From: Chloroflexota bacterium
GTDB taxonomy: Bacteria > Chloroflexota > Limnocylindria > Limnocylindrales > CSP1-4
Direction: 5' to 3'
NCBI GenBank assembly: GCA_005880805.1
Contig: VBFZ01000026.1
Location: 481-64,480 of the forward strand
Length of the DNA stretch: 64,000 bases
Shown: positions 1 to 64,000 of the stretch, piece after piece
Layout: every line of letters starts with the position of its first letter
Position numbering within the stretch: the first letter of the stretch is position 1
Program-made: the position numbers and the translations under genes
The notes under the pieces: model-generated
The model's input: only the letters and a program-made list of their open reading frames with translations
What the model was told of the DNA's origin: nothing
The model's database searches: none

Positions 1-2
1 TC

Positions 3-1133
3 CGCCGTCTCCGCGACAAGGGCAACACGGTCCTCGTCGTCGAGCACGACCCGGAGGTGATCCGGATCGCGGACCACGTCGTTGACATGGGCCCGGGCGC
101 CGGCCCCCACGGCGGGACCGTCGTGTTCGAGGGCACGGTTGACGGCCTCGCCGCGTCCGGAACCACCACGGGCCGTCATCTCGAGACCCGCCAGGAGCTG
201 AAGGTGGCGCCGCGGGTGGCGCGCGGCTCGATCCCCATCCGGCACGCCCGGCTCCACAACCTCAAGGACGTCTCGGTCGACGTGCCGCTCGGGCTGCTCG
301 TCGCGGTGACCGGGGTCGCCGGCTCCGGCAAGAGCTCGCTGATCCATGGCTGCCTGCCCCGGACCGACCCGTCGGTGACGGTCGTCGACCAGTCCGCGAT
401 CCGCGGCTCGCGGCGGTCGAACCCGGCGACGTACACCGGCATCCTCGACCCGATCCGGACGGCGTTCGCGAAGGCGAATGGTGTCAAGCCGGCGCTCTTC
501 AGCGCGAACTCCGAGGGCGCGTGCCAGAACTGCAACGGCCTGGGCAAGACCTACACCAGCCTCGGGTTCATGTCCGAGGTCGTCAGCGTCTGTGAGGTCT
601 GCGAAGGCCGGCGCTTCACCGACGACGTCCTCGAGTACCGACTCCGGGGCCGGAACATCGTTGAGGCCCTCGCGCTGCCGGTCGAGGAGGCGCGCGACTT
701 CTTCGGCGAGCGGCCCGTCAAGGTCATGCTGGACCGCCTGGCCGACGTCGGGCTAGGCTACCTCTCCCTCGGCCAGGAGCTCGACACGCTTTCAGGCGGC
801 GAGCGCCAGCGGCTCAAGCTGGCGATCGAGATGTCCGGCGACACGGAGGTCTATGTCCTCGACGAGCCGACGACCGGGCTCCACCTGCAGGACGTCGACA
901 ACCTCGTCGGCCTGCTCGACCGGCTCGTCGAGAGCGGACGGACGGTCATCGTCATCGAGCACAACCTCGATGTCGTTGCCCGGGCGGACTGGGTGATCGA
1001 CCTGGGGCCCGGCGGGGGGCACGACGGCGGGCGGGTGATCTTCGAGGGGCCGCCGGCGGAGCTGGCCCGGACCGAAGGCTCGCTGACCGGCCAACATCTC
1101 CGGCGGCGGCTGGAGCCCCTCGCGGTCGGCTGA
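3..1133 (+). CDS. UvrA-like excinuclease ABC subunit A paralog, C-terminal part (5' partial, reading frame 3 from window edge)
   Basis: Translation runs from base 3 ([16 protein letters not shown]...) and contains the ABC signature [12 protein letters not shown], Walker [11 protein letters not shown], and a UvrA-like C terminus IEHNLDVV...DLGPGGG; stop TGA at 1131-1133. Confidence 0.8.
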
Positions 1134-1167
1134 TCCGACGGGCAGGCCGCCGTCAGCGCCGGCCAGT

Positions 1168-1200
1168 GCCTCGAGCCTTTGTCTCCCGGGAGCTCGAGGC
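1168..1200. terminator. Hairpin between convergent genes (9-bp stem gcctcgagc/gctcgaggc, 15-nt loop containing the palindrome TCCCGGGA); possible bidirectional terminator
   Basis: Inverted repeat read directly between the UvrA-like stop (1133) and the sigma-factor stop (1236); no U-tract. Confidence 0.3.
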
Positions 1201-1235
1201 GAGTGACCTGGCCGACGGGGCCGCCGGGCCTTCGA

Positions 1236-2489
1236 TCAAGGAGACCGAGCTCCCCAGCGGCCCCCAAGCCTCAAGAACTCGCGCTCGGCCTCGGTTTGCG
1301 CGGTCTCGGCCGCCCGCTGGAATTCGATGCCAGCCTCCGCCCTTCGGCCCACCCGCCAGAGGAGGTCGGCTCGGGTTGCGTGGAACGGGTGGTAACCGTC
1401 GAGTTCGAGGTCCTCGACAAGCGCGAGGGCCGCGGCTGGACCGGCCACCTCCCCGACCGCGACGGCGCGGTTGAGTGCAACGACGGGCGTCGGGGTCATC
1501 GCGAGCAACTGGTCGTAGAGGGCGACGATCTGCGCCCAATCGGTCTCCTGGAAGGTCGACGCGTCGGCATGCACCGCGTTGATCGCAGCCTGGATCTGGT
1601 ACGGGCCGGGCCGGTTGCGTCGGAGGCAGGCGCGCACGATCGCGTGGCCCTCCGCGATGAGGCCGCGGTCCCAGCGCGACCGATCCTGGTCCGCCAGGAG
1701 CACGAGCGAACCGTCGGGCGCGGTCCGTGCTGCCCGCCGTGCCTCGATCAGGAGCAGCAGGGCCAAAAGGCCTGCGACCTCGCCTTCGTCTGGCATGAGC
1801 TCGGCGAGGACCGTGGCGAGACGAATCGCCTCTCCGCACAAGGCGGACTGAGCACGTCCGTTCAGCCCGGCGTTGTAGATGAGGTAGACGACGGCGAGGA
1901 CGGGCGGGAGCCTCGCCGGGAGCTCGTGATCTTCGGGAATGCGGTACGGCACCCGTGCGGCCCTGATCTTGTGCTTCGCTCTGACGAGGCGCTTTTCCAT
2001 CGTCGGCTCAGGGACCAGGAAGGCTGAGGCGACCTCGCTGGTCGAGAGTCCGCCGAGCAGCCGCAGTGTCAGCGCGACCTGGGCCTCCACCGCGAGCGCG
2101 GGGTGGCAGCAGGTGAAAATGAGCCGCAGCCGGTCGTCCTGCACGGGCCCAACCTCCTCGGGCGCGTCGCGATCGAAGGGCTCCGGGCCCATCACGGACG
2201 CCTGGCCGAGCAGCTCCCGCTCTCGTGCCGCGCGGCGCAGACGATCGATGGCGCGATTCCGTGCAGTGGTCGTGACCCAGCCGCCTGGGTTTGGCGGCAG
2301 GCCGTCGACCGGCCAGCGCTCAAGGGCGATCGCGAACGCGTCCTGGACAGCATCCTCGGCGACGTCGATGTCGCCGAAGCGCCGGATGAGAGTGGCGATG
2401 GATCGACCGGACTCCTCGCGGAAGATCCGGCCGACCTCAGAGGAGTCGATCGGGCTCGGCGCCCCGTTCGCCCGAGCCTCGTCAGCCAC
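1236..2489 (-). CDS. ECF-type RNA polymerase sigma factor with long C-terminal extension (DGPF/YciI-partnered, SigJ-like)
   Basis: Sigma-70 region 2 (RIFREESGRSIATLIRRFGDIDVAEDAVQDAF) and region 4 (LSTSEVASAFLVPEPTMEKRLVRAK), plus a C-terminal alpha-helical extension. Proposed GTG start at 2489 overlaps the upstream gene stop (GTGGCTGA); the ORF is open up to 2579, so the start is uncertain. Confidence 0.7.
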   Translation of the reverse strand: MADEARANGAPSPIDSSEVGRIFREESGRSIATLIRRFGDIDVAEDAVQDAFAIALERWPVDGLPPNPGGWVTTTARNRAIDRLRRAARERELLGQASVMGPEPFDRDAPEEVGPVQDDRLRLIFTCCHPALAVEAQVALTLRLLGGLSTSEVASAFLVPEPTMEKRLVRAKHKIRAARVPYRIPEDHELPARLPPVLAVVYLIYNAGLNGRAQSALCGEAIRLATVLAELMPDEGEVAGLLALLLLIEARRAARTAPDGSLVLLADQDRSRWDRGLIAEGHAIVRACLRRNRPGPYQIQAAINAVHADASTFQETDWAQIVALYDQLLAMTPTPVVALNRAVAVGEVAGPAAALALVEDLELDGYHPFHATRADLLWRVGRRAEAGIEFQRAAETAQTEAEREFLRLGGRWGARSP

Positions 2490-2853
2490 CAGGCTCCCAG
2501 GCGACTCCCGCGAAGGGCCGGACTTCGATCGGATTGCCGATAGCTTCGGAGACCCTCGCGGCCCAGGCGAGCGCCGCATCCAGATCTGCGGCCTCGATGA
2601 CGTAGAAGCCTCCGAGGTGGTCCTTCGACTCGGCGAACGGCCCGTCGGTCGTGAGGACGTCGCCGTTCGACACCCGGACGACGGTTGCCGTGTCCGGATC
2701 GTGGAGCCGGGCGGAGAAGACCCACGCGCCGGCTGACTTCAGGTCCGCCTCGACCCGCTGGATCCGCTGCCACGAAGCCTTCATCTCCTCATCGGTAAGA
2801 GCCGGGGCGGTGTCCTCCTGGCGCGTATGGGCGGCGAGCATGTAATGAGGCAT
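2482..2853 (-). CDS. YciI-like / DGPF-domain protein (partner of ECF sigma factor)
   Basis: 123-aa product MPHYMLAAH... contains the DGPF motif (TTDGPFAESKDHLGGFYVIEAADLDAA). ATG at 2853 has an upstream GGAG; the N-terminal 109 aa of the listed ORF is an Arg-rich extension and was rejected. Confidence 0.75.
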   Translation of the reverse strand: MPHYMLAAHTRQEDTAPALTDEEMKASWQRIQRVEADLKSAGAWVFSARLHDPDTATVVRVSNGDVLTTDGPFAESKDHLGGFYVIEAADLDAALAWAARVSEAIGNPIEVRPFAGVAWEPGG

Positions 2854-3030
2854 TCCAGAATTCTCCTGTGTGGCGGCGGGTCTGTCCCGCCGGTCACACT
2901 CGCTACGAATCCGCGGCGCCGAAATGGACAGCCGGCGTCGATAGCGCTCTCGCGCCCTCATCCCTTCTTGATGATGCCGCGGTGATTTCGCGCCGCAAGA
3001 ATGGCCGCGAACCGCAGAGGAGTGAACGCC

Positions 3031-3156
3031 ATGGACTCGCTCGTCGACGCGCTCCGCCTCACGTCGATCGGGGCGTTGATCGTCGCCATCGGCTGGATGG
3101 CAACCATCCGCTTCCCGCGGCTGGTGGCCCGATTCGTCGCGATCAGGAACGAGTAG
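3031..3156 (+). CDS. Small hydrophobic protein, 41 aa (MDSLVDALRLTSIGALIVAIGWMATIRFPRLVARFVAIRNE); single predicted TM helix
   Basis: ATG preceded by GAGGAGTGAACGCC; not in the ORF track (below size cut-off); divergent from the YciI-sigma operon. Confidence 0.35.
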   Translation: MDSLVDALRLTSIGALIVAIGWMATIRFPRLVARFVAIRNE

Positions 3157-3182
3157 CAGGTCCATCGCGCGGGGGGACAACA

Positions 3183-4610
3183 GTGCGCGCGAGGCCGATC
3201 CTTGCGCTGATCGCCGTCGTGGCCCTGGTGTCGGCCTGTGTGGGCGGGGACGGCTCCGGGGGCGAGCTCGCGGGTACGGATTGGGTCCTTCGGTCGTACG
3301 AGAAGGACGGCGCGCTCACCCTGGTCCCCGACACGCTGTACGCGGACGCCGAGTTCGACAACTACCGGCTGCACGGGTTCGCGGGCTGCAACGAGTTCGA
3401 CGCGCTCTACCGCGCCGGAGGCCGGCGGCTCAACATCGCTCAGCCGGCGGCGACGCAGACGGCCTGCTCCGAAGAGGCCACGAACCTCGAGCAGGCGTAC
3501 CTCGCGCTGCTCAACGGCAGCCGCTTCTACTCGGCTCGTCTCGCGACTCTCACCGTCTTCGGCGAGGGCTCGACGACCCTGGTCTTCGACGCGGCACCGC
3601 GGAACCCCGTCCGCGGCACGTGGCAAGTGGAGTCGTTTGCCTCGGCACCCGGCAAGGTAGCGGCACCCCGCGAAGGCTCTGATCTCGACGTCGTGTTCGG
3701 GATCGCGAGTGTCGGTGGCTTTGGCGGCTGCAATTCGTTCAGCGGCACGTACGGAACTAACGGCAACATCATTCGCATCGGGCGCCTGGCCACGACTTCC
3801 AATACGTGCCCCGGCGAGGTGGCGAAGCAGGAGACGAGCTTCCTGGAAGCGCTGCAGGGCGCCGCCTTCGTCGATACACGGGCGAGCGGGGTAAACCTGA
3901 CCGACCGGTCCGGATCGATGACCGTCGCCCTCGTTCCGCCACCGACCGAGCCGTCGCCATCGTCGAGCCCCGCGCCATCGGCCAGCCGGACAACCGAACC
4001 CTCCCCGTCGTCCACTGTTAAGGCCACGCCGACGGAGACCGCGACAAACGCGCCGACCGCCAAGCCCACTGCGAAGCCGACCGCCCAGCCCACAGCCGGA
4101 CAGTCCCCCGCGCCCTCCGCTCCGCTCGTGTCGACCGCGGACTGCGAGCTCAAGACCGCCGATGGCGCCTCGGTCGCGACGATTGTCTACCCCGGATCCT
4201 GGTCGACGGTCGCCGCACCGCCGGAGCTCGCCTGCCGCTACTTCGACCCGGCGCCCATCACCGTCCCATCGGACCCCAGCACGCTGGAGACCGCGGTCCG
4301 CGCCTCGAGCGAGGAAACGGCATTCGCCGATGCGCTGGCGGCGGCGACCGACCCCGCTTCGTGGACCGTCAGTGACCAGGCCGACCTCACGGTCGACAAC
4401 CTCCAGGCCGCGCGGGTGGAGGCGACCAGCACCTCGGACAAGTCCGGTCTCCCTCCCGGCACGAGGCGCCTCGCGTACCTCGTCGATGTCGGCCTGGCCG
4501 GGACGGTGACCCTCTGGACGGCCGGTTCCGCGAGCGACGACGCCTACGCTGCCAACAAGGGCGTCGTCACCCTCATGGTTCCGCTTTCGACCTTCCGTGC
4601 CCCGGCGTGA
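3183..4610 (+). CDS. Lipoprotein with two META (HslJ-like/DUF306) domains, a Pro/Thr/Ser/Ala-rich linker and a C-terminal domain
   Basis: GTG at 3183 gives the signal peptide + lipobox VRARPILALIAVVALVSAC. Two repeats of the GxAGCNxF(x)GxY META pattern (GFAGCNEFDALY; GFGGCNSFSGTY), followed by a PT-rich tract TAKPTAKPTAQPTAG. The listed ORF start at 2868 was rejected. Confidence 0.65.
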   Translation: MRARPILALIAVVALVSACVGGDGSGGELAGTDWVLRSYEKDGALTLVPDTLYADAEFDNYRLHGFAGCNEFDALYRAGGRRLNIAQPAATQTACSEEATNLEQAYLALLNGSRFYSARLATLTVFGEGSTTLVFDAAPRNPVRGTWQVESFASAPGKVAAPREGSDLDVVFGIASVGGFGGCNSFSGTYGTNGNIIRIGRLATTSNTCPGEVAKQETSFLEALQGAAFVDTRASGVNLTDRSGSMTVALVPPPTEPSPSSSPAPSASRTTEPSPSSTVKATPTETATNAPTAKPTAKPTAQPTAGQSPAPSAPLVSTADCELKTADGASVATIVYPGSWSTVAAPPELACRYFDPAPITVPSDPSTLETAVRASSEETAFADALAAATDPASWTVSDQADLTVDNLQAARVEATSTSDKSGLPPGTRRLAYLVDVGLAGTVTLWTAGSASDDAYAANKGVVTLMVPLSTFRAPA

Positions 4611-4775
4611 TTTGCGGACGAGCCCGATACACGGCTAGCTGATCGTCCGAAGCTCCGGCTTCATCGCAGCCCAGCGTGGCGCGAGCGGTGCCCGATCTCC
4701 CTGGCGTTACTCAAGACGAACGAGATCGACCTCGCCGCCGCGAAGGCCGAAGTGGTCTGATCGAGCCACGCTCGA

Positions 4776-4994
4776 TCATCGACTCGAGCCGCTGACCTCC
4801 TCACTGAGCTCGCGCTCGGCGGTTCCCTTCTCCTTCAACTCGGCGGTCAGCCGTTCGGCCTGCTCCGACAGGCGCGCGACCTGAGGATCCGCCGGATCAA
4901 GGCGGGCCTTTTCGTCTTCGAGCGATCTCAGCCGTTCGGCATCGGTGCCAATGGACTGCTCGGTTGCTCGAAGATCGTCTCGGGGGTCGGTCAT
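4776..4994 (-). CDS. Small acidic coiled-coil protein, 72 aa (hypothetical)
   Basis: ATG at 4994 with GGGAGACC upstream; product MTDPRDDLRATEQSIGTDAERLRSLEDEKARL...; a hairpin overlaps the stop. Confidence 0.45.
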   Translation of the reverse strand: MTDPRDDLRATEQSIGTDAERLRSLEDEKARLDPADPQVARLSEQAERLTAELKEKGTAERELSEEVSGSSR

Positions 4995-5313
4995 GCGGAT
5001 GGTCTCCCATGCCCTGCGCTCCACTCTCGGGAGGCACCCAACGTCCTTCCCGGTAGAGATACCAGATCAGGTTCGCCTCGCCGGTGAGCTCGCGTGCGTG
5101 CACCGCTGCCGTCGGGTACAGGGTGTGAAGGCGATGCTCCAGCTCTTCCATCGACGAAACGCCATGATCGACGAGGATCCGGGCGTACTGGGCAAAGAGC
5201 GGGTCATCGGCCGGGTTCACAACCAGGGTCGGATTGGGGTGCACGATCGGCCTCTTGGCCCAGTCTTCGTTCCCCGACGGCCCATGACGATCACGGACGC
5301 GTCGCAAATGCAT
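4897..5313 (-). CDS. Hypothetical protein (138-aa ORF; the C-terminal ~40 aa are low-complexity and overlap the next gene)
   Basis: The N-terminal ~100 aa look protein-like (DWAKRPIVHPNPTLVVNPADDPLFAQYARILVDHGVSSMEELEHRLHTLYPTAAVHARELTGEANLIWYLYREGRW). There is a 98-bp out-of-frame overlap with 4776..4994. Confidence 0.35.
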   Translation of the reverse strand: MHLRRVRDRHGPSGNEDWAKRPIVHPNPTLVVNPADDPLFAQYARILVDHGVSSMEELEHRLHTLYPTAAVHARELTGEANLIWYLYREGRWVPPESGAQGMGDHPHDRPPRRSSSNRAVHWHRCRTAEIARRRKGPP

Positions 5314-5340
5314 GCCAAAGGTCTTTCAAGACCTCGAGCG

Positions 5341-6705
5341 CTAGGGGCGAATGTTCTGGTTCAGCCGGAAGACGTTGTCCGGGTCCCACGTTCGCTTGAG
5401 GGCGCGAAGTCGTTCGTACTTCGCGTCGCCGTAGATCGCCCGGGCGACGTCCTCACCGGCGTCGCCCAGCGAGTTGGCATAGACGCCCGTCGTGCGATAC
5501 GGCTCGATGCCTTTCATCGCCGTGCGGGCCCAGCTCACGAAGTCCGCGTCGAGCGCTGGATCGTCCCACGTGCAGTCGACGCCGACCTCGAACGCCGCGC
5601 TTCGTCCTGTGTAAGCCGTGGCGTCCTCGGGCACGCTCGCGATCGCACCGCCGAGTGCGCCGATGAACGCGCTGCCGCCGGTCGGCATGGCGGACGCCTC
5701 GTCCACGAGGGCCCCGATCAGGCTTTCCGGCGCCGAGTCGACGTACACGCTCTTGGCATACACCCGGTGGCCCCACGCCATTTGCTGCGGCTGGACCCTG
5801 GCGACCACGGGCTTGCCGTAGGCAGTCAGCGGGGCGAGGTCTCGGTCCGCGTCCTCCGGCCGGCCGCAGTAGGTAACCGAGATCGCCGCCACCAGCTGGC
5901 CGGCGACCTCCGGCGGAAAGTCTTCGGCCGGGAGCGCGTGAAAGGTCGTGACGAGGCCGGAAATCTCCCACGGCGCGGTGGCTGCGAAGTCGCGGAAGAA
6001 CGCGAACAGCTCGGGCGCGGCGGAGAACGGATGGATCAGGAGCACCCGCGTAAGGTTCGGACCGACGGGATGCAAGTCGAATTCGAATCCGGTCGCGATC
6101 CCGAAGTTCCAGCCCGCACCGCGAAGGCCCCAGAACAGATCGGCGTTTTCCTCCGCGCTGGCTCGGACCTGGCGGCCATCAGCCGTCACGAGCTCGACCG
6201 CACGCAGGTTGTCGATGGTCAGGCCGAGCTTCCGCTGCAGCCGGCCAACGCCACCGCCCAGGGTCAGGCCCGCGACGCCCGTGTGGCTGACGACCCCCAC
6301 CGGGCAGGCAAGCCCGTAGGCCTGTGCCGCGTCGTCCAGCTCGCCGAGCAGCGCCCCGCCGTTCACCCGCGCCGTGCGCCGCTCAGGATCCACGGTGGCG
6401 CCGGTCAGACGCGAGACGTCGATGACGATGCCATCGTCACAGGTCGAGAGCCCCGGCAGGCTGTGTCCGCCACTTCGGACTGCGATCGGCAAGTCCTTCT
6501 CCCGGCCGAAGCGCACCGCGGACGCGATGTCCGCCACATCGATCGCGCGGGCGATGAGCGCCGGCCGCCGGTCGATCATCCCGTTCCACACGCGCCGGGC
6601 ATCGTCGTACCCATCGTCGGTGGGCAGGACGATCGGTCCCCGGAACGCATCACGGAACGACGCGAGCGCGGAGCCGTTGAGCGCGGGCGCGAGCTCTCCA
6701 ACCAT
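5341..6705 (-). CDS. FAD-linked oxidase, berberine-bridge-enzyme-like (PCMH/VAO fold) with C-terminal BBE-type domain
   Basis: FAD-binding PCMH motifs (AVRSGGHS, GVAGLTLGGGVG) and a C-terminal ...YERLRALKRTWDPDNVFRLNQNI; ATG 6705 with GAGGA upstream. Confidence 0.85.
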   Translation of the reverse strand: MVGELAPALNGSALASFRDAFRGPIVLPTDDGYDDARRVWNGMIDRRPALIARAIDVADIASAVRFGREKDLPIAVRSGGHSLPGLSTCDDGIVIDVSRLTGATVDPERRTARVNGGALLGELDDAAQAYGLACPVGVVSHTGVAGLTLGGGVGRLQRKLGLTIDNLRAVELVTADGRQVRASAEENADLFWGLRGAGWNFGIATGFEFDLHPVGPNLTRVLLIHPFSAAPELFAFFRDFAATAPWEISGLVTTFHALPAEDFPPEVAGQLVAAISVTYCGRPEDADRDLAPLTAYGKPVVARVQPQQMAWGHRVYAKSVYVDSAPESLIGALVDEASAMPTGGSAFIGALGGAIASVPEDATAYTGRSAAFEVGVDCTWDDPALDADFVSWARTAMKGIEPYRTTGVYANSLGDAGEDVARAIYGDAKYERLRALKRTWDPDNVFRLNQNIRP

Positions 6706-6846
6706 TGCCGTCCTCGCTGGCGACTCGGTGGCGGACGTGGGCCGTGCGGGCTACCGTTTTCCCTGACGCCGCGGGCGCGGGGAGCGTCGGTCGAAGGTAT
6801 CACCCATTCGCCAGGACGACGAGGGCTCGTTCTTCCCGTCGCTCGA

Positions 6847-6862
6847 GAGGCCGATCGGCCTC
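6847..6862. terminator. Perfect 16-bp palindrome GAGGCCGATCGGCCTC downstream of the GHKL-HExxH gene
   Basis: Read directly; lies 39 bp past the stop of 6901..8295 on the minus strand. Confidence 0.35.
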
Positions 6863-6900
6863 CGGCTGATCGAGTCCCGCAGGTTCGCGTCGGGCGCCGT

Positions 6901-8295
6901 CTATCTCGGCTTCGCCGCCGACTCCAGCTCCGGTTTGGGCTGACCCTCCCGCCCCACGGCGGTCGTCGCGACCGTCCCGACCTCGGAGGTCAGGGCGTCC
7001 TCGAACCCCGCGCTGACGTCCGGCGTCCCGCTGACGGCATGGGCGACCTCGTGGAGGAGCGTACCCGCGTACGCCTCGAGCGAAGCCAACTGGTCGCGCT
7101 TGATGACGATTCGGCCTTCCTTGGGTTCCCACACGCCGGCAGCCTCTGCATAACCGCTCGCGCCGAGGCGCATCGTCGTCGAGACGAGGATCTCGCGGAG
7201 CCTGGACGGCCGGCCGCCGCCGCGCAGGGCCAGGATCTCGTCCGTCCGGTCGAAGATCGCGCGTTCCTCGGGCGACAGGTCGGCCGGGTCGACGAACGAG
7301 AACTGGAAGCTCTCGTTCCACTGCGACTTGAAGCGATCGAGGTCGATGATCGGCGCACCGGTGATGTCGAGCGCCCCGGCGAGCTTGCGCCGGATGTTCT
7401 GCGGTACGACCACAACCCGATATCCGTCGTTGCGCGCCCGGTCGACGAAGTCGCGTGCGGCGTTGAGCTCCTGGGGCGTGAGGAAGATGACCCTGCCACT
7501 CGCGTTGAGGACCTGGCAGGCATGCACTCCAACGTCGACCAGCTGCACCTCGTCGTGCCAGCGTCCGGTCTCGAACTTCGAGAGATCCTCGGCCAGAGCG
7601 CTGGCCACCCCCTCCGAGGTCGCCGCCAGCACGATCGCCTTGACCCGGTCCGTGTAGGCGGTCCGGCCGACGTTCGATCGCTCGCGGTTGAGCGCCGCCC
7701 GCAGAGCCTTGGTGGGAGAGGTGATGTCGTAGCTGAAGAGGTAGTTGCGCTCCTCGGCGACGCGCAGGCCGTTGACGTAGATGCGGGCCGCCCATCTCGG
7801 CCGGGCGAGGACGACGCCGTAGGGGGTCTCCTCGAGGACCTCGTCGCCGGCGTAGTGGCGGAAGAGCGCCTTGGCCGCCCGGACGTCCTCGTCGGCGACG
7901 CCGGTCAGCTCGACGTCGATGTCGGTGAAGCCGTGCTTGGCCTGCTTCTCTGTGGTGATGTCGCCGAACCGGGATCGGATGCGGACACCGACCCCCCGGC
8001 GGTCGAATGTCGCCAGGGCATCCTTCAGCCCGACGCCGAACTTGCCGACGACCTTCTCCGGGTTGGCCAGCTTCTCGCGGTTCTCGTTCTGCGTGAGGTG
8101 CTCGTAGCGGAGCCCGCGTCCGAAGTCGCGAACGTGCCAGCGACCCCCGGCGTCCTTCGCGATTTCGGGATCCGCGCTGCCGGTCAACGCCGCCTCGTCG
8201 AGCGCGTTCGCGATCACCTCGCGGATCGCATGCGCGACCGTCCAGTTCTCCAGGACGCGCTCGATGTTGAGGTCGAACTCCCGGCGCGACGTCAC
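6901..8295 (-). CDS. GHKL-superfamily ATPase (MutL/MORC/Hsp90-type Bergerat fold) fused to a C-terminal HExxH zincin-like (SprT/Wss1-like or ImmA-like) domain
   Basis: N-box EVIANALDEA, G1 box VRDFGRGL and G2 box GKFGVGLKDA in the first ~130 aa. C terminus has ...MRLGASGYAE...GRIVIKRDQLASLEAYAGTLLHEVAHAVSG...FEDAL (HExxH plus a downstream E). GTG start at 8295; the gene stands alone with its own upstream repeat region. Confidence 0.7.
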   Translation of the reverse strand: MTSRREFDLNIERVLENWTVAHAIREVIANALDEAALTGSADPEIAKDAGGRWHVRDFGRGLRYEHLTQNENREKLANPEKVVGKFGVGLKDALATFDRRGVGVRIRSRFGDITTEKQAKHGFTDIDVELTGVADEDVRAAKALFRHYAGDEVLEETPYGVVLARPRWAARIYVNGLRVAEERNYLFSYDITSPTKALRAALNRERSNVGRTAYTDRVKAIVLAATSEGVASALAEDLSKFETGRWHDEVQLVDVGVHACQVLNASGRVIFLTPQELNAARDFVDRARNDGYRVVVVPQNIRRKLAGALDITGAPIIDLDRFKSQWNESFQFSFVDPADLSPEERAIFDRTDEILALRGGGRPSRLREILVSTTMRLGASGYAEAAGVWEPKEGRIVIKRDQLASLEAYAGTLLHEVAHAVSGTPDVSAGFEDALTSEVGTVATTAVGREGQPKPELESAAKPR

Positions 8296-8388
8296 GTCCG
8301 GAGGCTACGCCACAGGCTGGACCGGGATCGAGCCGGGGCCCAATCGGCGAGCTCAAGAGTGGGTCTACCAGTCAGCTCGATACGAGCC

Positions 8389-8433
8389 GGGTTGGTCGCG
8401 CGCGGGCGTTGGTCGCGCGGGCGTTGGTCGCGC
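8389..8433. repeat. Three tandem 15-bp direct repeats (GGGTTGGTCGCGCGC / GGGCGTTGGTCGCGC x2)
   Basis: Read directly; located between the stop of the XRE-cupin regulator (8446) and the start of the GHKL-HExxH gene (8295). Confidence 0.6.
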
Positions 8434-8445
8434 GGGGCTGCCTCG

Positions 8446-9108
8446 TCAGAAGTTCGGCGGCGAGATTGCGGACACGATCTCCGCCTGCTCGTCGCCGAGC
8501 GCGCGGGCCTTGTGGGGCAGGCCCGAGTCGTAGTAGATCGAGTCGCCCTCATTGAGCTCGTACTCCACGTCGCCGACCTGGATCGCCACGCGCCCGCGCA
8601 GGACCAGCGCGCACTCCTCACCTTCGTGCGCCATCGCGGCGCTGTCGAGCCCGGGGAGGAGACGCACGATGATCATCTCGATCTTGTGGCGGACGTCGGG
8701 CGAAACCAGCTCATACGAAACCGGCGCGCCGGGTGGCCGGATGACCTTCCGTGACTCCCTGCGGACCACGAGGCCGTTCTCCTCCGGAGCGGTGAACAGG
8801 AGGAACACGGGCACCTCGAGCGCGGCCGCGATCGAGCGGAGGACCAGCAGCGAGGGATAGGCGAGCCCGCGCTCCACGCTGCTCAGGAAGCTTCGCGTGA
8901 TGCCCACGCGGCCGGCCAGGCCGGAGAGGGTCAGCCCGCGTTCTGTTCGGAGGGCCCGGATCCGGCGGCCGAGCTGGTCGTCGCGCTGGACGGCTGCTGC
9001 GCCCTGGCCTGCGGTCCCGCTCCGGCGTCCTGGACCGCGACGCGGACGCGCGGCAGGGATCGGTGTCGGTTCACCGGGAACGCGCCCCTGCCCCGTGGTC
9101 GCGGCCAT
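8446..9108 (-). CDS. XRE-family HTH transcriptional regulator with C-terminal cupin domain
   Basis: HTH (LRTERGLTLSGLAGRVGITRSFLSSVERG) plus cupin (GEECALVLRGRVAIQVGDVEYELNEGDSIYYDSGLPH). ATG at 9108 with AGGGGG upstream; the listed ORF 5' extension was rejected. Confidence 0.8.
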   Translation of the reverse strand: MAATTGQGRVPGEPTPIPAARPRRGPGRRSGTAGQGAAAVQRDDQLGRRIRALRTERGLTLSGLAGRVGITRSFLSSVERGLAYPSLLVLRSIAAALEVPVFLLFTAPEENGLVVRRESRKVIRPPGAPVSYELVSPDVRHKIEMIIVRLLPGLDSAAMAHEGEECALVLRGRVAIQVGDVEYELNEGDSIYYDSGLPHKARALGDEQAEIVSAISPPNF

Positions 9109-9136
9109 GAACGACCCCCTAGCCGGAGTGCCCGCC

Positions 9137-10168
9137 TCAGCGGACGGCGACGTCGACCGGCCGGGTCTCCGTGCCGTATTTGCGCGCGAAGTATGGCAGA
9201 ACCTCATCGCGGCAAACGCGCGCGACGATGTCCGGATCGGGGCTCATGTCCGCCCAGATGATGTGGTCGCAGCCGGCCTCGATGAACGCCTCGAACCGGC
9301 GAATGATCTCCTCGCCGGAGCTGGCCACGCAGAAGGCGGCCAGGAGCGCGTCGTCCTTGACGAGGAGCGCGCGCTGCTCGATGACGCGCGGATCCTGGAT
9401 GAACGTGTAGGCCTCCGGGATCAGCAGCCCGCCGTACACGCGCGCGCCTTCCAGCGCCTGCTCCATGCTCGGGTGGTAGGAGGTGCTGACCCAGGCGGAC
9501 CGGAAGCCCTCCGGCGTCCGCCGGCCGGCCTCGCTGGCCCCTCGCTCGAACGCCGGGGCGAGGACATCGTGATGGACGGATGGCGGCACGCCGACCGCCA
9601 CGTAACCATCCGCGAGCCGGCCCGCATTGGCCGCCATCTTCGGGCCACCGGCGGCGCAGATGATCGGGATGCGCCGGTCCGGCTTCTGATAGAGGTAGAA
9701 GAACGAGTCGAAGTAGCGGCCCTCGTGGCGGAAGTAATCCGGCTCCTCCCAGGCGCGGCGAATGAGGCCGATCGCCTCGACCAGCCGGTCGATCCGCTCG
9801 CGCAGCGGTGGCCAGACGCCTGTGGTCGTCTTCTCGTTCATCGCCTCCCCGGTCCCCACGCCGAGAGCGGTCCGGCCCGGGTACAGCAGCTCGAGGGTCG
9901 CCATCTCGATCGCCACGTCGATGGGCTGGTGCCGGACCCCGATCGGCGGGATGACCATCGGCCCGACCACCGCGCGCTCGGTGTTCGCCAGGAAGGCGGT
10001 GAGCGTCGCCCAGATGCCGGCGCTGTGGCCCGAGCTGTGCTGCCAGGGCAGGGTGTGGTCGCCCTCCCAGATGTGGGTGAAGCCCGCCTCCTCCAGGTCG
10101 CCGACGCGACGCACGTTGTCGCGCACGTCGTGGCAGAGGCACTCCGGGGAGATGCCGAAGGTGACCAT
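9137..10168 (-). CDS. Luciferase-like (LLM class) flavin/F420-dependent oxidoreductase
   Basis: MVTFGISPE...FTHIWEGDHT... is LLM-like. ATG 10168 overlaps the upstream stop as ATGA and has GGGAGGA upstream; the Arg-rich 99-aa extension of the listed ORF was rejected. Confidence 0.8.
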   Translation of the reverse strand: MVTFGISPECLCHDVRDNVRRVGDLEEAGFTHIWEGDHTLPWQHSSGHSAGIWATLTAFLANTERAVVGPMVIPPIGVRHQPIDVAIEMATLELLYPGRTALGVGTGEAMNEKTTTGVWPPLRERIDRLVEAIGLIRRAWEEPDYFRHEGRYFDSFFYLYQKPDRRIPIICAAGGPKMAANAGRLADGYVAVGVPPSVHHDVLAPAFERGASEAGRRTPEGFRSAWVSTSYHPSMEQALEGARVYGGLLIPEAYTFIQDPRVIEQRALLVKDDALLAAFCVASSGEEIIRRFEAFIEAGCDHIIWADMSPDPDIVARVCRDEVLPYFARKYGTETRPVDVAVR

Positions 10169-10587
10169 CACGTTCCTCCCACGGGCAGGCCGAGCTGCTG
10201 GAACAGCGACGCCGAGTCGTAGTAGACGATCTCGCGGGTGAACAGCTCGCCGTTGTGCTGGTAGACCGAGCAGGCCTTGATCCGGAACTGGCGGCCCGTC
10301 GGCGCGTGCCCGAGGAACTCGCCTTCGTGCGTCCCGATCAGGTCGTACTCCGCGACCACCGTCCGCTCGTCGCCCGCGACGCAGTGGCTGACCTCGATGT
10401 GGAGGTCCGGGAAGCCGCGGTAGAAGACGGCCATGAAGTCGCGCATCTCGGCCTTGCCCCGACACGGTTGCGGCACGGAGACGTCCTCGAAATAGACGTC
10501 GTCGGTGTAGTAGGCGAGGACGGCCTCGAGATCGCCCCGACTCAGGTCGGCGATCTCGTCAAGGACAGCTTGGCGAGGGTCCTGCAT
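10168..10587 (-). CDS. SnoaL-like / NTF2-fold protein (ketosteroid-isomerase-like)
   Basis: 139 aa with an NTF2-like pattern (LAYYTDDVYFEDVS...EVSHCVAGDERTVVAEYDL); GGAGG RBS. Confidence 0.65.
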   Translation of the reverse strand: MQDPRQAVLDEIADLSRGDLEAVLAYYTDDVYFEDVSVPQPCRGKAEMRDFMAVFYRGFPDLHIEVSHCVAGDERTVVAEYDLIGTHEGEFLGHAPTGRQFRIKACSVYQHNGELFTREIVYYDSASLFQQLGLPVGGT

Positions 10588-11512
10588 AGGGCACAGCCTC
10601 CGGCAATCCGAGCAGGCGCACCGCGGCGCCTCCGAAGAAGCTCTGCTCGTCGCTCTCGGTGATGAAGGGCTCCATGTCGTGGCGCTCCGTGTACTCGCGG
10701 ACTCGCCCGAAGAACTCCTTCCCCGTGTCGAACGGCACGTACGGGTAGTCCGTGCCCCACAGGAAACGGTTGAAGACGCCGAGCTTCTTGGCCCATGTCC
10801 AGATCTGGGCGACTCGCCAGAGGGGAGCGGACTCGGCCCAGAACGCGAAGTCGCCGTAGATGTGCTCGAACTTGGCCATGAAGTGCATCGTCTCTTCGGC
10901 CCAGGCGAAGCCGACGTGGCCGATGACGAGCTTGAGATTCGGGAAGTCGACCATCACGTCCTCGAGGTAGAGGGGATAGTCGTACGCGAGCATCTTGCCC
11001 TTCGGGAACATGCTCCATCCGGTGTGCGTGATGATCGGCACGCCCATCGCCTCGGCGGCCTCGAAGAGCGGCCAGATCCGCCGGTCGTTGAGAGCCACGT
11101 AGTTGTAGGAGGGCAGCATCTTGAGGCCCGTCAGACCTTGCTCCTTGATGCCCCGCTCGAAGCGGCGGACCTCGGCGTTGCCACCGATGGGGTTGGCGGT
11201 AAAGAAGCCGTACAGACGGTCCGGCCAGCGCTGGACGAGCGACTGGGCGTAGGCGCCGTTCTCGGGGTCATACGCATCCCAGGGCACGTAGCCGACTCCC
11301 AGCACGAACGCCCTGTCGATGCCGGCGGCATCCATGTCGGCGATCAGGCGTTCACCCGGGACGCAGAAGTCCTCGGGCTGCCACGGCTTGCCGGTGTGCC
11401 AGCAATCCTGGCCGCGGAACATGTTCACGTAGAACTCGCCGAGCTTGCGTGGGAAGTCCACGTCGAACCGCTGCATGTGCGTGTGGGTGTTGATCACGAG
11501 TCCGTCGGCCAT
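10559..11512 (-). CDS. Amidohydrolase-2 family metal-dependent hydrolase (TIM-barrel, COG2159-like)
   Basis: INTHTHM... and GHVGFAW motifs, C-terminal FLWGTDYPY; GGAGGAAG RBS. Confidence 0.8.
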   Translation of the reverse strand: MADGLVINTHTHMQRFDVDFPRKLGEFYVNMFRGQDCWHTGKPWQPEDFCVPGERLIADMDAAGIDRAFVLGVGYVPWDAYDPENGAYAQSLVQRWPDRLYGFFTANPIGGNAEVRRFERGIKEQGLTGLKMLPSYNYVALNDRRIWPLFEAAEAMGVPIITHTGWSMFPKGKMLAYDYPLYLEDVMVDFPNLKLVIGHVGFAWAEETMHFMAKFEHIYGDFAFWAESAPLWRVAQIWTWAKKLGVFNRFLWGTDYPYVPFDTGKEFFGRVREYTERHDMEPFITESDEQSFFGGAAVRLLGLPEAVPYAGPSPSCP

Positions 11513-11549
11513 GGCTTCCTCCGTGTGCTGGTGACTCCTTCGTTCGTGC

Positions 11550-13205
11550 TCAGGCGTCCGGGCCGCCCCGGCGGACCACCTGCCCCGCTCGTGCCGCGCT
11601 GTCGACCACGCCGTCGCGGACGACCGGCGAGCCGTTGACGAGGACGTGCTCGATGCCGGCCGGGGCGGCGCTCGGCTGCCGGTAGGTCGTCCGGTCGTCG
11701 ACCGTCCGCGGGTCGAAGACGACGACGTCCGCGAAGTTGCCCTCCCGAAGGGTGCCCCGCTTGCGCAGCCCCACCCGCTGGGCGGGCAGTGACGTCGACT
11801 TGCGGACTGCCTCCTCGAGGCTGAACAGGCGGCGCTCGCGGACGAAGTGGCCGAGGACGCGGGGGAACGTCCCGTAGGCTGCGGGGTGGGGCTTGCCGCG
11901 GCCGGTCAGGATCGCGTCGCTCTCGGCCGCCCCCAGCGGGTGCCGGAGCAGCTTTTCCAGCCCGGCCTCCTCCTCGAGCTCGCCCGACACGCCGAAGTAG
12001 AGGGCCATCGCATGGCCGTTCTCCTCGAGCACGAGGTCGGCGGCGACGTCGAACGGGTGGACGCCCCTCGCGTCGCCGATCTCCGCCAGGGAGCGACCCT
12101 CCAGCGGCTTGTTGCGCTCGCTCTCGACCCACATGATCGAAACGTTCTGCCAGCCGGTCGCCTCGACGAGGTTGTGCGGCCAACCGCCTGGCGTCCAGCA
12201 CGGCCAGCCAGGCACGTCCTCCTCGATGGAACGGCGGATCCGCGCACGCACTTCGTTGTCGCGGAGTCGCTCCAGGAGCCCGTCGACGCCGCCGGCGAGC
12301 GCCCAGGGCGGGAAGATCGCGAGCAGCGTTGTGTTCGCAGCAATGTACGGGATGACATCGAAGCCGCTGTCGACGCCCCGCTCGCGGGCTCCCTCGTGCA
12401 GCTCGATGATCGCGTCGATCTTCGGCCAGTTCGGCCGCCCGAACGCCTCGATGTGCGAGTGCTGCGCGGGTACGCCGTTGACCTCTCCGACACGGATCAC
12501 CTCCTTCGTCGCGGGAAGGAGCGTCTCGCTCGAACCACGGATGTGGCTGGCGTACAGCGCGCCGAACGGCTCGAGCTCGGCGGCCAGGTCTTCGATTTCC
12601 TCGGGCGGAGCGAAGATCCCCGGCGCATACAGCAGCCCGCTCGAGAGGCCCCAGGCCCCTTCCTCGAGCGCCTTGCGCAGCTGGTCGCGCATGCGGGTGC
12701 GCTCGTCGGGCGTGAGCTGGCGGCCCTCGAACCCGACCTCGTGGATTCGCAGCGCGCCATGGGCCACCAGCGGGACGACGTTGAACATCGTCCCGTGCTG
12801 GTCGAGGTAGTCCAGGTATTCGCCAAAGCCGGTCCACCCTGAGGGCAAATCGCCCGCGCGCAGGAAGGTCGTGTAGCTCTCGAGCTGCGCCCGCGTTGCC
12901 GGGTTGATCGGGGCGGGAGAGTACCCGCAGTTCCCCGTGACGAGGGTGGTGATGCCCTGCCCGGCGAACGGCGCAAGGGTGTCACCGTGCGTCGAGTCCG
13001 CCAGGACGAAGTCGCTGTGGGAGTGGATGTCGATGAAGCCGGGCGCGACGACTCGATCGGTGGCATCGATCTCGAGCTCGCCGCGCCCGTCACCGAGGCG
13101 GCCCACGGCCGCGATCTTCCCGTCCGAGATGCCAAGGTCGGCCGGGAACCAGGGGTTTCCGGTTCCGTCGACGACCCGGCCGTTTCTGATGACGACGTCG
13201 AACAT
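11550..13205 (-). CDS. D-aminoacylase (N-acyl-D-amino-acid deacylase) family amidohydrolase
   Basis: MFDVVIRNGRVVDGTGNPWF...GFIDIHSHSD...VTGNCGYSP motifs typical of the D-aminoacylase family. Confidence 0.8.
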   Translation of the reverse strand: MFDVVIRNGRVVDGTGNPWFPADLGISDGKIAAVGRLGDGRGELEIDATDRVVAPGFIDIHSHSDFVLADSTHGDTLAPFAGQGITTLVTGNCGYSPAPINPATRAQLESYTTFLRAGDLPSGWTGFGEYLDYLDQHGTMFNVVPLVAHGALRIHEVGFEGRQLTPDERTRMRDQLRKALEEGAWGLSSGLLYAPGIFAPPEEIEDLAAELEPFGALYASHIRGSSETLLPATKEVIRVGEVNGVPAQHSHIEAFGRPNWPKIDAIIELHEGARERGVDSGFDVIPYIAANTTLLAIFPPWALAGGVDGLLERLRDNEVRARIRRSIEEDVPGWPCWTPGGWPHNLVEATGWQNVSIMWVESERNKPLEGRSLAEIGDARGVHPFDVAADLVLEENGHAMALYFGVSGELEEEAGLEKLLRHPLGAAESDAILTGRGKPHPAAYGTFPRVLGHFVRERRLFSLEEAVRKSTSLPAQRVGLRKRGTLREGNFADVVVFDPRTVDDRTTYRQPSAAPAGIEHVLVNGSPVVRDGVVDSAARAGQVVRRGGPDA

Positions 13206-13277
13206 GGCCTCCTCGGGCGTTTCGATCGCGTGCCTTCTCCAGAGGTAGATGAGGTGCGCGGCCGAAGCCGCGCGCCG

Positions 13278-14744
13278 TCAGAACCCGGGGTTGGCCTTCA
13301 GGAAGGCGTCGATCTCGGCCTGGGCCTTCTTGTGTTCGGCCGCCGGATCGGAGCCATGGAACGCGGCCGAAACGGCAGCCTCCACGACGTCCGAGATCTT
13401 CTGGTACGCGGCACGCGTGCCGTACCGATTGCCCTTGAACTCCTGCTGCTTGAAGGTGACCTCGACGGCCGGCTTGTCGGCAGCCGGAATCGAGGCGTCG
13501 GTGTACGGCGCGGTGTACGAGGGGTAGCCACTCTCGTCGGCGGCCTCGAACGTGTGGAGCTCCTCGCGGCGCGTCAGCAGCCCGAGCTGTGTCGCGGCGT
13601 TGGAGTAGTGCTTGATGAGGTCGAGCGCGGCCTCCTTGTAGGGGCTGGTCTTGGGGATGCCGAAGCACTCGCCGACGAACTGGCCGCCCGACTGGGGCAG
13701 GCTGCCGCCGTAGCCGGGGATGATCGAGACCTCGACCGGATCGCTGCCCAGCGCCGACAGGTTCGGGTCGCGGGCCTCGTACCAGATGTGCTGGTAGTCG
13801 ATGATCATCGCGGCCTTGCCGCCCAGGAAGACCTTCTTCGCCTCGACGTCATAGATGCCCCACGGCGACTCGATGACGTCCTTGGGCATGGTCGGCAGGA
13901 GCTCGATCATGTCCTTCGTGGCCTTGATCGCGATGGGGTCGTCGAACTTCACCTCGCCGTTGGGTCCGTACAGGTCACCGCCATTGAGGTGGTACCACAC
14001 GCACCACTTGGGGAACAGGTAGAGCGGCGCCCAGCCGTCCACGTAGCCGTACGTGTCGCCCGACCGGAACTTCTTCGCCGCCGCCTGGAAGTCGGCGTAC
14101 GTCTTCGGGATCGCGACGCCGGCGTCCGCGAACATCTTCTTGTTGCAGTACAGGACGTAGGTGTAGACGTTGCTCGGCAGGCCGTACCACTTGCCGCTGG
14201 CCGACTTGCCGGCCTCGATGGCGACCTTCAGCATGCCGCTCTCGTCGACGGTATGGCCGAGGTCGGCGAGTGGCGTCAGGTACTTCTCGTAAAGGTCGAC
14301 CCACGCGCGCCAGAGATACGCCACGTCCCAGCTCTCGCCGCCGCTTTCGAACGCGGGAGTCAGCTTCAGCGGGAGCGGCCCGAAGGCCTCGCGGGTGAAT
14401 TCCACCTTCACGCCGGTCCGCTTCTCCCAGTCGGGCGTGACCATCGCGTAGAAGCCGGTGTGGTTCGCGAGCAGGACCTTGAGCGGCCGCGTGAGGTTGA
14501 ATGAAGGCGCGGTCGACGCGGCAGCACTGGGGGATGGGCTCGCGGCGGCAGAGGCCGCCGTGGATGCGGCAGGCGATGGACTGGCCGCCCCGGAACACGC
14601 GGCGAGCGCGGCGCCGATGCCGGCGAAGGCGCTGCCCTGCAGGAACCGCCGGCGGGTGATGTCCCTCGTCAGCATGTCGTTGAGCTGGCTCGGCCCTTGT
14701 TTGTGCTCGTCCATGACTTCCTCCTCGATCACTGGCGTATCCAT
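13278..14744 (-). CDS. ABC transporter substrate-binding lipoprotein (family-1, sugar-type) with Tat signal
   Basis: TRRRFLQGSAFAGIGAALAACSG (twin-arginine motif + lipobox). An alternative start exists 30 nt downstream (14714), created by a duplicated RBS+ATG. Confidence 0.85.
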   Translation of the reverse strand: MDTPVIEEEVMDEHKQGPSQLNDMLTRDITRRRFLQGSAFAGIGAALAACSGAASPSPAASTAASAAASPSPSAAASTAPSFNLTRPLKVLLANHTGFYAMVTPDWEKRTGVKVEFTREAFGPLPLKLTPAFESGGESWDVAYLWRAWVDLYEKYLTPLADLGHTVDESGMLKVAIEAGKSASGKWYGLPSNVYTYVLYCNKKMFADAGVAIPKTYADFQAAAKKFRSGDTYGYVDGWAPLYLFPKWCVWYHLNGGDLYGPNGEVKFDDPIAIKATKDMIELLPTMPKDVIESPWGIYDVEAKKVFLGGKAAMIIDYQHIWYEARDPNLSALGSDPVEVSIIPGYGGSLPQSGGQFVGECFGIPKTSPYKEAALDLIKHYSNAATQLGLLTRREELHTFEAADESGYPSYTAPYTDASIPAADKPAVEVTFKQQEFKGNRYGTRAAYQKISDVVEAAVSAAFHGSDPAAEHKKAQAEIDAFLKANPGF

Positions 14745-14784
14745 GACTTCCTCCTCCGAAGTCGGTGTTGCCGTCCGTGGCCGC

Positions 14785-15786
14785 CTACTTGACGGCCCCT
14801 TCGCCGAGTCCGCGGATGAGATAGCGCTGCATCAGGAGGGCGATCGTCAGGACCGGCAGCGAGGCGATCAGCCCGGCCATCGACAGCTGGGGTTCGATTC
14901 GGTTGATGGGATCCATGAGGTTCACGATCGCGGGCGCGAGCATCGGGGTGCTGCCCACGTAGAGCACCTTGGAGACCAGCAGGTCGTTCCAGGACAGTAC
15001 GAACCCGAACACCGCGGCGGTCACCACGCTGGGCACCGTCAGCGGCAGGACGACCCGGCGCAGCGCCTGCAGCCGGCTGGCGCCGTCGATTCGCGCGGCG
15101 TGCTCGAGCTCGGGCTCGACGCCCTCGAACGTCCCGATCAGGATCCACGTGACCAGCGGGACGGTGAGCGCGATGTGACCGATCGCCATCCCGGGCAGCG
15201 TGTCGATCAGGTGAAGGCCCTTGAAGATCGCGACGAGCGGCACGAGGATCGCGACGCCCGGCAGCATGTAGGCGATCATCACGGCGGTGTACGTCGCGCT
15301 TCGGGCGGGAAACCGAAGCCGGGCAATCGCGTAGGCCCCCAGGGTCCCGAGCAGCGTCGTGACAATCGCGGCTGTTGTTGAGACCAGCAGGCTGTTCCGC
15401 AGTCCTTCCTCGAAGTACGGGATCCGCATCAGCTGGTCGAAGGCGACCGTCGTCGGGCTCGGCGGGATCACGTGCGGTCCGGTGAGCAGGTCGACGCGCC
15501 GCTGGAAGGCCCCGAGCACCACGACGAACCCGAACGGCACGACGATCACGACCAGGACGCCGATGGCCAGGATCCAGGCCACGACGCGCGCGCCCAGGTC
15601 CTGGCGGAGCGCGTTGAGGCCCTGCCACAGGAGCGCGAGGCCGGCCAGCGTGGCCACGGCCCAGGCCCAGAACGGAAAGCCGAACGGTCGCGCGATCTGC
15701 AGCAGCTCGAGGAGCGCGGCGGCGAGGACGAGGCCGCCGCCGGCGACGGCGGCTGCTCGAGCCAGGCGCGGATCGGACGCGTTCAC
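14785..15786 (-). CDS. ABC transporter permease (MalG-like, carbohydrate type)
   Basis: EAA-type loop IDGASRLQALRRVVLPL; GTG 15786 overlaps the stop of the upstream permease (GTGA). The listed 658-aa ORF is a read-through artefact. Confidence 0.75.
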   Translation of the reverse strand: MNASDPRLARAAAVAGGGLVLAAALLELLQIARPFGFPFWAWAVATLAGLALLWQGLNALRQDLGARVVAWILAIGVLVVIVVPFGFVVVLGAFQRRVDLLTGPHVIPPSPTTVAFDQLMRIPYFEEGLRNSLLVSTTAAIVTTLLGTLGAYAIARLRFPARSATYTAVMIAYMLPGVAILVPLVAIFKGLHLIDTLPGMAIGHIALTVPLVTWILIGTFEGVEPELEHAARIDGASRLQALRRVVLPLTVPSVVTAAVFGFVLSWNDLLVSKVLYVGSTPMLAPAIVNLMDPINRIEPQLSMAGLIASLPVLTIALLMQRYLIRGLGEGAVK

Positions 15787-16721
15787 GACAGGATCGACCT
15801 CGCTCGACCCCTGGTGAGCAGCAGGGCGAGCACGACCACAAAGCCCGTGACGATGTACGCCAGGACGGCCCCGTACCCGAAGTCGGTCTGCTCGAAGGTC
15901 GTCTTGAACGTGTAGAAGTAGACGTTGTAGGTGGAGTAGCGGCCGGGTCCGCCGCCTGTGAGCGCGAAGATCAGGTCGAAGAGCTGGACCGTGATCAGGA
16001 CCTGAATGATGATCGCGGCCACGATCGTCGGCCGCAGGAAGGGCAGCACCACGTAACGGAAGCGCCGCCAGCGACTCGCCCCATCGATGCGCGCCGCCTG
16101 GATCGTCTCGTTGGGGAGGTACTGCAACGCGACGAGGAACATGAGCGCGAGGAGAGGCATGGTCTTCCAGATGTGGATGGCCGTGAGCATGTAGAGCGTC
16201 CCGGGCACGCCGCCCAGGAAGATCGGCGACTGGTCGACGAGCCCGGCGTTCACGAGCCACTGGCCCAGCAGTCCCCGCCGGGAGTCGAGGAACCACTGGA
16301 ACATCGCGGCCACGACCACCGGCGGTAGCGCCCAGGGGATGAGCAGAGCGGCGCGGACGATGCGCCGGCCGGGGAATCGCTCGTTCAGGACGAGGGCGAC
16401 GCCGAGGCCGACCAGGACGCCCAGCACGGCCGCCGGGATCACGTACATCAGGGTCTGGACGACGGCCTGGCTGAAGATCGGGTCGGACGCGATCCTGGCC
16501 CAGTTCGCAAGACCCACGAACGCGCCGAGCTGGCCGGGCGCGGCACCCCGCCCCGACACCGTGAGAAGCAACGAGTAGAGGACCGGGTAGCCGACCAGTC
16601 CGACGAACAGCAGCGCCGTCGGCACCAGGAACAGCAGCGCGTAGGCCTGGCTCTCGCGGCGGATCGACAGCCGGCTGAACCGGTTGCCCATCGTCCGCGC
16701 GGTGGCGACGCCGGACGCCAT
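15783..16721 (-). CDS. ABC transporter permease (MalF-like, carbohydrate type)
   Basis: ARIDGASRWRRFRYVVLPFLRP; ATG overlaps the ATPase stop (ATGA). Confidence 0.85.
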   Translation of the reverse strand: MASGVATARTMGNRFSRLSIRRESQAYALLFLVPTALLFVGLVGYPVLYSLLLTVSGRGAAPGQLGAFVGLANWARIASDPIFSQAVVQTLMYVIPAAVLGVLVGLGVALVLNERFPGRRIVRAALLIPWALPPVVVAAMFQWFLDSRRGLLGQWLVNAGLVDQSPIFLGGVPGTLYMLTAIHIWKTMPLLALMFLVALQYLPNETIQAARIDGASRWRRFRYVVLPFLRPTIVAAIIIQVLITVQLFDLIFALTGGGPGRYSTYNVYFYTFKTTFEQTDFGYGAVLAYIVTGFVVVLALLLTRGRARSILS

Positions 16722-17842
16722 CAGACAGCCACGTCCCAGGAACGGACGGTGGCTGGCTCATCCTCGACCACGATCCGCTCGCCCGAGGTGGCGTCGAAGA
16801 AGTGCAGCAGCGACCGGACGAAGGTCACACCGACCTCGTCGCCGACCCCGACGACGTGCTCCCCCGGGACGCGGGCGCGCAGGCTCACGTCGCCGACCGA
16901 GACCGTCGCGTAGAGGTCCGGCGCCACGACCTCGGTGAGGGTCACCTTGCCAACCATCGGTGCGCCACGCGACGAGGAGATCGTCACTCCTTCGGGGCGG
17001 ACGCCGACCACGACCGGCCCGGCCGGCAGACCCCGCCGGCCCGCGAGATCGACCCACACCGGGCCGGAATCGAAGCGCAGTCGCCCCTCTTCCTCGCGGA
17101 TCTCGCCGCGCACGAAGCTCATTGGCAGCCGTCCAACGAAGGACGCCACGAACCGGTTCGCGGGCCGTCGGTAGATCGCCGTCGGCGTGTCGTACTGCTG
17201 GACCGAGCCGCGCGCCATCAGCACGACGCGGTCACTCATGGCCTCCGCGTCGTCCTGATCGTGGGTGACATAGATGAAGGTCGCGCCGAGGCGCTGGTGG
17301 ATGCGCTTGAGCTCCTCGCGCGTCGTCGCTCGCAGGTTCGCGTCGAGGTTGCTGATCGGCTCGTCGAGCAGGAAGACCTTGGGGCTGCGGACGATCGCGC
17401 GGCCGAGCGCGACCCGCTGACGCTCGCCGCCGCTCAGCGCGCGGGGCTGGCGATCCAGGAGGCCCCGGATGCCGAGCATCTCGGCCACCTCTTCGACATG
17501 CCGGTAGCGCTCCTGCCGGCCGAGGCCCCGCAGCATCAGCGGGAAGGCGATGTTGTCCCGCGCGTTCATGTTCGGATAGAGCGCGTAAGACTGGAACACC
17601 ATGGCGACGTCCCGGCGCTCCGGGGTGACGTTGGTGATGTCCGCGCCATCCATGAGGATCCGGCCGGACGTCACCTCCTCGATCCCTGCCAGCAGTTTGA
17701 GGATCGTGCTCTTGCCCGATCCGGACGGCCCGAGGATGCAGGTGAACAGCCCGTCCTCGAACGTCAACGACGTCTCCTGCACGGCGTCGGCCGCCAGGCC
17801 CGGGTAGCGCTTGACGACGCGATCGAGCCGGACCTCAGCCAC
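16721..17842 (-). CDS. ABC transporter ATP-binding protein (MalK/UgpC-like, with C-terminal TOBE-like domain)
   Basis: Walker A GPSGSGKST, signature [14 protein letters not shown], Walker B FLLDEP; GTG start with GGGAGGGG upstream. Confidence 0.9.
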   Translation of the reverse strand: MAEVRLDRVVKRYPGLAADAVQETSLTFEDGLFTCILGPSGSGKSTILKLLAGIEEVTSGRILMDGADITNVTPERRDVAMVFQSYALYPNMNARDNIAFPLMLRGLGRQERYRHVEEVAEMLGIRGLLDRQPRALSGGERQRVALGRAIVRSPKVFLLDEPISNLDANLRATTREELKRIHQRLGATFIYVTHDQDDAEAMSDRVVLMARGSVQQYDTPTAIYRRPANRFVASFVGRLPMSFVRGEIREEEGRLRFDSGPVWVDLAGRRGLPAGPVVVGVRPEGVTISSSRGAPMVGKVTLTEVVAPDLYATVSVGDVSLRARVPGEHVVGVGDEVGVTFVRSLLHFFDATSGERIVVEDEPATVRSWDVAV

Positions 17843-19298
17843 CCGCCCCTCCCGTGGCCGAGACCGGCACCGCCGGCTGCCTGGCGCCGGCCGACCGCGC
17901 CCATTCGACCTGGACGAAGTCCGGGGTGGTATTCAGGTCGGCCGCCAGGAACTCGATCTCGTAATCGGCGAGCGGCCGGCGGCCAGCGCGGGCGGCGACC
18001 CTCCGCAGGTACGACCGCCGCAGTCGGCCCAGGTCGACCTCCGTGACGTCCATCTCATCGACCGTCTCGGGCAGGACGATCCGCTCGCCGGGCCGATCCT
18101 CGTTCCGACGGCCGACCGTGATCTCGACGCCCATCTCGCGCGCCAGCGTCAGCTGCGCGGTCGGGTGCTTCCCGGCGCCGGTGTACTCGGTCTCCTGCAC
18201 GACGACCAGCTCGTCGGCGTCGAACTCGCGAGCGACGACGAGCGCGGCTGCGAGCGACGTGTTGCCGGCCGGCCCACGCTCCATGCCCTCGAGATCGGCG
18301 AGGAGCTGGGTCGTGAAGAAGACCTCGCCCTGGGTGACCGTAACGTAGCGGTCGAGGTAGCGGAGCCCGCGCGCCGAGTTGCGTGGCACGTCCACCCGGT
18401 CCGGGTCGACGCTGAACGGGAAGCCGAACCCGGTGTGGCCCGTGGTGAACGACTTGCGATTGAAGTCCCGGTCGCTCGCCATGTGGAGGCCCGTCAGGTC
18501 GACGCTCGCGCCGATGACCGCCGTGTCCGTGGCACCGGCGCCGCGGAGGCCTCGCGCCGTCCCCGTGACGTTCCCGCCGCCACTGTGGGTGGCGATGATC
18601 GCCGCCGGGTGCCGCCCGAACCGCTCAGCGCACTCGAGGGCGATCTCGCGACCCAGGGTCTCGACGCCGAGCATCGCGTACGGGGTGTAGAGGCTGGCGT
18701 TGAAGTAGCCGGTCTCCTCGAGCAGCAGCAGGTGGAGGTAGAACAGCTCCGGTCCGACGGTCAGCTGCCAGACCTCGGCGCCGTACGCCTCGCAGGCACG
18801 CGTCTTCTCGAGCACCTCCGGCTGGCCACGCCCCGCGGAGTCGAAGACCTCCTGGAGGATCAGCGCTTTCAGCCCGTACATCGCCGCTTGCGACGCGACC
18901 GCCGCGCCGTAATTTCCGGAGGTCGCCGCGATCACACCGCGGAAGCCCTGGTCGGCGGCGTGAGCCAGGCACATCGACGCGCGACGCGCCTTGAAGCTGC
19001 CCGACGGGTTGGCCGCCTCGTCCTTGACGAGGATCCGGGCGCCCTTGCCGGCCGGTGCCGAGCGTCGGACGAGCTCCGTGAGCCGTGTCAGCTCGAGCAA
19101 CGGCGTGTCGCCGACCTTGTGCCGCAGCTGGATCTGGCGGACGTCCTCGATGCTGTAGGGAGGGCTCTCCGCGAGCGCCTCGGTATCGAAGGCGATGCCA
19201 CCGTCGAGCTCGTAGCGTTCGTAGTCGATGCCGACCGAGCGGCGCATGATTTCCGTTCGACGCGTCATGACCGCCGCATACGACTCGTCGGGCATCAT
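17835..19298 (-). CDS. PLP-dependent fold-type-II enzyme, 2-amino-4-oxopentanoate thiolase beta subunit (OrtB)-like
   Basis: PLP-lysine motif KDEAANPSGSFKARRA; ~487 aa; immediately downstream of and overlapping (ATGA) a small OrtA-like gene. Confidence 0.6.
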   Translation of the reverse strand: MMPDESYAAVMTRRTEIMRRSVGIDYERYELDGGIAFDTEALAESPPYSIEDVRQIQLRHKVGDTPLLELTRLTELVRRSAPAGKGARILVKDEAANPSGSFKARRASMCLAHAADQGFRGVIAATSGNYGAAVASQAAMYGLKALILQEVFDSAGRGQPEVLEKTRACEAYGAEVWQLTVGPELFYLHLLLLEETGYFNASLYTPYAMLGVETLGREIALECAERFGRHPAAIIATHSGGGNVTGTARGLRGAGATDTAVIGASVDLTGLHMASDRDFNRKSFTTGHTGFGFPFSVDPDRVDVPRNSARGLRYLDRYVTVTQGEVFFTTQLLADLEGMERGPAGNTSLAAALVVAREFDADELVVVQETEYTGAGKHPTAQLTLAREMGVEITVGRRNEDRPGERIVLPETVDEMDVTEVDLGRLRRSYLRRVAARAGRRPLADYEIEFLAADLNTTPDFVQVEWARSAGARQPAVPVSATGGAGG

Positions 19299-19672
19299 CG
19301 CCGAGGTCGCCCCCCGGAGCGGCGAGCGTCCGTCGAACCGCCGCCCTCATCCAGCGAGTGGCGAGCCTCCAGGCCGAGCCGGAGGAGCGCCGGAACCGGA
19401 TCGCCAAAATTGGCTGGATTGCGCGGGTTGACCTCGACGAGCCGTCCGCCGACCTCGCGGTCCAGCAGCGTTCGTACCGTCGCGTTTGAGCCGAGGTCGG
19501 CGCCGGCGACGAGGAAGCCGCGGACCCGGGCGACGAAATCCGTCAGGGCGGTGTCCGGAGGCACATTGCGCGCCCGGGCCGGCGCCCGCAGGACAACCCG
19601 CTCGATCTCGACCCACTCGCCTTCCGGAACGTGAACTGAGGCAATTGGGGGATCGCGTGGGGAGTCCGCCAT
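19295..19672 (-). CDS. Small subunit, 2-amino-4-oxopentanoate thiolase alpha (OrtA)-like
   Basis: EGEWVEIERVVLRAPARARNVPPDTALTDFVARVRGFL resembles the OrtA pattern (GDWVQIhnIVL..P..RAP.VPeDT...VKGFL); ATG 19672 with GAGGAGGAG RBS. Confidence 0.5.
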   Translation of the reverse strand: MADSPRDPPIASVHVPEGEWVEIERVVLRAPARARNVPPDTALTDFVARVRGFLVAGADLGSNATVRTLLDREVGGRLVEVNPRNPANFGDPVPALLRLGLEARHSLDEGGGSTDARRSGGRPRR

Positions 19673-19788
19673 CTCCTCCTCGATGAAGCCAGGACCCACG
19701 GAACGCTGTCACGCACGGTATGTCATCACCGGGCCTTGCGTCAACGCATATCGTACAGGCAGGCGCGAGCGACGAGGAGGTAGTGACC

Positions 19789-21147
19789 GTGTCGAGTCTC
19801 GTCCAGGGTGAGCCGCAGGCTGCGCTGCCGGAAGGGTTCAGGGGCGAGCTGCTGGGGCCTGGCAGTGACGCATACGAGTCCGCGCGACGGGTTTTCAACG
19901 GGATGATCGACCGCCGGCCGGCGCTGATCGCGCGGTGTCGCGGCGTGTCGGACGTCCAGGCGGCAATCGGGTACGCGCGGGCGAACGACTTGCCGGTCGC
20001 GGTCCGCGGTGGCGGCCATAACACGGCGGGGCACGGAACGTGCGATGGCGGCGTGCTGATCGATTTCTCGGTGATGCGAACCGCGCGCGTCGATCCGGCG
20101 TCCCGGACGGTTCGGGCCGATCCGGGCTGCACGTGGACCGATTTCGACACCGAGACTTCGGCCCACGACCTGGCGACGACCGGCGGCACGGTGGGGAGCA
20201 CGGGCATCGGTGGGCTCACGCTGGGCGGCGGGCTCGGCTTCCTCATGGGCAGCTTCGGCCTGTCGTGCGACAACCTCCTGTCGGTCGACCTGGTCACCGC
20301 GGAGGGGGATTTCGTCACCGCCAGCGGCGAGCTGAACAGCGACCTCTTCTGGGGTGTCCGCGGCGGGGGCGGCAATTTCGGCGTTGTGACGTCCTTCGAG
20401 TACCGGCTCCATCCGGTCGGCGAGCTCCTCGCCGGGCTCGTGATCTATCCGATCGAAGCCGCCCGGGCGGCGCTGGAGCTCTTCCGCGACGTCACCTCCT
20501 CCGGCCCCGACGAGCTGAGCTGTGCGTTCGCGATGATCACGGTGCCCGACGGCCCGCCCGTCGCGGTGATCGCGGCGTGCTTCAACGGCCCGATCGAGGA
20601 CGGCGAACGGTTGGTCGCGCCACTCCGCCGCCTCGGTCCTCCGATGGACGACGGCATCCGGCCGATGCGCTACCCGGAGGTCCAGCGCCTCTTCGCGGAG
20701 ATCCCGTTCGGCCTGCAGAACTACTGGAAGGGGCACTTCATCCGGGAGATGCCGGACGACGTGATCGACGCGAGCGTGCGCTCCTTCGAGGGCGTGACCT
20801 CGGCGCATTCGGCGATCCTGATCGAGGCCCCGCACGGCGCCGTGCGCCGGATCCCGGACGGCGAGACGGCGTTCGGGCAGCGTGCGGCCCGCTACAACGC
20901 CAGCGCGCTCGCGATCTGGGAGGACGGCGACCAGGCGCGGCACGTCCGCTGGTCGCGGGAGTACGCCGACGCCGTGGCGAGGTACGCCTCCGGCGGCTAC
21001 ATCAACTACCTCGCCGCAGACGCTTCTGCCGACGAGGTCGCCGGGGCCTACGGCCACGAGCGCTACGAGCGCCTGTTGGCACTCAAGCGCAAGTACGACC
21101 CCACGAACGTCTTCCGCTTCAACCAGAACATCGACCCGACGGAGTGA
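19789..21147 (+). CDS. FAD-linked oxidase, berberine-bridge-enzyme-like (paralog 2)
   Basis: AVRGGGHN, GGGVG motifs and C-terminal YERLLALKRKYDPTNVFRFNQNI; GTG 19789 sits 8 nt after GAGGAGG (start uncertain; ORF open from 19720). Confidence 0.8.
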   Translation: MSSLVQGEPQAALPEGFRGELLGPGSDAYESARRVFNGMIDRRPALIARCRGVSDVQAAIGYARANDLPVAVRGGGHNTAGHGTCDGGVLIDFSVMRTARVDPASRTVRADPGCTWTDFDTETSAHDLATTGGTVGSTGIGGLTLGGGLGFLMGSFGLSCDNLLSVDLVTAEGDFVTASGELNSDLFWGVRGGGGNFGVVTSFEYRLHPVGELLAGLVIYPIEAARAALELFRDVTSSGPDELSCAFAMITVPDGPPVAVIAACFNGPIEDGERLVAPLRRLGPPMDDGIRPMRYPEVQRLFAEIPFGLQNYWKGHFIREMPDDVIDASVRSFEGVTSAHSAILIEAPHGAVRRIPDGETAFGQRAARYNASALAIWEDGDQARHVRWSREYADAVARYASGGYINYLAADASADEVAGAYGHERYERLLALKRKYDPTNVFRFNQNIDPTE

Positions 21148-21286
21148 CGGGCTTGGCGGTGACGTTCGGCCGCTCCCGGCGCTAGCCTCCCTCCTTCAGA
21201 ACTGGGGCATCTGGCGCCCACGGCGGAAGCGAAAGCGGAGGCCATACTCACGCCGTGCAGCACCAATTGGACAATCGAGGTCCACG

Positions 21287-22813
21287 ATGAGCGCGCCGCT
21301 GCCACTCGACAGCCGCCAGGCGCGGATCGCTCGCCATCTGCTGTCAGAGGCCGGACCCGAGAGCGTCGAGGAGATCGCTACCGCGCTCCGGCTTACAACC
21401 CGGGTGGTGCGCTACAACCTCCCGTCGATCGAGACCTACCTGCGTAGCGCCGGACTGCGCCTTGGCCGTCGGCGCGGAGTTGGCATCTGGATCCAGGGCG
21501 AGGAGGACCGGCGAGCGAAGCTCCTGTCGGACCTCGACGATGAGGCAGGTCCGCGGGTCCTGAGCACCGCCGACCGCAAGCTTCGGGCACTCGCCGTTCT
21601 GCTCGACAGGGCCCCCGAGCCGGTCCACCTGGCTGACCTCGAGACGGAGCTGGGAGCCTCGCGAGCGACCGTGCGGCGCGACGTCCGGGCGGCCGAGGCG
21701 TGGCTCGAGAACCATCACCTCCACCTGCAGCACGTGCCGGGCGTCGGTCTCGTGGTCCGCGGCCCCGAAAGCGACGTCCGCAAGGGCCTGCTCGCGCTCG
21801 TGCTCGAGGCCGTGCCGCCGGAAGTGCTGCTGAGCCAGGCGAGTGGCGAGCGGGCCGCCGCACCGGTCGAGGACCGCTCTCTCGGGGTGGCGAGCTTCAC
21901 CGCCCAGCTCGACCTCGGGGCGCATCGCGCGATCCTGCTCGACCAGCTCCGCGAGATGGACGAGAACGAGGCGGGCACGATCCTCGCGACGCTGTACCTG
22001 GCGATCGTGGCGAGACGGATCCAGGCCGGCCGGACCGCCGAGTTCCAGAGCGGCCAGCTTCGATCGCTCATCGACCACCCCGTTGCCGACGTCGCCGGCC
22101 GCATCGCCGCCGCGATGGACCGAACCGGAGGCGTCGTGGTGGGCGACTCGGACATCGCGGCGATCACCGAATTCCTCCTGGGCTTCGTGGAGGTAGGGGA
22201 GAGGCCGGTCGGGACCGACGACGATGAGATGGAGCCGATCGACCGCTTCGTCGCGGCGGCCGCACGGCACCTTCACCCCTCGCTGGCCGACGACGACCAG
22301 CTCCGCCGTAGCCTGGCGGAGCACCTGCGCAGGCTGCGGGTCCGGTTGCGCTACGGCCTGCCCGTCAGCAATCCGCTCGCACACGAAGTCCGCGAGCGAT
22401 ACCCGGACGTGTATGAGGCCGCAACCCGGATCGCCGCCGAGGTCGCGCCGCTCGGCGATACCGGCGTCCCCGCCGACGAGATCGGCTTCCTGACGATGTA
22501 CCTCGCGGGCTCCCTCGAACGGAACCGCCTTCGGCCGAAGATCCGCGTCACCGTCGTCTGCCCGGCCGGGATGGCGACGGCGTGGATCCTCGTTTCGCGA
22601 CTGCTGGCGGTCTTTCCGCAGGTCGATGTAACGAGAGTGGTCTCGAAGACCGCCTTCGAGCGCGGGCCCGACGGCATCGCGACCGACGTCGTGGTCAGCA
22701 CGGTCCCGATCGAGGAGGACGCCGACGGCGTCCCAGCCGTCGTGGTCAGCCCGCTCCTCCGCGAGCGCGACATCAGGCGCCTCAGCCGGTTGCTGGGAGA
22801 ACCGACACACTGA
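21287..22813 (+). CDS. PRD-domain transcriptional regulator of PTS operons (MtlR/LicR-like: HTH + PRD + EIIB-like domain)
   Basis: N-terminal HTH followed by PRD-like repeats; C-terminal EIIB(Gat)-like segment IRVTVVCPAGMATAWIL. ATG 21287 with GAGG upstream; the listed ORF start at 20882 is antisense overlap with the oxidase and was rejected. Confidence 0.75.
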   Translation: MSAPLPLDSRQARIARHLLSEAGPESVEEIATALRLTTRVVRYNLPSIETYLRSAGLRLGRRRGVGIWIQGEEDRRAKLLSDLDDEAGPRVLSTADRKLRALAVLLDRAPEPVHLADLETELGASRATVRRDVRAAEAWLENHHLHLQHVPGVGLVVRGPESDVRKGLLALVLEAVPPEVLLSQASGERAAAPVEDRSLGVASFTAQLDLGAHRAILLDQLREMDENEAGTILATLYLAIVARRIQAGRTAEFQSGQLRSLIDHPVADVAGRIAAAMDRTGGVVVGDSDIAAITEFLLGFVEVGERPVGTDDDEMEPIDRFVAAAARHLHPSLADDDQLRRSLAEHLRRLRVRLRYGLPVSNPLAHEVRERYPDVYEAATRIAAEVAPLGDTGVPADEIGFLTMYLAGSLERNRLRPKIRVTVVCPAGMATAWILVSRLLAVFPQVDVTRVVSKTAFERGPDGIATDVVVSTVPIEEDADGVPAVVVSPLLRERDIRRLSRLLGEPTH

Positions 22814-22913
22814 CTCGACGGTCGAAATTGTCATAAGTCGGTGCGGCCACATTGGGGACTTGTTGTGACGCGGATGCCGCGCGGATCATGCCGCCCTGTA
22901 CAACCCGGAGAGG

Positions 22914-24017
22914 ATGTACAACCCGGAGTGGAGGGTAAGGCTCGTGCAGGAGCGGATCCAACGGCTGGGCGGCAACCTTGCCGCCATCGTCATCCCCAAC
23001 ATCGCGGCCTTCATCGCGTGGGGACTGATCACCGCGTTCGTGATCCCGACCGGCTGGACCCCGAACGAGACGCTGGCCAAGCTGGTCGGCCCGATGATCA
23101 CCTACCTGCTTCCGTTGTTGCTCGGCTACACGGGAGGCAAGCTCGTCTACGGGCATCGTGGTGGCGTCGTCGGGGCAGTGGTGACCGCCGGAATCATCGT
23201 GGGCTCGTCAGTCCCGATGTTCCTCGGCGCGATGATCGTCGGCCCCCTCGGCGGGTACCTCATCAAGAAGTTCGACGAGGCGTTTGCCGAGCGCGTTCCG
23301 ATGGGCTTCGAGATGTTGATGAACAACTTCTCGGCCGGCATCCTCGGCGCGCTGCTTGCCATCGGCGGCGTGCTCGCCATCGGGCCGCTCCTGACGTCGT
23401 TCTCGAATGCCCTGGGGGACTTCGTTCACGGCCTGATCAGCGCCGGCCTTCTGCCACTGGCCGACATCCCGATCGAAGTCGGGAAGGTGCTCTTCCTGAA
23501 CAACGCCATCAACCACGGCGTCCTTGCGCCGCTGGGTGTCGCGGATGCGGCGAAGAACGGCCGCGCGATCGAGTTCCTGCTGGAGACCAATCCGGGCCCG
23601 GGCCTTGGGCTGCTGCTCTCGTTCGCGTTCTTCGGCAAGGGACTTGCGAAGCTGTCAGCGCCGGGCGCGATCGTGATCCACTTTTTCGGTGGCATCCATG
23701 AGATCTACTTCCCGTACGTCCTGTCCCACCCGATCATGATCCTGGCCATGTGGGCGGGTGGCATCTCGGCCGACATCGTCTTCGTGACCACGAACGCCGG
23801 CCTTGTCGCGACCCCCTCGCCGGGCAGCATCTTTGCCTATCTCGCCGTCACCCCACCCGGCCAGCACATTCCGGTGCTGAGCGGCGTGGCGGTCGGAGCG
23901 ATCGTCTCGTTCGCCGTCGGATCGGTCATCCTGCGGTTCGTGCCGGTCAAGGAGGAGGAGGGCGAAGAGGCCCAGGCTCCTTCCCCGGTCGTGACGCCGA
24001 CGCCGCAGCCGGCCTGA
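22914..24017 (+). CDS. mtlA: PTS mannitol-family EIIC permease component
   Basis: Collinear with E. coli MtlA EIIC: [72 protein letters not shown]. Confidence 0.9.
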
Positions 24018-24087
24018 GCCTTCGAGTCCCTCGGCCACCGGCCGGCGGCCCTCTTGCCGGCCGGTGGCACCCTCCCTGGAGATCAGC

Positions 24088-24414
24088 ATGGTCGTGAAGC
24101 GCGCCGCCGACGTGAAGCTCGTCGTGTTCGTCTGTGAGGCGGGGATGGGCTCGAGCCTCATCGGGGCGAACCAGCTCAAGAGGCGGATCAAGGATCTCGG
24201 CCTCGACGTCCGCGTGATCCACTCACCGGTGAACGAGATCCCGCCCAATACGGACGTGGTCGTCTCGCATCAGGGACTGTCCGAGCGAGCCCGCAAGGCC
24301 GCCCCCAACGCTGTGGTCCTCTCGTTCAAGAACTTCCTGAACAACAGCGCGTCGGAGTATCTGCTTCGGAGCCTCGCAGCCGGCGAGGACGTCGCCGAAC
24401 CGCTGGCATCCTGA
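24088..24414 (+). CDS. PTS mannitol-family EIIB component (separate polypeptide)
   Basis: KLVVFVCEAGMGSSL matches the MtlA EIIB phospho-Cys region (IIVACDAGMGSS). ATG 24088 has GGAG 7 nt upstream (ORF open from 24064). Confidence 0.8.
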   Translation: MVVKRAADVKLVVFVCEAGMGSSLIGANQLKRRIKDLGLDVRVIHSPVNEIPPNTDVVVSHQGLSERARKAAPNAVVLSFKNFLNNSASEYLLRSLAAGEDVAEPLAS

Positions 24415-25148
24415 TGGCGACCGAGGTCCTGTCGGCCTCAGCCGTCGTCGTCGGCGCCAGCGCTCCGGACCAGACGGCAGCCATCGATCTCGTCGGATCG
24501 ATACTCGTCGCCGAGGGATGCGTCACGCCCGACTACGTGACCGAGATGCGCGAGCGAGAGCGGATCGTCTCGACGTACCTCGGAAACGGGATCGCGCTGC
24601 CCCACGGCACGAACGAGGCGCGGAGCGCCGTGCTGCGCACGGGCCTGGCGGTCGCCCAGTTCCCGGAAGGAGTCCCTTGGGGAGAGGAGCCCGCATATCT
24701 CGTGATCGGACTCGCCGCGACGTCCGAAGAGCACATCGAGGTCCTGTCGCGACTCGCCAACATCCTCGGCGACGAGGAGCTCTGCCGTCGTCTGGCGACA
24801 ACTCCAGATGCCGCGGAGATCCACCGAACGCTGACGGCGGATGGCGTGGCGCCCCCAGGCAACGGCCATCCGCCAAAAAACGATGAGATCGTGGCGACCG
24901 TCACGATCACCAATCCGGCCGGGCTGCACGCACGGCCGGCCGCGACGCTCGTCGACCGGATCAGGGGCTTCGACGCCGAGATCGTCATCGAGGCCAACGG
25001 CCGCCGTGCCAATGCGCGGAGCATGACGGCACTGCTCAGCCTGGGCGCGGCAGTTGGCGACGGCGTGCGCGTGGTGGCCCGCGGGCCGGGTGCGGATGGG
25101 GCGACAGACGCCGTCATCGCCGTCCTGACCAACCGGCCGGAGGCCTGA
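24414..25148 (+). CDS. PTS EIIA(Mtl)-HPr fusion protein
   Basis: EIIA-Mtl region (YLGNGIALPHGT...LVIGLAA) followed by an HPr domain (ATVTITNPAGLHARPAATLVD); TGATG overlap with EIIB. Confidence 0.8.
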   Translation: MATEVLSASAVVVGASAPDQTAAIDLVGSILVAEGCVTPDYVTEMRERERIVSTYLGNGIALPHGTNEARSAVLRTGLAVAQFPEGVPWGEEPAYLVIGLAATSEEHIEVLSRLANILGDEELCRRLATTPDAAEIHRTLTADGVAPPGNGHPPKNDEIVATVTITNPAGLHARPAATLVDRIRGFDAEIVIEANGRRANARSMTALLSLGAAVGDGVRVVARGPGADGATDAVIAVLTNRPEA

Positions 25149-25149
25149 C

Positions 25150-25449
25150 ATGGCGCGTCTCGATCGCGATGGCCTCCTGAACGCGATTTCCACGTCGCTG
25201 AAGGCCGGTCCCGACCCGGATGGCGTCGCCGACCTGGTCGCGTCGCAAGGCCGGATCAACGTGGCGGCCACCGGCGCCGAGATCGGGCCGGCCATCAAGC
25301 GGCTCGCCCCGCTGCCCGGCTACCGCTGGATCGCGATCAACGGCGGCGACCTGTTCGCCGCGAACCCGCTGACGATCGGCACGAAGGTGGGGATCATCGA
25401 CCACACGGGGCGGGTTCTCAAGAACGCCGACCTTCCTCGTCCGAAGTAA
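25150..25449 (+). CDS. Hypothetical protein, 99 aa, embedded in the PTS operon
   Basis: Starts 2 nt after the EIIA-HPr stop; no recognisable motif (MARLDRDGLLNAISTSLKAGPDPDGVADL...). Confidence 0.45.
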   Translation: MARLDRDGLLNAISTSLKAGPDPDGVADLVASQGRINVAATGAEIGPAIKRLAPLPGYRWIAINGGDLFAANPLTIGTKVGIIDHTGRVLKNADLPRPK

Positions 25450-25459
25450 CGCGTCCGAC

Positions 25460-27184
25460 GTGATCGCGGTCGAAGATCGCTACGCCGCCTACCAGGCGGT
25501 GCCGGCGAGGCTACCGTCGGAGACCCTGGCCTGGAACGTCTACGGCAAGGGGATCGAGGCGGTCGGCCGTGACGGCCGACCCGAGCCGGTGCCGGTCGGT
25601 CGGGCCGCGGCAGATCAGCTGTTGGTCCGGGTGGATGCCGTCGGGCTGTGCTTCTCCGACGTCAAGCTCATCCGGCTCGGCGGCGACCATCCCAAGCTGT
25701 ACGGCCGCGACCTGTCGCGAGAGCCCACCCGACTCGGACACGAGGCTGCCGTCACGATCTTCGAAGTGGGCGGCACATTGGCGGACCGTTTCCGGGTCGG
25801 CCAGCGACTGGCGATCCAGCCCGACATCTACGTCGACGGGCAGAGCACGGCCTATGGCTACACGATCCCGGGCGGCCTGATCGGCTACCAGCTGATCGGC
25901 CCCGAGGTCCTCGCCGCGGACGACGGCGCATACGTCATCCCGGTCGGCGATCGCCTCGGCTACGCGGAGACCGCCTTGACCGAACCGTGGGCGTGCGTCG
26001 AAGCCGCCTACACGCAGCGGCGGCGGCTGGCGCCCGCGACCGCCGGCAGGACCTGGGTCATTGGGCGACCTGACGATGAGCGCGCCTACCGGATCGGAAA
26101 CGTCCTCGACGGCGCGCGGGAGATCGTCCTGACCGACCTCCCTGACGAGCTCCTGGCGGAGATCCGTGGACGGGTTGGGGACCGGGCAAGCGTCACCGTC
26201 GTCGAGCAGGCCGAGGCGATGGGCCCATTCGACGACATCATCCTCCTCGGCCCGCGCTCGGCCGCCCTGGTGTCGAAGGCAGCCGACCTGCTCGCCTTCC
26301 GGGGCGTGCTGAATCTGGTCGCCGACGAGCCGCTCGACGGCCCGGTGGAGCTCGACATCGGCCGGCTCCACTACCACTACACCGCCTTCGTGGGGACGAC
26401 CGAGCTGGACGTCTCGTCCGCGTACGGCGAGAAACGCAACCGTGCCGAGCTCCGATCCGGGGGCACGGCCGTCTTCGTCGGGGCTGCGGGCCCGATGGGC
26501 CAGATGCACATCGAGCGTGCGCTGTCGATGCCGGACGGGCCTGCTCGCCTGATCGGGATCGACCTCGACGAGGATCGCATGGCCGCCGCGGCTGCCCGCC
26601 TGCAGCCGATCGCCGCGACAAACGGTCGCGCGCTCGTGCTCCACGTGCCACAGCCAGGCGAGGCGCTCGCGTCGGTTGTCGAGGCGGAGAACGACGGGCG
26701 CCTCGCCGATGACGTCGTCGTGACGGCGCCTACGCCCAAGGCGGTCGTGGACGGATCGGAGGCGTTGTTGCCGGACGGGATGCTCGTGCTGTTCGCCGGC
26801 GTACCGGTCGGTACACGTGCTTCGCTCGATCTGACGCCGGTCTTCCAGCACGGCGCGCAGTACACGGGTACGTCCGGTTCGCGGATCGCCGACCAGCAGC
26901 GGGTGGTCGACAAGACGCTGTCCGGACTGCTTTCCCCGGGGCGTGCGCTCGGCGCGGTCGGCGGCATCGAAGCGGCGCGGGACGGCCTGCAGGCCATGGT
27001 CGACGGCCGATTCGCCGGGAAGATCGTCATCTTTCCCCAGCTGCGCGGGCTGTCACTGACGTCACTCGAGGACCTCGCCGCCGGAGACCCGGCAATCGCG
27101 GCGGCCCTCGGTCCGGGGCCGACCTGGACGCGCGGCGCAGAGGCTGTCCTCTTCGCGAAATACTGGCCCGCTCCCGACCGGTGA
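25460..27184 (+). CDS. Medium-chain dehydrogenase/reductase (Zn-ADH-like) family protein, unusually long (574 aa)
   Basis: GroES-like N-terminal region (VDAVGLCFSDVKL...GHEAAVTIFEVG) and a Rossmann-like segment (AVFVGAAGPMGQMHI). Confidence 0.65.
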   Translation: MIAVEDRYAAYQAVPARLPSETLAWNVYGKGIEAVGRDGRPEPVPVGRAAADQLLVRVDAVGLCFSDVKLIRLGGDHPKLYGRDLSREPTRLGHEAAVTIFEVGGTLADRFRVGQRLAIQPDIYVDGQSTAYGYTIPGGLIGYQLIGPEVLAADDGAYVIPVGDRLGYAETALTEPWACVEAAYTQRRRLAPATAGRTWVIGRPDDERAYRIGNVLDGAREIVLTDLPDELLAEIRGRVGDRASVTVVEQAEAMGPFDDIILLGPRSAALVSKAADLLAFRGVLNLVADEPLDGPVELDIGRLHYHYTAFVGTTELDVSSAYGEKRNRAELRSGGTAVFVGAAGPMGQMHIERALSMPDGPARLIGIDLDEDRMAAAAARLQPIAATNGRALVLHVPQPGEALASVVEAENDGRLADDVVVTAPTPKAVVDGSEALLPDGMLVLFAGVPVGTRASLDLTPVFQHGAQYTGTSGSRIADQQRVVDKTLSGLLSPGRALGAVGGIEAARDGLQAMVDGRFAGKIVIFPQLRGLSLTSLEDLAAGDPAIAAALGPGPTWTRGAEAVLFAKYWPAPDR

Positions 27185-28110
27185 TCGTGACCGTCACCCC
27201 GAACCCGAGCATCGATCGGACGATCGCGATCGATGCTATCGAGCGAGGCGGGCTGATCCGGGCGCGGCGCGCCACGTCCGAGGCAGCGGGCAAGGGGCTC
27301 AACGTCTCGCGCGCTCTCGCCGAACAGGGCGTCGAAACGATCGCGGTGCTGCCGCTGGCATCGGACACGGCGGCGACCTACCTCGGTTTGCTGGCCGGTG
27401 CGATTCCGCTCCGGACCGTTGCGATCCCAGGGGCGGTTCGCACGAACGTCAGCCTCGTCGAGCCCGACGGGACCGTCACGAAGGTGAACGAGCCCGGCCC
27501 GATCCTTTCCGAGGCACAGGCGGAAGCGATCCTCGCCGCTGCAACGGACGCCACCCGCGAGGGTTGGATCGTGGGTTGTGGCTCTCTGCCGCCCGGGGCG
27601 CCTCTTGACTTCTACGCGCGGCTCGCAAGGCTTGCATCCAGCGATCGCCGAATCGCCGTCGACTCGAGCGGTGAGGCGCTCGCCGCCGCGGCCAGTGCAG
27701 GAGCTTCGTTGATCAAGCCGAACCTGTCGGAGCTGGAGACCATCGCCGGACGCAAGCTGACGACGCTCGGCGAGGCGGTCGACGCGGCTTGCGAGACGGT
27801 CGCGGCCGGCGTCGGATCCGTCCTGCTGAGCGTGGGCCGCCATGGCGCCGTCTGGGTAGCTTCGGGCGGAACGGTCGTCCACGCGGAGGCAGCGGTCCCG
27901 GACGCGGCCAACAACGTCGGCGCCGGGGACGCGCTGCTCGCCGGGTTCCTCGCGCGAGGCGCGGGGGCGCCCGCGCTGTCGGAGGCCGTTGCGTGGTCGA
28001 TCGCCGCCCTCCGCTCGCCGGGCACGCGCATGCTCCCGCTGACCGATGCCGATCGGCGGGCCGTGGTCGTGCACGATCGTGTCGACCGCGACAGAGTGCT
28101 GAGCGCATGA
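27181..28110 (+). CDS. PfkB-family sugar-phosphate kinase (1-phosphofructokinase / tagatose-6-P kinase-like)
   Basis: PfkB signature DAANNVGAGDALLAGFLA; N-terminal MIVTVTPNPSIDRT typical of FruK/LacC. Confidence 0.8.
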   Translation: MIVTVTPNPSIDRTIAIDAIERGGLIRARRATSEAAGKGLNVSRALAEQGVETIAVLPLASDTAATYLGLLAGAIPLRTVAIPGAVRTNVSLVEPDGTVTKVNEPGPILSEAQAEAILAAATDATREGWIVGCGSLPPGAPLDFYARLARLASSDRRIAVDSSGEALAAAASAGASLIKPNLSELETIAGRKLTTLGEAVDAACETVAAGVGSVLLSVGRHGAVWVASGGTVVHAEAAVPDAANNVGAGDALLAGFLARGAGAPALSEAVAWSIAALRSPGTRMLPLTDADRRAVVVHDRVDRDRVLSA

Positions 28111-29858
28111 CCACCGAAATCGCTCCAGGGCGAAGGGTCATCCAGGGGACGCCGGGCGCACCAGGAATCGCCCGCGGCCCATGGGCGCGTTTCGAGCCGG
28201 GCAGGGCGCCCGTGCAACGACAGATCCCTGCCGACCAGGTGGATGCCGAGGTCGGTCGACTGAGCGTCGCAGCCGAACTGGTTGCCGTCGCCGCCGAGAA
28301 GCTCGCGGAGGATGTCCGAAGTGGCGGCCACGGGGACGAGGCGGACATCTTCATCGCCCACGCCGCGATGGCCCGTGACCCGGCCCTGATCGACGCGGCC
28401 GCGAACCACATCCGGACCGGCCTGCTGGACGGGCCGGGCGCCATCCATGCGGCCTCGCGCTCGGTCGCTGACCTCCTCCTCGGCCTGGACGACGAGTTGC
28501 TTCGCGCGCGGGCAACCGACGTCGTCGACGTCGCGGACAGGATCGCGCGCGAGCTGGCCGGTGCGCCTGCCGCCGGAGTCAGCCTCACGGTGCCGTCGGT
28601 CGTGGTCGGCGAGGACCTGCCGCCATCGGTGACCGCGACGCTCCCGCGCGAGAAGATCCTGGGCCTTGCGCTCGAGGGCTCCTCGCCGACCGCGCACGCC
28701 TCGATCCTCGCTCGAGCGTACGGAATCCCTGCGGTGGTGGGCGTGAAGGGGCTGCTGGCGGCGCTCGCGGAGGCCGACGCGACCGTCGAGCTCCTGCTCG
28801 ACGGATCGAGCGGGGAGATCGTCATCGCGCCCGACGCCGCCGACGTCGCGCGCTTCAAGCAGCAGGCCGGACGGGCGGAGCAGGACCGCCGGCAGGCACG
28901 CGAGGAGGCGACGCTCCCGGCACAAACGACCGACGGCACGACGATCACGCTCCTGGCCAACATCGGAACGCCGGCGGACGCGACTGAAGCGATGGAGCTC
29001 GGCGCCCGCGGCGTCGGGCTGTTCCGCACCGAGTTCCTGTTCCTCGAGCGCTCGCAGCCGCCCTCCGAGGACGAGCAGGTCGCCGCATACGGGCAGGTTG
29101 CCGATGCGTTCGCGCCGCACCCGGTGACCGTCCGCCTGCTCGACATCGGCGGCGACAAGCCCATCCCGTACCTGTCGCTACCCGCAGAGCAGAACCCCTT
29201 CCTCGGAGTTCGCGCTCTCCGCCTGACGGATACGCACCCCGACCTGTTCCTGACCCAGCTCCGTGCCTGCTACCGCGCCGCCACCCGTGGCCGCATCAAG
29301 GTGATGGCTCCGATGGTGGCCGACGCCGGCGATGCGGCAACGCTGCGCGCGCTCGCGGAACGCGCCCGCGACGAGGTCGTCGCCGCGGGGCAGGACGCGG
29401 GCGAGGTCGACCTCGGGGTCATGCTCGAGATCCCGTCGGCGGTCCTGGTCGCCGACTCCTACTTCGACGACATCGAGTTCGCCAGCCTCGGGACGAACGA
29501 CCTGCTCCAGTACGCGCTGGCGGTCGATCGCGGCAACGCGGCCCTGGAGCGCTATCGCGATTCATTGCACCCGGCGCTGCTGCGGCTCGTCAAGCTGTCC
29601 GTCGATGCTGCGGCGCGCCACGGCATCGACCTGTCCGTCTGTGGAGAGATGGCGGGCGATCCGCTCGCGGCGCTCGCACTCGTCGCGCTCGGCATCCGAT
29701 GTCTGAGCATGGGTGCTCACAGCCTGCCCGCGGTGCGACGCGCGATCCGTGGGGCCTCCCTCACGGAGCTCGAGCGGGCGGCCGAGGCGGCGCTCGCTGC
29801 CACAAGTGCGGCAGAGGTCAGGGCGACGTTTGCGAAGCTCGTCGATACGGCGAGCTGA
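28107..29858 (+). CDS. ptsI: Phosphoenolpyruvate-protein phosphotransferase (PTS Enzyme I)
   Basis: GGxTSHAAIxARE-like region (EGSSPTAHASILARAYGIPAVVG), PEP-utilising C-terminal (GTNDLLQYALAVDR, CGEMAGDP); ATGA overlap with the kinase. Confidence 0.85.
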   Translation: MTTEIAPGRRVIQGTPGAPGIARGPWARFEPGRAPVQRQIPADQVDAEVGRLSVAAELVAVAAEKLAEDVRSGGHGDEADIFIAHAAMARDPALIDAAANHIRTGLLDGPGAIHAASRSVADLLLGLDDELLRARATDVVDVADRIARELAGAPAAGVSLTVPSVVVGEDLPPSVTATLPREKILGLALEGSSPTAHASILARAYGIPAVVGVKGLLAALAEADATVELLLDGSSGEIVIAPDAADVARFKQQAGRAEQDRRQAREEATLPAQTTDGTTITLLANIGTPADATEAMELGARGVGLFRTEFLFLERSQPPSEDEQVAAYGQVADAFAPHPVTVRLLDIGGDKPIPYLSLPAEQNPFLGVRALRLTDTHPDLFLTQLRACYRAATRGRIKVMAPMVADAGDAATLRALAERARDEVVAAGQDAGEVDLGVMLEIPSAVLVADSYFDDIEFASLGTNDLLQYALAVDRGNAALERYRDSLHPALLRLVKLSVDAAARHGIDLSVCGEMAGDPLAALALVALGIRCLSMGAHSLPAVRRAIRGASLTELERAAEAALAATSAAEVRATFAKLVDTAS

Positions 29859-29901
29859 CTGCCTCACCCCGATGGCTGGCGCCCCTGCGCGACCCGACGG
29901 C

Positions 29902-30351
29902 CTAACGCGGGCGACCGGCTCGAAGCGCCTCCACAGACTTCGCCAGGCGTCGCCCTCGGGTCTCGTCGGTCTTCGCGCCTTCGAGCTGCAGCACGTGCCA
30001 CGACTTGTTGCTGTAGGAGAGGGCGTCGAAGGTCGCGCGAGCCTTGGGGTCAGCATCCAGGGCAGTGCTGAGATCGGCTGGCACCGACACTTCGCGCGGC
30101 GCCGTATCGAGCTCGATGTCGACGTCGACCTCGTCGCCGCCGGCGACGCCGGCACCCACCCGATTGTCGGCATTGACGCCGACCATGTACTCGCTGCCCA
30201 TGACCGCAATCGTGCTGCGGTAGGTGTAGCCGCTGATCGTCACGCGGACTGGTGGCCGCCGGCCGGCGCCCAGCGCCTCCACGACCTCATCCGGGACGCG
30301 GATGCCGGTGGCGGTCTTGCCGGCCTGCAGGATGGTCGTGTGGAACCGCAT
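29902..30351 (-). CDS. DUF1905 + YdeI/OmpD-associated family protein
   Basis: MRFHTTILQAGKTATGIRVPDEVVEALGAGRRPPVRVTISGYTYRSTIA pattern. Confidence 0.55.
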   Translation of the reverse strand: MRFHTTILQAGKTATGIRVPDEVVEALGAGRRPPVRVTISGYTYRSTIAVMGSEYMVGVNADNRVGAGVAGGDEVDVDIELDTAPREVSVPADLSTALDADPKARATFDALSYSNKSWHVLQLEGAKTDETRGRRLAKSVEALRAGRPR

Positions 30352-30360
30352 CGGTCGCCG

Positions 30361-31155
30361 TCAGCCGTTGAAGAACTCGGCGAGGACGGGCGCAAGCACG
30401 GCCGGATCGACGTTATGGCCCTGCCCATCGAGGAACCGGACCTGGCCGTGGGGCAGCGCGTCGGCGAGCGCCTGCGCGGTCTCGCGCATCCACGGGAAGT
30501 CGGCGCCCCCGGCGACCACCAGTGTCGGCGTGCCGATCGCCTTGGCCCACTCGAGCGGGAGCGAATAGTCGCCCATGATCGTGGCGTCGTACGCAAGCGT
30601 GTGGGCGATCTTCTCCTGGCCGGCCCAGAACGGCTGCGTTCGGGCGTACGCGACGAAGTCGGCCGGCATCCCGATCACCTTCGTCATGAAGTACTCCACC
30701 GCGTCGCCGCGGCGACCCTCCGAAATCATCCGGTCGTACTGCTCGACCTGGTCGGCCGGTGGACGCGCCTTGGGGTCCTGGATGAACGGCGGCTCCCACA
30801 TCGCGAGCCTGCTGATCCGGTTGCCGAGCCGTCCGGCCGCTTCCAGTGCCAGGACGGCGCCCGAGGACGAGCCCCAGAGGAAGGCCGAGCCGCCGGCGGC
30901 AGCGACGACCGCGTCGATGTCCTCGACCTCGCGGGCAACCGCGTAGGGCAGCGTGTCGCCGCTATCGCCCCGACCGCGGCGGTCGTAGTTGTAGATGGTG
31001 AACTGAGGCGCCAGCTGCTCGGCGAGTCCGACGTTCGCCCCGCGGTCGGTCGACCCGCCGCAGACGAGGATCAAGGGCCGGCCCGAGCCGAGCTTGTCGA
31101 AGGCGATCGTCGTGCCGTCTGCCGAGGTGACCTTGTTGAGTGTGGCGTTGTCCAT
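30361..31155 (-). CDS. Alpha/beta-fold hydrolase
   Basis: LVCGGSTD..., nucleophile elbow GSSSG, C-terminal His region. Confidence 0.8.
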   Translation of the reverse strand: MDNATLNKVTSADGTTIAFDKLGSGRPLILVCGGSTDRGANVGLAEQLAPQFTIYNYDRRGRGDSGDTLPYAVAREVEDIDAVVAAAGGSAFLWGSSSGAVLALEAAGRLGNRISRLAMWEPPFIQDPKARPPADQVEQYDRMISEGRRGDAVEYFMTKVIGMPADFVAYARTQPFWAGQEKIAHTLAYDATIMGDYSLPLEWAKAIGTPTLVVAGGADFPWMRETAQALADALPHGQVRFLDGQGHNVDPAVLAPVLAEFFNG

Positions 31156-31202
31156 CGCGGTTCTCCGATCGTGGCTGGTTCTTGCTGGGTCGAGCGGCCG
31201 GC

Positions 31203-31949
31203 TCAGGCGAAGGCCTCGTCAAACCACGACTGCCAGGCCTGCCTGGTCGCGTCGGCGTCGATGCCGTCCAGGTAGATGTGGTGGCCGAGGAACGCCACCT
31301 TCTGGGGGGTGTGCAGGAAACGGTACAGCGCATCGTCGGTGCGCACCCCGATGATTCCTGGTGACCGGAAGTCGACCACGCCGTCGATCGGCGGCAGTCC
31401 CCTCGGAGCCGCCTGGACCCGGTCGCCCTCCTGAGGGTCGGCCGGCAGGCCGAGTGCTTTACCGAAGGCCGCCAGTGTCCGCTCGCGATCGGGTTCGTCC
31501 GGCCGCCACAGCGAGAGGACGATCGGCCGCCGTCCGCGGAAGTACTTCACGTACTGCCCGAGCTGGTGGAGGTACATGAAGTCGCCCTCGCTCAGCGAGT
31601 CGTACTCCGTTTCCCAATCGCCGCCCAGGAAGCCGCTGTGCACGAGCCGGACGAGGGTCCTGCCCCCTCGCCCCTCGATGACGTACTCCATTGCGTGCAG
31701 CGACCCGTCCGGTGCTGCGTCGCCCTTGTGCGCGAAATGCCGCGGCGGGTCCCACGCGGTGACCGTGGATCCGCCGCTGCCGGCATCGCCGAAGTCGAGG
31801 AGCACGCGGCCGCCCTCGCGAGGCTCCACCTCGTTCCCGGTCCCGAGGAACCAGCCGTCGATCCCCTTTCCGGTGGCGATCGCCTCCCAGATCTCCTCCG
31901 GGCTGGCATCGATCTCGATCTCCTTGCGGACTTCGAACGGGTGGGCCAT
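31203..31949 (-). CDS. SRPBCC-superfamily protein (AHSA1/Aha1-like)
   Basis: Start MAHPFEVRKEIEIDASPEEIWEAIAT... with AAGGAG RBS; the listed N-terminal extension was rejected. Confidence 0.65.
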   Translation of the reverse strand: MAHPFEVRKEIEIDASPEEIWEAIATGKGIDGWFLGTGNEVEPREGGRVLLDFGDAGSGGSTVTAWDPPRHFAHKGDAAPDGSLHAMEYVIEGRGGRTLVRLVHSGFLGGDWETEYDSLSEGDFMYLHQLGQYVKYFRGRRPIVLSLWRPDEPDRERTLAAFGKALGLPADPQEGDRVQAAPRGLPPIDGVVDFRSPGIIGVRTDDALYRFLHTPQKVAFLGHHIYLDGIDADATRQAWQSWFDEAFA

Positions 31950-31950
31950 G

Positions 31951-32547
31951 TCAGGACTCCTTCGTTTCCCGCGTGATGCTCGGGTGGATCGCCACGACCA
32001 GGCGATGGTCGCGGCCGCGCGCTGCCGTCTGGTCGTGGTATCTGGCCACGAGCGCCGTGACGGACTGGGCGAGCTCGTCCGCAAATGCCGCGCGATCGGC
32101 GGCGGTTGCGAAGCGGATCTCGCTGTCCATGGCGAATGTCGCGACCCGCTGGCGGGCGCGGACCCCACCGCTGATCAACGCGCCCACGTCACGCACGAGC
32201 CGAGCCGCGAGGGCGAGCAGCCAGAACGCGGACAGGCGGTCGGGCGAACGCGCAGGATCGGGCTGGACGGAGCCGAGGGCCGCCGGCGAGATCACGTATG
32301 AGGCCGCCGTAGCGCGCATGACGCGCTCGGTCACGTTGCCCTTGCGGCGCTCCTCGACGAGATCGACCAGGCCGTGCCTCTCCAGCGCCCTCAGGTGGTA
32401 GTTCACCTGCTGGCGGGGCAGGCCAACCCTCGTCGCGAGGGTGGTCGCTGAGGCGGGCTCGGCGAGCGCTGCAAGGAGGCGCGAACGGATCGGGTCCAGG
32501 GATGCCTCCGCCGCGGCGGCGTTCTCGATCACTCCCACGTCCAGCAT
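31951..32547 (-). CDS. ArsR/SmtB-family HTH transcriptional regulator
   Basis: IRSRLLAALAE...TLATRVGLPRQQVNYHLRALERHGLV; stop lies 1 nt from the AHSA1 start (operon pair). Confidence 0.7.
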   Translation of the reverse strand: MLDVGVIENAAAAEASLDPIRSRLLAALAEPASATTLATRVGLPRQQVNYHLRALERHGLVDLVEERRKGNVTERVMRATAASYVISPAALGSVQPDPARSPDRLSAFWLLALAARLVRDVGALISGGVRARQRVATFAMDSEIRFATAADRAAFADELAQSVTALVARYHDQTAARGRDHRLVVAIHPSITRETKES

Positions 32548-32565
32548 ACGACCCACTTTGCCACC

Positions 32566-32581
32566 GACAATATTTGTTGTC
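32566..32581. promoter_or_regulatory. AT-rich inverted repeat GACAAtatttgTTGTC, nested in CCACCG...CGGTGG, 19 bp upstream of the ArsR-family gene; candidate operator
   Basis: Read directly; the only AT-rich patch in this GC-rich region. Confidence 0.3.
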
Positions 32582-32917
32582 AAGACAAGATTCCTATTCG
32601 GTGGTAAGGTCCTCGCTCCGCCACTGCCGGAAGAAAGACGGAGGCGCCAGCCCCTCGCCGGCGCCACTGGTTGGACGAGGTTCGCGATGAAAACTCATCG
32701 GCGGTCTTGCCGCTACAGCCATGCGGGTCGCCTGCCCGGGCTCGCTTGTCCGCAATATCTGCACCAGCAATATTCGCGAATCGAGAGCTGTGGCCGAGGG
32801 GATCCACCGGCCTCTCGGGGCTTGTCGGTACCATGTCCGCCTTCGTCCCCGGCCCGCGCGCTTACGCGCCCGTGCCGCTGAGCCGCGCGAACCACACCGT
32901 GTTCAAGGGGGAAGCCC

Positions 32918-33970
32918 ATGACTGAACTCGTTCTCGATCCAACCGTCGGCGATTCCACCAGCGGTGCCCCGGCTGACCTGGGCGCCCGGCTCGAGGCGCA
33001 TCGCATTGAGCTCACCGGGCATTGCTACCGGATGCTCGGCTCGGCGTTCGAGGCGGAGGATGCGGTGCAGGAGACCTTCGTCCGGGCCTGGCGCGCCTAC
33101 GACCAGTTCGAGGGCCGAGCGGCCCTTCGCTCCTGGCTCTACCGCATCGCGACGAACGTTTGCATCGACATGCTGAGCAGCCCGCAGCGTCGGGCCCGGC
33201 CGATGGACCTGGGTGGGCCCGGAACGGCCGACGGCCCGCTCGGCACGCCGCTTGTAGAGAACGCCTGGATCGAGCCCGTCCCCGACAGCCGCACGGTTCC
33301 GACCGCCGGCGATCCGGCCGAGCTTGCAGTGGCCCGCGAGAGCATCCGCCTCGCGTTCGTGGCCGCGCTCCAGCGATTGCCGGCTCGGCAGCGTGCGGTC
33401 CTGATCCTCCGCGAGGTCCTGCACTGGAGGGCCGACGAGGTCGCCGAGCTGCTGGAGACCACGGTCGCCTCGGTCAACAGCGCCCTGCAGCGCGCCCGGG
33501 CCACGCTGGCCTCCCGGAACGAGGCCATCCAGCACTCGCCCGGCAACGACACAGGTGACGCGTCCGAGGCGCTGAGCGACGAGGACCGAAAGCTGCTGGC
33601 CCGCTACGTCGATGCGTTCGAGCGCTACGACATGGACGCGTTGACGTCGCTGCTTCGCGAAGACGCCGTGTGGAACATGCCGCCCTACGAGCTGTGGCTC
33701 CAGACGCACCTCGACATCCGCCGCTGGTGCCTTGGGCCGGGCATCGGTTGCCGCGGCTCGCGGCTCATCCCGACGATGGCGAACGGCTCGCCGGCTTTCG
33801 GCCAGTTCAAGCCCGCACCTGACGGGGGCCTCGAGCCGTGGTCGCTGCAGGTACTCGAGATCTCAGGTGGCGAGATCACCGGCATCACGTTCTTCCTGGA
33901 CACCGCCCGGTTCTTTCCCTTGTTCGGTTTGCCGTCCCGCCTCGACCTGCCGTCCCGCCTCGAGAGCTGA
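32918..33970 (+). CDS. ECF sigma factor with C-terminal SnoaL-like (NTF2) domain
   Basis: Region 2 [15 protein letters not shown], region 4 [25 protein letters not shown], then an NTF2-like C terminus; ends in a duplicated [12 protein letters not shown]. Confidence 0.8.
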
Positions 33971-34249
33971 AAGCGCTGCCGTCCGGAGCACATCGCCGAG
34001 CCCGGTCAGAGTGAGCAGCTCCCGGAGATCGGGCGACGTACCGCGCAGGCAGACCCGCCGATCGAGCCGCCGTGCGGAGAGCGCCAGGCGGGCCAGGGTG
34101 TTGATCGTTCCGAGGTCAGGCCGAAGGAGCGCGCCCACGTCGCACTCGATGAAGCTGTCGTCGAAGCGCACCTGCAGGCACGGATAGATGGCCGCGACGG
34201 CATCGGCGGCGTCGGCCTCCTGGTGGGTCAAGGACCCTCCTTTCCACAC
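33863..34249 (-). CDS. STAS-domain protein (anti-sigma-factor antagonist-like)
   Basis: ...[52 protein letters not shown]; the 3' end overlaps the sigma-factor gene convergently by ~108 bp. Confidence 0.5.
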
Positions 34250-34354
34250 GTTGACTGCCCGGCGGCTGCAAATTCATCGACCGGTAACGCGCCGATGAAT
34301 TCAGGGACCTCGAGGGGTCATACGGTCGAAACAGACGATCGACAGGAGCTTCTC

Positions 34355-35752
34355 GTGCAGACGTCACCAGCCCGCCCCTCCGCCGTCTCGATCCCCGAAC
34401 TGCGCGCCGCAGTCAGGGGGCGCGTGATCGCGCCCGGGGATCCCGAATACGACACCGCCCGATCCCTGTTCTATGGCGGCATGGACCGCCATCCCGCCGC
34501 GCTCGTCCGCGTCGCCGACAGCGCGGACGTGTCCCGCGTCGTGACTCTCGCCCGCGACTCAGGATCGGACCTGGCCGTGCGGAGCGGCGGCCACAGCTCG
34601 GTCGGCCACAGCGTCTGGGACAGCTCGATCGTGGTCGATCTGGCCGAGCTCAAGGGACTCGACATCGACCCGAGCGCGCGGACGGCGTGGGCCGGGACCG
34701 GTCTGACGGCCGTCGAGTACAGCACCTCCGCCGCGGCCCACGGACTCGGCACGGGATTCGGCGACACAGGCTCGGTGGGCATCGGCGGGATCACGCTCGG
34801 CGGCGGGGTCGGCTACCTCGCCCGCAAGCACGGCCTGACGATCGATTCGCTGCTGGCGGCAGACGTGGTCACCGCGGACGGCCAGCTCCTGCGAACGGAC
34901 GCAGACAACCACCCCGATCTGTTCTGGGCGATCCGCGGAGGCGGTGGCAACTTCGGCGTGGCGACGCGCTTCCAGTACCGGCTGCACGACGTCAGCGGGT
35001 TCGTCGGCGGGATGCTGATGCTGCCGGCCGATGCGAACGTCGTGGCGTCCTTCATCGAGGCGGCTGAGGCCGCGCCTGAGGAGCTGACGACGATCGCCAA
35101 CGTCATGCCGGCGCCGCCGATGCCTTTCCTGCCCGCGGAACACTACGGGCGGCTGGTCGTGATGGCACTCATGGCGTGGACGGGCAACCCGGAGGCCGGC
35201 AACCGGGCGATGGCGCCATTCCGGGCGCTCGCCGAGCCCATCGTCGACATGGTCCAGGCCATGCCCTATCCGCAGATCTACCCGCCCGAGGACGTGTCGT
35301 ACCACCCGACGGCCGTGGGAAGGACGATGTTCGTCGACTCGATGGACCGCGACGTGGCGGCGACGATCGTCGACTATCTCGAAGGTTCTGACGCATCGCT
35401 GCGGGCTACCCAGCTGCGCGTCCTGGGCGGCGCGGTGTCCCGTGTGCCCGCCGGTGCGACGGCCTACGCTCATCGGGCGAGCCGGATCATGGTCAACCTC
35501 GCAGCGTTCTACGAGGGCCCGGAGGATCGCGGGGTTCGGGATGCCTGGGTCGCACGATTCGCGGCCGCGCTGCGCCAGGGAGACGAGGGGGCCTACGTCA
35601 ATTTCCTGAACGACGAGGGCGGGGATCGGGTGCGTGCGGCGTATCCGGGCGCCACCTGGGATCGCCTGTCCGCGATCAAGGCCCGGTACGATCCCACCAA
35701 CCTGTTTCACCTGAACCAGAACATCCCGCCGGCCTCAATGGCCGCGCGGTGA
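34355..35752 (+). CDS. FAD-linked oxidase, berberine-bridge-enzyme-like (paralog 3)
   Basis: AVRSGGHS, GIGGITLGGGVGY, C-terminal WDRLSAIKARYDPTNLFHLNQNI; GTG 34355 sits 7 nt after GGAG (ORF open from 34223). Confidence 0.8.
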   Translation: MQTSPARPSAVSIPELRAAVRGRVIAPGDPEYDTARSLFYGGMDRHPAALVRVADSADVSRVVTLARDSGSDLAVRSGGHSSVGHSVWDSSIVVDLAELKGLDIDPSARTAWAGTGLTAVEYSTSAAAHGLGTGFGDTGSVGIGGITLGGGVGYLARKHGLTIDSLLAADVVTADGQLLRTDADNHPDLFWAIRGGGGNFGVATRFQYRLHDVSGFVGGMLMLPADANVVASFIEAAEAAPEELTTIANVMPAPPMPFLPAEHYGRLVVMALMAWTGNPEAGNRAMAPFRALAEPIVDMVQAMPYPQIYPPEDVSYHPTAVGRTMFVDSMDRDVAATIVDYLEGSDASLRATQLRVLGGAVSRVPAGATAYAHRASRIMVNLAAFYEGPEDRGVRDAWVARFAAALRQGDEGAYVNFLNDEGGDRVRAAYPGATWDRLSAIKARYDPTNLFHLNQNIPPASMAAR

Positions 35753-36798
35753 AAGGGGGGCTTGAGATAGCAGCCGTCGCAAACGGCCACGCGATCAGCG
35801 CCGAGGGGCTGGTCAAGGTCTATCGTTCCAGGAAGAGTGAGGTGCGGGCCCTCGACGGTCTCGACCTGGCCGTCGACTACGGCACGGTGCTCGGACTTCT
35901 CGGGCCGAACGGCGCCGGCAAGACGACCGCGGTCCGCATCCTGACGACCCTCCTGCGGCCCGACGCCGGCCGGGCCAGCGTGGCCGGACTCGACGTCGTC
36001 CGGGACGCGCAGGCCCTCCGCTGCCAGATCGGCCTGTCCGGGCAGTACGCGGCGGTGGACGACAACCTGACCGGCCGCGAAAACCTGTGGCTGTTCGGGC
36101 GGCTCTACCAGCTGCCGTCATCGGACGCGCGGATGCGTGCCGACGACCTGCTCGAACGCTTCGAGCTGTCCGACGCGGCCGACCGGACCGTCAAGACGTA
36201 CTCGGGCGGCATGCGCAGGCGACTCGACCTGGCCAGCGCCCTGATCGGCCGGCCGCGGCTGCTGTTTCTCGACGAGCCGACCACGGGTCTCGACCCGCGC
36301 AGCCGGCTCGGGATGTGGGACGTGATTCGAGGCCTCGTCCGGGAGGGAGTGACGCTTCTCCTCACGACGCAGTACCTCGAGGAGGCGGACGAGCTGGCCG
36401 ACACGATCGCGGTCGTCGACCACGGCCGGATCATCGCGCGAGGAACCGCGGACGAGCTCAAGTCACAGGTCGGAGGCGAGCGGATCGAGGTCGTGGTCCA
36501 CGACCCGGGGGCGATGACGCGCGCCGGCGAGCTGCTGAGCGGCGACCATGGCGGCGACGTCAACATGGACCAGCACACGCGGCGCCTCACCGTGCCTGCC
36601 CACCGCGGCGTGGACGGTCTTGTTCAGGTCGTGCGCGACTTCGACGGGGCGGGGATCAAGATCGACGACATCGCACTCCGGCGGCCGACCCTCGACGACG
36701 TGTTCCTGTCGCTCACGGGGCACGCGGTGGAGCGTGCCGAGGCCGAGGAGGATGGGACAAGCGCGGCGGCGCCCGCTGCCGCGGGGAGGACGACATGA
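35749..36798 (+). CDS. ABC-2-type exporter ATP-binding protein (DrrA-like)
   Basis: Walker A GPNGAGKTT, signature YSGGMRRRLDLA, Walker [13 protein letters not shown]; GTG overlaps the oxidase stop (GTGA). Confidence 0.85.
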   Translation: MKGGLEIAAVANGHAISAEGLVKVYRSRKSEVRALDGLDLAVDYGTVLGLLGPNGAGKTTAVRILTTLLRPDAGRASVAGLDVVRDAQALRCQIGLSGQYAAVDDNLTGRENLWLFGRLYQLPSSDARMRADDLLERFELSDAADRTVKTYSGGMRRRLDLASALIGRPRLLFLDEPTTGLDPRSRLGMWDVIRGLVREGVTLLLTTQYLEEADELADTIAVVDHGRIIARGTADELKSQVGGERIEVVVHDPGAMTRAGELLSGDHGGDVNMDQHTRRLTVPAHRGVDGLVQVVRDFDGAGIKIDDIALRRPTLDDVFLSLTGHAVERAEAEEDGTSAAAPAAAGRTT

Positions 36799-37628
36799 CC
36801 GCCACGGGACTGCGCACCCTTGCTCCGGCGGGCGGCGGCCTGCGTCAGACGCTGGCCGACAGCCTGATCGTGGCCTGGCGGAACCTGAAGCGCGTCCCGC
36901 GGATCCCGGAGCTGGCGATCTTCGCGATCCTCCAATCGATCATGTTCGTGCTGCTGTTCGCGTTCGTGTTCGGCGGGGCGATCCCTCTGCCGGGCGGCGG
37001 CAACTATCGCGAATACCTGATGCCGGGCATCTTCGCCCAGACGATCGTGTTCGCCTCGGCGACCACCGCGATCGGCGTGACCGAGGACCTGCACAAGGGG
37101 ATCCTCGACCGGTTCCGGTCACTGCCCATGGCGCGCGCCGCGTTCCTCGCCGGGCGAACGGTGTCGGACGTGGTCTACAACGCCGGGATCCTGGTCGTGC
37201 TCATGCTGTCCGGCCTGGTGGTCGGCTGGACGGTGCACACCGGCCTGGCGAACCTGCTCGCCGGCGTGGGGCTGCTGCTGATGTTCGTCTTCGCCATGTC
37301 GTGGATCGGCGTCTGGCTCGGCCTCGGCGTGCCGTCGGTCGAGGTGGCACAGCAGGTCGCGTTCACGGTCCTGTTCCCGATCACCTTCGTCTCGAACGTC
37401 TTCGTTCCCCCGCAGACGCTGCCGAGCTGGCTGCAGCCCGTCGCCGAATGGAATCCGACCAGCACGCTGACCGCCTCGCTCCGGGAGCTGTGGGGCAACC
37501 CGAACCCGTATGCCTCGACGGCCTTCCCGTCGCAGTACCCCGTCCTGGTGACCGTCGCCTGGTTCGTGGTGATCGTGGCGGTCTTTGCGCCACTGGCGGT
37601 CCGCCGCTATCGCTCGATGAGCCGCTGA
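36795..37628 (+). CDS. ABC-2-type exporter permease (DrrB-like)
   Basis: Six predicted TM segments; ATGA overlap with the ATPase; GGGGAGGA RBS. Confidence 0.8.
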   Translation: MTATGLRTLAPAGGGLRQTLADSLIVAWRNLKRVPRIPELAIFAILQSIMFVLLFAFVFGGAIPLPGGGNYREYLMPGIFAQTIVFASATTAIGVTEDLHKGILDRFRSLPMARAAFLAGRTVSDVVYNAGILVVLMLSGLVVGWTVHTGLANLLAGVGLLLMFVFAMSWIGVWLGLGVPSVEVAQQVAFTVLFPITFVSNVFVPPQTLPSWLQPVAEWNPTSTLTASLRELWGNPNPYASTAFPSQYPVLVTVAWFVVIVAVFAPLAVRRYRSMSR

Positions 37629-37678
37629 AGGCACCGATCGACTGGGTTGACATCTCCCGGCCTGGCCCGTGGCCCGCG

Positions 37679-38971
37679 TCAGTCCCGGGTCGCAAGCTCC
37701 GCTTCTGCCGCACTGGCCGTCTCGCCCGGTCCGACGTCCGTGATCGGATCCGACGGGGCGTGCTCCCGCCGCGCGAGGACGACGAATGGCAACGCGAGCG
37801 CCTGGATCGCCGCCGAGACCACGTATGACGGGCCGTAGCCGCTGACGTCGGCGACCCGGCCGAGGACCGGCTGGGCGACGACGCCTCCCGCCGAACCCAT
37901 GAGGTTGTCGAACGAGAGCACGGTCGCCCGCTGTTCGGACGGGATGACGCCGTTCACGAAGGCCTGCCGGAGCGGGGCCTCGACGGCAAACACGAACGCC
38001 CACCCCGCGAGGAGCAGGAGCGCGATCGGGAAGCTGCGCGTCAGGCCGAGGACCACCAGCAAGCCAACGTTGAGCGTCGTCCCGAGGATCAACGCGGTGG
38101 TCCGCCGGCCGAACAGCCGCCGGATGCGTGAGACCGCCAGCCCTCCGACGATCTGGACGCCTGCCACGATCGCGGCCGCGAGACCGGCGACGCCGTACGC
38201 CGTCCGGTCTCCGTACAGCTCCAGCAGGTACGGCTGCGACGCGTAGAAGACATAGATCCCCGTTCCGAAGCTGAACGGCGCGGCGAGCATCAGCCAGCGA
38301 ACCGGCGGATTGCGTAACCCGCCGTCGACGGCGCCGCGCACCACGTTGCGGACCGCCGTCACCGGACCGAGATCGCGCTGAGGTGTGAACCCGAGGTCGT
38401 GCATAAATCGAAAGGCGACGAGCAGCGTCACGCCGAGCATCGCTGCCCTGATCAGGTAGGGCACCCCGAGGTTGGTGGCCTGCGCCACGACGCCGCCGGC
38501 CACCGTCCCGAACAGCATCGCGGCGCCGCTGACGGTCTGCGCTCGGCCGAACACGTGCTCGAGATGGCCGGTGAAGCCGGTTGCCGTCAGTGCATCGACC
38601 AGCCAGGCCTCCGTGGCCCCGGAGAAGAACGTGAAGCCCAGGCCCAGGAGGATGGATGCGATCGCCCAGCCCCAGAGCGGCGCATGGACCTGCCACATGA
38701 GCAGGTAGAGAAGGGTGGACACGAGCAGCGTCGCGGCACCGAGCAGGTAGGAGAAGCGCCGGCCACGCGTGTCGGCCACGACGCCGGTCGGCACCTCGAA
38801 GACGACCTGGCCGACCGTGAAGAAGGCGTTGGCGGCGAAGGCCTCCGCGTTGTTCAGGCCTGCGTCGAGCAGGAAGATCGTGTTGATGCCCCAGATGAAG
38901 GACGACGCGAGCGTCGTCAGGAGCGTCAGTCCGAGGTACGTCCGCTCGACTCGCTCGGCAGGATCACTCAC
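37679..38971 (-). CDS. MFS transporter
   Basis: 12-TM-like hydrophobic profile, MFS motif GVVADTRGRR. Confidence 0.8.
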   Translation of the reverse strand: MSDPAERVERTYLGLTLLTTLASSFIWGINTIFLLDAGLNNAEAFAANAFFTVGQVVFEVPTGVVADTRGRRFSYLLGAATLLVSTLLYLLMWQVHAPLWGWAIASILLGLGFTFFSGATEAWLVDALTATGFTGHLEHVFGRAQTVSGAAMLFGTVAGGVVAQATNLGVPYLIRAAMLGVTLLVAFRFMHDLGFTPQRDLGPVTAVRNVVRGAVDGGLRNPPVRWLMLAAPFSFGTGIYVFYASQPYLLELYGDRTAYGVAGLAAAIVAGVQIVGGLAVSRIRRLFGRRTTALILGTTLNVGLLVVLGLTRSFPIALLLLAGWAFVFAVEAPLRQAFVNGVIPSEQRATVLSFDNLMGSAGGVVAQPVLGRVADVSGYGPSYVVSAAIQALALPFVVLARREHAPSDPITDVGPGETASAAEAELATRD

Positions 38972-38999
38972 GCGCCGGGCTGGTGCGGCCGGAGTGCCG

Positions 39000-39509
39000 T
39001 CACGCGGTCTTCAACAGATACGGAGTGAGCCTGACGGTCAGGTCGGGCTTGGGCATGGCACCGACGATGCGGTCGACCACCCGCCCGCTCTTCAGGACCA
39101 TCAGCGTGGGGATGCTCCGCGCGTCGAACTGCTGGGCGAGCATCGGGTTCTCGTCGACATTGACCTTCACGATCTTGAGACGGCCCGCGAAGTCGCGCGC
39201 GAGCTCCTCCAGGATCGGCGAGACGAACCGGCACGGCCCACACCACGGCGCCCACAGGTCGACGACGACCGCCACGGCGGCGTCCGCCTCAACAGGAAAC
39301 GTCTGGTCCGTCGCGTCGACGACCCACGGCAGCGGCTTGCCGCAGACGCTGCAGTGCGGCGCGCCACGATTGCTCGGCCGGATCCGGTTGCGCGCTCCGC
39401 AGTTGGCGCAGGTCAGAATCGATACCGGTCCGATGCTCGAGCTCGCGGATGGGGCGCCGGGTGTCTGCCCAGCGCTTTTCTCGTTCGAAGAGGTGCCTTC
39501 AGCTGTCAT
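39000..39509 (-). CDS. Thioredoxin with N-terminal zinc-finger extension (Trx2-type)
   Basis: CANCGARNRI...CSVCGKPL Zn-finger plus the WAPWCGPC active site. Confidence 0.85.
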   Translation of the reverse strand: MTAEGTSSNEKSAGQTPGAPSASSSIGPVSILTCANCGARNRIRPSNRGAPHCSVCGKPLPWVVDATDQTFPVEADAAVAVVVDLWAPWCGPCRFVSPILEELARDFAGRLKIVKVNVDENPMLAQQFDARSIPTLMVLKSGRVVDRIVGAMPKPDLTVRLTPYLLKTA

Positions 39510-39635
39510 CCGGCCTTGCCCGCTCCTTCAGCTGCAAGTGTGCCCGAAGGGCCGCGAACAGGTCTCTCTTCGGGCGCCAAGCCGCTGCCCTGAATTGAAA
39601 TCCCAGGCTCGGCCCTGGTTATGTGGCCGTGAGCC

Positions 39636-39665
39636 TGGATCCATAGCGTGGATCCATAGCGTGGA
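39636..39665. repeat. Tandem direct repeat TGGATCCATAGCG x2 (+TGGA) in the divergent trx/DUF3008 promoter region
   Basis: Read directly. Confidence 0.5.
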
Positions 39666-39688
39666 CCTGACATCCGAAAGGAGACGCC

Positions 39689-39826
39689 ATGCCGGCCAGG
39701 ACCGAGAGACAGCGCAAGTTCATGGGCGCCGAGCTGCAGCGCAAACGCGAAGGCAAGAAGACCAAGACGGGTATGAGCGAGAAAGAGCTCGAGAAGTTCG
39801 CGAGCAAGAGCAAGAAGAAGAGCTGA
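39689..39826 (+). CDS. DUF3008-like small basic protein, 45 aa (MPARTERQRKFMGAELQRKREGKKTKTGMSEKELEKFASKSKKKS)
   Basis: AAAGGAGACGCC-ATG RBS; lysine-rich small protein family recognised from actinobacteria; below the ORF-track cut-off. Confidence 0.55.
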   Translation: MPARTERQRKFMGAELQRKREGKKTKTGMSEKELEKFASKSKKKS

Positions 39827-39897
39827 TCGGGCTCTGGCAAGTCTCACACTGACCGCGCTCGGCTGACCGCGCTCGGCTGACCGGGCTAGCCCCGACC

Positions 39898-40632
39898 TCA
39901 GCCCACCGCGAAGGTGGGAGCTGGTGCCTCCCCTTGAGTCAACGACCGGAACTCCGTCTCGCACAGGGCCTTGAAGTTGGCATGGGCGTAGTCCGCGTCA
40001 CGCTGCACCGCTCGCTCGACGAACAGGCGATCCACCAGGCGACCGAGGATGAGCGTCGGCACGTCATAGTCGCCGTCCACGTCGATTCTCGTCTCAGCTG
40101 GCCCCAGGGCCGTGAACGTCGTCGCGTACCACAGCCGGATCCCGCCCCCCTGCGCCTCCACGCGCAAATAGGTTGGCCGCTCGGCATCGACCACCCTGAA
40201 CCGACCTTTCACATGGATTCCCAGGACCTTGTAGCGGGCCAGGTACTCGTTCCCGGCCAGCTCCGAACGTGACTCGAGTGGCGTCACGCTGATCGCGGTT
40301 TGCCACTCGGGGATGCGCGCGGCTTCCACATACAGGTCGAACACCTGCTCGATCGGGGCCGAGATCAGCACGGTCGCGGCGAGCCTCGAGCGATAGCCGT
40401 GCCGTGTCACGTACCACACGGGCTGCGCCTCGACGCCGAGCTCGGCGAGCGGATCACGCGGTCGAACGACGGCCGTCGGGAATCGACGACGAAGCCGGCG
40501 TTCGAGCGTCTCGCGAGCGTCGTCGGTATCGCCGCGGTCGCTCAGTGCCGCGAGGAGCTCCGAGGCGTGCTCGCTGAATTCCGCGTCTGCGGACGGAATA
40601 CAAACCAGGCGAGGTTGACGGTCCAACTCCAC
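39898..40632 (-). CDS. SRPBCC-family protein (polyketide-cyclase/Bet v1-like) with N-terminal extension
   Basis: The C-terminal ~150 aa are SRPBCC-like; function unknown. Confidence 0.5.
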   Translation of the reverse strand: MELDRQPRLVCIPSADAEFSEHASELLAALSDRGDTDDARETLERRLRRRFPTAVVRPRDPLAELGVEAQPVWYVTRHGYRSRLAATVLISAPIEQVFDLYVEAARIPEWQTAISVTPLESRSELAGNEYLARYKVLGIHVKGRFRVVDAERPTYLRVEAQGGGIRLWYATTFTALGPAETRIDVDGDYDVPTLILGRLVDRLFVERAVQRDADYAHANFKALCETEFRSLTQGEAPAPTFAVG

Positions 40633-40719
40633 CCCTCGTGGATCAGCCGTCGGATTCTACGGCGGATGGCGGTGAGCCGGCGATAGGAGCTTCTGGCTAA
40701 CCGGAAGTCAACGGTTTTG

Positions 40720-41454
40720 CTATCGCCCTGCCCACACCCCCACCGGGGTGAAGGTCATCGGGACGTCCACCAGGATGAGCTCGCTGGCTTCGTCGGCCCT
40801 GATCCTGATCCCCTCTTCCTCGGTTACCTTGGCGGCATCCCCGGTGCTCAGCTGCTCACTTCCGAGCGACGCGCGGCCGTTGATCACGTACACGTACGCA
40901 CCGCGATCCGGGCCGAGGGAATGACTCACCTCGACGCCGCGGTCCAGCGATGCCACGAATACGCTCGCGTTCTGGTGGACCTTGACGACCGGCCCACCTT
41001 CCGGCCCAATCACCTTGAGCAGCCCGTTCGCGCGATCCTCCCGAGGGAAGACGCGCTGCTCGACACCTGGCGGCAGGCCGGGCGCGTCGGGCAGGATCCA
41101 GATCTGGATGAAGCGCATCGGCTCCGTCTCCGAGGCGTTCTGCTCCGAATGCCACGCGCCCGACCCGAGCGTCATGCGCTGGACCGATCCGGCGGGAAGC
41201 GGCCCCGGGGCCCCGCCGACGTTGTCCTCGTGGCGGAACAGGCCCTCGACGACGTAGGTCAGGCCCTCGACGTCCCGGTGCGGATGCAGCGGCCAGACGG
41301 CACCGGGGATCAGCCGGTCGTCGTTGAATACTCGCATCGCCCCGAAGCTGTCGTTTTCCGGGTCTCGGTAGGTGTCGAACGAGAAGTGCCACCGAGCCCT
41401 GAACCAGTCGCCTTTGACGTCGTAGATCTCGGCATCGCGGCGGATCGTGATCAT
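40720..41454 (-). CDS. Pirin-family (bicupin) protein
   Basis: MITIRRDAEI...WPLHPHRDVEGLTYVVEG...; ATG 41454 with GGAGG RBS; Arg-rich upstream extension rejected. Confidence 0.85.
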   Translation of the reverse strand: MITIRRDAEIYDVKGDWFRARWHFSFDTYRDPENDSFGAMRVFNDDRLIPGAVWPLHPHRDVEGLTYVVEGLFRHEDNVGGAPGPLPAGSVQRMTLGSGAWHSEQNASETEPMRFIQIWILPDAPGLPPGVEQRVFPREDRANGLLKVIGPEGGPVVKVHQNASVFVASLDRGVEVSHSLGPDRGAYVYVINGRASLGSEQLSTGDAAKVTEEEGIRIRADEASELILVDVPMTFTPVGVWAGR

Positions 41455-41578
41455 GCCATCAGCCCTCCGGGCGCCATACCGCCTACCGTACCGCCTCTCG
41501 CGGAAAACGCGATGGCGGCGCTTCTTGCGCCGCCATCGCAACCCCCTGTCCCGGAACATGGATCCGGCGTGGGCCGGA

Positions 41579-41842
41579 CTACATGTTCGGGCAGTTGGCG
41601 TGCTGACTCGGTGCTGTCGAGCCGCCCGACCCGTTCGATGCGCCACTCGAGGCGCTCGGCGCGGCCGACGCCGACGGATCGGGACTCGCCGCGCTGACCA
41701 GCGCTGCGCCGCCCGCGGCCATGAGGCCGAGTGCGAGCAGGAAGGTCGCGACGAGCTTCTTAGGTCCCGACAGGACCTGGTCATTCCGGCGGGGCTCCGC
41801 CGGAGCATCCGCCTCCGGATGCTCGATTGGTTCCATAGACAT
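41579..41842 (-). CDS. Small single-TM membrane protein with Ser/Ala-rich tail
   Basis: M(S)MEPIEHPE...LVATFLLALGLMAAGGAALV...; two candidate ATGs (41842/41836) after AAAGGG. Confidence 0.4.
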   Translation of the reverse strand: MSMEPIEHPEADAPAEPRRNDQVLSGPKKLVATFLLALGLMAAGGAALVSAASPDPSASAAPSASSGASNGSGGSTAPSQHANCPNM

Positions 41843-41991
41843 CCCTTTCGTGTGATGGCGTTTCCCGTTGCTGACTGACGGTTTCAGCACATAGGCGCGG
41901 CTCCCGATTGGGGTTGGACGAGAGCCCGAGCGTTCCGCCGCCTCACTCATGTCACGCAGTGTGTCCCCGGGAGCCTGTCGGTTCGGTTACG

Positions 41992-43080
41992 TCAGGCGGC
42001 GCCGATCCGGTACACGGTCCCGCTCGTCCAGTCGCCGACGTACAGCGCTCCGTCCGGGCCGAGCGCCACCGCCACCGGGTTCTGGAGCCGGGCGAGAAAC
42101 GTGCTTGCTGCCGTGCTGGCATACCCGGAACTGCCCTTCTCGAGCGGCACCCGCAGCACCTTGCCTGTCGCCCACTCGGCGATAACGGCTGCGTTGCCGA
42201 CCGACGAGCCGAGCTGCCCGGTCACGATCGCAACGCCACTGACCGCGGCATGCTTATCGAGCACCGCGACCGGCGATGGAGCGCCGTCGCACGCGCTGCC
42301 GCCCTGCCCGTAGCAGTCGGGAAATTGCCAGTCCTGGCCTGGTCCGACGACCGCGAGCCAGTCCCCCGGAGTGGCGTCTCCGAGGTCGTCGCGCTGGTTC
42401 ATCGTCACGAACAGGTCGCTCGCCCCCGGATACCACGCCAGCCCGACGGGGGCCCGGATGCCGGTCGCGTCCACCCGCAGGTCACCGCCGTCCGGCCGGA
42501 ATGACACGACGCTCGCCGACCAGGGCGAGCTCCCGACAGCGTTGTTCGACGCAGCTGAGATCCCCATCCAGATCCGGCCGTCCGGCGCGAGCGCGATCCC
42601 GTTCACCTCGCCGGTCGCGGATGGCAGCGCGACGACCGTGCGTCGCCCGGCGAACGCGCTCCCATCGAAGCCGGAGTAGGCAACGACGCCGCCCTTCGAG
42701 CTCACGTACAGCGACCCGTCGAGCCAGAGCAGGCCGAGCGGGGTGTGAAGGCCGCCCATCACCTTGACCGGCTTCGCACCGGCCGATGCGACGAGGTAGA
42801 CGCCGTCGACTCCGCTGTCGCCGTATTCGGCAGTCGCCACCCACAGCCGGCCGGTCGAATCGAACGCGAACGCGGCCGCGTGCTGCAGCCCGATCGCGTA
42901 CACCGTCGCTGTGAGCCCTGACGGTCCCTCGAGCCCGTTGCCAATCGCGACGAGCGAGCCCTGGCCGGTCGAGGCCGGCGACGACAGCGTGGCCGCGGAA
43001 CTGTGAGCGGCCGCCGAACCCCCGCAGCTCGCGACGAAGGGCGCGACGACAAGGATCGCTGCGAGCCGCCCTCGGATCAC
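41992..43080 (-). CDS. Secreted beta-propeller lipoprotein (NHL/SGL or soluble quinoprotein dehydrogenase-like)
   Basis: Signal peptide + lipobox VAPFVASCGG; repeated G-x-x-x-D-G-x-L-Y/W-V blades. Confidence 0.6.
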   Translation of the reverse strand: MIRGRLAAILVVAPFVASCGGSAAAHSSAATLSSPASTGQGSLVAIGNGLEGPSGLTATVYAIGLQHAAAFAFDSTGRLWVATAEYGDSGVDGVYLVASAGAKPVKVMGGLHTPLGLLWLDGSLYVSSKGGVVAYSGFDGSAFAGRRTVVALPSATGEVNGIALAPDGRIWMGISAASNNAVGSSPWSASVVSFRPDGGDLRVDATGIRAPVGLAWYPGASDLFVTMNQRDDLGDATPGDWLAVVGPGQDWQFPDCYGQGGSACDGAPSPVAVLDKHAAVSGVAIVTGQLGSSVGNAAVIAEWATGKVLRVPLEKGSSGYASTAASTFLARLQNPVAVALGPDGALYVGDWTSGTVYRIGAA

Positions 43081-43085
43081 GTCCG

Positions 43086-43850
43086 CTAGCTCTTCGTGAA
43101 GAAGAGCTGCAGCTCCATCGTGCCCTGGTCGGCGATCGACAGGACGATGAATGAGTTGGGCTTCTGGATGCCGTAGTCCGCGAAAACGATCGGAAGCGAG
43201 CCGGTCACCTCGATCACCGAACCAGTGAGACGTGCCGTGAGCGGGATCTGGACTTCCTTCGTCACGCCGTGGAGTGTGAGATTGCCGGTTGCGGTCACCT
43301 CGACCGTCTGGCCGTCGGCCGGCACGGAGGTGACCTCGACGGGCGACGTGAGCGTGAACGTGGCGGTCGGGTACGTGCCTGTCTCGATGCCCTGCCGCCG
43401 GAGCTGTCCGTCGCGCCGCGAGTCATCGCTCTGGAGCGTCGCGAGATCCGCCGTGATCGTTGCAGTTGTCAGCTTCGTCCCGGAGATCGTCAAGGTTCCG
43501 CTCACGTTCGGAGTGCGGCCGACGGCGACGTTTCCGCCGATTGTCGCCAGCTGCTCCTGCACGCGGTAGCCGACGAACGAGCTCGTGTTGTCCGCGAACG
43601 ACCCGATCGACGTGTCCACCTTCCAGGTCCCGTCGACGCCGCCTGCCAACGGCTGCTGTGCGGCAGCCCCCGAGGGAACCGGCGCCAGCGACGCCTGCGC
43701 GACCGACGCCGGCGCCGCAGGACGAAGGAACAGGTACCAGAAACCGTATCCGCCACCCGCGACGGCCGCGGCCAGCGCGACAGCCACCGCGCCGATCAGC
43801 CAGCTCCTGCGGCGCGACAGCCCGACCGTCGCGCTCGCTCGTTCAGTCAT
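43086..43850 (-). CDS. YceI-family periplasmic protein with N-terminal membrane anchor
   Basis: YceI motifs (GTYPTATFTLTS, LTLHGVTKEVQIPL). Confidence 0.8.
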   Translation of the reverse strand: MTERASATVGLSRRRSWLIGAVAVALAAAVAGGGYGFWYLFLRPAAPASVAQASLAPVPSGAAAQQPLAGGVDGTWKVDTSIGSFADNTSSFVGYRVQEQLATIGGNVAVGRTPNVSGTLTISGTKLTTATITADLATLQSDDSRRDGQLRRQGIETGTYPTATFTLTSPVEVTSVPADGQTVEVTATGNLTLHGVTKEVQIPLTARLTGSVIEVTGSLPIVFADYGIQKPNSFIVLSIADQGTMELQLFFTKS

Positions 43851-44037
43851 CCTTCAGCCTCCGGCCGTCCTGCACTCAGAAGAGCGACAGGGCGCCTGCC
43901 GCGCCACGATGCTCGCAAGGAGACCTGTCGGAAGGGTTACGCGGCGCGCAAGCCGAGACCCCGCCGGACTCGTCGTCCCGCGGGGTCTCCGTTCGGTGGC
44001 TGGAAATTCGGGCTCAGCCCTGGCCGGTCCTTCGGGC

Positions 44038-44325
44038 TCAGCCCTGGTCGGTCGTTCCGGCTCCCGTGCCGCTCGATACCGTGTCCGCCGGCGGCTTGTC
44101 CCAGCCCTGGCTGCCGATGTCGCTCTTGGCAACCGAGAGCTCGACTCGGTGCTCCTCGATGTCGTCGACGGCGGACGCCGGGATGTAGTAGTCCTTCGAG
44201 AAGATGCCGCCCGTCTTGACGTGGACGGAGTTCGACTCGATCGAGACGACGTCACCCACCTTCTCGCCCTGGGAGTCCCAGACTTCCCAGCCGGGCTGGA
44301 TCCCGTGGATATCGGGCATGTTCAT
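44038..44325 (-). CDS. DUF2171-like small protein (95 aa)
   Basis: MNMPDIHGIQPGWEVWDSQGEKVGDVVSIE...; GGGAGG RBS. The remainder of the listed 439-aa ORF is a read-through. Confidence 0.5.
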   Translation of the reverse strand: MNMPDIHGIQPGWEVWDSQGEKVGDVVSIESNSVHVKTGGIFSKDYYIPASAVDDIEEHRVELSVAKSDIGSQGWDKPPADTVSSGTGAGTTDQG

Positions 44326-44410
44326 GAACAACCTCCCTGTGCCTCTGTCGGTTTCCCATGCGCGGACAGGCGGCTGCGACAGCGCTGTCTCCACTGGCCT
44401 CTCAGATGCG

Positions 44411-45147
44411 TTACATCGCCCTTGCGTCGTGCTCGTCGAGGCATTCGAAGACTCCGCGAAAGAGGTCGATCCCGTCGCGCCGTGCGAGACGGAAATGAAA
44501 CACGTCGGGTGCAGTCCGCCAGGCCAGTGCCACCAGCTCGTCGCCGGGCTCGGCGGGCAGCAGGTACTCCAGCCGGTACGCCCGCGGGATCGACGCCAGG
44601 GCGGGCAACCCGCCGTCGATACCGGATAGCCCCTCCTCGAGGTGATCCAGGTAGATCGCGTTGTTGACGTGGCCCAGACCTCCGGGGCGAGCCGCGTCGG
44701 GTTGAACGAAGGCGCTGGATGCGTGACGAACGCGCCGAACTCGCTCGGAACGCGGACGGGCGCCCCGCGTCGGTCCGTGATCACCCAGTCGGTGTGGGCC
44801 CAGGCGGCCAATTCCCCGGCAGGCGTCCGGAACTCGGTCCGGCGGCGTGCCCAGACTTTCCGATACCCAACCACCTCGGTGCTGACCGCGAGCTCACGCC
44901 CGGGCGGCACGGCCTGGAGGACCCGGAGCTCGACGCCACGAACGAGCCACGCGAGCCCTCGTTCGGCGTACCACGCCCGTGTGAATCCCAGCCGTTCGGA
45001 GTGAACCCACGCGACGTCCTGCGCCCAGCGCAGCAGGGTGGAGGTTCGTACCAGGCCGTCCGGGTTGGCCTCGTCGAAGCGGACGCGGTACGGGAGGCTC
45101 TCTCTTGTTTGGGCGACAGATCCCGGCTCGGTCTGTGTCTCGGCCAC
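44411..45147 (-). pseudogene. Acyl-ACP-thioesterase-like (double hot-dog) gene interrupted by a frameshift near 44700-44715
   Basis: The N-terminal hot-dog (LPYRVRFDEANPDG...WVITDRRGAPVRVPSEFGAFV) is in one frame. The C-terminal hot-dog (DAARPGGLGHVNNAIYLDHLEEGL...VFHFRLARRDGIDLF) continues in a second frame with no intervening start codon. Confidence 0.5.
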
Positions 45148-45200
45148 GCGCGCAGCGTACGCGTTGTCGGCCGCTCGTCCGCCCGGCGGGCGATCGCGCC

Positions 45201-45500
45201 TCAGGGATGGCTGAGGTGCCCGCTCCGCTTGGTGGCGACCCGCCCAGCTCGCCGCAGACCGCCGAATCGTCCGCGGTTCGACGCTTCGTCGGGCTGGAGC
45301 GCCCGCTGTCCGCGTTCGTGCAGCGCGATGAGGCGGTCCCGCTGGCCCTCGTTCCACGCCGTCGAGTAGGCCTGCGTCGCTCCCCGGCGAATCTCCGCGG
45401 CGACCTCGCGCCGGCCGCGGCGCTCGAGCAGGTCGACCGTATCGAGGACGGCCCGGTAGAGCGCCGGCAGGTCCTTGTCGGGAGCGAACTGGGACTCCAT
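45201..45500 (-). CDS. Hypothetical protein (99 aa)
   Basis: MESQFAPDKDLPALYRAVLDTVDLLERRGRREVAAEIRR...; no SD sequence; weak call. Confidence 0.3.
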   Translation of the reverse strand: MESQFAPDKDLPALYRAVLDTVDLLERRGRREVAAEIRRGATQAYSTAWNEGQRDRLIALHERGQRALQPDEASNRGRFGGLRRAGRVATKRSGHLSHP

Positions 45501-45582
45501 CACGTTGACTGTGCGCCCCGCCGAGCGTCGTGGCGATAGTCGTCTCGTACGATCGGCTAGGTCCGATATGGCCACCCGGTGC

Positions 45583-46269
45583 TCAGACGGGCACGGACAC
45601 CGGCCTCGGGGACGGGCGGATCGCGCGACAATCGTGGCGTGACCTGCGTTGGATGCGGGCGCGAGGCGAGGCCGCGGCGACCTCCCTGACCACGGTCCGG
45701 AAGGCGATTCGCCGCCAGTCGGCCTGCCGCTCGACGCTGCCGATATCGGCGACCGGCGTGTAGTCGAGCGTCGTCGCACCGTCGGGCGCCTCGAGCCGAT
45801 GACCGGGAGGCCCGCCCGGGACGTAGTAGACGTCACCCGCGGACAGAAGCTCGAGATCGTTCTCCCAGTGGATCCCCACGTTTCCCGAGAGGACGACCCC
45901 CCAGTGGGGGAGGTCACACCAGTCGCTGGCGTAGCCGCTCGAGCTCCCGAAGATCGTTCGCGAACACACCCAGGCTCCCATGACGGCCAGCTCGACGGCG
46001 ACGTCGCCGGGCGAGCTGGTGTAGTGCTTTGCGCCACCCAGGCGAATCATGGAGGGGAGCGAGGGAGGGGCGGGTGGCCGGCGGACAATCTCGAAGCCCT
46101 GCCCGCGGAGCGAGTCCTCGGTGACGTCGAGATCGGGCGGCACGGGCACGAACCCCGCGATGGCGCTCGGACCGTCGCCCCGGAAGCGATGCGCCGGCTT
46201 GCCCGGCCGGACGTAGAAGGCGGTTCCTGCCTGGAAGGACTCGCTTCTCCGACCCGCCGCCAGCGACAC
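45583..46269 (-). CDS. Cupin-domain protein (bicupin-like); N terminus unresolved
   Basis: Cupin motifs (GDVYYVPGGPPGHRLEAPDG). The in-frame upstream 79 codons also look cupin-like but contain no ATG/GTG/TTG. Confidence 0.55.
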   Translation of the reverse strand: MSLAAGRRSESFQAGTAFYVRPGKPAHRFRGDGPSAIAGFVPVPPDLDVTEDSLRGQGFEIVRRPPAPPSLPSMIRLGGAKHYTSSPGDVAVELAVMGAWVCSRTIFGSSSGYASDWCDLPHWGVVLSGNVGIHWENDLELLSAGDVYYVPGGPPGHRLEAPDGATTLDYTPVADIGSVERQADWRRIAFRTVVREVAAASPRARIQRRSRHDCRAIRPSPRPVSVPV

Positions 46270-46519
46270 CTCGCCTTTCAGGACAATGCCCCAGTGCTCC
46301 TGCTCGCAGGCGTCCTCGAGACTCGTGCCCTGCGAGCCGGTTTGGGGCAGCTCCGCGAGCGCGAACGCGACGGGACCGATCAGCGCGTAGCGGGTCAGGA
46401 AGCCCTCCCGCCGGACGGCCCCAAGTTCGCGGGGTGACAGCCGAATGGGGGTTCCCTCCTGTAGCCCTCGGGAGGTGCGCCGCGTTCGTAAACGCGGGCA
46501 CGAAGTCTAGCAGCGCCTC

Positions 46520-49408
46520 TCAGCCGACTGTCGCGGGGGCTCGCGTCTCCTCCCGGATCTGCTCCTCGAACACGGGCAGGCTGAAGCCGAACTCGGAGCC
46601 GCCCTCAGGCCGCGTGCGAGCCCAGATCCGGCCTCCCATCGCCTCGGTCAGGATTCGGCAGACGTACAGGCCGATCCCGGCTCCGGGCTGCGAGCGGGCA
46701 GTGGACGGTGACCGGTAGAACAGCTCGAACAGCTGCTGCGGATCCTCCTCGCTGAGCCCGGGACCCTGGTCCAGCACCCGGAAGAGGACCTGGTCACCGG
46801 ACATTTCGGCTTCGACGATCACTTCCGCGGCTGCGTCGGGTCCGTACTTGACGGCGTTGCCAACGAGGTTGCGGACGATCTGCTCGACGTAGGTCCGGTC
46901 ACCGGCGATCGGCGGCAGGTCTCGCGCGACGTGCTCGACGAACGTGACGCCCGTGCTCGCCCGCCGCTCCGAGTCGAGAATCGTCCGCACGACGTGCTGG
47001 AGGAGCACGGGCTCCGGCTCGAGCGAAAGGCGACCCGCCTGCGCCCGGCTCAGGACGAGCAGGTCCTCGACGAGCCGGTACAGCCGCTCCGATTCGGCCT
47101 CGACGTCGCCCAGCAGCCCCTCGACCTCGGGGCTGGCCTCCGGTCGCCTCCGCCGGAGGATCTTCGTCACGCCGAAGATCGTGGTGACAGGCGTGCGCAA
47201 CTCGTGCGACAGGATGCCCATGAATGCCTCCTGGGCCAGCTGCGCCTGGCGCTGCTCGGTGACGTCCCGCACGAGCATGACAGTCGAGCCCGACGTTTCG
47301 CCCTCGCCGGAGGGGACCGCCCGGTAGGCCGTCGCCTCCAGCCAGCGGAGCGGCTGCTCGGTGCGAATCTCCACCGGCCCTGAAGCCTTGCCAAGCTCCG
47401 GAAGCTCCCCTTCGAACGGGCCGAGCAGCCGGGCGAGGTCCTCGTAGCGCGCGATCGGCTCGTCAAGAAGCTCGACGACGGCCTGATTCGTCAGGACCAC
47501 ATCGCCTGCGTCATTGCACACGAGAACCGCCTCGCGCATCGACTCGATGATCGCCCTGAGCTCCGCGCTCCTGGCGCGCTCCGACGTGGCGAGGCGGTAC
47601 AGACGGCTCTGCACTTCGATGCGCTCGCTGATGTCCCGGGCGGAGACGATGATGCGCTGCTCGCCATCCGGCAGGGTGACGCACTGCATGAAGGCTTCGA
47701 CCGGGATGTCGACGCCGTCCTTGCGGCGATGCGTCGTCGGGTAGGTGCGGGCGGCTCGGCGACCGGCGACGAGCGGCGCGAGGAGCTCGCGGTAGGAAGC
47801 CTCGTCGAACTTCGGCTTGATCGCCAGTGCGGGCATGTCGATCAGTTCGGCCCGCGTGTACCCCAGTTGAGCGAGCGCGCCGTCGTTCGCGTAGCGGATT
47901 CGGAGGGTCTCGGGGTCGATCAGGATCACCGCGTCGAGGGAGGCATCGACGGTCGCGGTGAACTGCGTCGCTTCGCGAAGCAGGCTGCCGACCTGGACGG
48001 CGACGCCGAGGCGACGGCCGAGGTCGGAGGCGAACAACACGTCCGCCGGACCGAACCGATGGGCTTCGCTCGCCCCGAACGCGAGCACACCCGTGCCGCC
48101 GCGGGCACCCTCGACGGGCACGGGAGCGAGCACGCCCGATCGCGAGCCGAAGCGCGCGAGAACGTTGGCAGCCGCCGGTTCCACGGCCAGCTCGAGCGAG
48201 TCGATCAGCAGGGCACGCCGTGGCGGCTCCAGGCGGTCGACGCGGCTCACCGACTCAGGCCCGGCGGAGCCCTCCTGGTCGCGCCGGGCTGCAGCCCGAT
48301 ATGTCCCGTGCGGCTCGGACCACTCGATCAGCGCCCAGTCCGCGAATTCCTCGGTGAGAAGTCGCGCGAGTCGCGGGAGAGCCGCCTGGTAGTCGAAGCC
48401 GCCAGCCAGCACCTCGGAGGCCTGGACCAGCAGCCCGAGGCGAAGCTCGGATTTCTTGCGGTCCTCGAAGAGGACTGCACGCGCGAACCCTTGTGCAGAC
48501 GCGTCCACGATCGTCGTGAGGTACTCGAGGTTGTCGCGCGTGAACCGGCTTCGATCGTTGAACGCCAGGGTCAGGACGCCGATGGGCCGATCACCGAGGA
48601 TCAGCGGGATACAAGCGAGCGCGCGGATGTCCCCGAGCGCAGCCTGGAGCTCTGCAGGAAAGGCGTTGCGGATGCTGGCCGGCGACTCGAGCAGGATGGC
48701 TCGCCCCGAGCGGAAGGCGACCGCCGGAGGGAGGCTTCCATCGAGAGGCACGGCGCGGAGCGCCTCGACGAGAGGCCCTGGCAGTCCTCCACTGGGCGTG
48801 GATCCGAGAGTGTTCGTTTCCGGCCGGTGGATGGACACGACGCCTGCCGAGGCGCCGAAGATCGATTCAGAGACCCCGAGGATCGTCACCGCCGTGTCGT
48901 CGAAGCTCTCGGCGCGGCTCAGCTCGATTGCCAGGCGCTGGAGGCCCTCGGCCCGACCGCGGAGCCGATCCGAATCCCGCCGGGCTGTGGCGAGGGCCGA
49001 GCTCAAGGCGCTGATGAGGATCCCGACGATGACGAACAGGCCGGCCTCCAGGATCGCGGTGGGATTGCGCACTGCCGCGTGGCCGAGCGGCAAGACGAAC
49101 ACGAGCGCCTCGCCCGCCAGGCAGAAGAGGGTCGCACCGAGACCGCCCTGCAGACCGCCGAACCAGGCGGCAAGGGCGACCGCAACCACGTACGGGAGGA
49201 AACCGACGTCCGTGCCCGCCGCGGCATTGGCCGCTGCCTTCAGGCCAATGGCCAGGAATGCGAGGAGCGCGGCCCACGGCAGCGGGTGATCCGAAGCCTG
49301 CGCCTGGGAGGCGACAATCGCGCGCCAGAGGCTCACGGGCAGGCGGACCGTCACACGCTCCCGGGCGGTCACTGCCGATAGCTGTTGGTCGGGCCGTTCC
49401 ACGTGCAC
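46520..49408 (-). CDS. Multidomain sensor histidine kinase (DUF4118-type membrane region, GAF and PAS domains, HisKA + HATPase_c)
   Basis: H-box FMGILSHELRTPVTTI, N/G boxes NLVGNAVKYGP...DQGPGL...GAGIGL; no adjacent response regulator. Confidence 0.85.
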   Translation of the reverse strand: MHVERPDQQLSAVTARERVTVRLPVSLWRAIVASQAQASDHPLPWAALLAFLAIGLKAAANAAAGTDVGFLPYVVAVALAAWFGGLQGGLGATLFCLAGEALVFVLPLGHAAVRNPTAILEAGLFVIVGILISALSSALATARRDSDRLRGRAEGLQRLAIELSRAESFDDTAVTILGVSESIFGASAGVVSIHRPETNTLGSTPSGGLPGPLVEALRAVPLDGSLPPAVAFRSGRAILLESPASIRNAFPAELQAALGDIRALACIPLILGDRPIGVLTLAFNDRSRFTRDNLEYLTTIVDASAQGFARAVLFEDRKKSELRLGLLVQASEVLAGGFDYQAALPRLARLLTEEFADWALIEWSEPHGTYRAAARRDQEGSAGPESVSRVDRLEPPRRALLIDSLELAVEPAAANVLARFGSRSGVLAPVPVEGARGGTGVLAFGASEAHRFGPADVLFASDLGRRLGVAVQVGSLLREATQFTATVDASLDAVILIDPETLRIRYANDGALAQLGYTRAELIDMPALAIKPKFDEASYRELLAPLVAGRRAARTYPTTHRRKDGVDIPVEAFMQCVTLPDGEQRIIVSARDISERIEVQSRLYRLATSERARSAELRAIIESMREAVLVCNDAGDVVLTNQAVVELLDEPIARYEDLARLLGPFEGELPELGKASGPVEIRTEQPLRWLEATAYRAVPSGEGETSGSTVMLVRDVTEQRQAQLAQEAFMGILSHELRTPVTTIFGVTKILRRRRPEASPEVEGLLGDVEAESERLYRLVEDLLVLSRAQAGRLSLEPEPVLLQHVVRTILDSERRASTGVTFVEHVARDLPPIAGDRTYVEQIVRNLVGNAVKYGPDAAAEVIVEAEMSGDQVLFRVLDQGPGLSEEDPQQLFELFYRSPSTARSQPGAGIGLYVCRILTEAMGGRIWARTRPEGGSEFGFSLPVFEEQIREETRAPATVG

Positions 49409-49523
49409 TCCGCGTGCATTCGACGATGCGGCCTAGATTGCACGGGCCGGGGATCGCGCCGTCAAGGTTTCAGCCGCATTACAGCCCGGGACGCGGGAGT
49501 CCTTGGCAGGCTCCCCAGCCGTG

Positions 49524-50855
49524 TCAGCTCGCGGCGGGCGCCGAAACGGGTGACTCCTCGTTGCCGCCCGGCCGCTCCGGCGCCGGCGCCCCGAGCGCCA
49601 GGTAGGACTCGATCGCCGCTTCGAGCCCGACGTCGCGACCTGCCCGCTCGGACATGAGCCACTTGTGCTCGAGGAGGTCGCAGTAGGCCTGCACGATGTC
49701 CCCGTCAGGGCCGACGACCTCGGCCAGGCGCTGCGTCGTCGGTCGGAAGACGTCCCGCAGCCAGCGTTCGGGCCCGGTAGTGCCCAGCGGTCGACCCTCG
49801 AACCACTCCAGCCAGGCCGCGTACTCATGGAGGTCGTTCAGCAGGAGACGCGCCTGGTTCTCCATGGCGACGATGCCGGTCTTCCGCTCGAGGTGCCTGG
49901 CGTGGAAGAGGCGCGTGGTGACCGCAAGCGTCAGGCGCACGAGTCCGTCCGGCGCACCGGGCTCCAGTGCGACCTCGTCCACCGAGAAGCCGAGATCGTT
50001 GAGCTTGCGAATCCGCTTCTCGATCGCGTGCCGGTCGTGCGGCCGGAGCTCGGGCGTCTCGTGGAGCTTCTCCCAGAGCAGTTCGTAGCGCTCGCGAACG
50101 GACTCGGCCGCCTCGATGGCCGCGTCCAGGTCCTCGAGGCGTCCCTGGTAGGCCGCCAGATCGGCGAGTCCGAACGCGACGTTCTCGACCAGGATGTCCA
50201 GGTCGTTTCGGCGCTGGCCGTCCGACAGGCTCGGGTGGACCTCGCTGGTTTCGGCGTCGACCAGGTAGGCCTGGATCTTGTCGCCGTCACGACGGAAGAG
50301 GGTGTTCGCAAGCGAGCAATCGCCCCAGTAGACCCCGGCCCGATGGAGATCGATCAGCAGCCAGGCCATCGCGTCAAGCAGGCGGTCGCGGTAGGAGCCG
50401 GGTCCAAGCGGGAAGCGCATGAGGAGACGGCGGTACTGCAGCGAGTTGGCGAGGTACTCCGTGACCAGGATGGCCGTATCGCGATCCGGCGCCTCGGCCA
50501 GGCCGATGGTCGAGACTGCCGGCAGGCCCAGCTCCTCCAGGTGTCGCAGCGCCGCGAATTCGCGCTGCGCCGTCTCGAGCGGCTCCTCCTTCAGGGCAAA
50601 GAGGCGGCCGTCGGTCGCCAGGAACCGAACGAGGTGTCGCGACGGCCCGACCTGCATCTCCCGGAAGCCGTCCTCGTGCCACCGCGCCAGCGGCAGCTCC
50701 CAGGACAGGCCGAGCAGCTCGCTTGCGCCCTGGCGCAAACGCAGGCGCGGGAATCTCGCGGTTGCCGAAGATTCGGCAGCGGAGCCGTTGCCGTCGGTGT
50801 CCAGGATCTGGAGCTCGGCGAGGCCTTCGACCTCTTCGACTCTGGTGGTGGTCAC
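49524..50855 (-). CDS. DUF4032-like protein with protein-kinase-like fold
   Basis: Kinase-like catalytic segment LHRAGVYWGDCSLANTLF...YLVDAETSE; ~440 aa. Confidence 0.45.
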   Translation of the reverse strand: MTTTRVEEVEGLAELQILDTDGNGSAAESSATARFPRLRLRQGASELLGLSWELPLARWHEDGFREMQVGPSRHLVRFLATDGRLFALKEEPLETAQREFAALRHLEELGLPAVSTIGLAEAPDRDTAILVTEYLANSLQYRRLLMRFPLGPGSYRDRLLDAMAWLLIDLHRAGVYWGDCSLANTLFRRDGDKIQAYLVDAETSEVHPSLSDGQRRNDLDILVENVAFGLADLAAYQGRLEDLDAAIEAAESVRERYELLWEKLHETPELRPHDRHAIEKRIRKLNDLGFSVDEVALEPGAPDGLVRLTLAVTTRLFHARHLERKTGIVAMENQARLLLNDLHEYAAWLEWFEGRPLGTTGPERWLRDVFRPTTQRLAEVVGPDGDIVQAYCDLLEHKWLMSERAGRDVGLEAAIESYLALGAPAPERPGGNEESPVSAPAAS

Positions 50856-51123
50856 CCGAAAAGGGTGCTGGTTGTTGCGCGATCGCGCAACTGCCCTGGT
50901 CGAGACCGGAGGCCATGACCAAAGGCCTCCGCCGGACGCCCCTCTACCAGTGCCCTGGCAATTGGCGCACGGCTACGGATGACGACCGACGGAGGCGGGG
51001 GCTACCGATCTCAAACGTGGTGTTGGCCACCGCGCGTATGGCGCCGCACAAAGGCTACCGGCGCGGATACCGCGGTCGTGCCAATCCGCGGACCCGTTTT
51101 GCAAGACCGTGTCCGGCCTGGAA

Positions 51124-51200
51124 TGGCGCGCCCGGAGGGATTCGAACCCCCGACCCTGTGGTCCGAAGCCACATGCTCTGGTCCACTGAGCTACGGGCGC
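51124..51200 (-). tRNA. tRNA-Arg (anticodon TCG), 77 nt including encoded CCA
   Basis: Reverse complement GCGCCCGTAGCTCAGTGGACCAGAGCATGTGGCTTCGGACCACAGGGTCGGGGGTTCGAATCCCTCCGGGCGCGCCA folds as a cloverleaf: 7-bp acceptor stem, D-arm GCTC/GAGC, anticodon stem TGTGG/CCACA with loop CTTCGGA, T-arm GGGGG-TTCGAAT-CCCTC. Confidence 0.8.
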
Positions 51201-51399
51201 GCGGCCCGCATTCTAGCCGGAAGGCCCCGATTTACCGGACCGCTGAGCCGGCCGCACGCCCGGCCGGCGGCAGTACCGAGGTCGACCCTCAATAGGAAAC
51301 CCTCCCTATGGCCGCCTCCCGGAGCGGCGGCTACAGTCGCCGGCCTCGACCATCGGACCAGGTGCCCGGTCCGCAAGCCACCGGGAGGCTGTCTGGTCC

Positions 51400-51525
51400 A
51401 TGGAAAGCGCCCAGCTCGCGCAGCTCGTCGTCTTCGTGCTGCTCGTGTCGATACCTCTCCTGTTCCTCGAGGCGGGCATGCGCCGGGCTCGGCGCCAGCG
51501 CCACGGCCGACACGGAGGTTCCTGA
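51400..51525 (+). CDS. Possible small hydrophobic protein, 41 aa (MESAQLAQLVVFVLLVSIPLLFLEAGMRRARRQRHGRHGGS)
   Basis: ATG 11 nt after GGGAGG; below the ORF-track cut-off; weak. Confidence 0.25.
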   Translation: MESAQLAQLVVFVLLVSIPLLFLEAGMRRARRQRHGRHGGS

Positions 51526-51727
51526 CCCCAATCCCGTCGAGAAGCATTTGACACCCCTCCTGTCGTCTGCGCGACACCGCGGGCGTATAAGGAAGAAGGG
51601 TTGATCCACATCCAGTAGGCCCCTCGCTGGGCCGCGATTACGCCGTTCGGATGATGTCTGCGAGCCTTGCTTGGACGATCCTGATCGCCCCTGCGAATCC
51701 AGCGCCCAGACGGATCGTCAGCCGCCA

Positions 51728-51988
51728 ATGCAAGCCACGGAGCTGCTGCTCCACACCTTTCCCAGCGCCGATACCGCGTTTCGGTTCGCGGTCGCCGGCG
51801 CATTCGACGTCGTGGCCGAGGAAGAGGGCGTCCTCGTCAGCGAACTGCGTGGCGATCGCGAGGTCCAGGGAAGGCTGCAGCGCATCATCCGCGAGCGCTA
51901 TCCGCGGTCGTACGTCCGTTCGCGCGACCCCTGGACCCAGGCGAAGGGTGACGCGCGCTCGATTTGGTACGTCTTCCGAGGCGAGTAA
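51728..51988 (+). CDS. Hypothetical protein (86 aa from MQATELLLHTF...; ORF open from 51671)
   Basis: ORF only; no motif recognised. Confidence 0.3.
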   Translation: MQATELLLHTFPSADTAFRFAVAGAFDVVAEEEGVLVSELRGDREVQGRLQRIIRERYPRSYVRSRDPWTQAKGDARSIWYVFRGE

Positions 51989-52043
51989 CTGGCTCGAAAC
52001 GCGGGCCGCCACGGCCCGGCCGGCCGAACTGGGAGAGCCCGGG

Positions 52044-53363
52044 TCAGCTGGCGCTGCGGGTACGGCTGACGGCCAGCGCCTCGCGCGATAGCTCGTAGGC
52101 CCGGGCGTGGTCGCCTTCCTCGGCGACGATGTCGGCCCACTCACCGAGCAGGGACTCGAGCTGGATGCGTCGATCCTGCTGGCGCGCCCGCTCCGCAGCC
52201 TGTTGGAGGATCTCGATCGCACCCGCGCGGTCGCCCTGCTGCCTGCGGGCGCGGGCCAGCGTCAGCGCCGCGTCCGCGAACGCCTTCTGATTCCCGCTGG
52301 CCTCGGCCAGTTGCAGCGCCTCCGAGGCAAGCGCGGCGGCTCCGTCGCGGTCGCCAGCTCTGAGGGCAATCTGCGCCTCGGTATCTGCCACGTGTGCCAG
52401 CCAGCGCTCGCTGCCTAGCCGCTCGAACTCTCGTCGCGCGACAGCGGCCTGCTCGCGGGCAAGGTCGAGGCTGCCACGCTTCAGGTACACCATCGCCAGC
52501 GAGTTCTCGACCGAAGCCGCTTCCAGCTGGGCGTCGCTCGCCTTGAAGAGGGCGGCCGCCTGGAGGCCCAGGGTGAGCGCACCTTCGAAGTCGCCGAGCT
52601 CCTGGTACGAAAGCGCGAGCGTGAAGTCGAACGTCGCCCGGCGCCGATCATCGAACTCGGCGGAGATTCCGCGGGCCTCTTCGAGATATGAGAGGGCGAC
52701 GTCTCCATGGATGTCGCGCGACTCGATGGCCGCCAGCGCGATCAGCACCCGCACCTTGAAGTCCGGCTCCAGCGCCAGGCCGTCCTTTAGCTGCTCGAGG
52801 AGACCGGTCAGGATGCGGCGCGCTTCGAGCGAGTTCTCCAGGAGGTAGAACCCATTCGACTGCCAGTAGGCAGCACGGGCGGCGTCCTGGACGTTTCCGG
52901 CGGCCGTGAAGAGCTCGACCGCTTCGGTCGCCAGCCTGACCGCCTCGCCACCGCGCTCGAGGCGGCACAGGGCTTCCGCGCGACCCTTGAGGAAGTGGGC
53001 CTTGATCGCGGGGCTCGCGGTTCCGGTTGACAGGAGGTCCCCGTAGGCGTCGGCGGCGCGTTGCCAGTCGCCGCTGGCGAGCATCAGGTCGGCCTCGAGT
53101 CGGCTCCAGCGGCTGACGTCCTCGCCCATGAGGGTCGTGGCCGGGATGCCCAGTCGCCCGGCGAGGAAATTCAGGGCGGCCATGGAGGGCTTGATGTGCC
53201 CGTTCTCGAGGGCACTCACGTAGGCCTTGGTGTACCTGCCCTCAGCGAGCTGTGCCTGCGTAAGTCCGCGCTGGAGCCGCTCCGCTCTCAGGCGACCGCC
53301 GATTCGTTGAGCGAGTGGCCGGTCTGCTTCGACGTGAGATCGCGCGGTTCGGGTCAGCTGCAT
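52044..53363 (-). CDS. Transcriptional regulator with N-terminal XRE-type HTH and C-terminal TPR-repeat domain (RNPP-like architecture)
   Basis: HTH LRAERLQRGLTQAQLAEGRYTKAYVSALENG, then ~8 TPR-like helical repeats; ATG 53363. Confidence 0.75.
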   Translation of the reverse strand: MQLTRTARSHVEADRPLAQRIGGRLRAERLQRGLTQAQLAEGRYTKAYVSALENGHIKPSMAALNFLAGRLGIPATTLMGEDVSRWSRLEADLMLASGDWQRAADAYGDLLSTGTASPAIKAHFLKGRAEALCRLERGGEAVRLATEAVELFTAAGNVQDAARAAYWQSNGFYLLENSLEARRILTGLLEQLKDGLALEPDFKVRVLIALAAIESRDIHGDVALSYLEEARGISAEFDDRRRATFDFTLALSYQELGDFEGALTLGLQAAALFKASDAQLEAASVENSLAMVYLKRGSLDLAREQAAVARREFERLGSERWLAHVADTEAQIALRAGDRDGAAALASEALQLAEASGNQKAFADAALTLARARRQQGDRAGAIEILQQAAERARQQDRRIQLESLLGEWADIVAEEGDHARAYELSREALAVSRTRSAS

Positions 53364-53643
53364 GACCCGCAGGATAACGCGTCGGTCTACTGGGTTGTAA
53401 CTCGTCGAGCAGCTGACCGCACCTGATCCCGAGGCGGTCCGTGAGCAGCAGCAGGCTGGCAAGCGAGGGAACGGTCCGCCCACTCTCGACCGAGGACACG
53501 AACGCGCGGGTGAGCGGGTAGCCCAGGTGCGCCTGGGTCAGGCCGCGTGCAACGCGCTCTTTTCGTAGCTCCGCCCCCAGCGCCCGCGCAAAGTCGGACT
53601 CCGGGCCGGCGCTGCGTTGTTTAGCAATAGTTGACTCACGCAT
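53242..53643 (-). CDS. Small XRE-family HTH protein (C-terminal tail low-complexity, overlaps next gene)
   Basis: MRESTIAKQRSAGPESDFARALGAELRKERVARGLTQAHLGYPLTRAFVSSVESG...; 120-bp overlap with the HTH-TPR gene start. Confidence 0.5.
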   Translation of the reverse strand: MRESTIAKQRSAGPESDFARALGAELRKERVARGLTQAHLGYPLTRAFVSSVESGRTVPSLASLLLLTDRLGIRCGQLLDELQPSRPTRYPAGHAADPNRAISRRSRPATRSTNRRSPESGAAPARTYAGTAR

Positions 53644-53701
53644 GCTTGCGAGGTTAGCATCCGCCAGTCCCGCACTCAAGGAAAGGGAAGGAGGAATTTC
53701 A

Positions 53702-53821
53702 ATGGAGCTGTTTCGTCGGATTCGCCTGGTCCTGGTGGCTTCGCTCACCGCGGTCGCCCTGACCGCCGCGGCGATCGGCACCGCCTTCGCAGGGGATGGC
53801 GGGCCCCCGTTCCCGCACTGA
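53702..53821 (+). CDS. 39-aa secreted pro-peptide candidate (MELFRRIRLVLVASLTAVALTAAAIGTAFA|GDGGPPFPH)
   Basis: ATG 8 nt after AAGGGAAGGAGG; n-h-c signal-peptide architecture with an AFA cleavage site leaving a 9-aa C-terminal peptide; divergent from the XRE gene and 102 bp upstream of the sensor kinase. Confidence 0.45.
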   Translation: MELFRRIRLVLVASLTAVALTAAAIGTAFAGDGGPPFPH

Positions 53822-53923
53822 CCTCGGCGGCTCCCGTACAGTCCCGGGCGGGACCGCCGACGCGGCCCGCCCGTTTCATTGCCCGCTTCCGGCCGCGCTC
53901 CCTGGTCGGCGTAGCATGACCTG

Positions 53924-55606
53924 ATGGACGTCCTCCGCCGCCCTCGATTCGATCGCGGTCGGGGTCGTCGAGCGCTCGAGGCTGCTGCGGTCGCCGCCGC
54001 GACGCTGGCGGTCAGCACCGTGGTCGCAGCCGCACTCGAATCGGGTGCAGGCGTCGCTGATGCATCGTCGGTCTACCTCCTCGCGGTGGTGGTCATGGCC
54101 TCCCGCTACGGCCTCTGGCCGGCGGTCGCGACGTCGCTCCTTTCGGTGCTCGTGTACGACCTCCTCTTCACCGCGCCCCGTTTTGCGTTGGCCGTCGCCG
54201 ATCCGCAGGAGTGGCTGAGCCTCCTCCTGTTCCTCGTGGTCGCCGTCGTTATCGCACGCCTCGCGGCCCTGCAGGCCGACCGCGCGGCTGACGCGACGCG
54301 CCGTGCCGACGAGGCGCGCGCACTCTTCGGCGTCAGCCGGTCGCTCGCGACGGCGGCGTCCGTACAGGTCGCAGCCCAGGACATCGTCCAGCGTCTGCAG
54401 GTCGGTGCGGGCATGGACAGCGTGTGGATCGCCCTCGGAAACAACCCCGCCAGCGAGCGTCTCCTAGCCGGGGCGGTCGCCGGCCGGAGTCGACCCCCCG
54501 CCGCGGTTTACTGGACGTTGCATCGGGGAGCACAGGACGCAGCCGACCAGTGGGTCCGTACTCACGCCGGCCGGCAGCCGGGCCGCGAGGCCGACGCCTC
54601 GCGTGCCGAGGTCGCCCCTGGCTCCGACACGGGCGATATGTTCCGCTTGGGAATCGAGGCGGAGGACCAGCGGCTCGGGTCGCTCTGGGCGGTGCGCGGA
54701 CACCAGCAGGGCGTGCCCGGGCCGGACGAGACGCGGCTGCTGTCGCTGGCCGCCGACCAGGTCGCGCTCGCACTCCGCCGCGAGCAGCTGGCATTGGAAG
54801 CGACAAAGGCGGAAGTCGCGCGCCGAAGCGACACGCTCAAGAGCGCGCTGCTCGACTCCGTGTCGCACGGGTTCCGGACGCCGCTCGCCACGATTCGTGC
54901 GCTTGCCGGGCAGCTGCTGGACGAAGAGACGGCACCGTCCGCCGAGGCGACGCGGGAGACGGCGGGCGCGATCGACGACGAGGCGGCACGCCTGAGTGAC
55001 GTCGTGCGGAACGTGCTGGATCTCAGCCGTATCGAAGGCAACGCGCTTCGCGCGGAGCTCGAAGTTCACGAGCTTGCGGAGCTCGTCCGTGGAGCCGTCC
55101 GCCGCGAGAAGGCGATCGTCGAGCCGAAGCGGGTCGAGGTCGACCTGCCGGACGAGCTGCCGCCAGTCATGGTCGACGCGATCTTTCTCGACCAGGCACT
55201 GATGAACGTGCTCGAGAATGCCGCCGCCTATGCGGGCCCCGGTGCCGCAATCCGCGTCACCGCGAGCGTCGCGGACGACGGGTTCGTGGACTTGCTCGTC
55301 GAGGACGGCGGACCGGGGGTGCCCGACGAGGACCTCGACCGGCTGTTCGAGAAGTTCTATCGCAGGCCGACGGTGCGGTCCGCGCGCGCCGGGCTGGGCA
55401 TTGGGTTGAGCGTCGCGCGTGGCCTGGTGGAGGCGATCGGTGGCCAGTTGTCGGCCGAGCGCAGCGGGCTCGGCGGGCTGGCGATCAGGTTCCGGCTGCC
55501 TCGGGCGCGACTGACGGAGAGGTCGATCGACTCGCACGAGGAGCCGACGCCTGTGGGCGTCGCACAGGGGGAGGCGGGACCACCGCGCCACCCATCGTCA
55601 GCTTGA
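53924..55606 (+). CDS. Sensor histidine kinase, KdpD C-terminal-half type (DUF4118 membrane domain + GAF + HisKA + HATPase_c), lacking the KdpD N-terminal domain
   Basis: DUF4118-like TM block (LLAVVVMASRYGLWPAVATSLLSVLVYDLLFTAP), H-box LLDSVSHGFRTPLATI, ATPase motifs NVLENAAAYAGPG...DGGPGVP...GLGIGL. Confidence 0.85.
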   Translation: MDVLRRPRFDRGRGRRALEAAAVAAATLAVSTVVAAALESGAGVADASSVYLLAVVVMASRYGLWPAVATSLLSVLVYDLLFTAPRFALAVADPQEWLSLLLFLVVAVVIARLAALQADRAADATRRADEARALFGVSRSLATAASVQVAAQDIVQRLQVGAGMDSVWIALGNNPASERLLAGAVAGRSRPPAAVYWTLHRGAQDAADQWVRTHAGRQPGREADASRAEVAPGSDTGDMFRLGIEAEDQRLGSLWAVRGHQQGVPGPDETRLLSLAADQVALALRREQLALEATKAEVARRSDTLKSALLDSVSHGFRTPLATIRALAGQLLDEETAPSAEATRETAGAIDDEAARLSDVVRNVLDLSRIEGNALRAELEVHELAELVRGAVRREKAIVEPKRVEVDLPDELPPVMVDAIFLDQALMNVLENAAAYAGPGAAIRVTASVADDGFVDLLVEDGGPGVPDEDLDRLFEKFYRRPTVRSARAGLGIGLSVARGLVEAIGGQLSAERSGLGGLAIRFRLPRARLTERSIDSHEEPTPVGVAQGEAGPPRHPSSA

Positions 55607-55631
55607 TGAGCCACCCCCGAATGGGCGCGGT

Positions 55632-56360
55632 ATGACCGGCGTGGCGGCCCCGGCCGCTCACCTGCTGTTCGTCGAGGACGACGACGCCACGCGCGCCCCG
55701 ATCGCGGCGAACCTGGCGGCGCACGGCTACCGCGTCGTCGAAGCGGCGACCGCGGGCGAGGCTACCAGGGCGTGGGACGCGCAGCGGCCCGACCTGATCC
55801 TGCTTGACCTGGGCCTGCCCGACCGCGATGGACTGACGATCGTGCGGCGCGTCCGGCGCGAAGCCACGACCCCGATCCTGATCCTGTCGGCGCGCGGCGA
55901 GGAGCACGATCGGGTGACGGCCCTCGAGCAGGGCGCGGACGACTACCTGACGAAGCCGTTCGGGTTGGCCGAGCTGCGCGCACGAATCACGGCGCTGCTC
56001 CGGCGCGCGGGTGGTGGAGCGGTCGACGGAGCCGGTCAGATGACGATCGGGCCGGTGACCATGGACGTCGCGCGCCGCGAGGTGCACGTGAACGGCCGGC
56101 TGGTCGAACTGACGCCGCGCGAGCACGAACTGTTGAAGGTCCTGATGTCACGCCCCGGAACGGTCGTGACGAGGGGGCGTCTCCTGCGGGCCGTCTGGGG
56201 CACCGGCTACTCCGAGGAGTCGCACTACCTGCATGTCTACGTCAGCCGGCTTCGGAGAAAGCTCGCGGAAGCCGACCCATCCGGCCGGGCGACGGACCTC
56301 TTTGTGGCCGAGCCAGGGGTGGGCTATCGGGTGAGGGACGATCCGCCGGATGACGCCTGA
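55632..56360 (+). CDS. OmpR-family response regulator (KdpE-like)
   Basis: Receiver (LLFVEDDDATRA...DLILLDLGLPDRDG...KPF) plus winged-helix (LTPREHELLKVL...YLHVYVSRLRRKL). Confidence 0.9.
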   Translation: MTGVAAPAAHLLFVEDDDATRAPIAANLAAHGYRVVEAATAGEATRAWDAQRPDLILLDLGLPDRDGLTIVRRVRREATTPILILSARGEEHDRVTALEQGADDYLTKPFGLAELRARITALLRRAGGGAVDGAGQMTIGPVTMDVARREVHVNGRLVELTPREHELLKVLMSRPGTVVTRGRLLRAVWGTGYSEESHYLHVYVSRLRRKLAEADPSGRATDLFVAEPGVGYRVRDDPPDDA

Positions 56361-56822
56361 TGAGGCCCCACGGAGCGCGAATCCACGCTCATGCCGCGAT
56401 TGTTGAGCGGCTGTTGAGCGCGTGGACCGGCTCCATGGCGATGGCCTCTTGGGGGCCACGGGTACGGTCGAGGCGTGGACATCGTTCGCGCGCCGCGCTC
56501 GTCGACTCGACGACGCACGCGCGCCGCCCTCGAGTACGACCGGGCCTCCATCCAGGCGGGCATCGCCCTGGTGGCCGGGAGACATGCGCGCCGGGTCGTC
56601 CTGTCGGGCCTGCCAACCGGGGAGCGCCTCCTGGCCGAGGCGGTTGGAGAAGGCCTTGAGGCAGGCGTCCGCGTCCGGCTCGACCGCGGAGCGGGGAGCC
56701 CGGCGGCACTCGTGCTGACCCCGATGGAGAGCTGACCGCGGAACCGAAGCCCATCGAGCCCGTCGCGGAGGTGCCTTTCCGACGCGACGTCTGAGCGCGC
56801 GTGAGGGCTGGGTGGACGTCGC

Positions 56823-57695
56823 CTACGTCCCGAGGGCGCTCCACGACCAGCGCATCGACGCTTCGAGCCGGCCGCCGGCCGGGAGGTGCATGGCGCCGGT
56901 CTGGCGGAAGCCCTCGCGGCTCAGCCGGAAGGCGTCGGGCCACGCGGTCTGCGGTTCCACGCAGAAGCCGGATTCGGGCGAGTGCACGACGACCGCCGAC
57001 AACGGTGGCTCGAAGTCGATGTGCAGCCGGATGTCGCTCCACTCGATGACTGCCGGACCCACCGCCCGCGTGTAGGTGTGATCGAGCGTCCGCGCCGTCA
57101 GGTCCGCACCCGCGCGCAGATCGGTCAACCCGTCGACGGGCACCTCGCGCCCGGTCGGGATCAGGTCCTCGGTCGTCTCGAGCGTCTGCGCCGACTCGAG
57201 TCGAAGCCTCACCGTCCCGTTCCGGTACAGGAACCAGGGATGCCAGCCGAGCGAGGCCGGCATCGCCTCACCGGCTGTCACTTCCGCCGACATCAGGAGG
57301 GAGTCCGGCTCGAGGCTCACCTGCTGGCGCACTACGCCCCCGAATGGCCACCGTTCACGATCGATCTCACGCATTAGCGTCACCGCCGAGCGGCCCGACC
57401 GCTCGACCTGCCAGGGCACGTCGAACACTGCGCCGTGAATGGCGTGCGCACCGAAGTTCCGCTGCAGCGCAATCTGGCGACCCCCGAACTCCACCAGGCC
57501 GCCGCGGATCCGGCCGACGAACGGGGCCATCAGGTAGCAGCCCCACGTTGCCGACGGCAGGATGAACTCCGGCTGTGATTCCCGGAGCAGCAGCTCGGCG
57601 TCCCCCAACCGCAGGGAGGCCAGCCGGCCACCGGCCTCGAGGTCGATCGAGGCTCTTGCGTCGCCGGCGGCCAGCTCGAGCGTCACGCGGACCAT
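56823..57695 (-). CDS. Aldose 1-epimerase (galactose mutarotase-like) family protein
   Basis: Mutarotase-fold motifs (GCYLMAPFVGRI, HGAVF, GWHPWF). Confidence 0.75.
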   Translation of the reverse strand: MVRVTLELAAGDARASIDLEAGGRLASLRLGDAELLLRESQPEFILPSATWGCYLMAPFVGRIRGGLVEFGGRQIALQRNFGAHAIHGAVFDVPWQVERSGRSAVTLMREIDRERWPFGGVVRQQVSLEPDSLLMSAEVTAGEAMPASLGWHPWFLYRNGTVRLRLESAQTLETTEDLIPTGREVPVDGLTDLRAGADLTARTLDHTYTRAVGPAVIEWSDIRLHIDFEPPLSAVVVHSPESGFCVEPQTAWPDAFRLSREGFRQTGAMHLPAGGRLEASMRWSWSALGT

Positions 57696-57806
57696 GATGC
57701 CGTCCGGGGAGATCGAGGATCAGGCATCATTCGGCCCTCCCGCCAACGGCGTCGTCCCATCCCGGTGACCTCCGCCGTGCGGACCCGGCCCGAGGAGTCC
57801 TGGTCG

Positions 57807-58727
57807 ATGCGACGGATCCTGCTGTGGGCGGCCCACAACCGGTGGCTTCGCGACCACGTGCCGCGCTGGCGGTTCGTCCGGCGTGCGGTCAGGCGGTTCA
57901 TGCCTGGCGAGGACATGGCCGATGCGCTGGCGGCCGCCGACCGCTATCGAGCCGAGGGCATCCGCGCCGTGTTCACCCTCCTCGGCGAGAACCTCGCGGC
58001 GTTCGAGGATGCGGAGGCGATCGCGGACCACTACCGCCAGCTCCTGGGCGAGATCGATCGCCGGCGCCTCGGCGCGGAGGTCTCGGTCAAGCTGACTCAG
58101 CTGGGGTTCGACCTCGACCCAGAGCGGACATACGGGCTGGTCGACGACCTCGCGAGCCGTGCCGCGGCGATCGGCAGCTGGCTGTGGATCGACATGGAGG
58201 GCAGCGCGTACGTCGAGCGAACGATCGCCCTGTACGAGCGGGCGAAGGCGGCCCACGACAACGTCGGCCTGTGCATCCAGGCCTATCTGCACCGCACGCC
58301 GGGCGACCTGGTACGGCTGATGTCGCTCAAGCCGGCGATCAGGCTCGTCAAGGGGGCCTACGACGAGCCGGCGGCGATCGCCTATCGGAAGGGGCCAGAG
58401 GTCGACGCCGCCTACCTGGCTGCCGCGGCGGACCTTCTTACGGCGGTTGCCGACGGGCGCGCAGCACGCGCCATCCTGGGCACCCACGACCTGCCGCTGA
58501 TCGAGCAGAGCGCGCGCTTCGCGGAGGCTCACGGCCTGGACCGCGACCGGATCGAGATCCAGATGCTGTACGGGATCCGGGCGGGCGAGCAGCGCCGACT
58601 CGCGGCCGAGGGCTACAACGTTCGGGCGCTCGTTTCGTACGGCAGCTACTGGTATCCGTGGTACGTCCGCCGACTGGCGGAACGCCCGGCCAATCTCGTC
58701 TTCGCGCTCCGGCAACTGCTTCCCTGA
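57807..58727 (+). CDS. Monofunctional proline dehydrogenase (PutA-type catalytic domain)
   Basis: ProDH C-terminal motifs (RLVKGAYDEP, EIQMLYGIRAGEQRRLAAEGYNVRALVSYGSYWYPWYVRRLAERPANL); ATG with GAGGAG RBS. Confidence 0.8.
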   Translation: MRRILLWAAHNRWLRDHVPRWRFVRRAVRRFMPGEDMADALAAADRYRAEGIRAVFTLLGENLAAFEDAEAIADHYRQLLGEIDRRRLGAEVSVKLTQLGFDLDPERTYGLVDDLASRAAAIGSWLWIDMEGSAYVERTIALYERAKAAHDNVGLCIQAYLHRTPGDLVRLMSLKPAIRLVKGAYDEPAAIAYRKGPEVDAAYLAAAADLLTAVADGRAARAILGTHDLPLIEQSARFAEAHGLDRDRIEIQMLYGIRAGEQRRLAAEGYNVRALVSYGSYWYPWYVRRLAERPANLVFALRQLLP

Positions 58728-58802
58728 TCCTCGGGCGGATGGCGTCGCGGGGCTCCCCTCCGACCTCGGAGACCGTGCAACTGTCGATTGGGGAGGTTGC
58801 CG

Positions 58803-59573
58803 TTAGCGGGCTGTCCAGCCCCCATCGATCAGGATCGTGTGGCCGGTGATCAGCGACGCCGCGGGTGACGCCAGAAAGACCACCGAGCCTGCCACGTCCA
58901 TGGGGCGGCCGATCCGGTGCAGGCCCGCGATCCGCTCCAGGACGTCGGCCCGAAACGCGTCGTCCGCGAGGTCAGGTTCAGTCCCGGGCGTCTGGATGAA
59001 CGTCGGCGCCACCGAGTTGACCGTGATCCCGTAGCGGCCCCATTCGACCGCCAGGCACTTCGTGAGGTGCGCGACGGCCGCCTTCGTCATGCAGTAGACC
59101 GACTCGGTCGGCAGGGCGACGAAGCCGGCCTGGGAGCTCAGGTTGACAATCCGTCCATAGCCCTGGCGGATCATCATCCGCCCAGCCGCCTGGCTCGCGA
59201 AGAACACGCCCTTCACGTTGACCGCGAGCGTCAGGTCGAAGTTCGGCTCGGTCACGTTCTCTGCCAGGTCGCTCGGGCCCAGCCCCGCGTTGTTCACCAG
59301 GACGTCGAGCCTCCCGAGCTGCGACTCGACCGCCTCGACGGCGGCGGTTATCTGGCCGAGGTCGGTCACGTCCATCTGCACGGGAAGCGCCTTGCGGCCC
59401 ATCGCCTCGATCTCATCGGGCAGGCTGCCGGCCGTAGCCGCGTCCCGCAGCCCGAGCGCGACGTCCGCGCCCGCGTGCGCCAGCGCGAGCGCGATCGAGT
59501 TGCCAATCCCGCGCGCCGCGCCGGTGACGAGGGCGACCTGGCCGGTCAGGTCGAAGCGGGGGTACTCGTCCAA
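58803..59573 (-). CDS. SDR-family oxidoreductase
   Basis: TGAARGIG cofactor motif, catalytic YCMTKAA (YxxxK). Confidence 0.9.
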   Translation of the reverse strand: MDEYPRFDLTGQVALVTGAARGIGNSIALALAHAGADVALGLRDAATAGSLPDEIEAMGRKALPVQMDVTDLGQITAAVEAVESQLGRLDVLVNNAGLGPSDLAENVTEPNFDLTLAVNVKGVFFASQAAGRMMIRQGYGRIVNLSSQAGFVALPTESVYCMTKAAVAHLTKCLAVEWGRYGITVNSVAPTFIQTPGTEPDLADDAFRADVLERIAGLHRIGRPMDVAGSVVFLASPAASLITGHTILIDGGWTAR

Positions 59574-59576
59574 TGC

Positions 59577-60629
59577 TCAGGCCTCCACGCGCGCCGGTGC
59601 GGTCGATTGACGCACGACGAGCTCGGGCCGGATCACGACGTCCACGACCTCGAGGCCCGGCGTCCCGCTCTCGATCATGTCGAGGACCATGCGCGCCGCC
59701 TCACTGCCCATTCGCACGCCTGCCTGGCTGATCGTCGTGAGTGGCGGCACCGTGAACGCCGCGATGTCGATGTCGTCGAAACCGACGATCGAGACGTCAC
59801 CGGGAATGGCGATGCCCGTCTGGAAGGCCGCCTGGATGAGGCCGATGGCGAGCGTATCGGAGGCGGCAAAGATCGCGGTGGGCCGGGAAGGTCGGTCGAA
59901 ATGGCCGAACAGGCTGCGCCCGAGGCGGTAGCTCGGCTCCGGGTCGGGCTGGGTCGTGAAGTAGACCCGCGCCTTGTCGCCGACCCCGTGCTCAGCCATG
60001 AATCGCTCATACAGCCTGGCACGGAACGGGCCGTCGGCCATCCGCTCGTCCGAGACGCACACGATGTTGCGGTGGCCGAGCCCCCACAGGTGCTCGAGCG
60101 CCAGCTCGGTTCCCCGTTCGTTGTCGACGTATACCCCGGGCACACTGCCGCGCTCGATCCGGTCACTCACTCCGACGACATAGCGGTGGCGACGCGCCAG
60201 GTCTTCCAGGGCCGCATCGCCGCCCTGCAGGTCGCCGATGACCATGATCCCGTCGGCATGCGACTGCTCGAACATGGAGCCGTAGATCGCCGCCATGTCG
60301 GGCCGGTAGTCGACGTGGCCGAGGAACAGCCGATAGCCCCGTGCCCGCGCGGCGACGTTGATTCCGCGCAGGACCTGGAACAGGAACGGGTCGGAGATGT
60401 CCCGGACGATGACGCCCAGGAGCGAGCTGCGACTCCCGCGCAGGGCCCGCGCAAGCAGGTTCGGCTTGTAGCCCAGCTCCTCGGCCGCGGCCAGAATCCG
60501 CTCACGCGTCGACTCCCGGATCTGGACGCCCGATTCGCGGCCGTTCAGGATCCGCGAGGCGGTCGTGGTCGAGACGCCGGCCCGCTCCGCTACGTCGCGC
60601 AGCGTGATCGCGGGAATGGCTTCTCTCAT
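59577..60629 (-). CDS. LacI-family transcriptional regulator
   Basis: HTH ITLRDVAERAGVSTTTASRILNG plus periplasmic-binding-like sugar domain. Confidence 0.9.
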   Translation of the reverse strand: MREAIPAITLRDVAERAGVSTTTASRILNGRESGVQIRESTRERILAAAEELGYKPNLLARALRGSRSSLLGVIVRDISDPFLFQVLRGINVAARARGYRLFLGHVDYRPDMAAIYGSMFEQSHADGIMVIGDLQGGDAALEDLARRHRYVVGVSDRIERGSVPGVYVDNERGTELALEHLWGLGHRNIVCVSDERMADGPFRARLYERFMAEHGVGDKARVYFTTQPDPEPSYRLGRSLFGHFDRPSRPTAIFAASDTLAIGLIQAAFQTGIAIPGDVSIVGFDDIDIAAFTVPPLTTISQAGVRMGSEAARMVLDMIESGTPGLEVVDVVIRPELVVRQSTAPARVEA

Positions 60630-60727
60630 CTCCCTCGACGCCCCCTCCGCGCTTGACAGTCGGACTATCGTTCGTCGTGACTGAAAACGTCAAGCCTCAT
60701 CGTTGAGCCCTGCGGAGGAGGCAGGGG

Positions 60728-61861
60728 ATGGCGTTCGAGGCAGACGCGGCTGGGAGGGCCATGGGCGTCCTGGCACAGGACCTCACTGCGATGAGCTCGG
60801 CTCTGTTTCCAGCGCCCGGGACGACCGCGCCCGAGTTCCCGACCGTGTTTGGACGGGAGCTGGTGGGCGAGCTCCCCAACTTCGCGTACCGGCCATACCT
60901 CGTCGTCACGATGTCCGACCTGTGGCCGGCCTTCGAGCACTTCTTCGACTCGCACCTCGCGGCGGTCTACGAGGTCAAGACGCTCGACCTTGACCAGCTG
61001 ACGGCTGACGCGCAGGCTCTCCCGGCGCTGGGCAGCATCATCGGCCTGGGGGGCGGGCAGGCGATCGACGTCGCCAAGTTCTTCTCGTGGAGCCGGCGGC
61101 TGCCGCTGTTCCAGGTCCCGACCGCAATGACCACCAACGCTCCATTCGGTCACCGGCCGCTGCTCAGGACGGGCGGCAAGGCGGTGGCCATCGGGTACGC
61201 CGTCCCACAGGGCGTCTACGTCGATTTCGACGTGATCCGGAGCGCACCGCCACTCCTGAACCGCAGCGGGGTCGGCGATGTCCTCTGCTACCACACCGCA
61301 CATTTCGACTGGAAGCTCGCTCACGAGACCGGCAAGGAGGAGCACCGATGGCCGTATGACGAGAAGCTCGTCGCGGAGGCGCGCGAGCGCTTCGATCTGG
61401 TCTTCGCACATCTCGACGACATCCGCGACGTGACCGACGAGGGCATCCGGGCGCTGATGCTGGCGCACCGCTGGGGAGGGGCCGCCTTCCACAACGCGGG
61501 CTGGAACTCGCGGCACATGGACGGTGTCGATCACTGCTACCTGTACGCCCTCGAATACGTGACGGGCGGCAGGCATTTCATCCACGGCCAGGCGGTCGGG
61601 CTTGGCACGTACGTCGGGGCCGTGCTCCAGGACAACGAGCCTGAGAAGGTCCTCGGGGCGTTCCAGCGGCTCGGTGTCGACATCCGGCCCGAGGCCATGG
61701 GGATCACCTGGGACGACGCCGCGACCGCGATGCGCCGGCTGGCGTGGTACGTACGCTATGCCGACCTCTGGTACACGATCGCCGACGTGCGACCAGTGAC
61801 GGACGAGGTCGTCGAAGCCGTGCGCACGGGGTTGTATGACACGTTTGGGGCGGCCGCATGA
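60728..61861 (+). CDS. Iron-containing alcohol dehydrogenase / dehydroquinate-synthase-like superfamily protein (glycerol-1-P dehydrogenase-like)
   Basis: GGGQAIDVAKF nucleotide-binding motif and downstream His-rich metal region (HTAHFD...HRWGGAAFHNAG). Confidence 0.6.
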   Translation: MAFEADAAGRAMGVLAQDLTAMSSALFPAPGTTAPEFPTVFGRELVGELPNFAYRPYLVVTMSDLWPAFEHFFDSHLAAVYEVKTLDLDQLTADAQALPALGSIIGLGGGQAIDVAKFFSWSRRLPLFQVPTAMTTNAPFGHRPLLRTGGKAVAIGYAVPQGVYVDFDVIRSAPPLLNRSGVGDVLCYHTAHFDWKLAHETGKEEHRWPYDEKLVAEARERFDLVFAHLDDIRDVTDEGIRALMLAHRWGGAAFHNAGWNSRHMDGVDHCYLYALEYVTGGRHFIHGQAVGLGTYVGAVLQDNEPEKVLGAFQRLGVDIRPEAMGITWDDAATAMRRLAWYVRYADLWYTIADVRPVTDEVVEAVRTGLYDTFGAAA

Positions 61862-61911
61862 GGGCGGCGTCCGGACGGATGGACTGAGCAAGCAGGGCAA
61901 GGAGGAGGTCG

Positions 61912-63171
61912 ATGATCCAGCGCATGAATGGCAAGTCGGGATCGCGCTTCGGCGCGCTGCTGGCTGCCACAGCCATGGTCTTCGCAGCGTGCGCAGGACT
62001 CGGTGCGTCGCCGACACCGAGCGCGGGCGCCGCCCCTCAGTGCGGACCCGCGAACGCAGCAGCCGGCACGAAGCACGTCTGCATCGTGAACAAGAACATG
62101 ACCGATGACGAGATCAAGAGCGCGGTCGCCAAGGAGGGCAACCTTGTCGTCGCGAACTGGACGTACACGGCCAACGACGAGCTCGTCAAGCAGTTCAAGG
62201 CGTATGTGAAGACGACGTACGGGGCCGACATCCAGTTCACCTACGAGGGCTCACAGGCGCCTAGCGTCTACCTGACGAAGCTGTATGCGGCGCAGAAGGG
62301 TGGCAATCCCTCGCCCTACGACGTGATGGCGATCGAGGAAAACTACTGGTCCGAGGCGATGTCGAACAACGCCGTCGACAGTTACCTCCCTTCGGACCTC
62401 GTCCCCAACCAGAAGCTCGTCCTCGACACGTTCCAGCACGTGCCCACGTCGATCGGGTTCCAGTCAACCGCCTTCCCGGCGGTCGTGTACGAGGGTTCGA
62501 AAGCGCCCTTCCTGAAGAGCCTCAAGGACCTGGCCAACCCGGCTCTGAAGGGCAAGATCACGTTGCCCGTTTCGGGCGACATCACGGCCGGCGGTTTCCT
62601 CCTTGGCCTTGCCGCGGAGATGGGCAAGGACTACAAGGACCCCGCCCAGATGAAAGAGGTCGTCGACTGGATGGCCGCGAACATCGCCCCGAACGTCCTC
62701 AAGTACACCTCCGACTCGTCCGAGATGCAGCAGCTGCTGCGCTCCGGCGCGGCGTACGCCGTGACGTTCTGGAACAGCCTCGCCCGGCTCGAGTACTTCA
62801 GCGGCAAGAACAACGATGCGAAATTGTTGCTGCCCTCGGCGATCTACCCCGTCAACGGCTATCTGTGGATTCCCAGGGGTGCGCCGCACCCGGTTCTGGC
62901 TCAGATCTTCATCAACTGGCGCCTCGGCCCCGACGTGCAGTTCCCCAACAAGTGGCCGATCGACCACGGTCCATGGAGCGAGTTGAGCGAAGGCTTCCTG
63001 GGCCCGGACTACGTGTCCCAGGTGCCGGACTGGTTTACCAAGGACTACTTCAGCTACTTCCCGACCCTCGACCAGATCAAGACGCAGTTCAAGACGGTCG
63101 ACTGGGACGCTTACAACAAGGGCGTCAAGCAGTGGATGGACTACTACGCCCAGAAGACCGGGCAGGGCTAG
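61912..63171 (+). CDS. ABC transporter substrate-binding lipoprotein (PotD/family-1-like)
   Basis: Signal peptide + lipobox AMVFAACAG; SBP-fold length and composition. Confidence 0.8.
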   Translation: MIQRMNGKSGSRFGALLAATAMVFAACAGLGASPTPSAGAAPQCGPANAAAGTKHVCIVNKNMTDDEIKSAVAKEGNLVVANWTYTANDELVKQFKAYVKTTYGADIQFTYEGSQAPSVYLTKLYAAQKGGNPSPYDVMAIEENYWSEAMSNNAVDSYLPSDLVPNQKLVLDTFQHVPTSIGFQSTAFPAVVYEGSKAPFLKSLKDLANPALKGKITLPVSGDITAGGFLLGLAAEMGKDYKDPAQMKEVVDWMAANIAPNVLKYTSDSSEMQQLLRSGAAYAVTFWNSLARLEYFSGKNNDAKLLLPSAIYPVNGYLWIPRGAPHPVLAQIFINWRLGPDVQFPNKWPIDHGPWSELSEGFLGPDYVSQVPDWFTKDYFSYFPTLDQIKTQFKTVDWDAYNKGVKQWMDYYAQKTGQG

Positions 63172-63303
63172 ACCGCGTCAGTGGCCCGCGTCCATCTGGC
63201 TGACCGAGCGGCGGGACTCCGTCCCGGTTACGAGTATTAGAGTGGCTTCCTCTCTCGCTCCGGCGGGAGAGGAAGCTCTTTCATCGAACAGGCGATCGCG
63301 AGC

Positions 63304-64000
63304 ATGACGGGACAGCCTCTCTCGCTTCCGATCCCGGGCGTCGCGCCAGGGACCGCGCGCCGCGAGCGTCGTCGCGCCCTGACTGGGCTTGCGATGCTGC
63401 TTCCGGCGATCGTCGTATCGCTGCTCTTCCTCTATTACCCACTGGTGTTCATCGTCCAGATGAGCTTCACGCTGGCGAACACCTTTCTTTCGCCGGCGGG
63501 ACCCACCGCGACGCTCGAGAACTACGGCGCGATGCTGAACCGCTACCTGCCGAACCTGGGCGTGACGATCCAGCTGGCTGGCCTTGCGACGCTCGTGGAC
63601 CTGGTGTTCGGCATCCCTTTTGCGTACATCCTCGTCCGCAAGGTTCGGTATCGGGACATCGTTCGCGCCTTCATGGTCTTCCCGATGTTCGGCGCGCTGT
63701 ACATCGCGTTCGGGATGCGGTTTATCCTGCTGCCCGGCGGTCCGGCTACGCCGCTCTTCGAGTTATTCAACATTCCGAACACCGCGGTCCTCTACAGCCT
63801 GCCCTCGGTCGTGTTCGCGATGTCGATCTTCACCTTCCCGTTCATGGTGATGAACGTGGGCACCGCGCTGAGCAATGTCGATCCCACGCTCGAGGAGGCT
63901 GCTGCCTGCCTGGGCGCTCGGCCATGGCAGACATTCGTGCGCATCCTGCTGCCGCTGACACGGGCCGGGATCGTGGCGGGCGCGCTGATGGTCTTCGGCT
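63304..64000 (+). CDS. ABC transporter permease (PotB-like), 3' partial at window edge
   Basis: Multi-TM protein with an ABC permease fold; ATG 63304 is the first start after the in-frame stop at 63238 (RBS distant). Confidence 0.75.
   Translation, partial: MTGQPLSLPIPGVAPGTARRERRRALTGLAMLLPAIVVSLLFLYYPLVFIVQMSFTLANTFLSPAGPTATLENYGAMLNRYLPNLGVTIQLAGLATLVDLVFGIPFAYILVRKVRYRDIVRAFMVFPMFGALYIAFGMRFILLPGGPATPLFELFNIPNTAVLYSLPSVVFAMSIFTFPFMVMNVGTALSNVDPTLEEAAACLGARPWQTFVRILLPLTRAGIVAGALMVFG

Follow-up and report, generated by a model that had tools for sequence, protein, structure and literature searches.

A gene on the minus strand of a Chloroflexota contig (positions 6901-8295 of the window, as we term the whole 64,000-nucleotide stretch of DNA analyzed) is predicted to encode a protein that joins a GHKL ATPase to a Wss1/SprT-like zincin. 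Sequence motifs and a predicted structure support this architecture. The combination of GHKL ATPase, putative transducer and Wss1-like zincin, and the recurrent membership of its genes in Mre11-Rad50(-HerA-NurA) operons, appear to be undescribed. With slightly better than even confidence, we regard the protein family as ATP-gated, DNA-associated proteases that remove proteins from DNA, and the window copy as a member of the family that is probably ATPase-defective.

The ORF is complete and encodes 464 amino acids from a GTG start codon. Its N-terminus, TSRREFDLNIERVLENW, agrees with the family consensus, which argues that the start codon is correctly assigned. The GHKL (Bergerat-fold) ATP-binding domain occupies residues ~11-149 (7849-8265; all features of the gene given here and below are likewise on the minus strand) and lacks one conserved segment. 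It displays the alpha/beta sandwich of the Bergerat fold and three motifs of the GHKL superfamily: motif I or N box (ExxxNAxD; E26-VIANALD-E34, 8194-8220), motif II or G1 box (DxGxG; D57-F-G-R-G61, 8113-8127) and motif III or G2 box (GxxGxG; G84-KFGVGLK-D92, 8020-8046). The N box supplies the catalytic Glu and the Mg-binding Asn of these enzymes. A transducer-like region of beta-sheet and helix follows (residues ~150-225, 7621-7848), with the invariant blocks RIYVNG...AEE and NRER..VGR.AY..R. Next come a middle helical bundle and a small alpha/beta unit (residues ~226-318, 7342-7620), modeled with pLDDT mostly above 85, for which no specific fold match was identified. The C-terminal domain (residues ~319-451, 6943-7341) is a predicted zincin of the minigluzincin, Wss1 or SprT-like kind, with the putative metal and catalytic motif H415-E-V-A-H419...D426...E432 at 7000-7053.

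Both the GHKL signature (N box, G1 and G2) and an HExxH motif with a downstream Glu had been read from the sequence in the original prediction, and both hold. In a 101-member alignment with identities down to 34%, the residues of GHKL motifs I-III (N30, D33 and E34; D57, G59 and G61; G84, F86, G87, G89, K91 and D92) and the five of the C-terminal motif (H415, E416, H419, D426 and E432) are all invariant. Invariance over such distances places these motifs beyond chance.

Profile searches with the window protein alone gave only sub-threshold Pfam matches: HATPase_c (E 0.013), HATPase_c_3 (0.014), DUF6782 (0.028; a putative metallopeptidase in the Pfam match list) and SprT-like (0.096). The motif reading therefore needed structural confirmation. 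Against HATPase_c_3, the profile used to recognize the MORC family, the window protein scored 15.9 bits (cut-off 25), and 23 of 24 aligned members also fell below the cut-off (best E 1.5e-4); P0122, a family member found in the representative search, reached 26.4 bits. The SprT-like profile (PF10263) gave 13.0 bits against a cut-off of 25.6. WLM (PF08325) was matched below its gathering score in one of the 24 members (E 0.13), and Peptidase_M78, the ImmA/IrrE family, likewise in one (E 0.19). NCBIfam returned a weak match to a sacsin-type ATP-binding domain, and no DNA_mis_repair, Toprim or Hsp90 family domain was detected by Pfam sequence search. Searches of PDB sequences, with the single sequence and with a profile, gave marginal GyrB matches confined to motifs I-II, and a profile of the C-terminal region matched no PDB sequence. 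The zincin thus could not be placed from sequence alone.

Structure models are confident; the AlphaFold2 model from the alignment of 101 sequences has a mean pLDDT of 84.9 and a pTM of 0.75. Foldseek comparison of this model with the PDB ranked full-length Hsp90 first (E about 1e-7), aligned across the N and middle domains, with ParE/GyrB and MutL next. More than 200 residues aligned, consistent with a fold of the GHL class. The C-terminal domain is closest in structure to Wss1, minigluzincins and Spartan, and shows a zincin fold whose active-site helix bears the HExxH. At the level of fold, then, structure prediction and comparison bear out a GHKL ATPase joined to a zincin. The ATPase had been assigned to the MORC/MutL/Hsp90 kind; the fold agrees with this, but the MORC profile does not recognize it. 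Of the two identities suggested for the zincin, the Wss1/SprT-like one is upheld by fold and not by the SprT-like and WLM profiles, while the ImmA-like one scores much more weakly in structure.

Several known systems resemble parts of this protein. The C-terminal domain is alike in fold to Wss1/WLM and SprT/Spartan (SPRTN), although matches of the family to their sequence profiles stay below threshold. In Wss1 and SprT a His at position +6 from the second His serves as the third zinc ligand (HExxHx5H). The window protein instead continues H419-AVSGTP-D426, with no His, and its pattern is HExxH-x6-D-x5-E; the third metal ligand would be either D426 or E432, that is, an Asp seven or a Glu thirteen residues after the second His. 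Whereas the eukaryotic Wss1 and SPRTN carry ubiquitin-, SUMO- or p97-binding modules or Zn-ribbon/BR DNA-binding modules, this prokaryotic family carries a GHKL ATPase. The M78 zincins ImmA and IrrE (PprI) and the ArdC zincins gave much weaker structural scores than Wss1, and, in contrast to ImmA and IrrE, the family has no conserved XRE-repressor partner. MutL, GyrB/ParE, topo II, topo VI-B and Hsp90 share the GHKL module but differ in their C-terminal domains, and the window copy differs from them further by a missing GT segment, described below. Closest in design are the MORC and paraMORC1-5 GHKL+S5 ATPases, which bear a C-terminal nuclease, TIR or unknown effector domain (Iyer, Abhiman and Aravind 2008, PMC2292703); that paper mentions neither a peptidase nor a link to Mre11/SbcC. 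The predicted effector here is a zincin peptidase in place of their RE-fold nuclease, TIR or HxH domain; the recurrent partner here is Mre11-Rad50(-HerA-NurA) rather than an SF2 helicase, a methylase and an endonuclease.

This is a large family. The window protein has matches in more than 4,700 clusters at 90% identity, and a library clustered at 50% identity contains 1,534 matching representatives at E <= 1e-3 and 343 at E <= 1e-30. Among contigs representing one genome per species, a family gene occurs in at least 306 bacterial and archaeal species. The best 80 of these at least 306 species, with proteins 49-92% identical to that of the window, span Chloroflexota, Actinomycetota, Acidobacteriota, Bacillota, Pseudomonadota, Bacteroidota, Verrucomicrobiota and Omnitrophota, as well as Bathyarchaeia, DPANN archaea, Methanosarcinales and Nitrosopumilus. 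A distribution this patchy, at identities of 50% or higher between domains, implies horizontal transfer; the family is thus patchy and horizontally transferred, yet strongly constrained. The closest relative (L001), from a Candidatus Limnocylindrales MAG, is 92% identical in amino acids and 96% in nucleotides and shares synteny with the window; no protein identical to the window copy was found in the contig index searched. A collection of 50,697 phage records yielded no homologue, and matches on plasmids were limited to 12 records. One of these, matching the C-terminal region only, was considered as an alternative architecture and rejected, as it is a 115-amino-acid fragment among IS elements. 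In longer members of the family the zincin is followed by TPR, Sel1, BspA-type LRR, FGE-sulfatase or Bles03 modules, and one member is fused to an FtsK-gamma DNA-binding domain.

Databases name these proteins "ATP-binding protein" (NCBI) or hypothetical (JGI). All homologues among the matches listed, including one 92% identical, have a precomputed match to PF25856 (MPN635_N), so that membership of the window protein in this Pfam family is very likely. PF25856 is named after the N-terminal domain of an uncharacterized, non-essential gene of Mycoplasma pneumoniae; as far as we can tell, the label covers the N-terminus and not the zincin domain, and it implies no function. Literature searches on GHKL with zincin or metallopeptidase, on PF25856, on MPN635 and on HerA-NurA-Mre11-Rad50 with a metalloprotease yielded no description of the architecture. 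The original suggestion that this is not a described family is therefore right for the architecture, but the proteins do fall in an existing, uncharacterized database family.

DNA-repair and defense genes recur around the homologues. All-against-all clustering of the ORFs at 80 loci revealed no universal neighbor, and partners are specific to subsets of loci. Pfam families among the two nearest ORFs on each side of the family gene include AAA_23/SMC_N (7 upstream, 4 downstream), Endonuc_Holl (5 and 4), AAA_21 (5 and 3) and RmuC (2 and 3), along with AAA_15 (6), Metallophos (4) and OLD TOPRIM (3). Helicases, MmeI/Eco57I methylases, PD-(D/E)XK nucleases, UvrD-PDDEXK proteins and PemK toxins are also found near family genes, and other copies lie among restriction-modification, DISARM-like, OLD/AAA_15 and toxin-antitoxin genes. 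DUF499/DUF1156 genes flank the family gene in two unrelated samples.

A clear recurrent link is to Mre11-Rad50. By tblastn, an SbcD/Mre11-like gene lies within 6 kb at 11 of the 80 species loci and an SbcC/Rad50-like gene at 9 of the 80, mostly immediately upstream and co-oriented, with overlaps or gaps of a few bases. This arrangement is seen in archaea (three loci in Aenigmarchaeota and Nanoarchaeota, two in Nitrosopumilus, one in Micrarchaeota) as well as in bacteria (two in Solirubrobacterales, one each in Anaerolineae and Acidobacteriaceae). At one of the Solirubrobacterales loci (L070) SbcC and the family gene are separated by a HIRAN-domain gene, and a further locus (L093) has Metallophos and AAA_23 genes upstream. 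Among sampled metagenome contigs, 5 of 11 have the family gene directly after SbcD/Mre11 and SbcC/Rad50. The arrangement is fullest in a clade whose proteins are 61-63% identical to that of the window, where the family gene is the fifth of a block that also encodes, in order, a protein of ~590 amino acids, SbcD, SbcC and a protein of ~320 amino acids, with stop and start codons overlapping or nearly abutting. The ~590-residue protein is HerA (E 4.6e-138 to PDB 7f6d_B) and the ~320-residue protein NurA (E 2.4e-20 to PDB 7f6d_H). Downstream of this block lies a DISARM-like or type IIG set at L084 and L087 (DrmD and REase_MTase_IIG/DrmMI by PADLOC) and unrelated genes at L086. The block is thus constant while the genes beyond it vary, which argues that the family gene is part of an end-resection cassette in this clade.

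The window copy has no such company. It was originally described as standing alone, and neither Mre11-Rad50 nor defense genes were found near it or near its Limnocylindrales relatives. In the window, L001 and L091/P0003 the gene is flanked by an XRE-cupin regulator on one side and an FAD/BBE oxidase on the other, with genes for a luciferase-like monooxygenase, SnoaL, an amidohydrolase and ABC transporters in the wider, metabolic surroundings. The XRE-cupin regulator is a genuine neighbor, but it is confined to this lineage, and HTH families do not recur as neighbors at family loci; a pairing with it of the ImmA/IrrE type was rejected because the synteny is found only here, beside the luciferase-like, SnoaL and amidohydrolase block. 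Two further features of the flanks are real but incidental. A tandem repeat in the leader (three copies of 15 nt, 8391-8438) is present in three copies in the window, two in L001 and none in L091, and this inconstancy among close relatives led us to reject it as a regulatory element. The perfect 16-nt palindrome GAGGCCGATCGGCCTC at the end of the gene (6847-6862) encodes ERPIGL within a remnant of a RibD_C gene and lacks a T-run, and perfect 16-nt palindromes occur in the window no more often than by chance (3, against 2.9 in shuffled sequences); it was likewise rejected as a terminator. What looks like a 195-bp "intergenic" tract after the end of the ORF in fact consists of the last ~34 codons of RibD_C, a gene intact in L091, so DNA decay is apparent next to the family gene too. 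A scan of the flanks found no promoter-like or terminator-like sites, but such a scan is of little value at 69% GC.

The window copy itself has lost part of its ATP-binding domain. Relative to its 96%-identical orthologue L001, the gene carries a single clean in-frame deletion of 54 bp at about 7917-7919, with the junction (7915-7920) between residues 126 and 127. The 18 residues removed read TTLHAVIDEPSDPGMTGT in L001 and TTLHAVIxEPSDPxMTGT in the closest relatives, and six of them (T, L, H, A, G and T) are 98-100% conserved in 100 aligned homologues. The loss is unique to the window copy, as the segment is retained in all 100 aligned homologues and at all 80 genome loci checked. The original prediction had missed it. 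Motif IV of GHKL proteins is a GT in a nucleotide-contacting beta strand. The GT pair of the deleted segment most likely corresponds to this motif and TLHA to the preceding strand, judging from position: the GT lies ~55 residues after G2 and is followed by a hydrophobic strand, while sequence alignments to GHKL proteins of the PDB extend over motifs I-II only. Both the GT and the TLHA strand are absent from the window copy. In the model, residues 117-122, just before the junction, are the sole low-confidence stretch inside the ATP-binding domain. Deletion of invariant residues from this domain suggests that the window copy is probably ATPase-defective. Outside the deletion the gene is intact, and dN/dS against L001 is 0.225, which argues that the loss is recent or tolerated; the copy is possibly a decaying or regulation-free variant.

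Whether the window copy is instead a non-functional relic, a pseudogene in the making that persists only because the deletion is recent, deserves serious consideration, and we judge this somewhat short of an even chance. It alone lacks the 18 residues with their six near-invariant positions, the adjoining RibD_C gene is also cut to a 34-codon remnant in this lineage, and no partner genes accompany it. Against a relic, the frame remains open over 464 codons with every other invariant residue kept, dN/dS against L001 is 0.225, and the AlphaFold fold is confident around the junction except at residues 117-122. The protease domain, moreover, is untouched and could work without ATP control.

For the family as a whole, our preferred reading as DNA-associated proteases draws on the operon evidence and on the known roles of its parts. 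GHKL-transducer modules (MutL, MORC, GyrB/ParE, topo VI-B, Hsp90) are clamps that dimerize on ATP binding, Wss1 and SPRTN are DNA-dependent proteases of proteins crosslinked to DNA, and Mre11-Rad50/SbcCD cleaves protein-blocked DNA ends. The putative GHKL-transducer module may accordingly serve as a clamp or switch, gated by ATP, that sits on DNA or on a DNA-bound complex, where it would position or license the zinc protease to degrade proteins stuck on the DNA. Candidate substrates are covalent DNA-protein crosslinks or proteins blocking DNA ends, of host or invader; with these gone, nucleases such as Mre11-Rad50 and HerA-NurA, often encoded beside the family gene, could act. A bolder form of this reading makes the family the missing prokaryotic counterpart of Wss1/SPRTN: an ATP-gated metalloprotease, clamped on DNA, that would join Mre11-Rad50 (and HerA-NurA) in freeing DNA ends and crosslinks of covalently or tightly bound proteins for genome maintenance. 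Its frequent presence in defense islands suggests that it might also strip invading DNA of protective proteins. We put this form forward only tentatively.

An anti-phage or anti-plasmid effector is possible, though on balance we think it unlikely. The GHKL domain would then be an NTP-dependent switch and the zincin the effector, triggered by a cue from the invader to cut either a host target, in abortive infection, or a terminal or DNA-end-protecting protein of the invader, with longer members adding a sensor domain. The patchy distribution, with its signs of horizontal transfer between domains, would fit such a role, as would neighborhoods enriched in restriction-modification, type IV restriction and DISARM-like genes (DrmD, DrmMI, DEAD+MZB), in OLD/AAA_15/AAA_21, and in PemK and DUF499/DUF1156 genes. 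The variable C-terminal fusions to TPR, Sel1, LRR and FGE-sulfatase modules are of a kind typical for sensors of conflict systems, the design of a GHKL+S5 ATPase with a C-terminal effector is shared with paraMORC (PMC2292703), and at one locus (L096) two copies of a housekeeping gene flank what looks like an insertion. However, no PADLOC model matches (PADLOC-DB v2 returned no family for either the window protein or its L084 homologue), homologues are absent from the phage collection and few in plasmid records, conservation is unusually high for a defense gene, and synteny among metabolic genes is stable in the window's lineage. A defense role is compatible, and partly overlaps, with that of a DNA-associated protease.

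Two other readings appear improbable. The protein might be an Hsp90-like chaperone-protease of quality control, in which the GHKL and middle regions bind clients and the zincin degrades them without involvement of DNA. Least probable of all is that the C-terminal domain is no peptidase but puts a zincin-like scaffold to another use, as a metal-dependent nuclease, a different hydrolase or an oxygenase (YbeY-like or ChlH-like), which would make the protein a GHKL-nuclease like MutL or paraMORC3.

The significance of these observations is greater for the family than for the window locus, a partner-less copy with a damaged ATP site, although that copy does provide a natural deletion allele of the site. 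The family adds a predicted protease to the effectors of GHKL+S5 proteins, which so far have been nucleases and TIR domains. If its role is in immunity, it would represent a new defense module, single-gene or Mre11-Rad50-associated, that is absent from current catalogues. DNA-protein crosslinks are universal lesions, and the proteases that act on them, Wss1 and SPRTN, are well established in eukaryotes, whereas the corresponding proteolytic route of prokaryotes is ill-defined. With its Wss1-like protease, its MutL/MORC-type ATP clamp and its repeated position as the last gene of Mre11-Rad50(-HerA-NurA) operons, the family offers a concrete, testable candidate for that route. If it is indeed the prokaryotic counterpart of Wss1/SPRTN, proteolysis of DNA-protein crosslinks would be ancient, shared laterally by Bacteria and Archaea, and possibly related by common descent to the crosslink proteases of eukaryotes.

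The target gene of the window carries a 54-bp in-frame deletion (junction at 7915-7920, corresponding to positions 6378-6431 of L001, the locus of its closest relative). The 18 residues lost are otherwise invariant or nearly so and form the TLHA...GT segment of the ATP-binding domain. This segment is retained in all 100 aligned homologues and in 80 genome loci, and the deletion is unique to the window copy.

The DNA separating the target from the FAD/BBE oxidase gene, although seemingly intergenic, is filled by the remnant of a RibD_C-family gene (about 6830-6931, forward strand), which is 85% identical to the intact gene of L091, a further Limnocylindrales relative. Only the last ~34 codons of this gene survive in the window, while the intact L091 counterpart encodes 198 amino acids. 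The 16-nt palindrome that the original prediction placed at the end of the target is indeed present, but it lies within this relic. On the other side, between the stop codon of the XRE-cupin gene and the target start codon, is a 15-nt tandem repeat resembling CGCGCGACCAACGCC (8391-8438). The window has 3 copies, L001 has 2 and L091 has 0; because of these differences we regard it as a hypervariable simple repeat, and reject its reading as a conserved element.

Upstream of the target is a co-oriented block (8446-13205 and 13278-16761, both on the reverse strand) encoding the XRE-cupin regulator, a luciferase-like monooxygenase, a SnoaL-like protein and two amidohydrolases, past which the ORFs resemble ABC-transporter components. 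The stretch bounded by the SBP_bac_1 solute-binding gene and the regulator is also conserved in L091. This block probably forms a catabolic operon controlled by the XRE-cupin regulator, with no relation to the target.

In L096 (6144-9261), the target is flanked on both sides by genes for 227-aa Ala_racemase_N (YggS-like) proteins in a region that otherwise contains the housekeeping genes ileS, lspA and DivIVA; this looks like an insertion with duplication of the target-site gene. On the Citrobacter braakii plasmid pF217-3 (L081, 5995-6342), a gene located among IS elements encodes a 115-aa "hypothetical protein". Its match is confined to the zincin region (residues 368-453, at 38% identity), and it appears to be what is left of a truncated family member on a conjugative plasmid.

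Elsewhere the family has recurrent neighbours. In L084 (1648-9410), the GHKL-zincin gene is the last of five in a cassette ordered HerA - SbcD/Mre11 - SbcC/Rad50 - NurA - GHKL-zincin, whose stop and start codons overlap; L086 and L087 have equivalents. A ScoMcrA-like HNH type IV restriction gene precedes the cassette in L084-L086, its place being taken in L087 by a Peptidase_M78/HTH pair. Following the cassette in L084 and L087 is a DISARM-like/type IIG set comprising SNF2/DrmD, a 1,550-aa methylase-nuclease and a giant DEAD+MZB helicase. In L070, a gene for a small protein with a HIRAN domain, which binds DNA 3' ends or damaged DNA, lies between SbcC and the GHKL-zincin gene (5506-5940).

A second recurrent nuclease partner, separate from Mre11-Rad50, is Endonuc_Holl, a PD-(D/E)xK protein related to Holliday-junction resolvases. 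In six loci, belonging to Acidobacteriota and Nitrosopumilus (L044, L045, L049, L050, L051 and L056), tandem pairs of these genes (~169 aa each) directly adjoin the target. Finally, a DUF499 (+HEPN_Swt1)/DUF1156 methylase-type gene set is convergent to the target in L089 (2370-9353), L094 (8529-14700) and L095 (3101-9272). The two family members with this arrangement are only remotely related, which suggests a type of defence-island neighbourhood that recurs.

Follow-up and report, generated by a model that had tools for sequence, protein, structure and literature searches.

A conserved soil-bacterial gene set coupling OrtAB to a specialised D-aminoacylase points to an undescribed breakdown route

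OrtAB, the 2-amino-4-oxopentanoate (AKP) thiolase, has to our knowledge been described only in the anaerobic degradation of ornithine and hydroxyproline. What, then, does it do in a 64,000-nucleotide stretch of a Chloroflexota genome (the window), where ortA and ortB lead a run of genes for an importer, a D-aminoacylase and further enzymes (Table 1)? The original prediction started from the role of OrtAB in ornithine fermentation, which is correct but incomplete: the glycyl radical enzyme HplG also makes the OrtAB substrate AKP, from trans-4-hydroxy-D-proline.

Eleven co-directional genes occupy positions 8446-19672 of the minus strand, and neighbours either overlap or are separated by no more than 72 nt. 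Every gene named in the original prediction lies on that strand where it was placed, and all family assignments were confirmed by HMM; the genes are indeed co-directional, but they number eleven, as in the prediction's own list, and not the twelve that it counted. Of its four ATGA- or GTGA-type junctions, ATGA at OrtA/OrtB and GTGA at permease 1/permease 2 are present, whereas ATPase/permease 1 reads TGATG (a 1-nt overlap) and SnoaL/LLM reads GTGATG (GTGA or a 1-nt overlap). OrtB and the ATPase overlap by 8 nt (GTGGCTGA) and AH2 and SnoaL by 29 nt; the remaining gaps measure 40, 72, 37 and 28 nt, and a GGAGG-type ribosome-binding site occurs in most. Terminator-like sites within the block number 5, in line with the 4.8 expected by chance, and a search of the block for promoter-like sites returned none. 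Four other contigs carry an identical OrtB, and the gene calls made independently on them agree with those given here. The ortA reading frame could be extended to a GTG at 19699, but the gene call of the source record gives 125 aa; for permease 2 it gives 333 aa. For the regulator, the most likely start is ATG 9108 and not the first start of its reading frame, 9207. The arrangement is conserved in many genomes and is thus not a chance juxtaposition. The eleven-gene operon is real, and the view of the block as one functional unit was borne out.

Table 1. Genes of the operon and the adjoining oxidase gene, by window position.
Product	Length (aa)	Position	Strand	Matches and remarks
XRE-HTH + cupin regulator, PuuR-like	220	8446..9108	-	HTH_3/HTH_31 + Cupin_2
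Luciferase-like oxidoreductase (LLM)	343-344	9137..10171	-	Bac_luciferase
SnoaL-like (NTF2-fold) protein	139	10168..10587	-	PF07366, PF12680
Amidohydrolase_2 (AH2), ACMSD-like fold	317	10559..11512	-	PF04909
D-aminoacylase-family metallohydrolase, insertion-bearing subfamily	551	11550..13205	-	Amidohydro_3
Substrate-binding lipoprotein, Tat signal, CUT1 type	488	13278..14744	-	SBP_bac_1, SBP_bac_8
ABC permease 2	333	14785..15786	-	GTG start; BPD_transp_1; best NCBIfam matches GlcU/MalG-like
ABC permease 1	312	15783..16721	-	BPD_transp_1
ABC importer ATPase, UgpC/MalK type	373	16721..17842	-	ABC_tran + TOBE_2/OB_MalK; UgpC model 365 bits
OrtB, PLP-dependent AKP thiolase large subunit	487	17835..19298	-	NF040741, PALP domain
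OrtA, AKP thiolase small subunit	125	19295..19672	-	ATG 19672; PF22010 87.7 bits
BBE/EncM-like FAD oxidase, divergent	452-475 by start	19720..21147	+	FAD_binding_4 + BBE

The functions originally listed stand but lack a twelfth conserved member of the set, the divergently transcribed FAD oxidase. Among solved proteins it is closest to EncM (364 bits), followed by 6-hydroxy-D-nicotine oxidase (202 bits). Orthologues with 51-76% identity remain associated with the cluster in each of the three gene orders observed, and in one locus (L086) the gene lies within the operon, after the aminoacylase. The 12-gene set of operon and oxidase was identified at 50-90% identity in seven Limnocylindria MAGs, and also in a second Chloroflexota MAG, a Dormibacteraeota MAG and further metagenome contigs. 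Its recurrence in three different gene orders argues for functional coupling. A core of OrtAB and D-aminoacylase, in part with SnoaL and the XRE-cupin protein, extends to Thermoleophilia, Bacillota and Desulfobacterota.

The homology of OrtA and OrtB is genuine. Both pass the cut-offs of NCBIfam equivalog models, OrtA with 86.1 bits against NF040739 (cut-off 70) and OrtB with 740 bits against NF040741 (cut-off 550). The possibility, raised with the original prediction, that OrtB is a threonine-synthase paralogue was rejected, as the best threonine-synthase model reaches 66 bits. Window OrtB is 59-67% identical to the copies in canonical Ord/OraSE clusters (verified as Ord/OraE/Or-4). Across all context classes 149 of 487 alignment columns are invariant, class-specific changes are limited to two conservative ones, and no class-specific active-site change was detected. 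Identical chemistry is therefore expected, with a substrate that is the same or differs very little, and the OrtAB intermediate is probably AKP itself. OrtB from aminoacylase contexts forms clades separate from the Ord/OraSE clade. OrtA of the 12-gene type has NPRNPANFG in place of the NP.Y.H.FG common in other OrtA and so lacks the motif His, which suggests that specificity could differ; the canonical OrtA of L014 and L015 also lack this His.

The coupling of OrtAB to the D-aminoacylase, also predicted originally, is the strongest result of the analysis. Among 80 metagenome loci picked solely by the insertion-bearing aminoacylase subfamily, 23 were at least 12 kb long and were counted; OrtB was present in 20 of the 23 and Ord/OraE in 0/23. 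The association holds in both directions and spans at least five phyla. The enzyme aligns with its solved relatives at the HxH, Cys, His, His and Asp motifs, and shares their fold and metal-binding and catalytic motifs; the best match is N-acyl-D-glutamate deacylase Bb3285 (3gip, 266 bits), followed by D-aminoacylase AfDam (1m7j, 245) and OngB (9kb1, 194), a GlcNAc1A deacetylase of D-aminoacylase fold (PMC12017989; PMC9537276). It falls below the NCBIfam PRK09061 cut-off. A conserved insertion of about 60 aa (WPxWxPGxWPHNLxxATGW) is common to all OrtAB-linked copies of the subfamily, whereas the aminoacylase of L057, the only aminoacylase-type locus with Ord/OraE, lacks it. The insertion falls exactly at loop 2 of the insertion domain, which sets substrate specificity in solved enzymes of this fold (PMC12017989), and specificity is therefore not transferable from them.

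Comparison with the known OrtAB pathways separates the window from both. In the oxidative L-ornithine degradation cluster (Orr, OraS/OraE, Ord, OrtA/OrtB) of anaerobes such as Clostridium sticklandii and C. difficile, ortA and ortB are adjacent and translationally coupled, as here, and the same products, acetyl-CoA and D-alanine, are expected. However, the window lacks the ornithine racemase, B12 aminomutase and 2,4-diaminopentanoate dehydrogenase, no Ord/OraSE homologue was found in its 64 kb, the hosts are aerobic soil Chloroflexota/Dormibacteraeota, and the partners are instead the D-aminoacylase, LLM, SnoaL, AH2, BBE oxidase and ABC importer. The HplG pathway is an example of OrtAB receiving its substrate by a non-ornithine route, with AKP formed from a D-configured precursor, but no glycyl radical enzyme or activase was found in or near any cluster of the window type. 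Both known AKP-forming systems are thus absent. The FAD oxidase requires O2, which fits an aerobic route, unlike the HplG pathway. Desulfobacterota and Bacillota versions add an alanine racemase (398 bits) and an alanine dehydrogenase (497 bits), which fits D-alanine as product; the window cluster has no alanine-handling gene.

Binding-protein features include a twin-arginine motif (TRRRFLQG), a lipobox (LAAC) and weak similarity to solved binding proteins (best GacH, 43.7 bits). The suggestion of a possibly glycosylated substrate rested on the CUT1 importer and is not supported, because importer type varies (CUT1, LIV, NCS1): L106 and L107 carry the same enzyme set with an NCS1 permease and a LIV-type ABC system, L091 lacks ABC genes in the interval from OrtB to the aminoacylase, and sister clusters have LIV-type amino-acid importers. 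The amidohydrolase-2 assignment stood, but by fold AH2 resembles ACMSD-type decarboxylases and hydratases rather than an amide hydrolase. It matched no NCBIfam model; its AlphaFold model (pLDDT 93.8) is nearest to LigW, gamma-resorcylate decarboxylase, ACMSD, IDCase and LigJ, and H10, H12, H163, H199 and D255 are invariant. AH2 and SnoaL overlap by 26-29 nt in every gene order, even where the pair is inverted. The SnoaL-like protein scores 80.9 bits, under cut-off, against TIGR02096 (ketosteroid-isomerase-related), and among solved proteins it is related to SnoL, AclR and ester cyclases.

The LLM is probably an F420-dependent alcohol dehydrogenase: among solved structures and HMM families it comes closest to enzymes of this kind, with Adf (1rhc, 190 bits), an F420-dependent secondary alcohol dehydrogenase, ahead of FGD and hydroxymycolate dehydrogenase. 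Such chemistry (alcohol to carbonyl) is what 4-oxo formation needs. The protein nevertheless misses every NCBIfam family cut-off, and an FMN-dependent 'reverted' subfamily scores almost equally (135 versus 153 bits). In L088 and L091 the LLM gene lies directly upstream of ortA and overlaps it, and orthologues (65-73%) are the last gene of Thermoleophilia-type clusters. Of the first 85 loci, 19 have an XRE-cupin homologue next to OrtAB; two of these are canonical Ord clusters, which fits a shared effector such as AKP. The regulator shares HTH_3 + Cupin_2 and a catabolic-operon location with PuuR/PauR-type amine-catabolism repressors; the comparison with PuuR covers the L014 homologue only (77.6 bits, under cut-off).

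Collectively, we favour, at a probability of about 0.55, a twelve-gene substrate-inducible catabolic system that ends in OrtAB cleavage of AKP. Given the OrtAB-aminoacylase link, the original idea of an uncharacterised catabolic route via N-acyl-D-amino-acid-type hydrolysis is the best reading. The ABC importer would take in a small nitrogenous compound whose N-acyl (or peptide-like) D-alpha-amino-acid function would be hydrolysed by the specialised D-aminoacylase. Family-level chemistry suggests that the BBE-type FAD oxidase, SnoaL-like protein and ACMSD-like AH2 may rework the side chain. The LLM, whose F420 use is predicted from homology below family cut-offs, would oxidise a 4-hydroxyl to the 4-oxo group, giving (2R)-2-amino-4-oxopentanoate (AKP) or a very close analogue, which OrtAB would cleave with CoA to acetyl-CoA and D-alanine, while the PuuR-like protein would repress the operon until a pathway metabolite is present. 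We infer this order of steps, the regulatory logic and, above all, the substrate. Among abundant natural N-acyl-D-amino acids, we know of none that carries a 4-hydroxy- or 4-oxo-pentanoate side chain.

Two other readings are very improbable. Orr, OraSE and Ord might lie at other loci, with the neighbours of OrtAB functionally unrelated to it; the visible portion of the genome is 64 kb, and OrtA and OrtB satisfy equivalog models built for the canonical D-ornithine pathway. However, the neighbours keep with OrtAB over three rearrangements and across phyla, window-type OrtB falls in clades of its own, and Ord/OraSE is absent from the window, as is Ord/OraE from every aminoacylase-type locus except L057. 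It is similarly hard to credit that OrtAB condenses acetyl-CoA and D-alanine to AKP, with the LLM reducing it and SnoaL/AH2 modifying it to a small metabolite. Thiolase reactions are reversible in principle, and SnoaL-like 'ester cyclases' and LLM reductases are known from natural-product pathways, but the operon includes a binding-protein-dependent importer, exporter and scaffold-building enzymes are missing, and the PuuR-type repressor and the alanine racemase and dehydrogenase of sister clusters are typical of catabolism.

An oxidised amino-sugar route is unlikely, although some evidence favours it. Here the importer would take in an N-acetyl-hexosamine or aldonic acid, BBE and/or LLM would oxidise C1, the aminoacylase would act like OngB on an N-acetyl-aminoaldonate (formally an N-acetyl-D-amino acid), and OrtAB would cleave a 4-keto aminoaldonate derivative rather than AKP. 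The CUT1 importer, the OngB match and the position of the LLM in an FGD-like group are consistent with this, and AH2 homologues with 58-62% identity point, against the favoured reading, to a different substrate class: they lie in clusters resembling amino-sugar-acid catabolism, some with an amino-acid permease, an enolase-superfamily enzyme, RidA, a PfkB kinase and KDPG aldolase, others with a D-aminoacylase-like enzyme, RidA, a D-Ser-dehydratase-like PLP enzyme, CE4 and DHDPS. Yet the importer is not constant, OngB is a more distant match to the aminoacylase than are N-acyl-D-Glu deacylase and D-aminoacylase, and OngC, RidA and KDG kinase are all absent. AH2 is not lactonase-like in fold, carbohydrate oxidases are far more distant from the BBE oxidase than EncM and 6-HDNO are, OrtB conservation favours AKP itself, and we could not connect a 2-amino-2-deoxyaldonate with a 3-deoxy-4-oxo acid by simple chemical steps. 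Also quite unlikely is an oxygen-tolerant route in which no glycyl radical enzyme takes part and AKP arises from a 4-hydroxy-D-proline derivative, for example through LLM oxidation of the 4-hydroxyl and then ring opening, with OrtAB acting next. Hydroxyproline and AKP are isomers, the HplG-OrtAB pathway exists in anaerobes, 6-hydroxy-D-nicotine oxidase, second among the solved relatives of the BBE oxidase, acts on a D-configured pyrrolidine ring, the LLM family includes alcohol dehydrogenases, and Thermoleophilia-type sister clusters carry members of two proline-type peptidase families, M24 (with a prolidase N-domain) and S15 (X-Pro dipeptidyl peptidase/CocE). Against this, the window cluster has no proline-specific peptidase, a proline-racemase-family epimerase is missing from every cluster examined, it is hard to see what an N-acyl-D-amino-acid deacylase would do with an imino acid, and we know of no precedent for non-radical cleavage of the hydroxyproline C5-N bond.

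The favoured catabolic system thus joins OrtAB, a special D-aminoacylase, an LLM and an importer in a combination that points to an undescribed breakdown route. It places OrtAB in a new soil-bacterial context, with a D-aminoacylase, beyond anaerobic ornithine and hydroxyproline breakdown.

Gene calls in the window placed eleven consecutive genes on the minus strand that encode, in order, OrtA, OrtB, four components of an ABC importer, an aminoacylase, an Amidohydrolase_2 protein (AH2), a SnoaL-like protein, a luciferase-like oxidoreductase (LLM), and an XRE-cupin regulator, and independent gene calls on other contigs encoding an identical OrtB yielded the same eleven products. OrtA scored 86.1 bits against NF040739 (cut-off 70) and 87.7 bits against PF22010 (cut-off 27), and OrtB scored 740 bits against NF040741 (cut-off 550). 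Both exceed the cut-offs of their family models, which bears out the homology claimed in the original prediction. The runner-up model for OrtB was threonine synthase, at 66 bits; the distance between 740 and 66 bits rules out that the 487-aa protein is a threonine-synthase paralogue and removes the objection that the prediction had raised against itself. ortA lies directly upstream of ortB and overlaps it, an arrangement that recurs in nearly all of 85 loci. By every sequence test, OrtAB is a predicted member of the 2-amino-4-oxopentanoate (AKP) thiolase family (EC 2.3.1.263). An identical OrtB is recorded in soil metagenomes and in the MAG GCA_035639095.1 (Chloroflexi bacterium), and the closest genome matches are to Candidatus Limnocylindria/Limnocylindrales.

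Coordinates and details of the operon and of the other features discussed (loci with the prefix L are genome or metagenome loci used for comparison)
Feature	Location	Strand	Details
Operon, eleven genes	window 8446-19672	-	products in order: 125, 487, 373, 312, 333, 488, 551, 317, 139, 343, 220 aa
Operon junctions			ortA/ortB ATGA, read from sequence; ortB/ATPase overlap of 8 nt; ATPase/permease-1 TGATG; permease-1/permease-2 GTGA; AH2/SnoaL overlap of 29 nt; SnoaL/LLM GTGATG; remaining junctions gaps of 40, 72, 37, and 28 nt; GGAGG precedes most
BBE-type FAD oxidase of the set	window 19720-21147	+	divergent from the operon
BBE paralogue	window 5341-6705	-	~40% identity to the cluster oxidase; just downstream of the operon, past the 464-aa protein
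464-aa protein	window 6901-8295	-	no Pfam match; between operon and BBE paralogue
Third BBE oxidase	window 34223-35752	+
ECF-type sigma factor	window 1236-2579	-	C-terminal extension
ECF-type sigma factor	window 32918-33970	+	C-terminal extension; immediately precedes the third BBE oxidase
Mannitol-type PTS block	window 21287-29858	+	PRD regulator, EIIC, EIIB, EIIA-HPr fusion, 99-aa protein, 574-aa Zn-type dehydrogenase, PfkB kinase, enzyme I
Proline dehydrogenase	window 57765-58727	+	stand-alone; beside aldose 1-epimerase and SDR/LacI block
Ureide-type neighbours	L091:5208-8573		hydantoinase/allantoinase-like amidohydrolase, Asp/Glu/hydantoin-racemase-family gene, allantoicase; same strand as, and directly before, LLM-OrtA-OrtB-aminoacylase
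AH2-homologue cluster	L092:8505-14131
AH2-homologue cluster	L095:1173-16833
OrtAB in aerobic bacilli	L013 (Neobacillus niacini), L016 (Bacillus sp. FJAT-29814), 9650-17000		OrtA-OrtB, class-III aminotransferase, GntR regulator, polyamine-type ABC importer
Cys-motif protein	L018:8750-9679
Cys-motif protein	L063:14433-15269
Cys-motif protein	L063:18874-19482
Cys-motif homologues	L020, L021, L026, L028, L034, L067, L070, L079, L083, L096, L097

OrtB sequences were compared across 50 contexts with Ord/OraSE, 14 contexts from Chloroflexota, Thermoleophilia, and Bacillota, and 5 contexts from Desulfobacterota. Across all three groups, 149 of 487 columns were invariant, and only two positions were class-specific (M42L and V148L), each a conservative change. 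Because class-specific change is limited to these two positions, the chemistry of OrtB is probably unchanged relative to the copies associated with Ord/OraSE, and its substrate is probably also (2R)-2-amino-4-oxopentanoate. In a neighbour-joining tree of OrtB, the sequences from aminoacylase contexts form two clades separate from that of Ord/OraSE. OrtA is less conserved than OrtB, and homologs from loci of the window's type carry NPRNPA(N/D)FG where other OrtA commonly have the motif NP.Y.H.FG. The His of this motif is also missing in two canonical OrtA (L014 and L015, where OrtAB accompanies ornithine-pathway genes), which weakens loss of the Tyr/His motif as a mark of altered function, and we therefore place little weight on it.

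When genomes, one for each species, were scanned with an OrtB profile, 80 loci were obtained, which were searched with the window proteins and clustered all-against-all. The full operon, in the same order and with a divergent BBE-type (EncM-like) FAD oxidase, was identified in seven Limnocylindria MAGs (58-90% identity). A second order was found in a Chloroflexota MAG (LLM←SnoaL←AH2 / XRE→OrtA→OrtB→ABC×4→aminoacylase→BBE), and a third (LLM→OrtA→OrtB→ABC×4→aminoacylase→XRE, then SnoaL←AH2, then BBE→) is shared by a Dormibacteraeota MAG and one further contig; identity to the window proteins among the rearranged carriers was 49-78%. An AH2/SnoaL overlap of 26-29 nt is retained in every gene order, and LLM and ortA overlap by 4 nt in two rearranged contigs. 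That these genes are kept together despite shuffled order is strong evidence for a single function, and the FAD oxidase is the twelfth member of the set. Survival of the set through three rearrangements rules out several unrelated operons and upholds the single unit of the original prediction, whose co-directional, overlapping gene block is present; its gene count (twelve rather than eleven in the operon) and two of its overlaps were misread.

G+C content is ~69% across the whole window. Terminator-like sites in the operon occurred at chance (5 versus 4.8 expected) and no promoter-like sites were found there, both scans being uninformative in DNA of ~70% G+C. No riboswitch or other RNA element matched Rfam at E ≤ 1, and the divergent intergenic region contained no operator-like inverted repeat, with pairing limited to two ribosome-binding sites.

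Domain searches identified the 551-aa protein as an Amidohydro_3 enzyme that is closest, among solved structures, to N-acyl-D-glutamate deacylase (266 bits) and D-aminoacylase (245 bits), with OngB, the deacetylase of the ong cluster for GlcNAc1A catabolism, more distant (194 bits). The motifs GFIDIHSHSD, GNCG, SHIR, HSH, and ESDA align with those that supply the metal ligands and the catalytic Asp in 3gip and 1m7j, and are invariant within the subfamily. Every OrtAB-linked aminoacylase shares a conserved insertion of ~60 aa (WPxWxPGxWPHNLxxATGW) that is missing in solved D-aminoacylases and in the lone aminoacylase adjoining a canonical Ord cluster. Specificity in characterized enzymes is set by loop 2 of the insertion domain, through Leu298 in AfDam, Arg295 in BbDam, and Gln298 in OngB (PMC12017989). 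Unlike these enzymes, the window aminoacylase has its insertion at the specificity-setting loop, with alignment to solved enzymes breaking at residue ~295, where the insertion starts. Since the insertion replaces this loop, specificity residues are not mappable onto the window aminoacylase.

OrtAB was also identified in a Bacillota MAG, in Thermoleophilia/Gaiellales, and in several Desulfobacterota, accompanied there by homologs of the aminoacylase (45-56% identity) and of the XRE-cupin regulator and by a SnoaL-like protein. Accessory genes of these sister clusters encode two peptidases (one of family M28, bearing a PA domain, and one of family M24), a HapK-like protein, two paralogues of a Cys-motif family, a flavodoxin-like protein, and LIV-type (amino-acid-type) ABC components, and orthologues of the window LLM (65-73% identity) are the last gene of the Thermoleophilia-type operons. 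The Desulfobacterota and Bacillota versions add alanine racemase (TIGR00492, 398 bits) and alanine dehydrogenase (TIGR00518, 497 bits), as expected if D-alanine is the product. The Cys-motif family occurs in two forms (~200 aa and ~280-310 aa), has a conserved CP[YF]...C.GD..CR motif, and has no match in Pfam, NCBIfam, or solved structures. Outside the 12-gene type, almost every aminoacylase-type cluster has its gene beside OrtAB, frequently accompanied by the flavodoxin-like gene, and the protein is a candidate for the AKP-forming step in anaerobes.

In a reciprocal scan, metagenome contigs were searched with a profile of the insertion-bearing aminoacylase subfamily only, yielding 80 loci. 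OrtB was present in 20 of the 23 loci of ≥12 kb and in 12 of the 14 loci of ≥15 kb, which makes the coupling between OrtAB and a D-aminoacylase that had been predicted from the window a strong one. Among the 23 OrtB-positive loci of ≥10 kb, homologs of SnoaL (17/23), the M28 peptidase (15/23), the Cys-motif protein (14/23), and the LIV binding protein (14/23) were common, and neither Ord (0/23) nor OraE (0/23) was detected. The association of aminoacylase and OrtB thus holds in both directions and sets this type of cluster apart from the ornithine pathway. Yet another OrtAB context was observed in two aerobic bacilli, where neither Ord/OraSE nor an aminoacylase is present; its gene content suggests that AKP may be made there by transamination.

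AKP is known to arise in two ways, through the Ord reaction and, in anaerobes, when the glycyl radical enzyme HplG opens the ring of trans-4-hydroxy-D-proline (PMC13450708). Homologs of Ord, OraS/OraE, Orr, and Or-4 are absent from the window and from all loci of the 12-gene type; the same scan recovered canonical loci that do contain Ord, OraE, Or-4, and Orr, as confirmed by NCBIfam equivalog models (reference genes in L022). No gene of ~800 aa resembling a glycyl radical enzyme was found among the annotated genes of the window or of the loci inspected, and an 820-aa neighbour in L014, considered as a possible HplG, proved to be a GGDEF protein. The window cluster would work like the last step of both the ornithine and the HplG pathways but belongs to neither gene cluster. 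The ong cluster comprises OngB, the fold-type III PLP deaminase OngC, RidA, and KDG kinase (PMC9537276), of which the window set shares only the OngB-related fold, with OngC, RidA, and KdgK missing among the twelve genes. Literature searches on OrtAB, AKP, and HplG returned no report of an aerobic or aminoacylase-linked OrtAB context. The cluster is a third genomic context for AKP thiolase and is conserved across phyla.

Among the remaining enzymes, AH2 belongs to PF04909 and matches no NCBIfam model. Its structure model (pLDDT 93.8) has (beta/alpha)8-fold, ACMSD-type neighbours by Foldseek, with LigW, ACMSD, gamma-RSD, IDCase, and LigJ as top matches (TM 0.6-0.69, at identities of just 13-21%), and H10, H12, H163, H199, and D255 are invariant. 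The modelled fold places AH2 nearest to ACMSD-type decarboxylases and LigJ hydratase. A role as a sugar lactonase, at first favoured by the analogy between LLM and FGD and by the sugar-acid contexts of AH2 homologs, is now less likely, as the structural neighbours are not cog3618 lactonases. The closest solved relative of LLM is Adf, an F420-dependent secondary-alcohol dehydrogenase (190 bits), followed by FGD and hydroxymycolate dehydrogenase. LLM falls below every curated family cut-off (TIGR03554, 153 versus 420 bits; TIGR03557, 147 versus 210 bits), and its sequence relates it to the F420-dependent FGD/Adf group as a member of no defined family. The database protein P0280 (410 aa), which looks like a SnoaL-LLM fusion, was discarded as evidence of coupling because it is a frameshift artefact, its translation being out of frame mid-protein and at the C-terminus. 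The importer is of the CUT1 (sugar) type, with a UgpC/MalK-like ATPase bearing a TOBE domain, two BPD_transp_1 permeases, and an SBP_bac_1 lipoprotein with a twin-arginine motif (TRRRFLQG) and a lipobox (LAAC). The last operon gene encodes a regulator with HTH_3 and Cupin_2 domains.

Elsewhere in the 64 kb, the cluster oxidase has two BBE/FAD_binding_4 paralogues, and the extensions of the two ECF-type sigma factors comprise one DUF6596 and one SnoaL_2-like domain. The PTS block is complete and is conserved only in the same-species contigs L001 and L002; to our knowledge, PTS systems are unusual in Chloroflexota. The proline dehydrogenase gene has no evident operon link.

In the route that we propose, the substrate would be imported and the aminoacylase would hydrolyse an N-acyl (or peptide-like) D-amino-acid bond. 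The side chain would then be converted by the FAD oxidase, SnoaL, and AH2, and LLM would oxidise a 4-hydroxyl to a 4-oxo group. Predicted CoA-dependent thiolysis of (2R)-2-amino-4-oxopentanoate by OrtAB would yield acetyl-CoA and D-alanine, and a PuuR-like repressor would control the cluster. Judged by family-level chemistry, the set may formally resemble beta-oxidation (oxidase, isomerase/hydratase, alcohol dehydrogenase, and thiolase). We assign a probability of roughly 0.4 to the reading that this is an oxygen-compatible, F420-linked third AKP route, begun by a dedicated aminoacylase acting on a D-amino-acid derivative not recognised as a common environmental substrate. One aminoacylase-OrtAB core would then be combined with varied accessory modules, namely BBE/AH2/SnoaL/LLM in aerobic Chloroflexota and Dormibacteraeota, and the Cys-motif protein, M28 peptidase, and flavodoxin in Desulfobacterota, Bacillota, and Thermoleophilia.

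An amino-sugar acid is a possible substrate, given that AH2 homologs (45-62% identity) occur elsewhere in clusters that resemble those for acid sugars or amino-sugar acids. Those in L092 and L095 (58-62% identity) lie in clusters resembling D-glucosaminate/GlcNAc1A catabolism, with neighbours that include an amino-acid permease, an enolase-superfamily enzyme, RidA, a PfkB kinase, and KDPG aldolase, as well as an aminoacylase-like enzyme, RidA, D-Ser-dehydratase-like PLP enzymes, CE4, and DHDPS. A sugar conjugate is not supported, and neither is the suggestion in the original prediction that the substrate is possibly glycosylated, because the same enzyme set occurs without CUT1 genes in L091 and with an NCS1 permease and a LIV-type system in L106 and L107. 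The NCS1 permease of L107 is of the allantoin/hydantoin type and lies inside the cluster, and L091 carries ureide-type genes; these neighbours may reflect chance, or may hint at a cyclic ureide-type substrate. Of the precursors weighed on paper (4-hydroxynorvaline or its lactone, 2-amino-4-oxoadipate, D-2,4-diaminobutyrate, 4-keto-aminoaldonates, cyclic ureides, and N-formyl-D-kynurenine), the evidence favours none. The cluster is compact and all of its enzymes are soluble, so the question is directly testable by heterologous expression.

OrtAB has served as a marker of ornithine fermentation in anaerobes and, lately, also of anaerobic hydroxyproline fermentation, so automatic annotation points to that capacity in any genome that has the genes. 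In the present case, OrtAB belongs to a different and strongly conserved set found in soil lineages that are abundant and mostly uncultured (Limnocylindria, Dormibacteraeota, and Thermoleophilia), with a parallel version in relatives of sulfate reducers. Solving the pathway would name a new environmental D-amino-acid-type substrate and assign functions to a D-aminoacylase subfamily that stands apart, to an F420-type LLM, to an ACMSD-like AH2 family, and to the Cys-motif family of the sister clusters. It would also correct pathway inference from ortAB in metagenomes, and interest would grow if the substrate were a common environmental D-amino-acid derivative. If the proposed third AKP route is true, OrtAB would be a widespread terminal module of D-amino-acid catabolism that extends beyond Stickland-type fermenters.

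What the first reader, a model, noticed from the sequence alone, without database searches (positions are those of the whole stretch)
21287..29858. Mannitol-family PTS locus with split MtlA and a non-canonical downstream pathway (dehydrogenase + PfkB kinase instead of MtlD)
EIIC (mtlA-like), EIIB and an EIIA-HPr fusion are encoded as three separate polypeptides behind a PRD regulator. They are followed by a 99-aa unknown protein, a 574-aa medium-chain dehydrogenase, a PfkB-family kinase (FruK/LacC-like) and ptsI. No long-chain mannitol-1-P dehydrogenase (MtlD) is present. A dehydrogenase + PfkB kinase route instead resembles galactitol (GatD + tagatose-6-P kinase) or sorbose/fructose-1-P pathways. 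The real substrate of this mannitol-class permease is therefore uncertain.
Basis: partly seen in the sequence, partly recalled or inferred. Interest (0 to 1): 0.55.

Follow-up and report, generated by a model that had tools for sequence, protein, structure and literature searches.

The report
Mannitol-type sugar uptake operon, unusual dehydrogenase
A soil Chloroflexota bacterium has a complete mannitol-type sugar-import operon in which the usual mannitol-1-phosphate dehydrogenase is replaced by an uncharacterised, internally duplicated zinc dehydrogenase paired with a fructose-1-phosphate kinase, which suggests an undescribed route from mannitol into glycolysis.

Summary
Window 21287-29858 (+) is one tightly packed operon: PRD regulator, Mtl-class EIIC, EIIB, EIIA-HPr fusion, a 99-aa protein, a 574-aa Zn-MDR, a 1-phosphofructokinase-like PfkB kinase and PtsI. 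No MtlD homologue occurs in the 64-kb window or in 82 related loci.

The window comes from a Limnocylindria (Chloroflexota) soil genome. The cluster is conserved across the phylum: 54 of 56 loci have the Mtl-type EIIC upstream of the MDR, and 56 of 66 have the kinase directly downstream.

The MDR is not GatD-like. It belongs, distantly, to the SorE/YggP (L-sorbose-1-phosphate reductase) clade, and it carries an internal duplication of the Rossmann domain. The first copy has lost the GxGxxG loop. No solved structure shows this architecture.

The closest annotated analogue is the cryptic E. coli cmtBA-yggP-yggF operon.

Best inference, untested: mannitol is phosphorylated to mannitol-1-P, oxidised next to the phosphate to fructose-1-P, then converted by FruK to fructose-1,6-bisphosphate.

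The 99-aa protein is a narrowly distributed orphan. It stays next to HPr in mannitol PTS operons, including ones with a canonical MtlD.

I rate this a new variant of a known kind, of moderate interest.

The parts
21287..22813 (+). MtlR/LicR-type PRD transcriptional regulator, 508 aa. It has an HTH_11 domain, a PRD domain and a C-terminal EIIB(Gat)-like segment with a CPAG motif. It has no EIIA domain.
   Evidence: Pfam PRD 46.9 bits and HTH_11 29 bits. It is conserved upstream of the EIIC in related loci. The start is an ATG at 21287, because the longer ORF from 20882 overlaps the BBE oxidase gene.
22914..24017 (+). Mannitol-class PTS EIIC permease, 367 aa, as a stand-alone polypeptide.
   Evidence: TIGR00851 mtlA 457.5 bits against a cut-off of 468.4. 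It is 56% identical to the IIC domains of E. coli CmtA and MtlA. E. coli FruA gives no match.
24064..24414 (+). PTS EIIB, 116 aa from a GTG start. An alternative ATG lies at 24088.
   Evidence: Pfam PTS_IIB 50.4 bits. Cys24 aligns with the phosphorylation site Cys384 of MtlA.
24414..25148 (+). EIIA(Mtl/Fru class)-HPr fusion, 244 aa.
   Evidence: PTS_EIIA_2 108 bits and PTS-HPr 77.6 bits. His64 aligns with MtlA His554 and FruB His62. The HPr domain has GLHARPA at residues 170-176.
25150..25449 (+). u99: a conserved 99-aa orphan protein encoded immediately after HPr. Its function is unknown. I infer that it is an HPr/PTS-associated accessory protein.
   Evidence: It has 470 homologues, all about 99 aa; the 120 listed are 77-98% identical and those carrying a source name are called hypothetical. 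It has no Pfam family. The AF2 model has pLDDT 88 and no PDB fold match. A profile search of 1.84 billion proteins finds only 37 clusters. It stays directly after EIIA-HPr in a rearranged operon (L085). A related module is fused to an HPr N-terminal part after a canonical MtlD (L088). Another homologue follows an MtlD gene (L090).
25460..27184 (+). MDR574: a Zn-dependent medium-chain dehydrogenase of the SorE/YggP clade carrying an internally duplicated Rossmann domain. I predict it is an NAD+-dependent hexitol-1-phosphate dehydrogenase.
   Evidence: Pfam ADH_N and ADH_zinc_N. BLASTP gives two hits against YggP and two against SorE. The Zn ligands C64, H94, E95 and E175 are invariant. The AF2 model has pLDDT 91. 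The nearest PDB folds are ordinary 350-aa MDRs that cover only about half of the query.
26018..26413 (+). Inserted Rossmann-like copy 1 of MDR574, residues about 187-318. It is degenerate: VGRPDDE stands where GxGxxG would be. It is nonetheless strongly conserved (QRRRL, FDDI, PRSA, GRxHYxYTA).
   Evidence: hhalign of residues 186-318 against 319-500 gives probability 98.2% and E 2.8e-13 over 132 columns. The segment is absent from SorE, YggP and GatD in alignment A3. For conservation.
26414..26959 (+). Rossmann copy 2 of MDR574, residues about 319-500. It has an intact GAAGPMG loop and the acidic residue D368 at the end of beta-2, which suggests a preference for NAD.
   Evidence: Alignments A2 and A3. 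Pfam ADH_zinc_N covers residues 363-484.
27181..28110 (+). PfkB-family hexose-phosphate kinase, 309 aa. Its best match is 1-phosphofructokinase (FruK).
   Evidence: TIGR03168 254 bits, above the 216 cut-off. TIGR03828 (1-PFK) 250.5 bits, below the 292 cut-off. The top PDB hits are fructose-1-P kinases (2abq, 128 bits). Orthologues in L026 and L072 pass the 1-PFK equivalog cut-off. The kinase lies within 1 kb downstream of the MDR in 56 of 66 loci.
28107..29858 (+). PtsI (Enzyme I), 583 aa. Its start overlaps the fruK stop codon.
   Evidence: TIGR01417 450.7 bits, above the 341.7 cut-off. It has TAHASILAR at residue 195.

Best explanation
This is a self-contained catabolic PTS operon for mannitol, or a very close hexitol. 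It is typical of Chloroflexota.

Proposed mechanism, step by step:

1. PEP phosphorylates Enzyme I.
2. The phosphoryl group passes to the HPr domain, then the EIIA domain of the fusion protein, then EIIB Cys24.
3. It is transferred to the hexitol as the hexitol crosses the Mtl-class EIIC, giving mannitol-1-phosphate.
4. The usual long-chain MtlD, which makes fructose-6-P, is absent. Instead a SorE/YggP-clade Zn-MDR oxidises the carbon next to the phosphate ester (C2) with NAD+, giving fructose-1-phosphate.
5. The co-transcribed 1-phosphofructokinase converts that to fructose-1,6-bisphosphate for glycolysis.

The PRD regulator controls the operon through PTS-dependent phosphorylation.

Shown here: gene content, domain architecture, presence of the catalytic residues, family relationships and conservation of the gene order.

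Inferred, not shown: the substrate, the regiochemistry of the dehydrogenase (fructose-1-P rather than fructose-6-P), the role of the degenerate first Rossmann copy, and the role of the 99-aa protein (probably an HPr-associated accessory factor).
For: 1. The EIIC sits firmly in the mannitol branch. It is 56% identical to the IIC domains of MtlA and CmtA, scores 457 bits on TIGR00851, and gives no FruA match.
2. The full phospho-relay is intact.
3. The MDR matches K. pneumoniae SorE (6e-23 and 7e-15, including the SorE-specific C-terminal tail) and E. coli YggP (2e-20 and 2e-16). It matches GatD only at 5e-4. YggP is itself 45.8% identical to SorE.
4. SorE interconverts L-sorbose-1-P and D-sorbitol-6-P (PMC12817954). 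That is redox chemistry at the carbon adjacent to the phosphorylated carbon. Applied to mannitol-1-P, the same chemistry gives fructose-1-P. This step is my inference.
5. The kinase's best matches are fructose-1-P kinases. Its orthologues next to MDR574 homologues in Leptofilum and in a Fidelibacterota genome pass NCBIfam's 1-PFK equivalog cut-off (320 and 312 bits, cut-off 292).
6. Linkage is strong. 54 of 56 loci have an Mtl-type EIIC upstream and 56 of 66 have FruK within 1 kb downstream. None of the 82 loci has MtlD, a FruA-type EIIC or a class II aldolase. Within the operon, the MDR is therefore the only visible source of a FruK substrate.
7. A class III FBPase follows the kinase in 9 loci, and a class II FBPase (yggF) follows yggP in E. 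coli. Both fit a pathway that enters glycolysis at fructose-1,6-bisphosphate.
8. H. aurantiacus, H. geysericola and H. giganteus are reported to metabolise mannitol (PMC6210107), and all three carry the cluster.
Against: - No enzyme of this family, including E. coli YggP, was found to have been characterised on mannitol-1-P. I found no published precedent for a fructose-1-P-forming mannitol-1-P dehydrogenase.
- Identity to SorE and YggP is only 25-28%, so regiochemistry may not transfer.
- The window's own kinase scores below the 1-PFK equivalog cut-off (250 bits against 292).
- The six Herpetosiphon-group loci (L057, L059, L065, L068, L069, L070; five named species plus one related MAG) and four others (L034, L041, L046, L071) lack an adjacent FruK.
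- H. llansteffanensis has an apparently intact cluster but tested mannitol-negative.
- In a Fidelibacterota genome the MDR-FruK pair occurs without a nearby PTS. A phosphorylated hexitol from a PTS is therefore not the only possible input.
- I could not scan whole genomes for mtlD, fruA or fruK located elsewhere.
Confidence: 0.45

Rival explanations
1. The substrate is still mannitol, but the MDR is simply a non-homologous replacement for MtlD and makes fructose-6-P. On this reading the PfkB kinase has one of two roles. It may be a PfkB-type 6-phosphofructokinase completing the path to fructose-1,6-bisphosphate. Or it may serve fructose-1-P that arises from fructose entering through the same, probably sole, PTS.
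For: - The TIGR03168 family to which the kinase belongs also contains Pfk-2 and tagatose-6-P kinases. After the top 1-PFK hit, the PDB scores are close together: 1-PFKs at 101-128 bits, Pfk-2 at 100 and tagatose-6-P kinase at 99.6.
- The window kinase falls below the 1-PFK equivalog cut-off.
- Herpetosiphon clusters work without an adjacent kinase.
- PTS-linked MDR polyol-phosphate dehydrogenases that oxidise far from the phosphate do exist. GatD is one (annotation).
Against: - The MDR is far closer to SorE and YggP than to GatD.
- Two orthologous kinases pass the 1-PFK equivalog threshold, while their Pfk-2 and LacC scores are about half that.
- To my knowledge, no Mtl-class EIIC is known to transport fructose.
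- MDR-FruK linkage is kept even where no PTS is nearby (L072).
Confidence: 0.2
2. The permease takes a different polyol or ketose, for example glucitol, galactitol, D-arabitol, L-sorbose, D-tagatose or D-psicose. The MDR and the kinase would then process another ketose phosphate, such as tagatose-1-P or tagatose-6-P to tagatose-1,6-bisphosphate.
For: - The EIIC scores just below the TIGR00851 cut-off.
- It is equally similar to CmtA, whose natural substrate is unclear, and to MtlA.
- To my knowledge, kinases of the 1-PFK subfamily include tagatose-1-P kinases.
- JGI names some of the MDR homologues 'L-sorbose 1-phosphate reductase'.
Against: - 56% identity to MtlA across phyla is high for a change of specificity.
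- No tagatose-bisphosphate or other class II aldolase was found in any of the 82 loci, and no SorD-type glucitol-6-P dehydrogenase in the operon; an SDR homologue lies more than 5 kb downstream in only two loci.
- The true sor operon uses a Man-family PTS plus an SDR.
- The reported mannitol phenotype of three Herpetosiphon species fits mannitol.
Confidence: 0.2
3. The MDR works in the reductive direction, converting fructose-1-P to mannitol-1-P or another hexitol phosphate. It would serve to make a compatible solute or to balance redox, rather than in catabolism.
For: - The characterised relative SorE acts physiologically as a reductase.
- The MDR-FruK pair occurs without a PTS in one genome.
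Against: - The gene sits inside an uptake operon controlled by a PRD regulator.
- No hexitol-phosphate phosphatase was noted in the ORFs I annotated next to the cluster (window, L026, L057, L072, L085); the 82 loci were not screened for one.
- FruK would compete for the same substrate.
- The acidic residue at the end of beta-2 suggests NAD rather than NADPH.
Confidence: 0.05

Closest known systems
E. coli cryptic mannitol operon cmtB-cmtA-yggP-yggF-fumE(yggD)-yggC, also present in Photobacterium
   Same: A Mtl-class PTS (CmtA IIC is 56% identical to the window EIIC) is followed directly by a SorE-clade Zn-MDR (YggP). No MtlD is present. The operon has a link to fructose-1,6-bisphosphate metabolism through yggF, and it also encodes a P-loop NTPase, YggC, that I suspect (from memory, untested) is a kinase.
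   Different: - YggP has a single Rossmann domain and is 425 aa.
- The putative kinase there would be YggC, a P-loop NTPase, not a PfkB 1-PFK.
- IIC and IIB are fused.
- HPr and EI are encoded elsewhere.
- There is no PRD regulator and no u99.
- The E. coli operon is itself functionally uncharacterised, so it offers a parallel, not an explanation.
L-sorbose operon sorCDFBAME, with SorE as the L-sorbose-1-phosphate reductase (Klebsiella, E. coli, Lactobacillaceae)
   Same: The dehydrogenase belongs to the same MDR clade. Shared features are the C(F/L)SxxK, HxK, GPMG and GTSG motifs, the C-terminal W..AE tail, and the absence of a structural Zn lobe. It acts on a PTS product that carries a 1-phosphate.
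   Different: - The sor operon uses a Man-family EIIABCD PTS.
- It needs the SDR SorD to reach fructose-6-P.
- It has no kinase.
- SorE is 410 aa with one Rossmann domain.
Canonical mannitol PTS operons (mtlADR, mtlARFD)
   Same: Same class of EIIC, EIIB and EIIA. In Firmicutes, the same type of PRD activator (MtlR).
   Different: MtlD (long-chain mannitol-1-P 5-dehydrogenase, Pfam Mannitol_dh) is absent here and in all 82 related loci. To my knowledge, canonical operons carry no fruK, ptsI or HPr.
Fructose PTS operon fruBKA
   Same: Both have an EIIA-HPr fusion (the best NCBIfam hit is the FruB-type fused IIA/HPr, 196 bits) and both have FruK in the operon.
   Different: The EIIC is Mtl-type, not FruA-type. 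The fusion lacks the central M domain of FruB. A dehydrogenase is intercalated.
Galactitol operon gatYZABCD, with GatD as the MDR
   Same: A PTS plus a Zn-MDR hexitol-phosphate dehydrogenase.
   Different: The PTS belongs to a different family. GatD is only marginally similar (E 5e-4) and has the structural Zn lobe. The gat operon includes an aldolase, and none is found here.

Membership tests
PTS Fructose-Mannitol family, mannitol (MtlA/CmtA) branch | The EIIC domain is homologous to MtlA IIC and reaches the family model score. | tested here: inconclusive
   TIGR00851 scores 457.5 bits against a curated cut-off of 468.4, just below it. Identity to the IIC domains of E. coli CmtA and MtlA is 56% over 343-349 aa. 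E. coli FruA gives no tblastn hit. I treat it as a member of the branch, with specificity unproven.
PTS Fructose-Mannitol family, mannitol (MtlA/CmtA) branch | The phosphoryl relay residues are present: EI His, HPr His15, EIIA His and EIIB Cys. | tested here: met
   EIIB Cys24 aligns with MtlA Cys384. EIIA His64 aligns with MtlA His554. HPr has GLHARPA. EI has TAHASILAR.
PTS Fructose-Mannitol family, mannitol (MtlA/CmtA) branch | Transports and phosphorylates D-mannitol. | not testable with these tools
   Support is indirect only. Three Herpetosiphon species that carry the cluster are reported mannitol-positive and one is reported negative.
Canonical mannitol catabolic operon (MtlA plus MtlD) | A long-chain mannitol-1-phosphate 5-dehydrogenase (Pfam Mannitol_dh) is linked to the PTS. 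| tested here: not met
   There is no MtlD hit in the 64-kb window or in the 82 related loci.
SorE/YggP clade of Zn-dependent MDRs (L-sorbose-1-phosphate reductase, KEGG K19956 by name) | Sequence homology over the whole enzyme, including the clade-specific C-terminal tail. | tested here: met
   Against K. pneumoniae SorE: residues 22-314 at 28% identity, E 6e-23, and residues 308-567 at 25% identity, E 7e-15. Against YggP: 2e-20 and 2e-16. Clade motifs are shared in alignment A3. JGI names some homologues accordingly.
SorE/YggP clade of Zn-dependent MDRs (L-sorbose-1-phosphate reductase, KEGG K19956 by name) | Catalytic Zn ligands (Cys, His, Glu, Glu) and a GxGxxG dinucleotide loop. | tested here: met
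   C64, H94, E95 and E175 are invariant, and so is G341-x-x-G344-P-M-G347.
SorE/YggP clade of Zn-dependent MDRs (L-sorbose-1-phosphate reductase, KEGG K19956 by name) | Single-Rossmann architecture of about 410-425 aa. | tested here: not met
   The protein is 574 aa and has an extra, degenerate Rossmann copy at residues about 187-318. It is therefore an architectural variant.
SorE/YggP clade of Zn-dependent MDRs (L-sorbose-1-phosphate reductase, KEGG K19956 by name) | Reduces L-sorbose-1-P to D-glucitol-6-P, in an operon with a Man-family sorbose PTS and SorD. | tested here: not met
   The context is a Mtl-class PTS. There is no SorD-type SDR in the operon and none adjacent in the 82 loci; an SDR homologue lies more than 5 kb downstream in L043 and L061 only. 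Enzymatic activity cannot be tested here.
1-phosphofructokinase (FruK, TIGR03828 equivalog) | Reaches the curated equivalog score. | tested here: inconclusive
   The window protein scores 250.5 bits against a cut-off of 292, and passes the broader TIGR03168 model (254 against 216). Orthologues in L026 (320 bits) and L072 (312 bits) pass, and L085 (264 bits) does not. The best PDB matches are fructose-1-P kinases.
GatD-type galactitol-1-phosphate 5-dehydrogenase | Full-length homology to GatD and a structural Zn lobe. | tested here: not met
   BLASTP gives E 5e-4 over 58 aa only. The Cys-rich lobe is absent in alignment A3.

The most novel reading that the evidence does not exclude
The operon encodes a so far undescribed PTS route for mannitol. 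The route runs through a fructose-1-phosphate-forming mannitol-1-phosphate 2-dehydrogenase, then 1-phosphofructokinase. A new double-Rossmann MDR architecture carries out the first step.

On this reading the same chemistry would explain the long-unassigned E. coli cmtBA-yggP operon. The conserved degenerate Rossmann copy and the HPr-adjacent 99-aa protein would be new regulatory partners of the PTS.
Probability: 0.4. Interest if true: 0.65.

Novelty: new variant of a known kind. Interest (0 to 1): 0.5.

Why it matters
If the proposed chemistry is right, it adds a third way for bacteria to catabolise mannitol. The two known routes are PTS plus MtlD, giving fructose-6-P, and mannitol 2-dehydrogenase plus fructokinase. 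The new route enters glycolysis at fructose-1,6-bisphosphate through fructose-1-P.

It would assign a function to a family of several thousand environmental proteins (3461 to 5271 hits in two searches, each capped at 8000 scored candidates), which are currently labelled 'threonine dehydrogenase-like' or 'L-sorbose 1-phosphate reductase'.

It gives a concrete, cheap hypothesis for the E. coli y-gene yggP and the cryptic cmt operon.

It also describes what looks like the main, possibly only, PTS of many soil and wastewater Chloroflexota. That matters for carbon-use predictions made from MAGs, because automatic annotation would score mannitol use as incomplete when mtlD is missing.

The internally duplicated cofactor domain is also a clean case of domain duplication and degeneration in a well-studied enzyme superfamily.

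Tried and rejected
- **Dihydroxyacetone kinase.** My first guess for a 574-aa protein next to EIIA-HPr and PtsI was a DhaK/DhaL-type dihydroxyacetone kinase. Pfam shows an MDR, so I rejected this.
- **Galactitol-like pathway.** Rejected.
- **True sorbose pathway.** Rejected because the PTS family is wrong and there is no SorD.
- **u99.**
  - Pfam at E up to 10 gave nothing, and NCBIfam gave nothing.
  - Foldseek against PDB gave nothing below E 0.4.
  - The profile search of 1.84 billion representatives found only a narrow family.
  - Its remotest members (P0390, P0393, P0396) also have no Pfam family.
  - I considered whether u99 is a degenerate HPr. The fold search did not retrieve any HPr structure, so I do not claim this.
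- **Finding a SorE sequence.** I looked for the sor operon near metA-malB in E. coli REL606 and did not find it. I obtained SorE instead from a K. pneumoniae record in the plasmid collection.
- **Literature.** Searches for a fructose-1-P-forming mannitol-1-P dehydrogenase, for yggP, and for a Chloroflexi mannitol PTS found nothing relevant.
- **Regulatory elements.**
  - The promoter and terminator scan of the operon gave no more than chance.
  - Rfam found nothing in the operon.
- **Flanking genes.** They are unrelated to sugar metabolism.

Full report
**Source and gene content**

The window is 63-72% G+C. It comes from a soil Chloroflexota genome of the class Limnocylindria. A MAG contig, DASXSA010000135, carries the same operon at 93-100% amino-acid identity.

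On the + strand, between 21287 and 29858, lie eight genes with high GC3. From EIIB onwards they abut or overlap by a few bases.

- A PRD/HTH regulator.
- A stand-alone Mtl-class EIIC.
- EIIB.
- An EIIA-HPr fusion.
- A 99-aa ORF with no family assignment.
- A 574-aa Zn-type medium-chain dehydrogenase.
- A PfkB kinase.
- PtsI.

The residues that carry the phosphoryl group are all present.

Flanking genes are unrelated. Upstream lie an ABC transporter, a PLP enzyme and a BBE-type oxidase. Downstream, on the other strand, lie a DUF1905 protein and a hydrolase. The operon boundaries are thus clear.

**Absence of MtlD**

tblastn with E. coli MtlD, FruA, GatD, GatY, GatZ and YggF finds nothing in the 64-kb window. 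The operon sits mid-window, with more than 20 kb on each side.

In 82 related loci with up to 10 kb of flank, there is likewise no MtlD, no FruA-type EIIC and no class II aldolase.

**The locus is a conserved, phylum-wide unit**

A scan of one genome per species returned 191 relatives of the 574-aa protein. The best 80 are almost all Chloroflexota: Limnocylindria, Anaerolineae, Ardenticatenales, Chloroflexales and five Herpetosiphon species.

- Among loci with enough sequence, 54 of 56 have the Mtl-type EIIC upstream on the same strand.
- 56 of 66 have the PfkB kinase within 1 kb downstream.
- PtsI lies upstream of the dehydrogenase in 40 loci and downstream in 24. The cluster is therefore rearranged between lineages but kept together.

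Two searches of the metagenomic protein collection, each capped at 8000 scored candidates, found 3461 and 5271 homologues. The 240 listed are nearly all about 570-590 aa.

**The permease**

The EIIC is 56% identical to the IIC domains of both E. coli MtlA and CmtA. It scores 457.5 bits on TIGR00851, where the cut-off is 468.4. It does not match FruA. It belongs to the mannitol branch.

Published phenotype tables list H. aurantiacus, H. geysericola and H. giganteus as mannitol-positive (PMC6210107). All three carry the cluster. H. llansteffanensis has an apparently intact cluster but tested negative. This support is suggestive, not decisive.

**The dehydrogenase**

Pfam detects ADH_N at residues 51-126 and ADH_zinc_N only at residues 363-484. 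That leaves about 200 residues unexplained.

While fetching E. coli comparators I found that the cryptic mannitol PTS genes cmtB-cmtA are followed by yggP, annotated as a 'putative zinc-binding dehydrogenase' of 425 aa, and by the class II FBPase gene yggF.

- BLASTP of the 574-aa protein against YggP gives two hits, and the YggP Rossmann region is used twice. Query residues 27-314 align to YggP 8-315 (E 2e-20). Query residues 295-540 align to YggP 147-381 (E 2e-16).
- YggP is 45.8% identical to the annotated SorE of a K. pneumoniae sor operon.
- The 574-aa protein matches that SorE in the same double fashion, at 6e-23 and 7e-15. The match includes the SorE-specific C-terminal tail.
- GatD matches only marginally, at E 5e-4 over 58 aa.

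A profile-profile comparison of residues 186-318 with residues 319-500, built from 55 family members, gives probability 98.2% and E 2.8e-13 over 132 columns. The extra length is therefore an internal duplication of the cofactor-binding domain.

- Copy 2 keeps GAAGPMG and an acidic residue at the end of beta-2.
- Copy 1 has VGRPDDE in place of the glycine loop, yet is strongly conserved across the family.
- The Zn ligands C64, H94, E95 and E175 are invariant.
- The structural Zn lobe is absent, as it is in SorE and YggP.

AlphaFold2 gives a confident model, with pLDDT 91 and pTM 0.88. Its best PDB matches are ordinary MDRs of about 350 aa, such as human sorbitol dehydrogenase (TM-score 0.81 normalised by target length). 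They cover only about half of the query (TM-score about 0.5 normalised by query length). No solved structure shows this architecture. Neither YggP nor the 574-aa protein has a closer solved relative by sequence.

**The kinase**

NCBIfam places the kinase in the 1-PFK 'hexose kinase' subfamily (TIGR03168, 254 bits against a cut-off of 216). The 1-phosphofructokinase equivalog is its best specific hit, at 250.5 bits, which is below the 292 cut-off. Pfk-2 and LacC models score about 90-100 bits.

The best PDB matches are fructose-1-P kinases.

The orthologous kinases next to the dehydrogenase in Leptofilum (L026) and in a Fidelibacterota genome (L072) pass the 1-PFK equivalog cut-off, at 320 and 312 bits. 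The Fidelibacterota locus has the dehydrogenase-kinase pair without a nearby PTS. The pair therefore looks like the conserved functional unit.

**Proposed mechanism**

SorE interconverts L-sorbose-1-P and D-sorbitol-6-P (PMC12817954). It forms its own clade within the polyol-dehydrogenase family of MDRs (PMC11519228). This is redox chemistry at the carbon adjacent to the phosphorylated carbon.

Applied to mannitol-1-P, the same chemistry yields fructose-1-P, which is the substrate of the co-transcribed kinase. In contrast, MtlD oxidises the distal end and yields fructose-6-P; I state this from established knowledge.

Within the operon no other source of fructose-1-P is visible, because no FruA-type EIIC is present.

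Two further observations fit an entry into glycolysis at fructose-1,6-bisphosphate. A class III FBPase follows the kinase in 9 loci, and yggF follows yggP in E. coli.

The gamma-proteobacterial cluster cmtB-cmtA-yggP-yggD-yggC is conserved in Photobacterium. It ends with a P-loop NTPase, YggC. From memory, YggC is related to 'fructose transport system kinases'; I did not test this.

I therefore propose this route: mannitol, then mannitol-1-P, then fructose-1-P, then fructose-1,6-bisphosphate.

The gene content, the family relationships and the linkage are shown. The substrate and the regiochemistry are inferred. I put the full mechanism at about 0.45.

The main rivals are these:

- The product is fructose-6-P, and the kinase acts as a PfkB-type 6-phosphofructokinase or serves fructose (0.2).
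- The substrate is a different polyol or ketose (0.2).
- The dehydrogenase has a reductive role (0.05).

**The 99-aa protein**

This is a real, strongly constrained gene. It has 470 homologues, all about 99 aa; the 120 listed are 77-98% identical, and in several genomes they are more conserved than the neighbouring dehydrogenase.

It has no Pfam or NCBIfam family. A confident AF2 model (pLDDT 88) shows a small alpha/beta fold with no PDB match. A profile search of 1.84 billion representative proteins finds only 37 clusters.

Three contexts are informative:

1. In a more distant lineage the operon is rearranged to MDR, PfkB, a 260-aa unknown, PtsI, the regulator, EIIC, EIIB, EIIA-HPr and then u99. 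The small gene still follows EIIA-HPr directly (L085 and L086).
2. In a low-GC contig, a protein made of the first 54 residues of HPr plus the u99-like C-terminal module follows EIIB, EIIA and a canonical MtlD (L088).
3. In a high-GC contig, a u99 homologue directly follows an MtlD gene that is 38% identical to E. coli MtlD (L090).

The protein therefore travels with HPr in mannitol PTS operons, whichever dehydrogenase is used. I infer an accessory or regulatory role at HPr. This is unproven.

**Comparison with known systems and novelty**

- The PTS part is a member of a known family.
- The dehydrogenase is a distant member of the SorE/YggP clade and an architectural variant of it.
- The pairing of a Mtl-class PTS, a SorE-like MDR and FruK, without MtlD, is not described in any paper I could find.
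- The nearest analogue, E. coli cmtBA-yggP, appears to be uncharacterised: I found no functional study of it.

I classify the finding as a new variant of a known kind and rate its interest as moderate, at 0.5. It is a coherent, testable pathway prediction. It concerns a large environmental protein family and a long-standing E. coli gene of unknown function, but it stays within familiar PTS logic.

Noticed in passing
window 22897-22928: A 14-nt direct repeat, TGTACAACCCGGAG, occurs twice, 18 nt apart. The second copy starts one base into the EIIC start codon at 22914. It could be a small duplication, or it could mean the start site is ambiguous.
   Followed up: no
window 5341-6705 (-), 19720-21147 (+), 34223-35752 (+): Three paralogous BBE-type FAD-linked oxidases (FAD_binding_4 plus BBE) lie within 30 kb. 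One sits immediately upstream of the PTS regulator, but it is not linked to the operon in related genomes.
   Followed up: partly
L026 about 11760-12125, and 19 other loci (for example L035, L064, L075): A conserved integral membrane protein of about 115 aa and unknown function lies between the dehydrogenase and FruK in Anaerolineae and Ardenticatenales. It is absent from the window lineage.
   Followed up: partly
L026 13825-15834 and 8 other loci (L029-L031, L033, L035, L038, L039, L045): A class III fructose-1,6-bisphosphatase (Pfam FBPase_2, 992 bits) lies 0.5-0.9 kb downstream of FruK. This parallels yggF downstream of yggP in E. coli.
   Followed up: partly
L026 7828-9843; L057 7839-9983: Outside Limnocylindria, EIIA is a separate ORF of about 150 aa. 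The HPr-like segment appears at the N-terminus of a long PtsI ORF of 671-714 aa, which suggests an HPr-EI fusion instead of the EIIA-HPr fusion seen in the window. I infer this from tblastn coordinates and ORF lengths only.
   Followed up: no
L085 1521-2303 and L086 1523-2305: A 260-aa protein with no Pfam or NCBIfam hit lies between the PfkB kinase and PtsI in a rearranged version of the operon.
   Followed up: partly
L088 2157-2507 (GCA_001625865.1, LULN01002355.1): A 116-aa ORF joins the first 54 residues of HPr, including the His15 and Ser46 regions, to the u99-like C-terminal module. It follows EIIB, EIIA and a canonical but split MtlD. The MtlD split suggests sequencing errors in this contig, so the fusion needs confirmation.
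   Followed up: partly
L072 3600-12700 (Fidelibacterota chromosome CP070638.1): The MDR574 homologue and a bona fide 1-PFK occur without any PTS within 10 kb. Nearby are a CUT1-type ABC sugar transporter, an ordinary 339-aa MDR and an Fe-ADH. The source of a phosphorylated substrate there is unexplained.
   Followed up: partly
L069 4112-11725 (Herpetosiphon llansteffanensis): The cluster looks intact, with all ORFs at full length. Yet the species was reported mannitol-negative, while three congeners with the same cluster are positive (PMC6210107).
   Followed up: partly
window 51124-51200 (-): A single tRNA-Arg (TCG) gene is the only Rfam or ARAGORN hit in the 64-kb window.
   Followed up: no
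window 6901-8295 (-) and 45583-46269 (-): Two ORFs with high GC3, of 464 aa and 228 aa, have no Pfam hit at E 1e-5.
   Followed up: no
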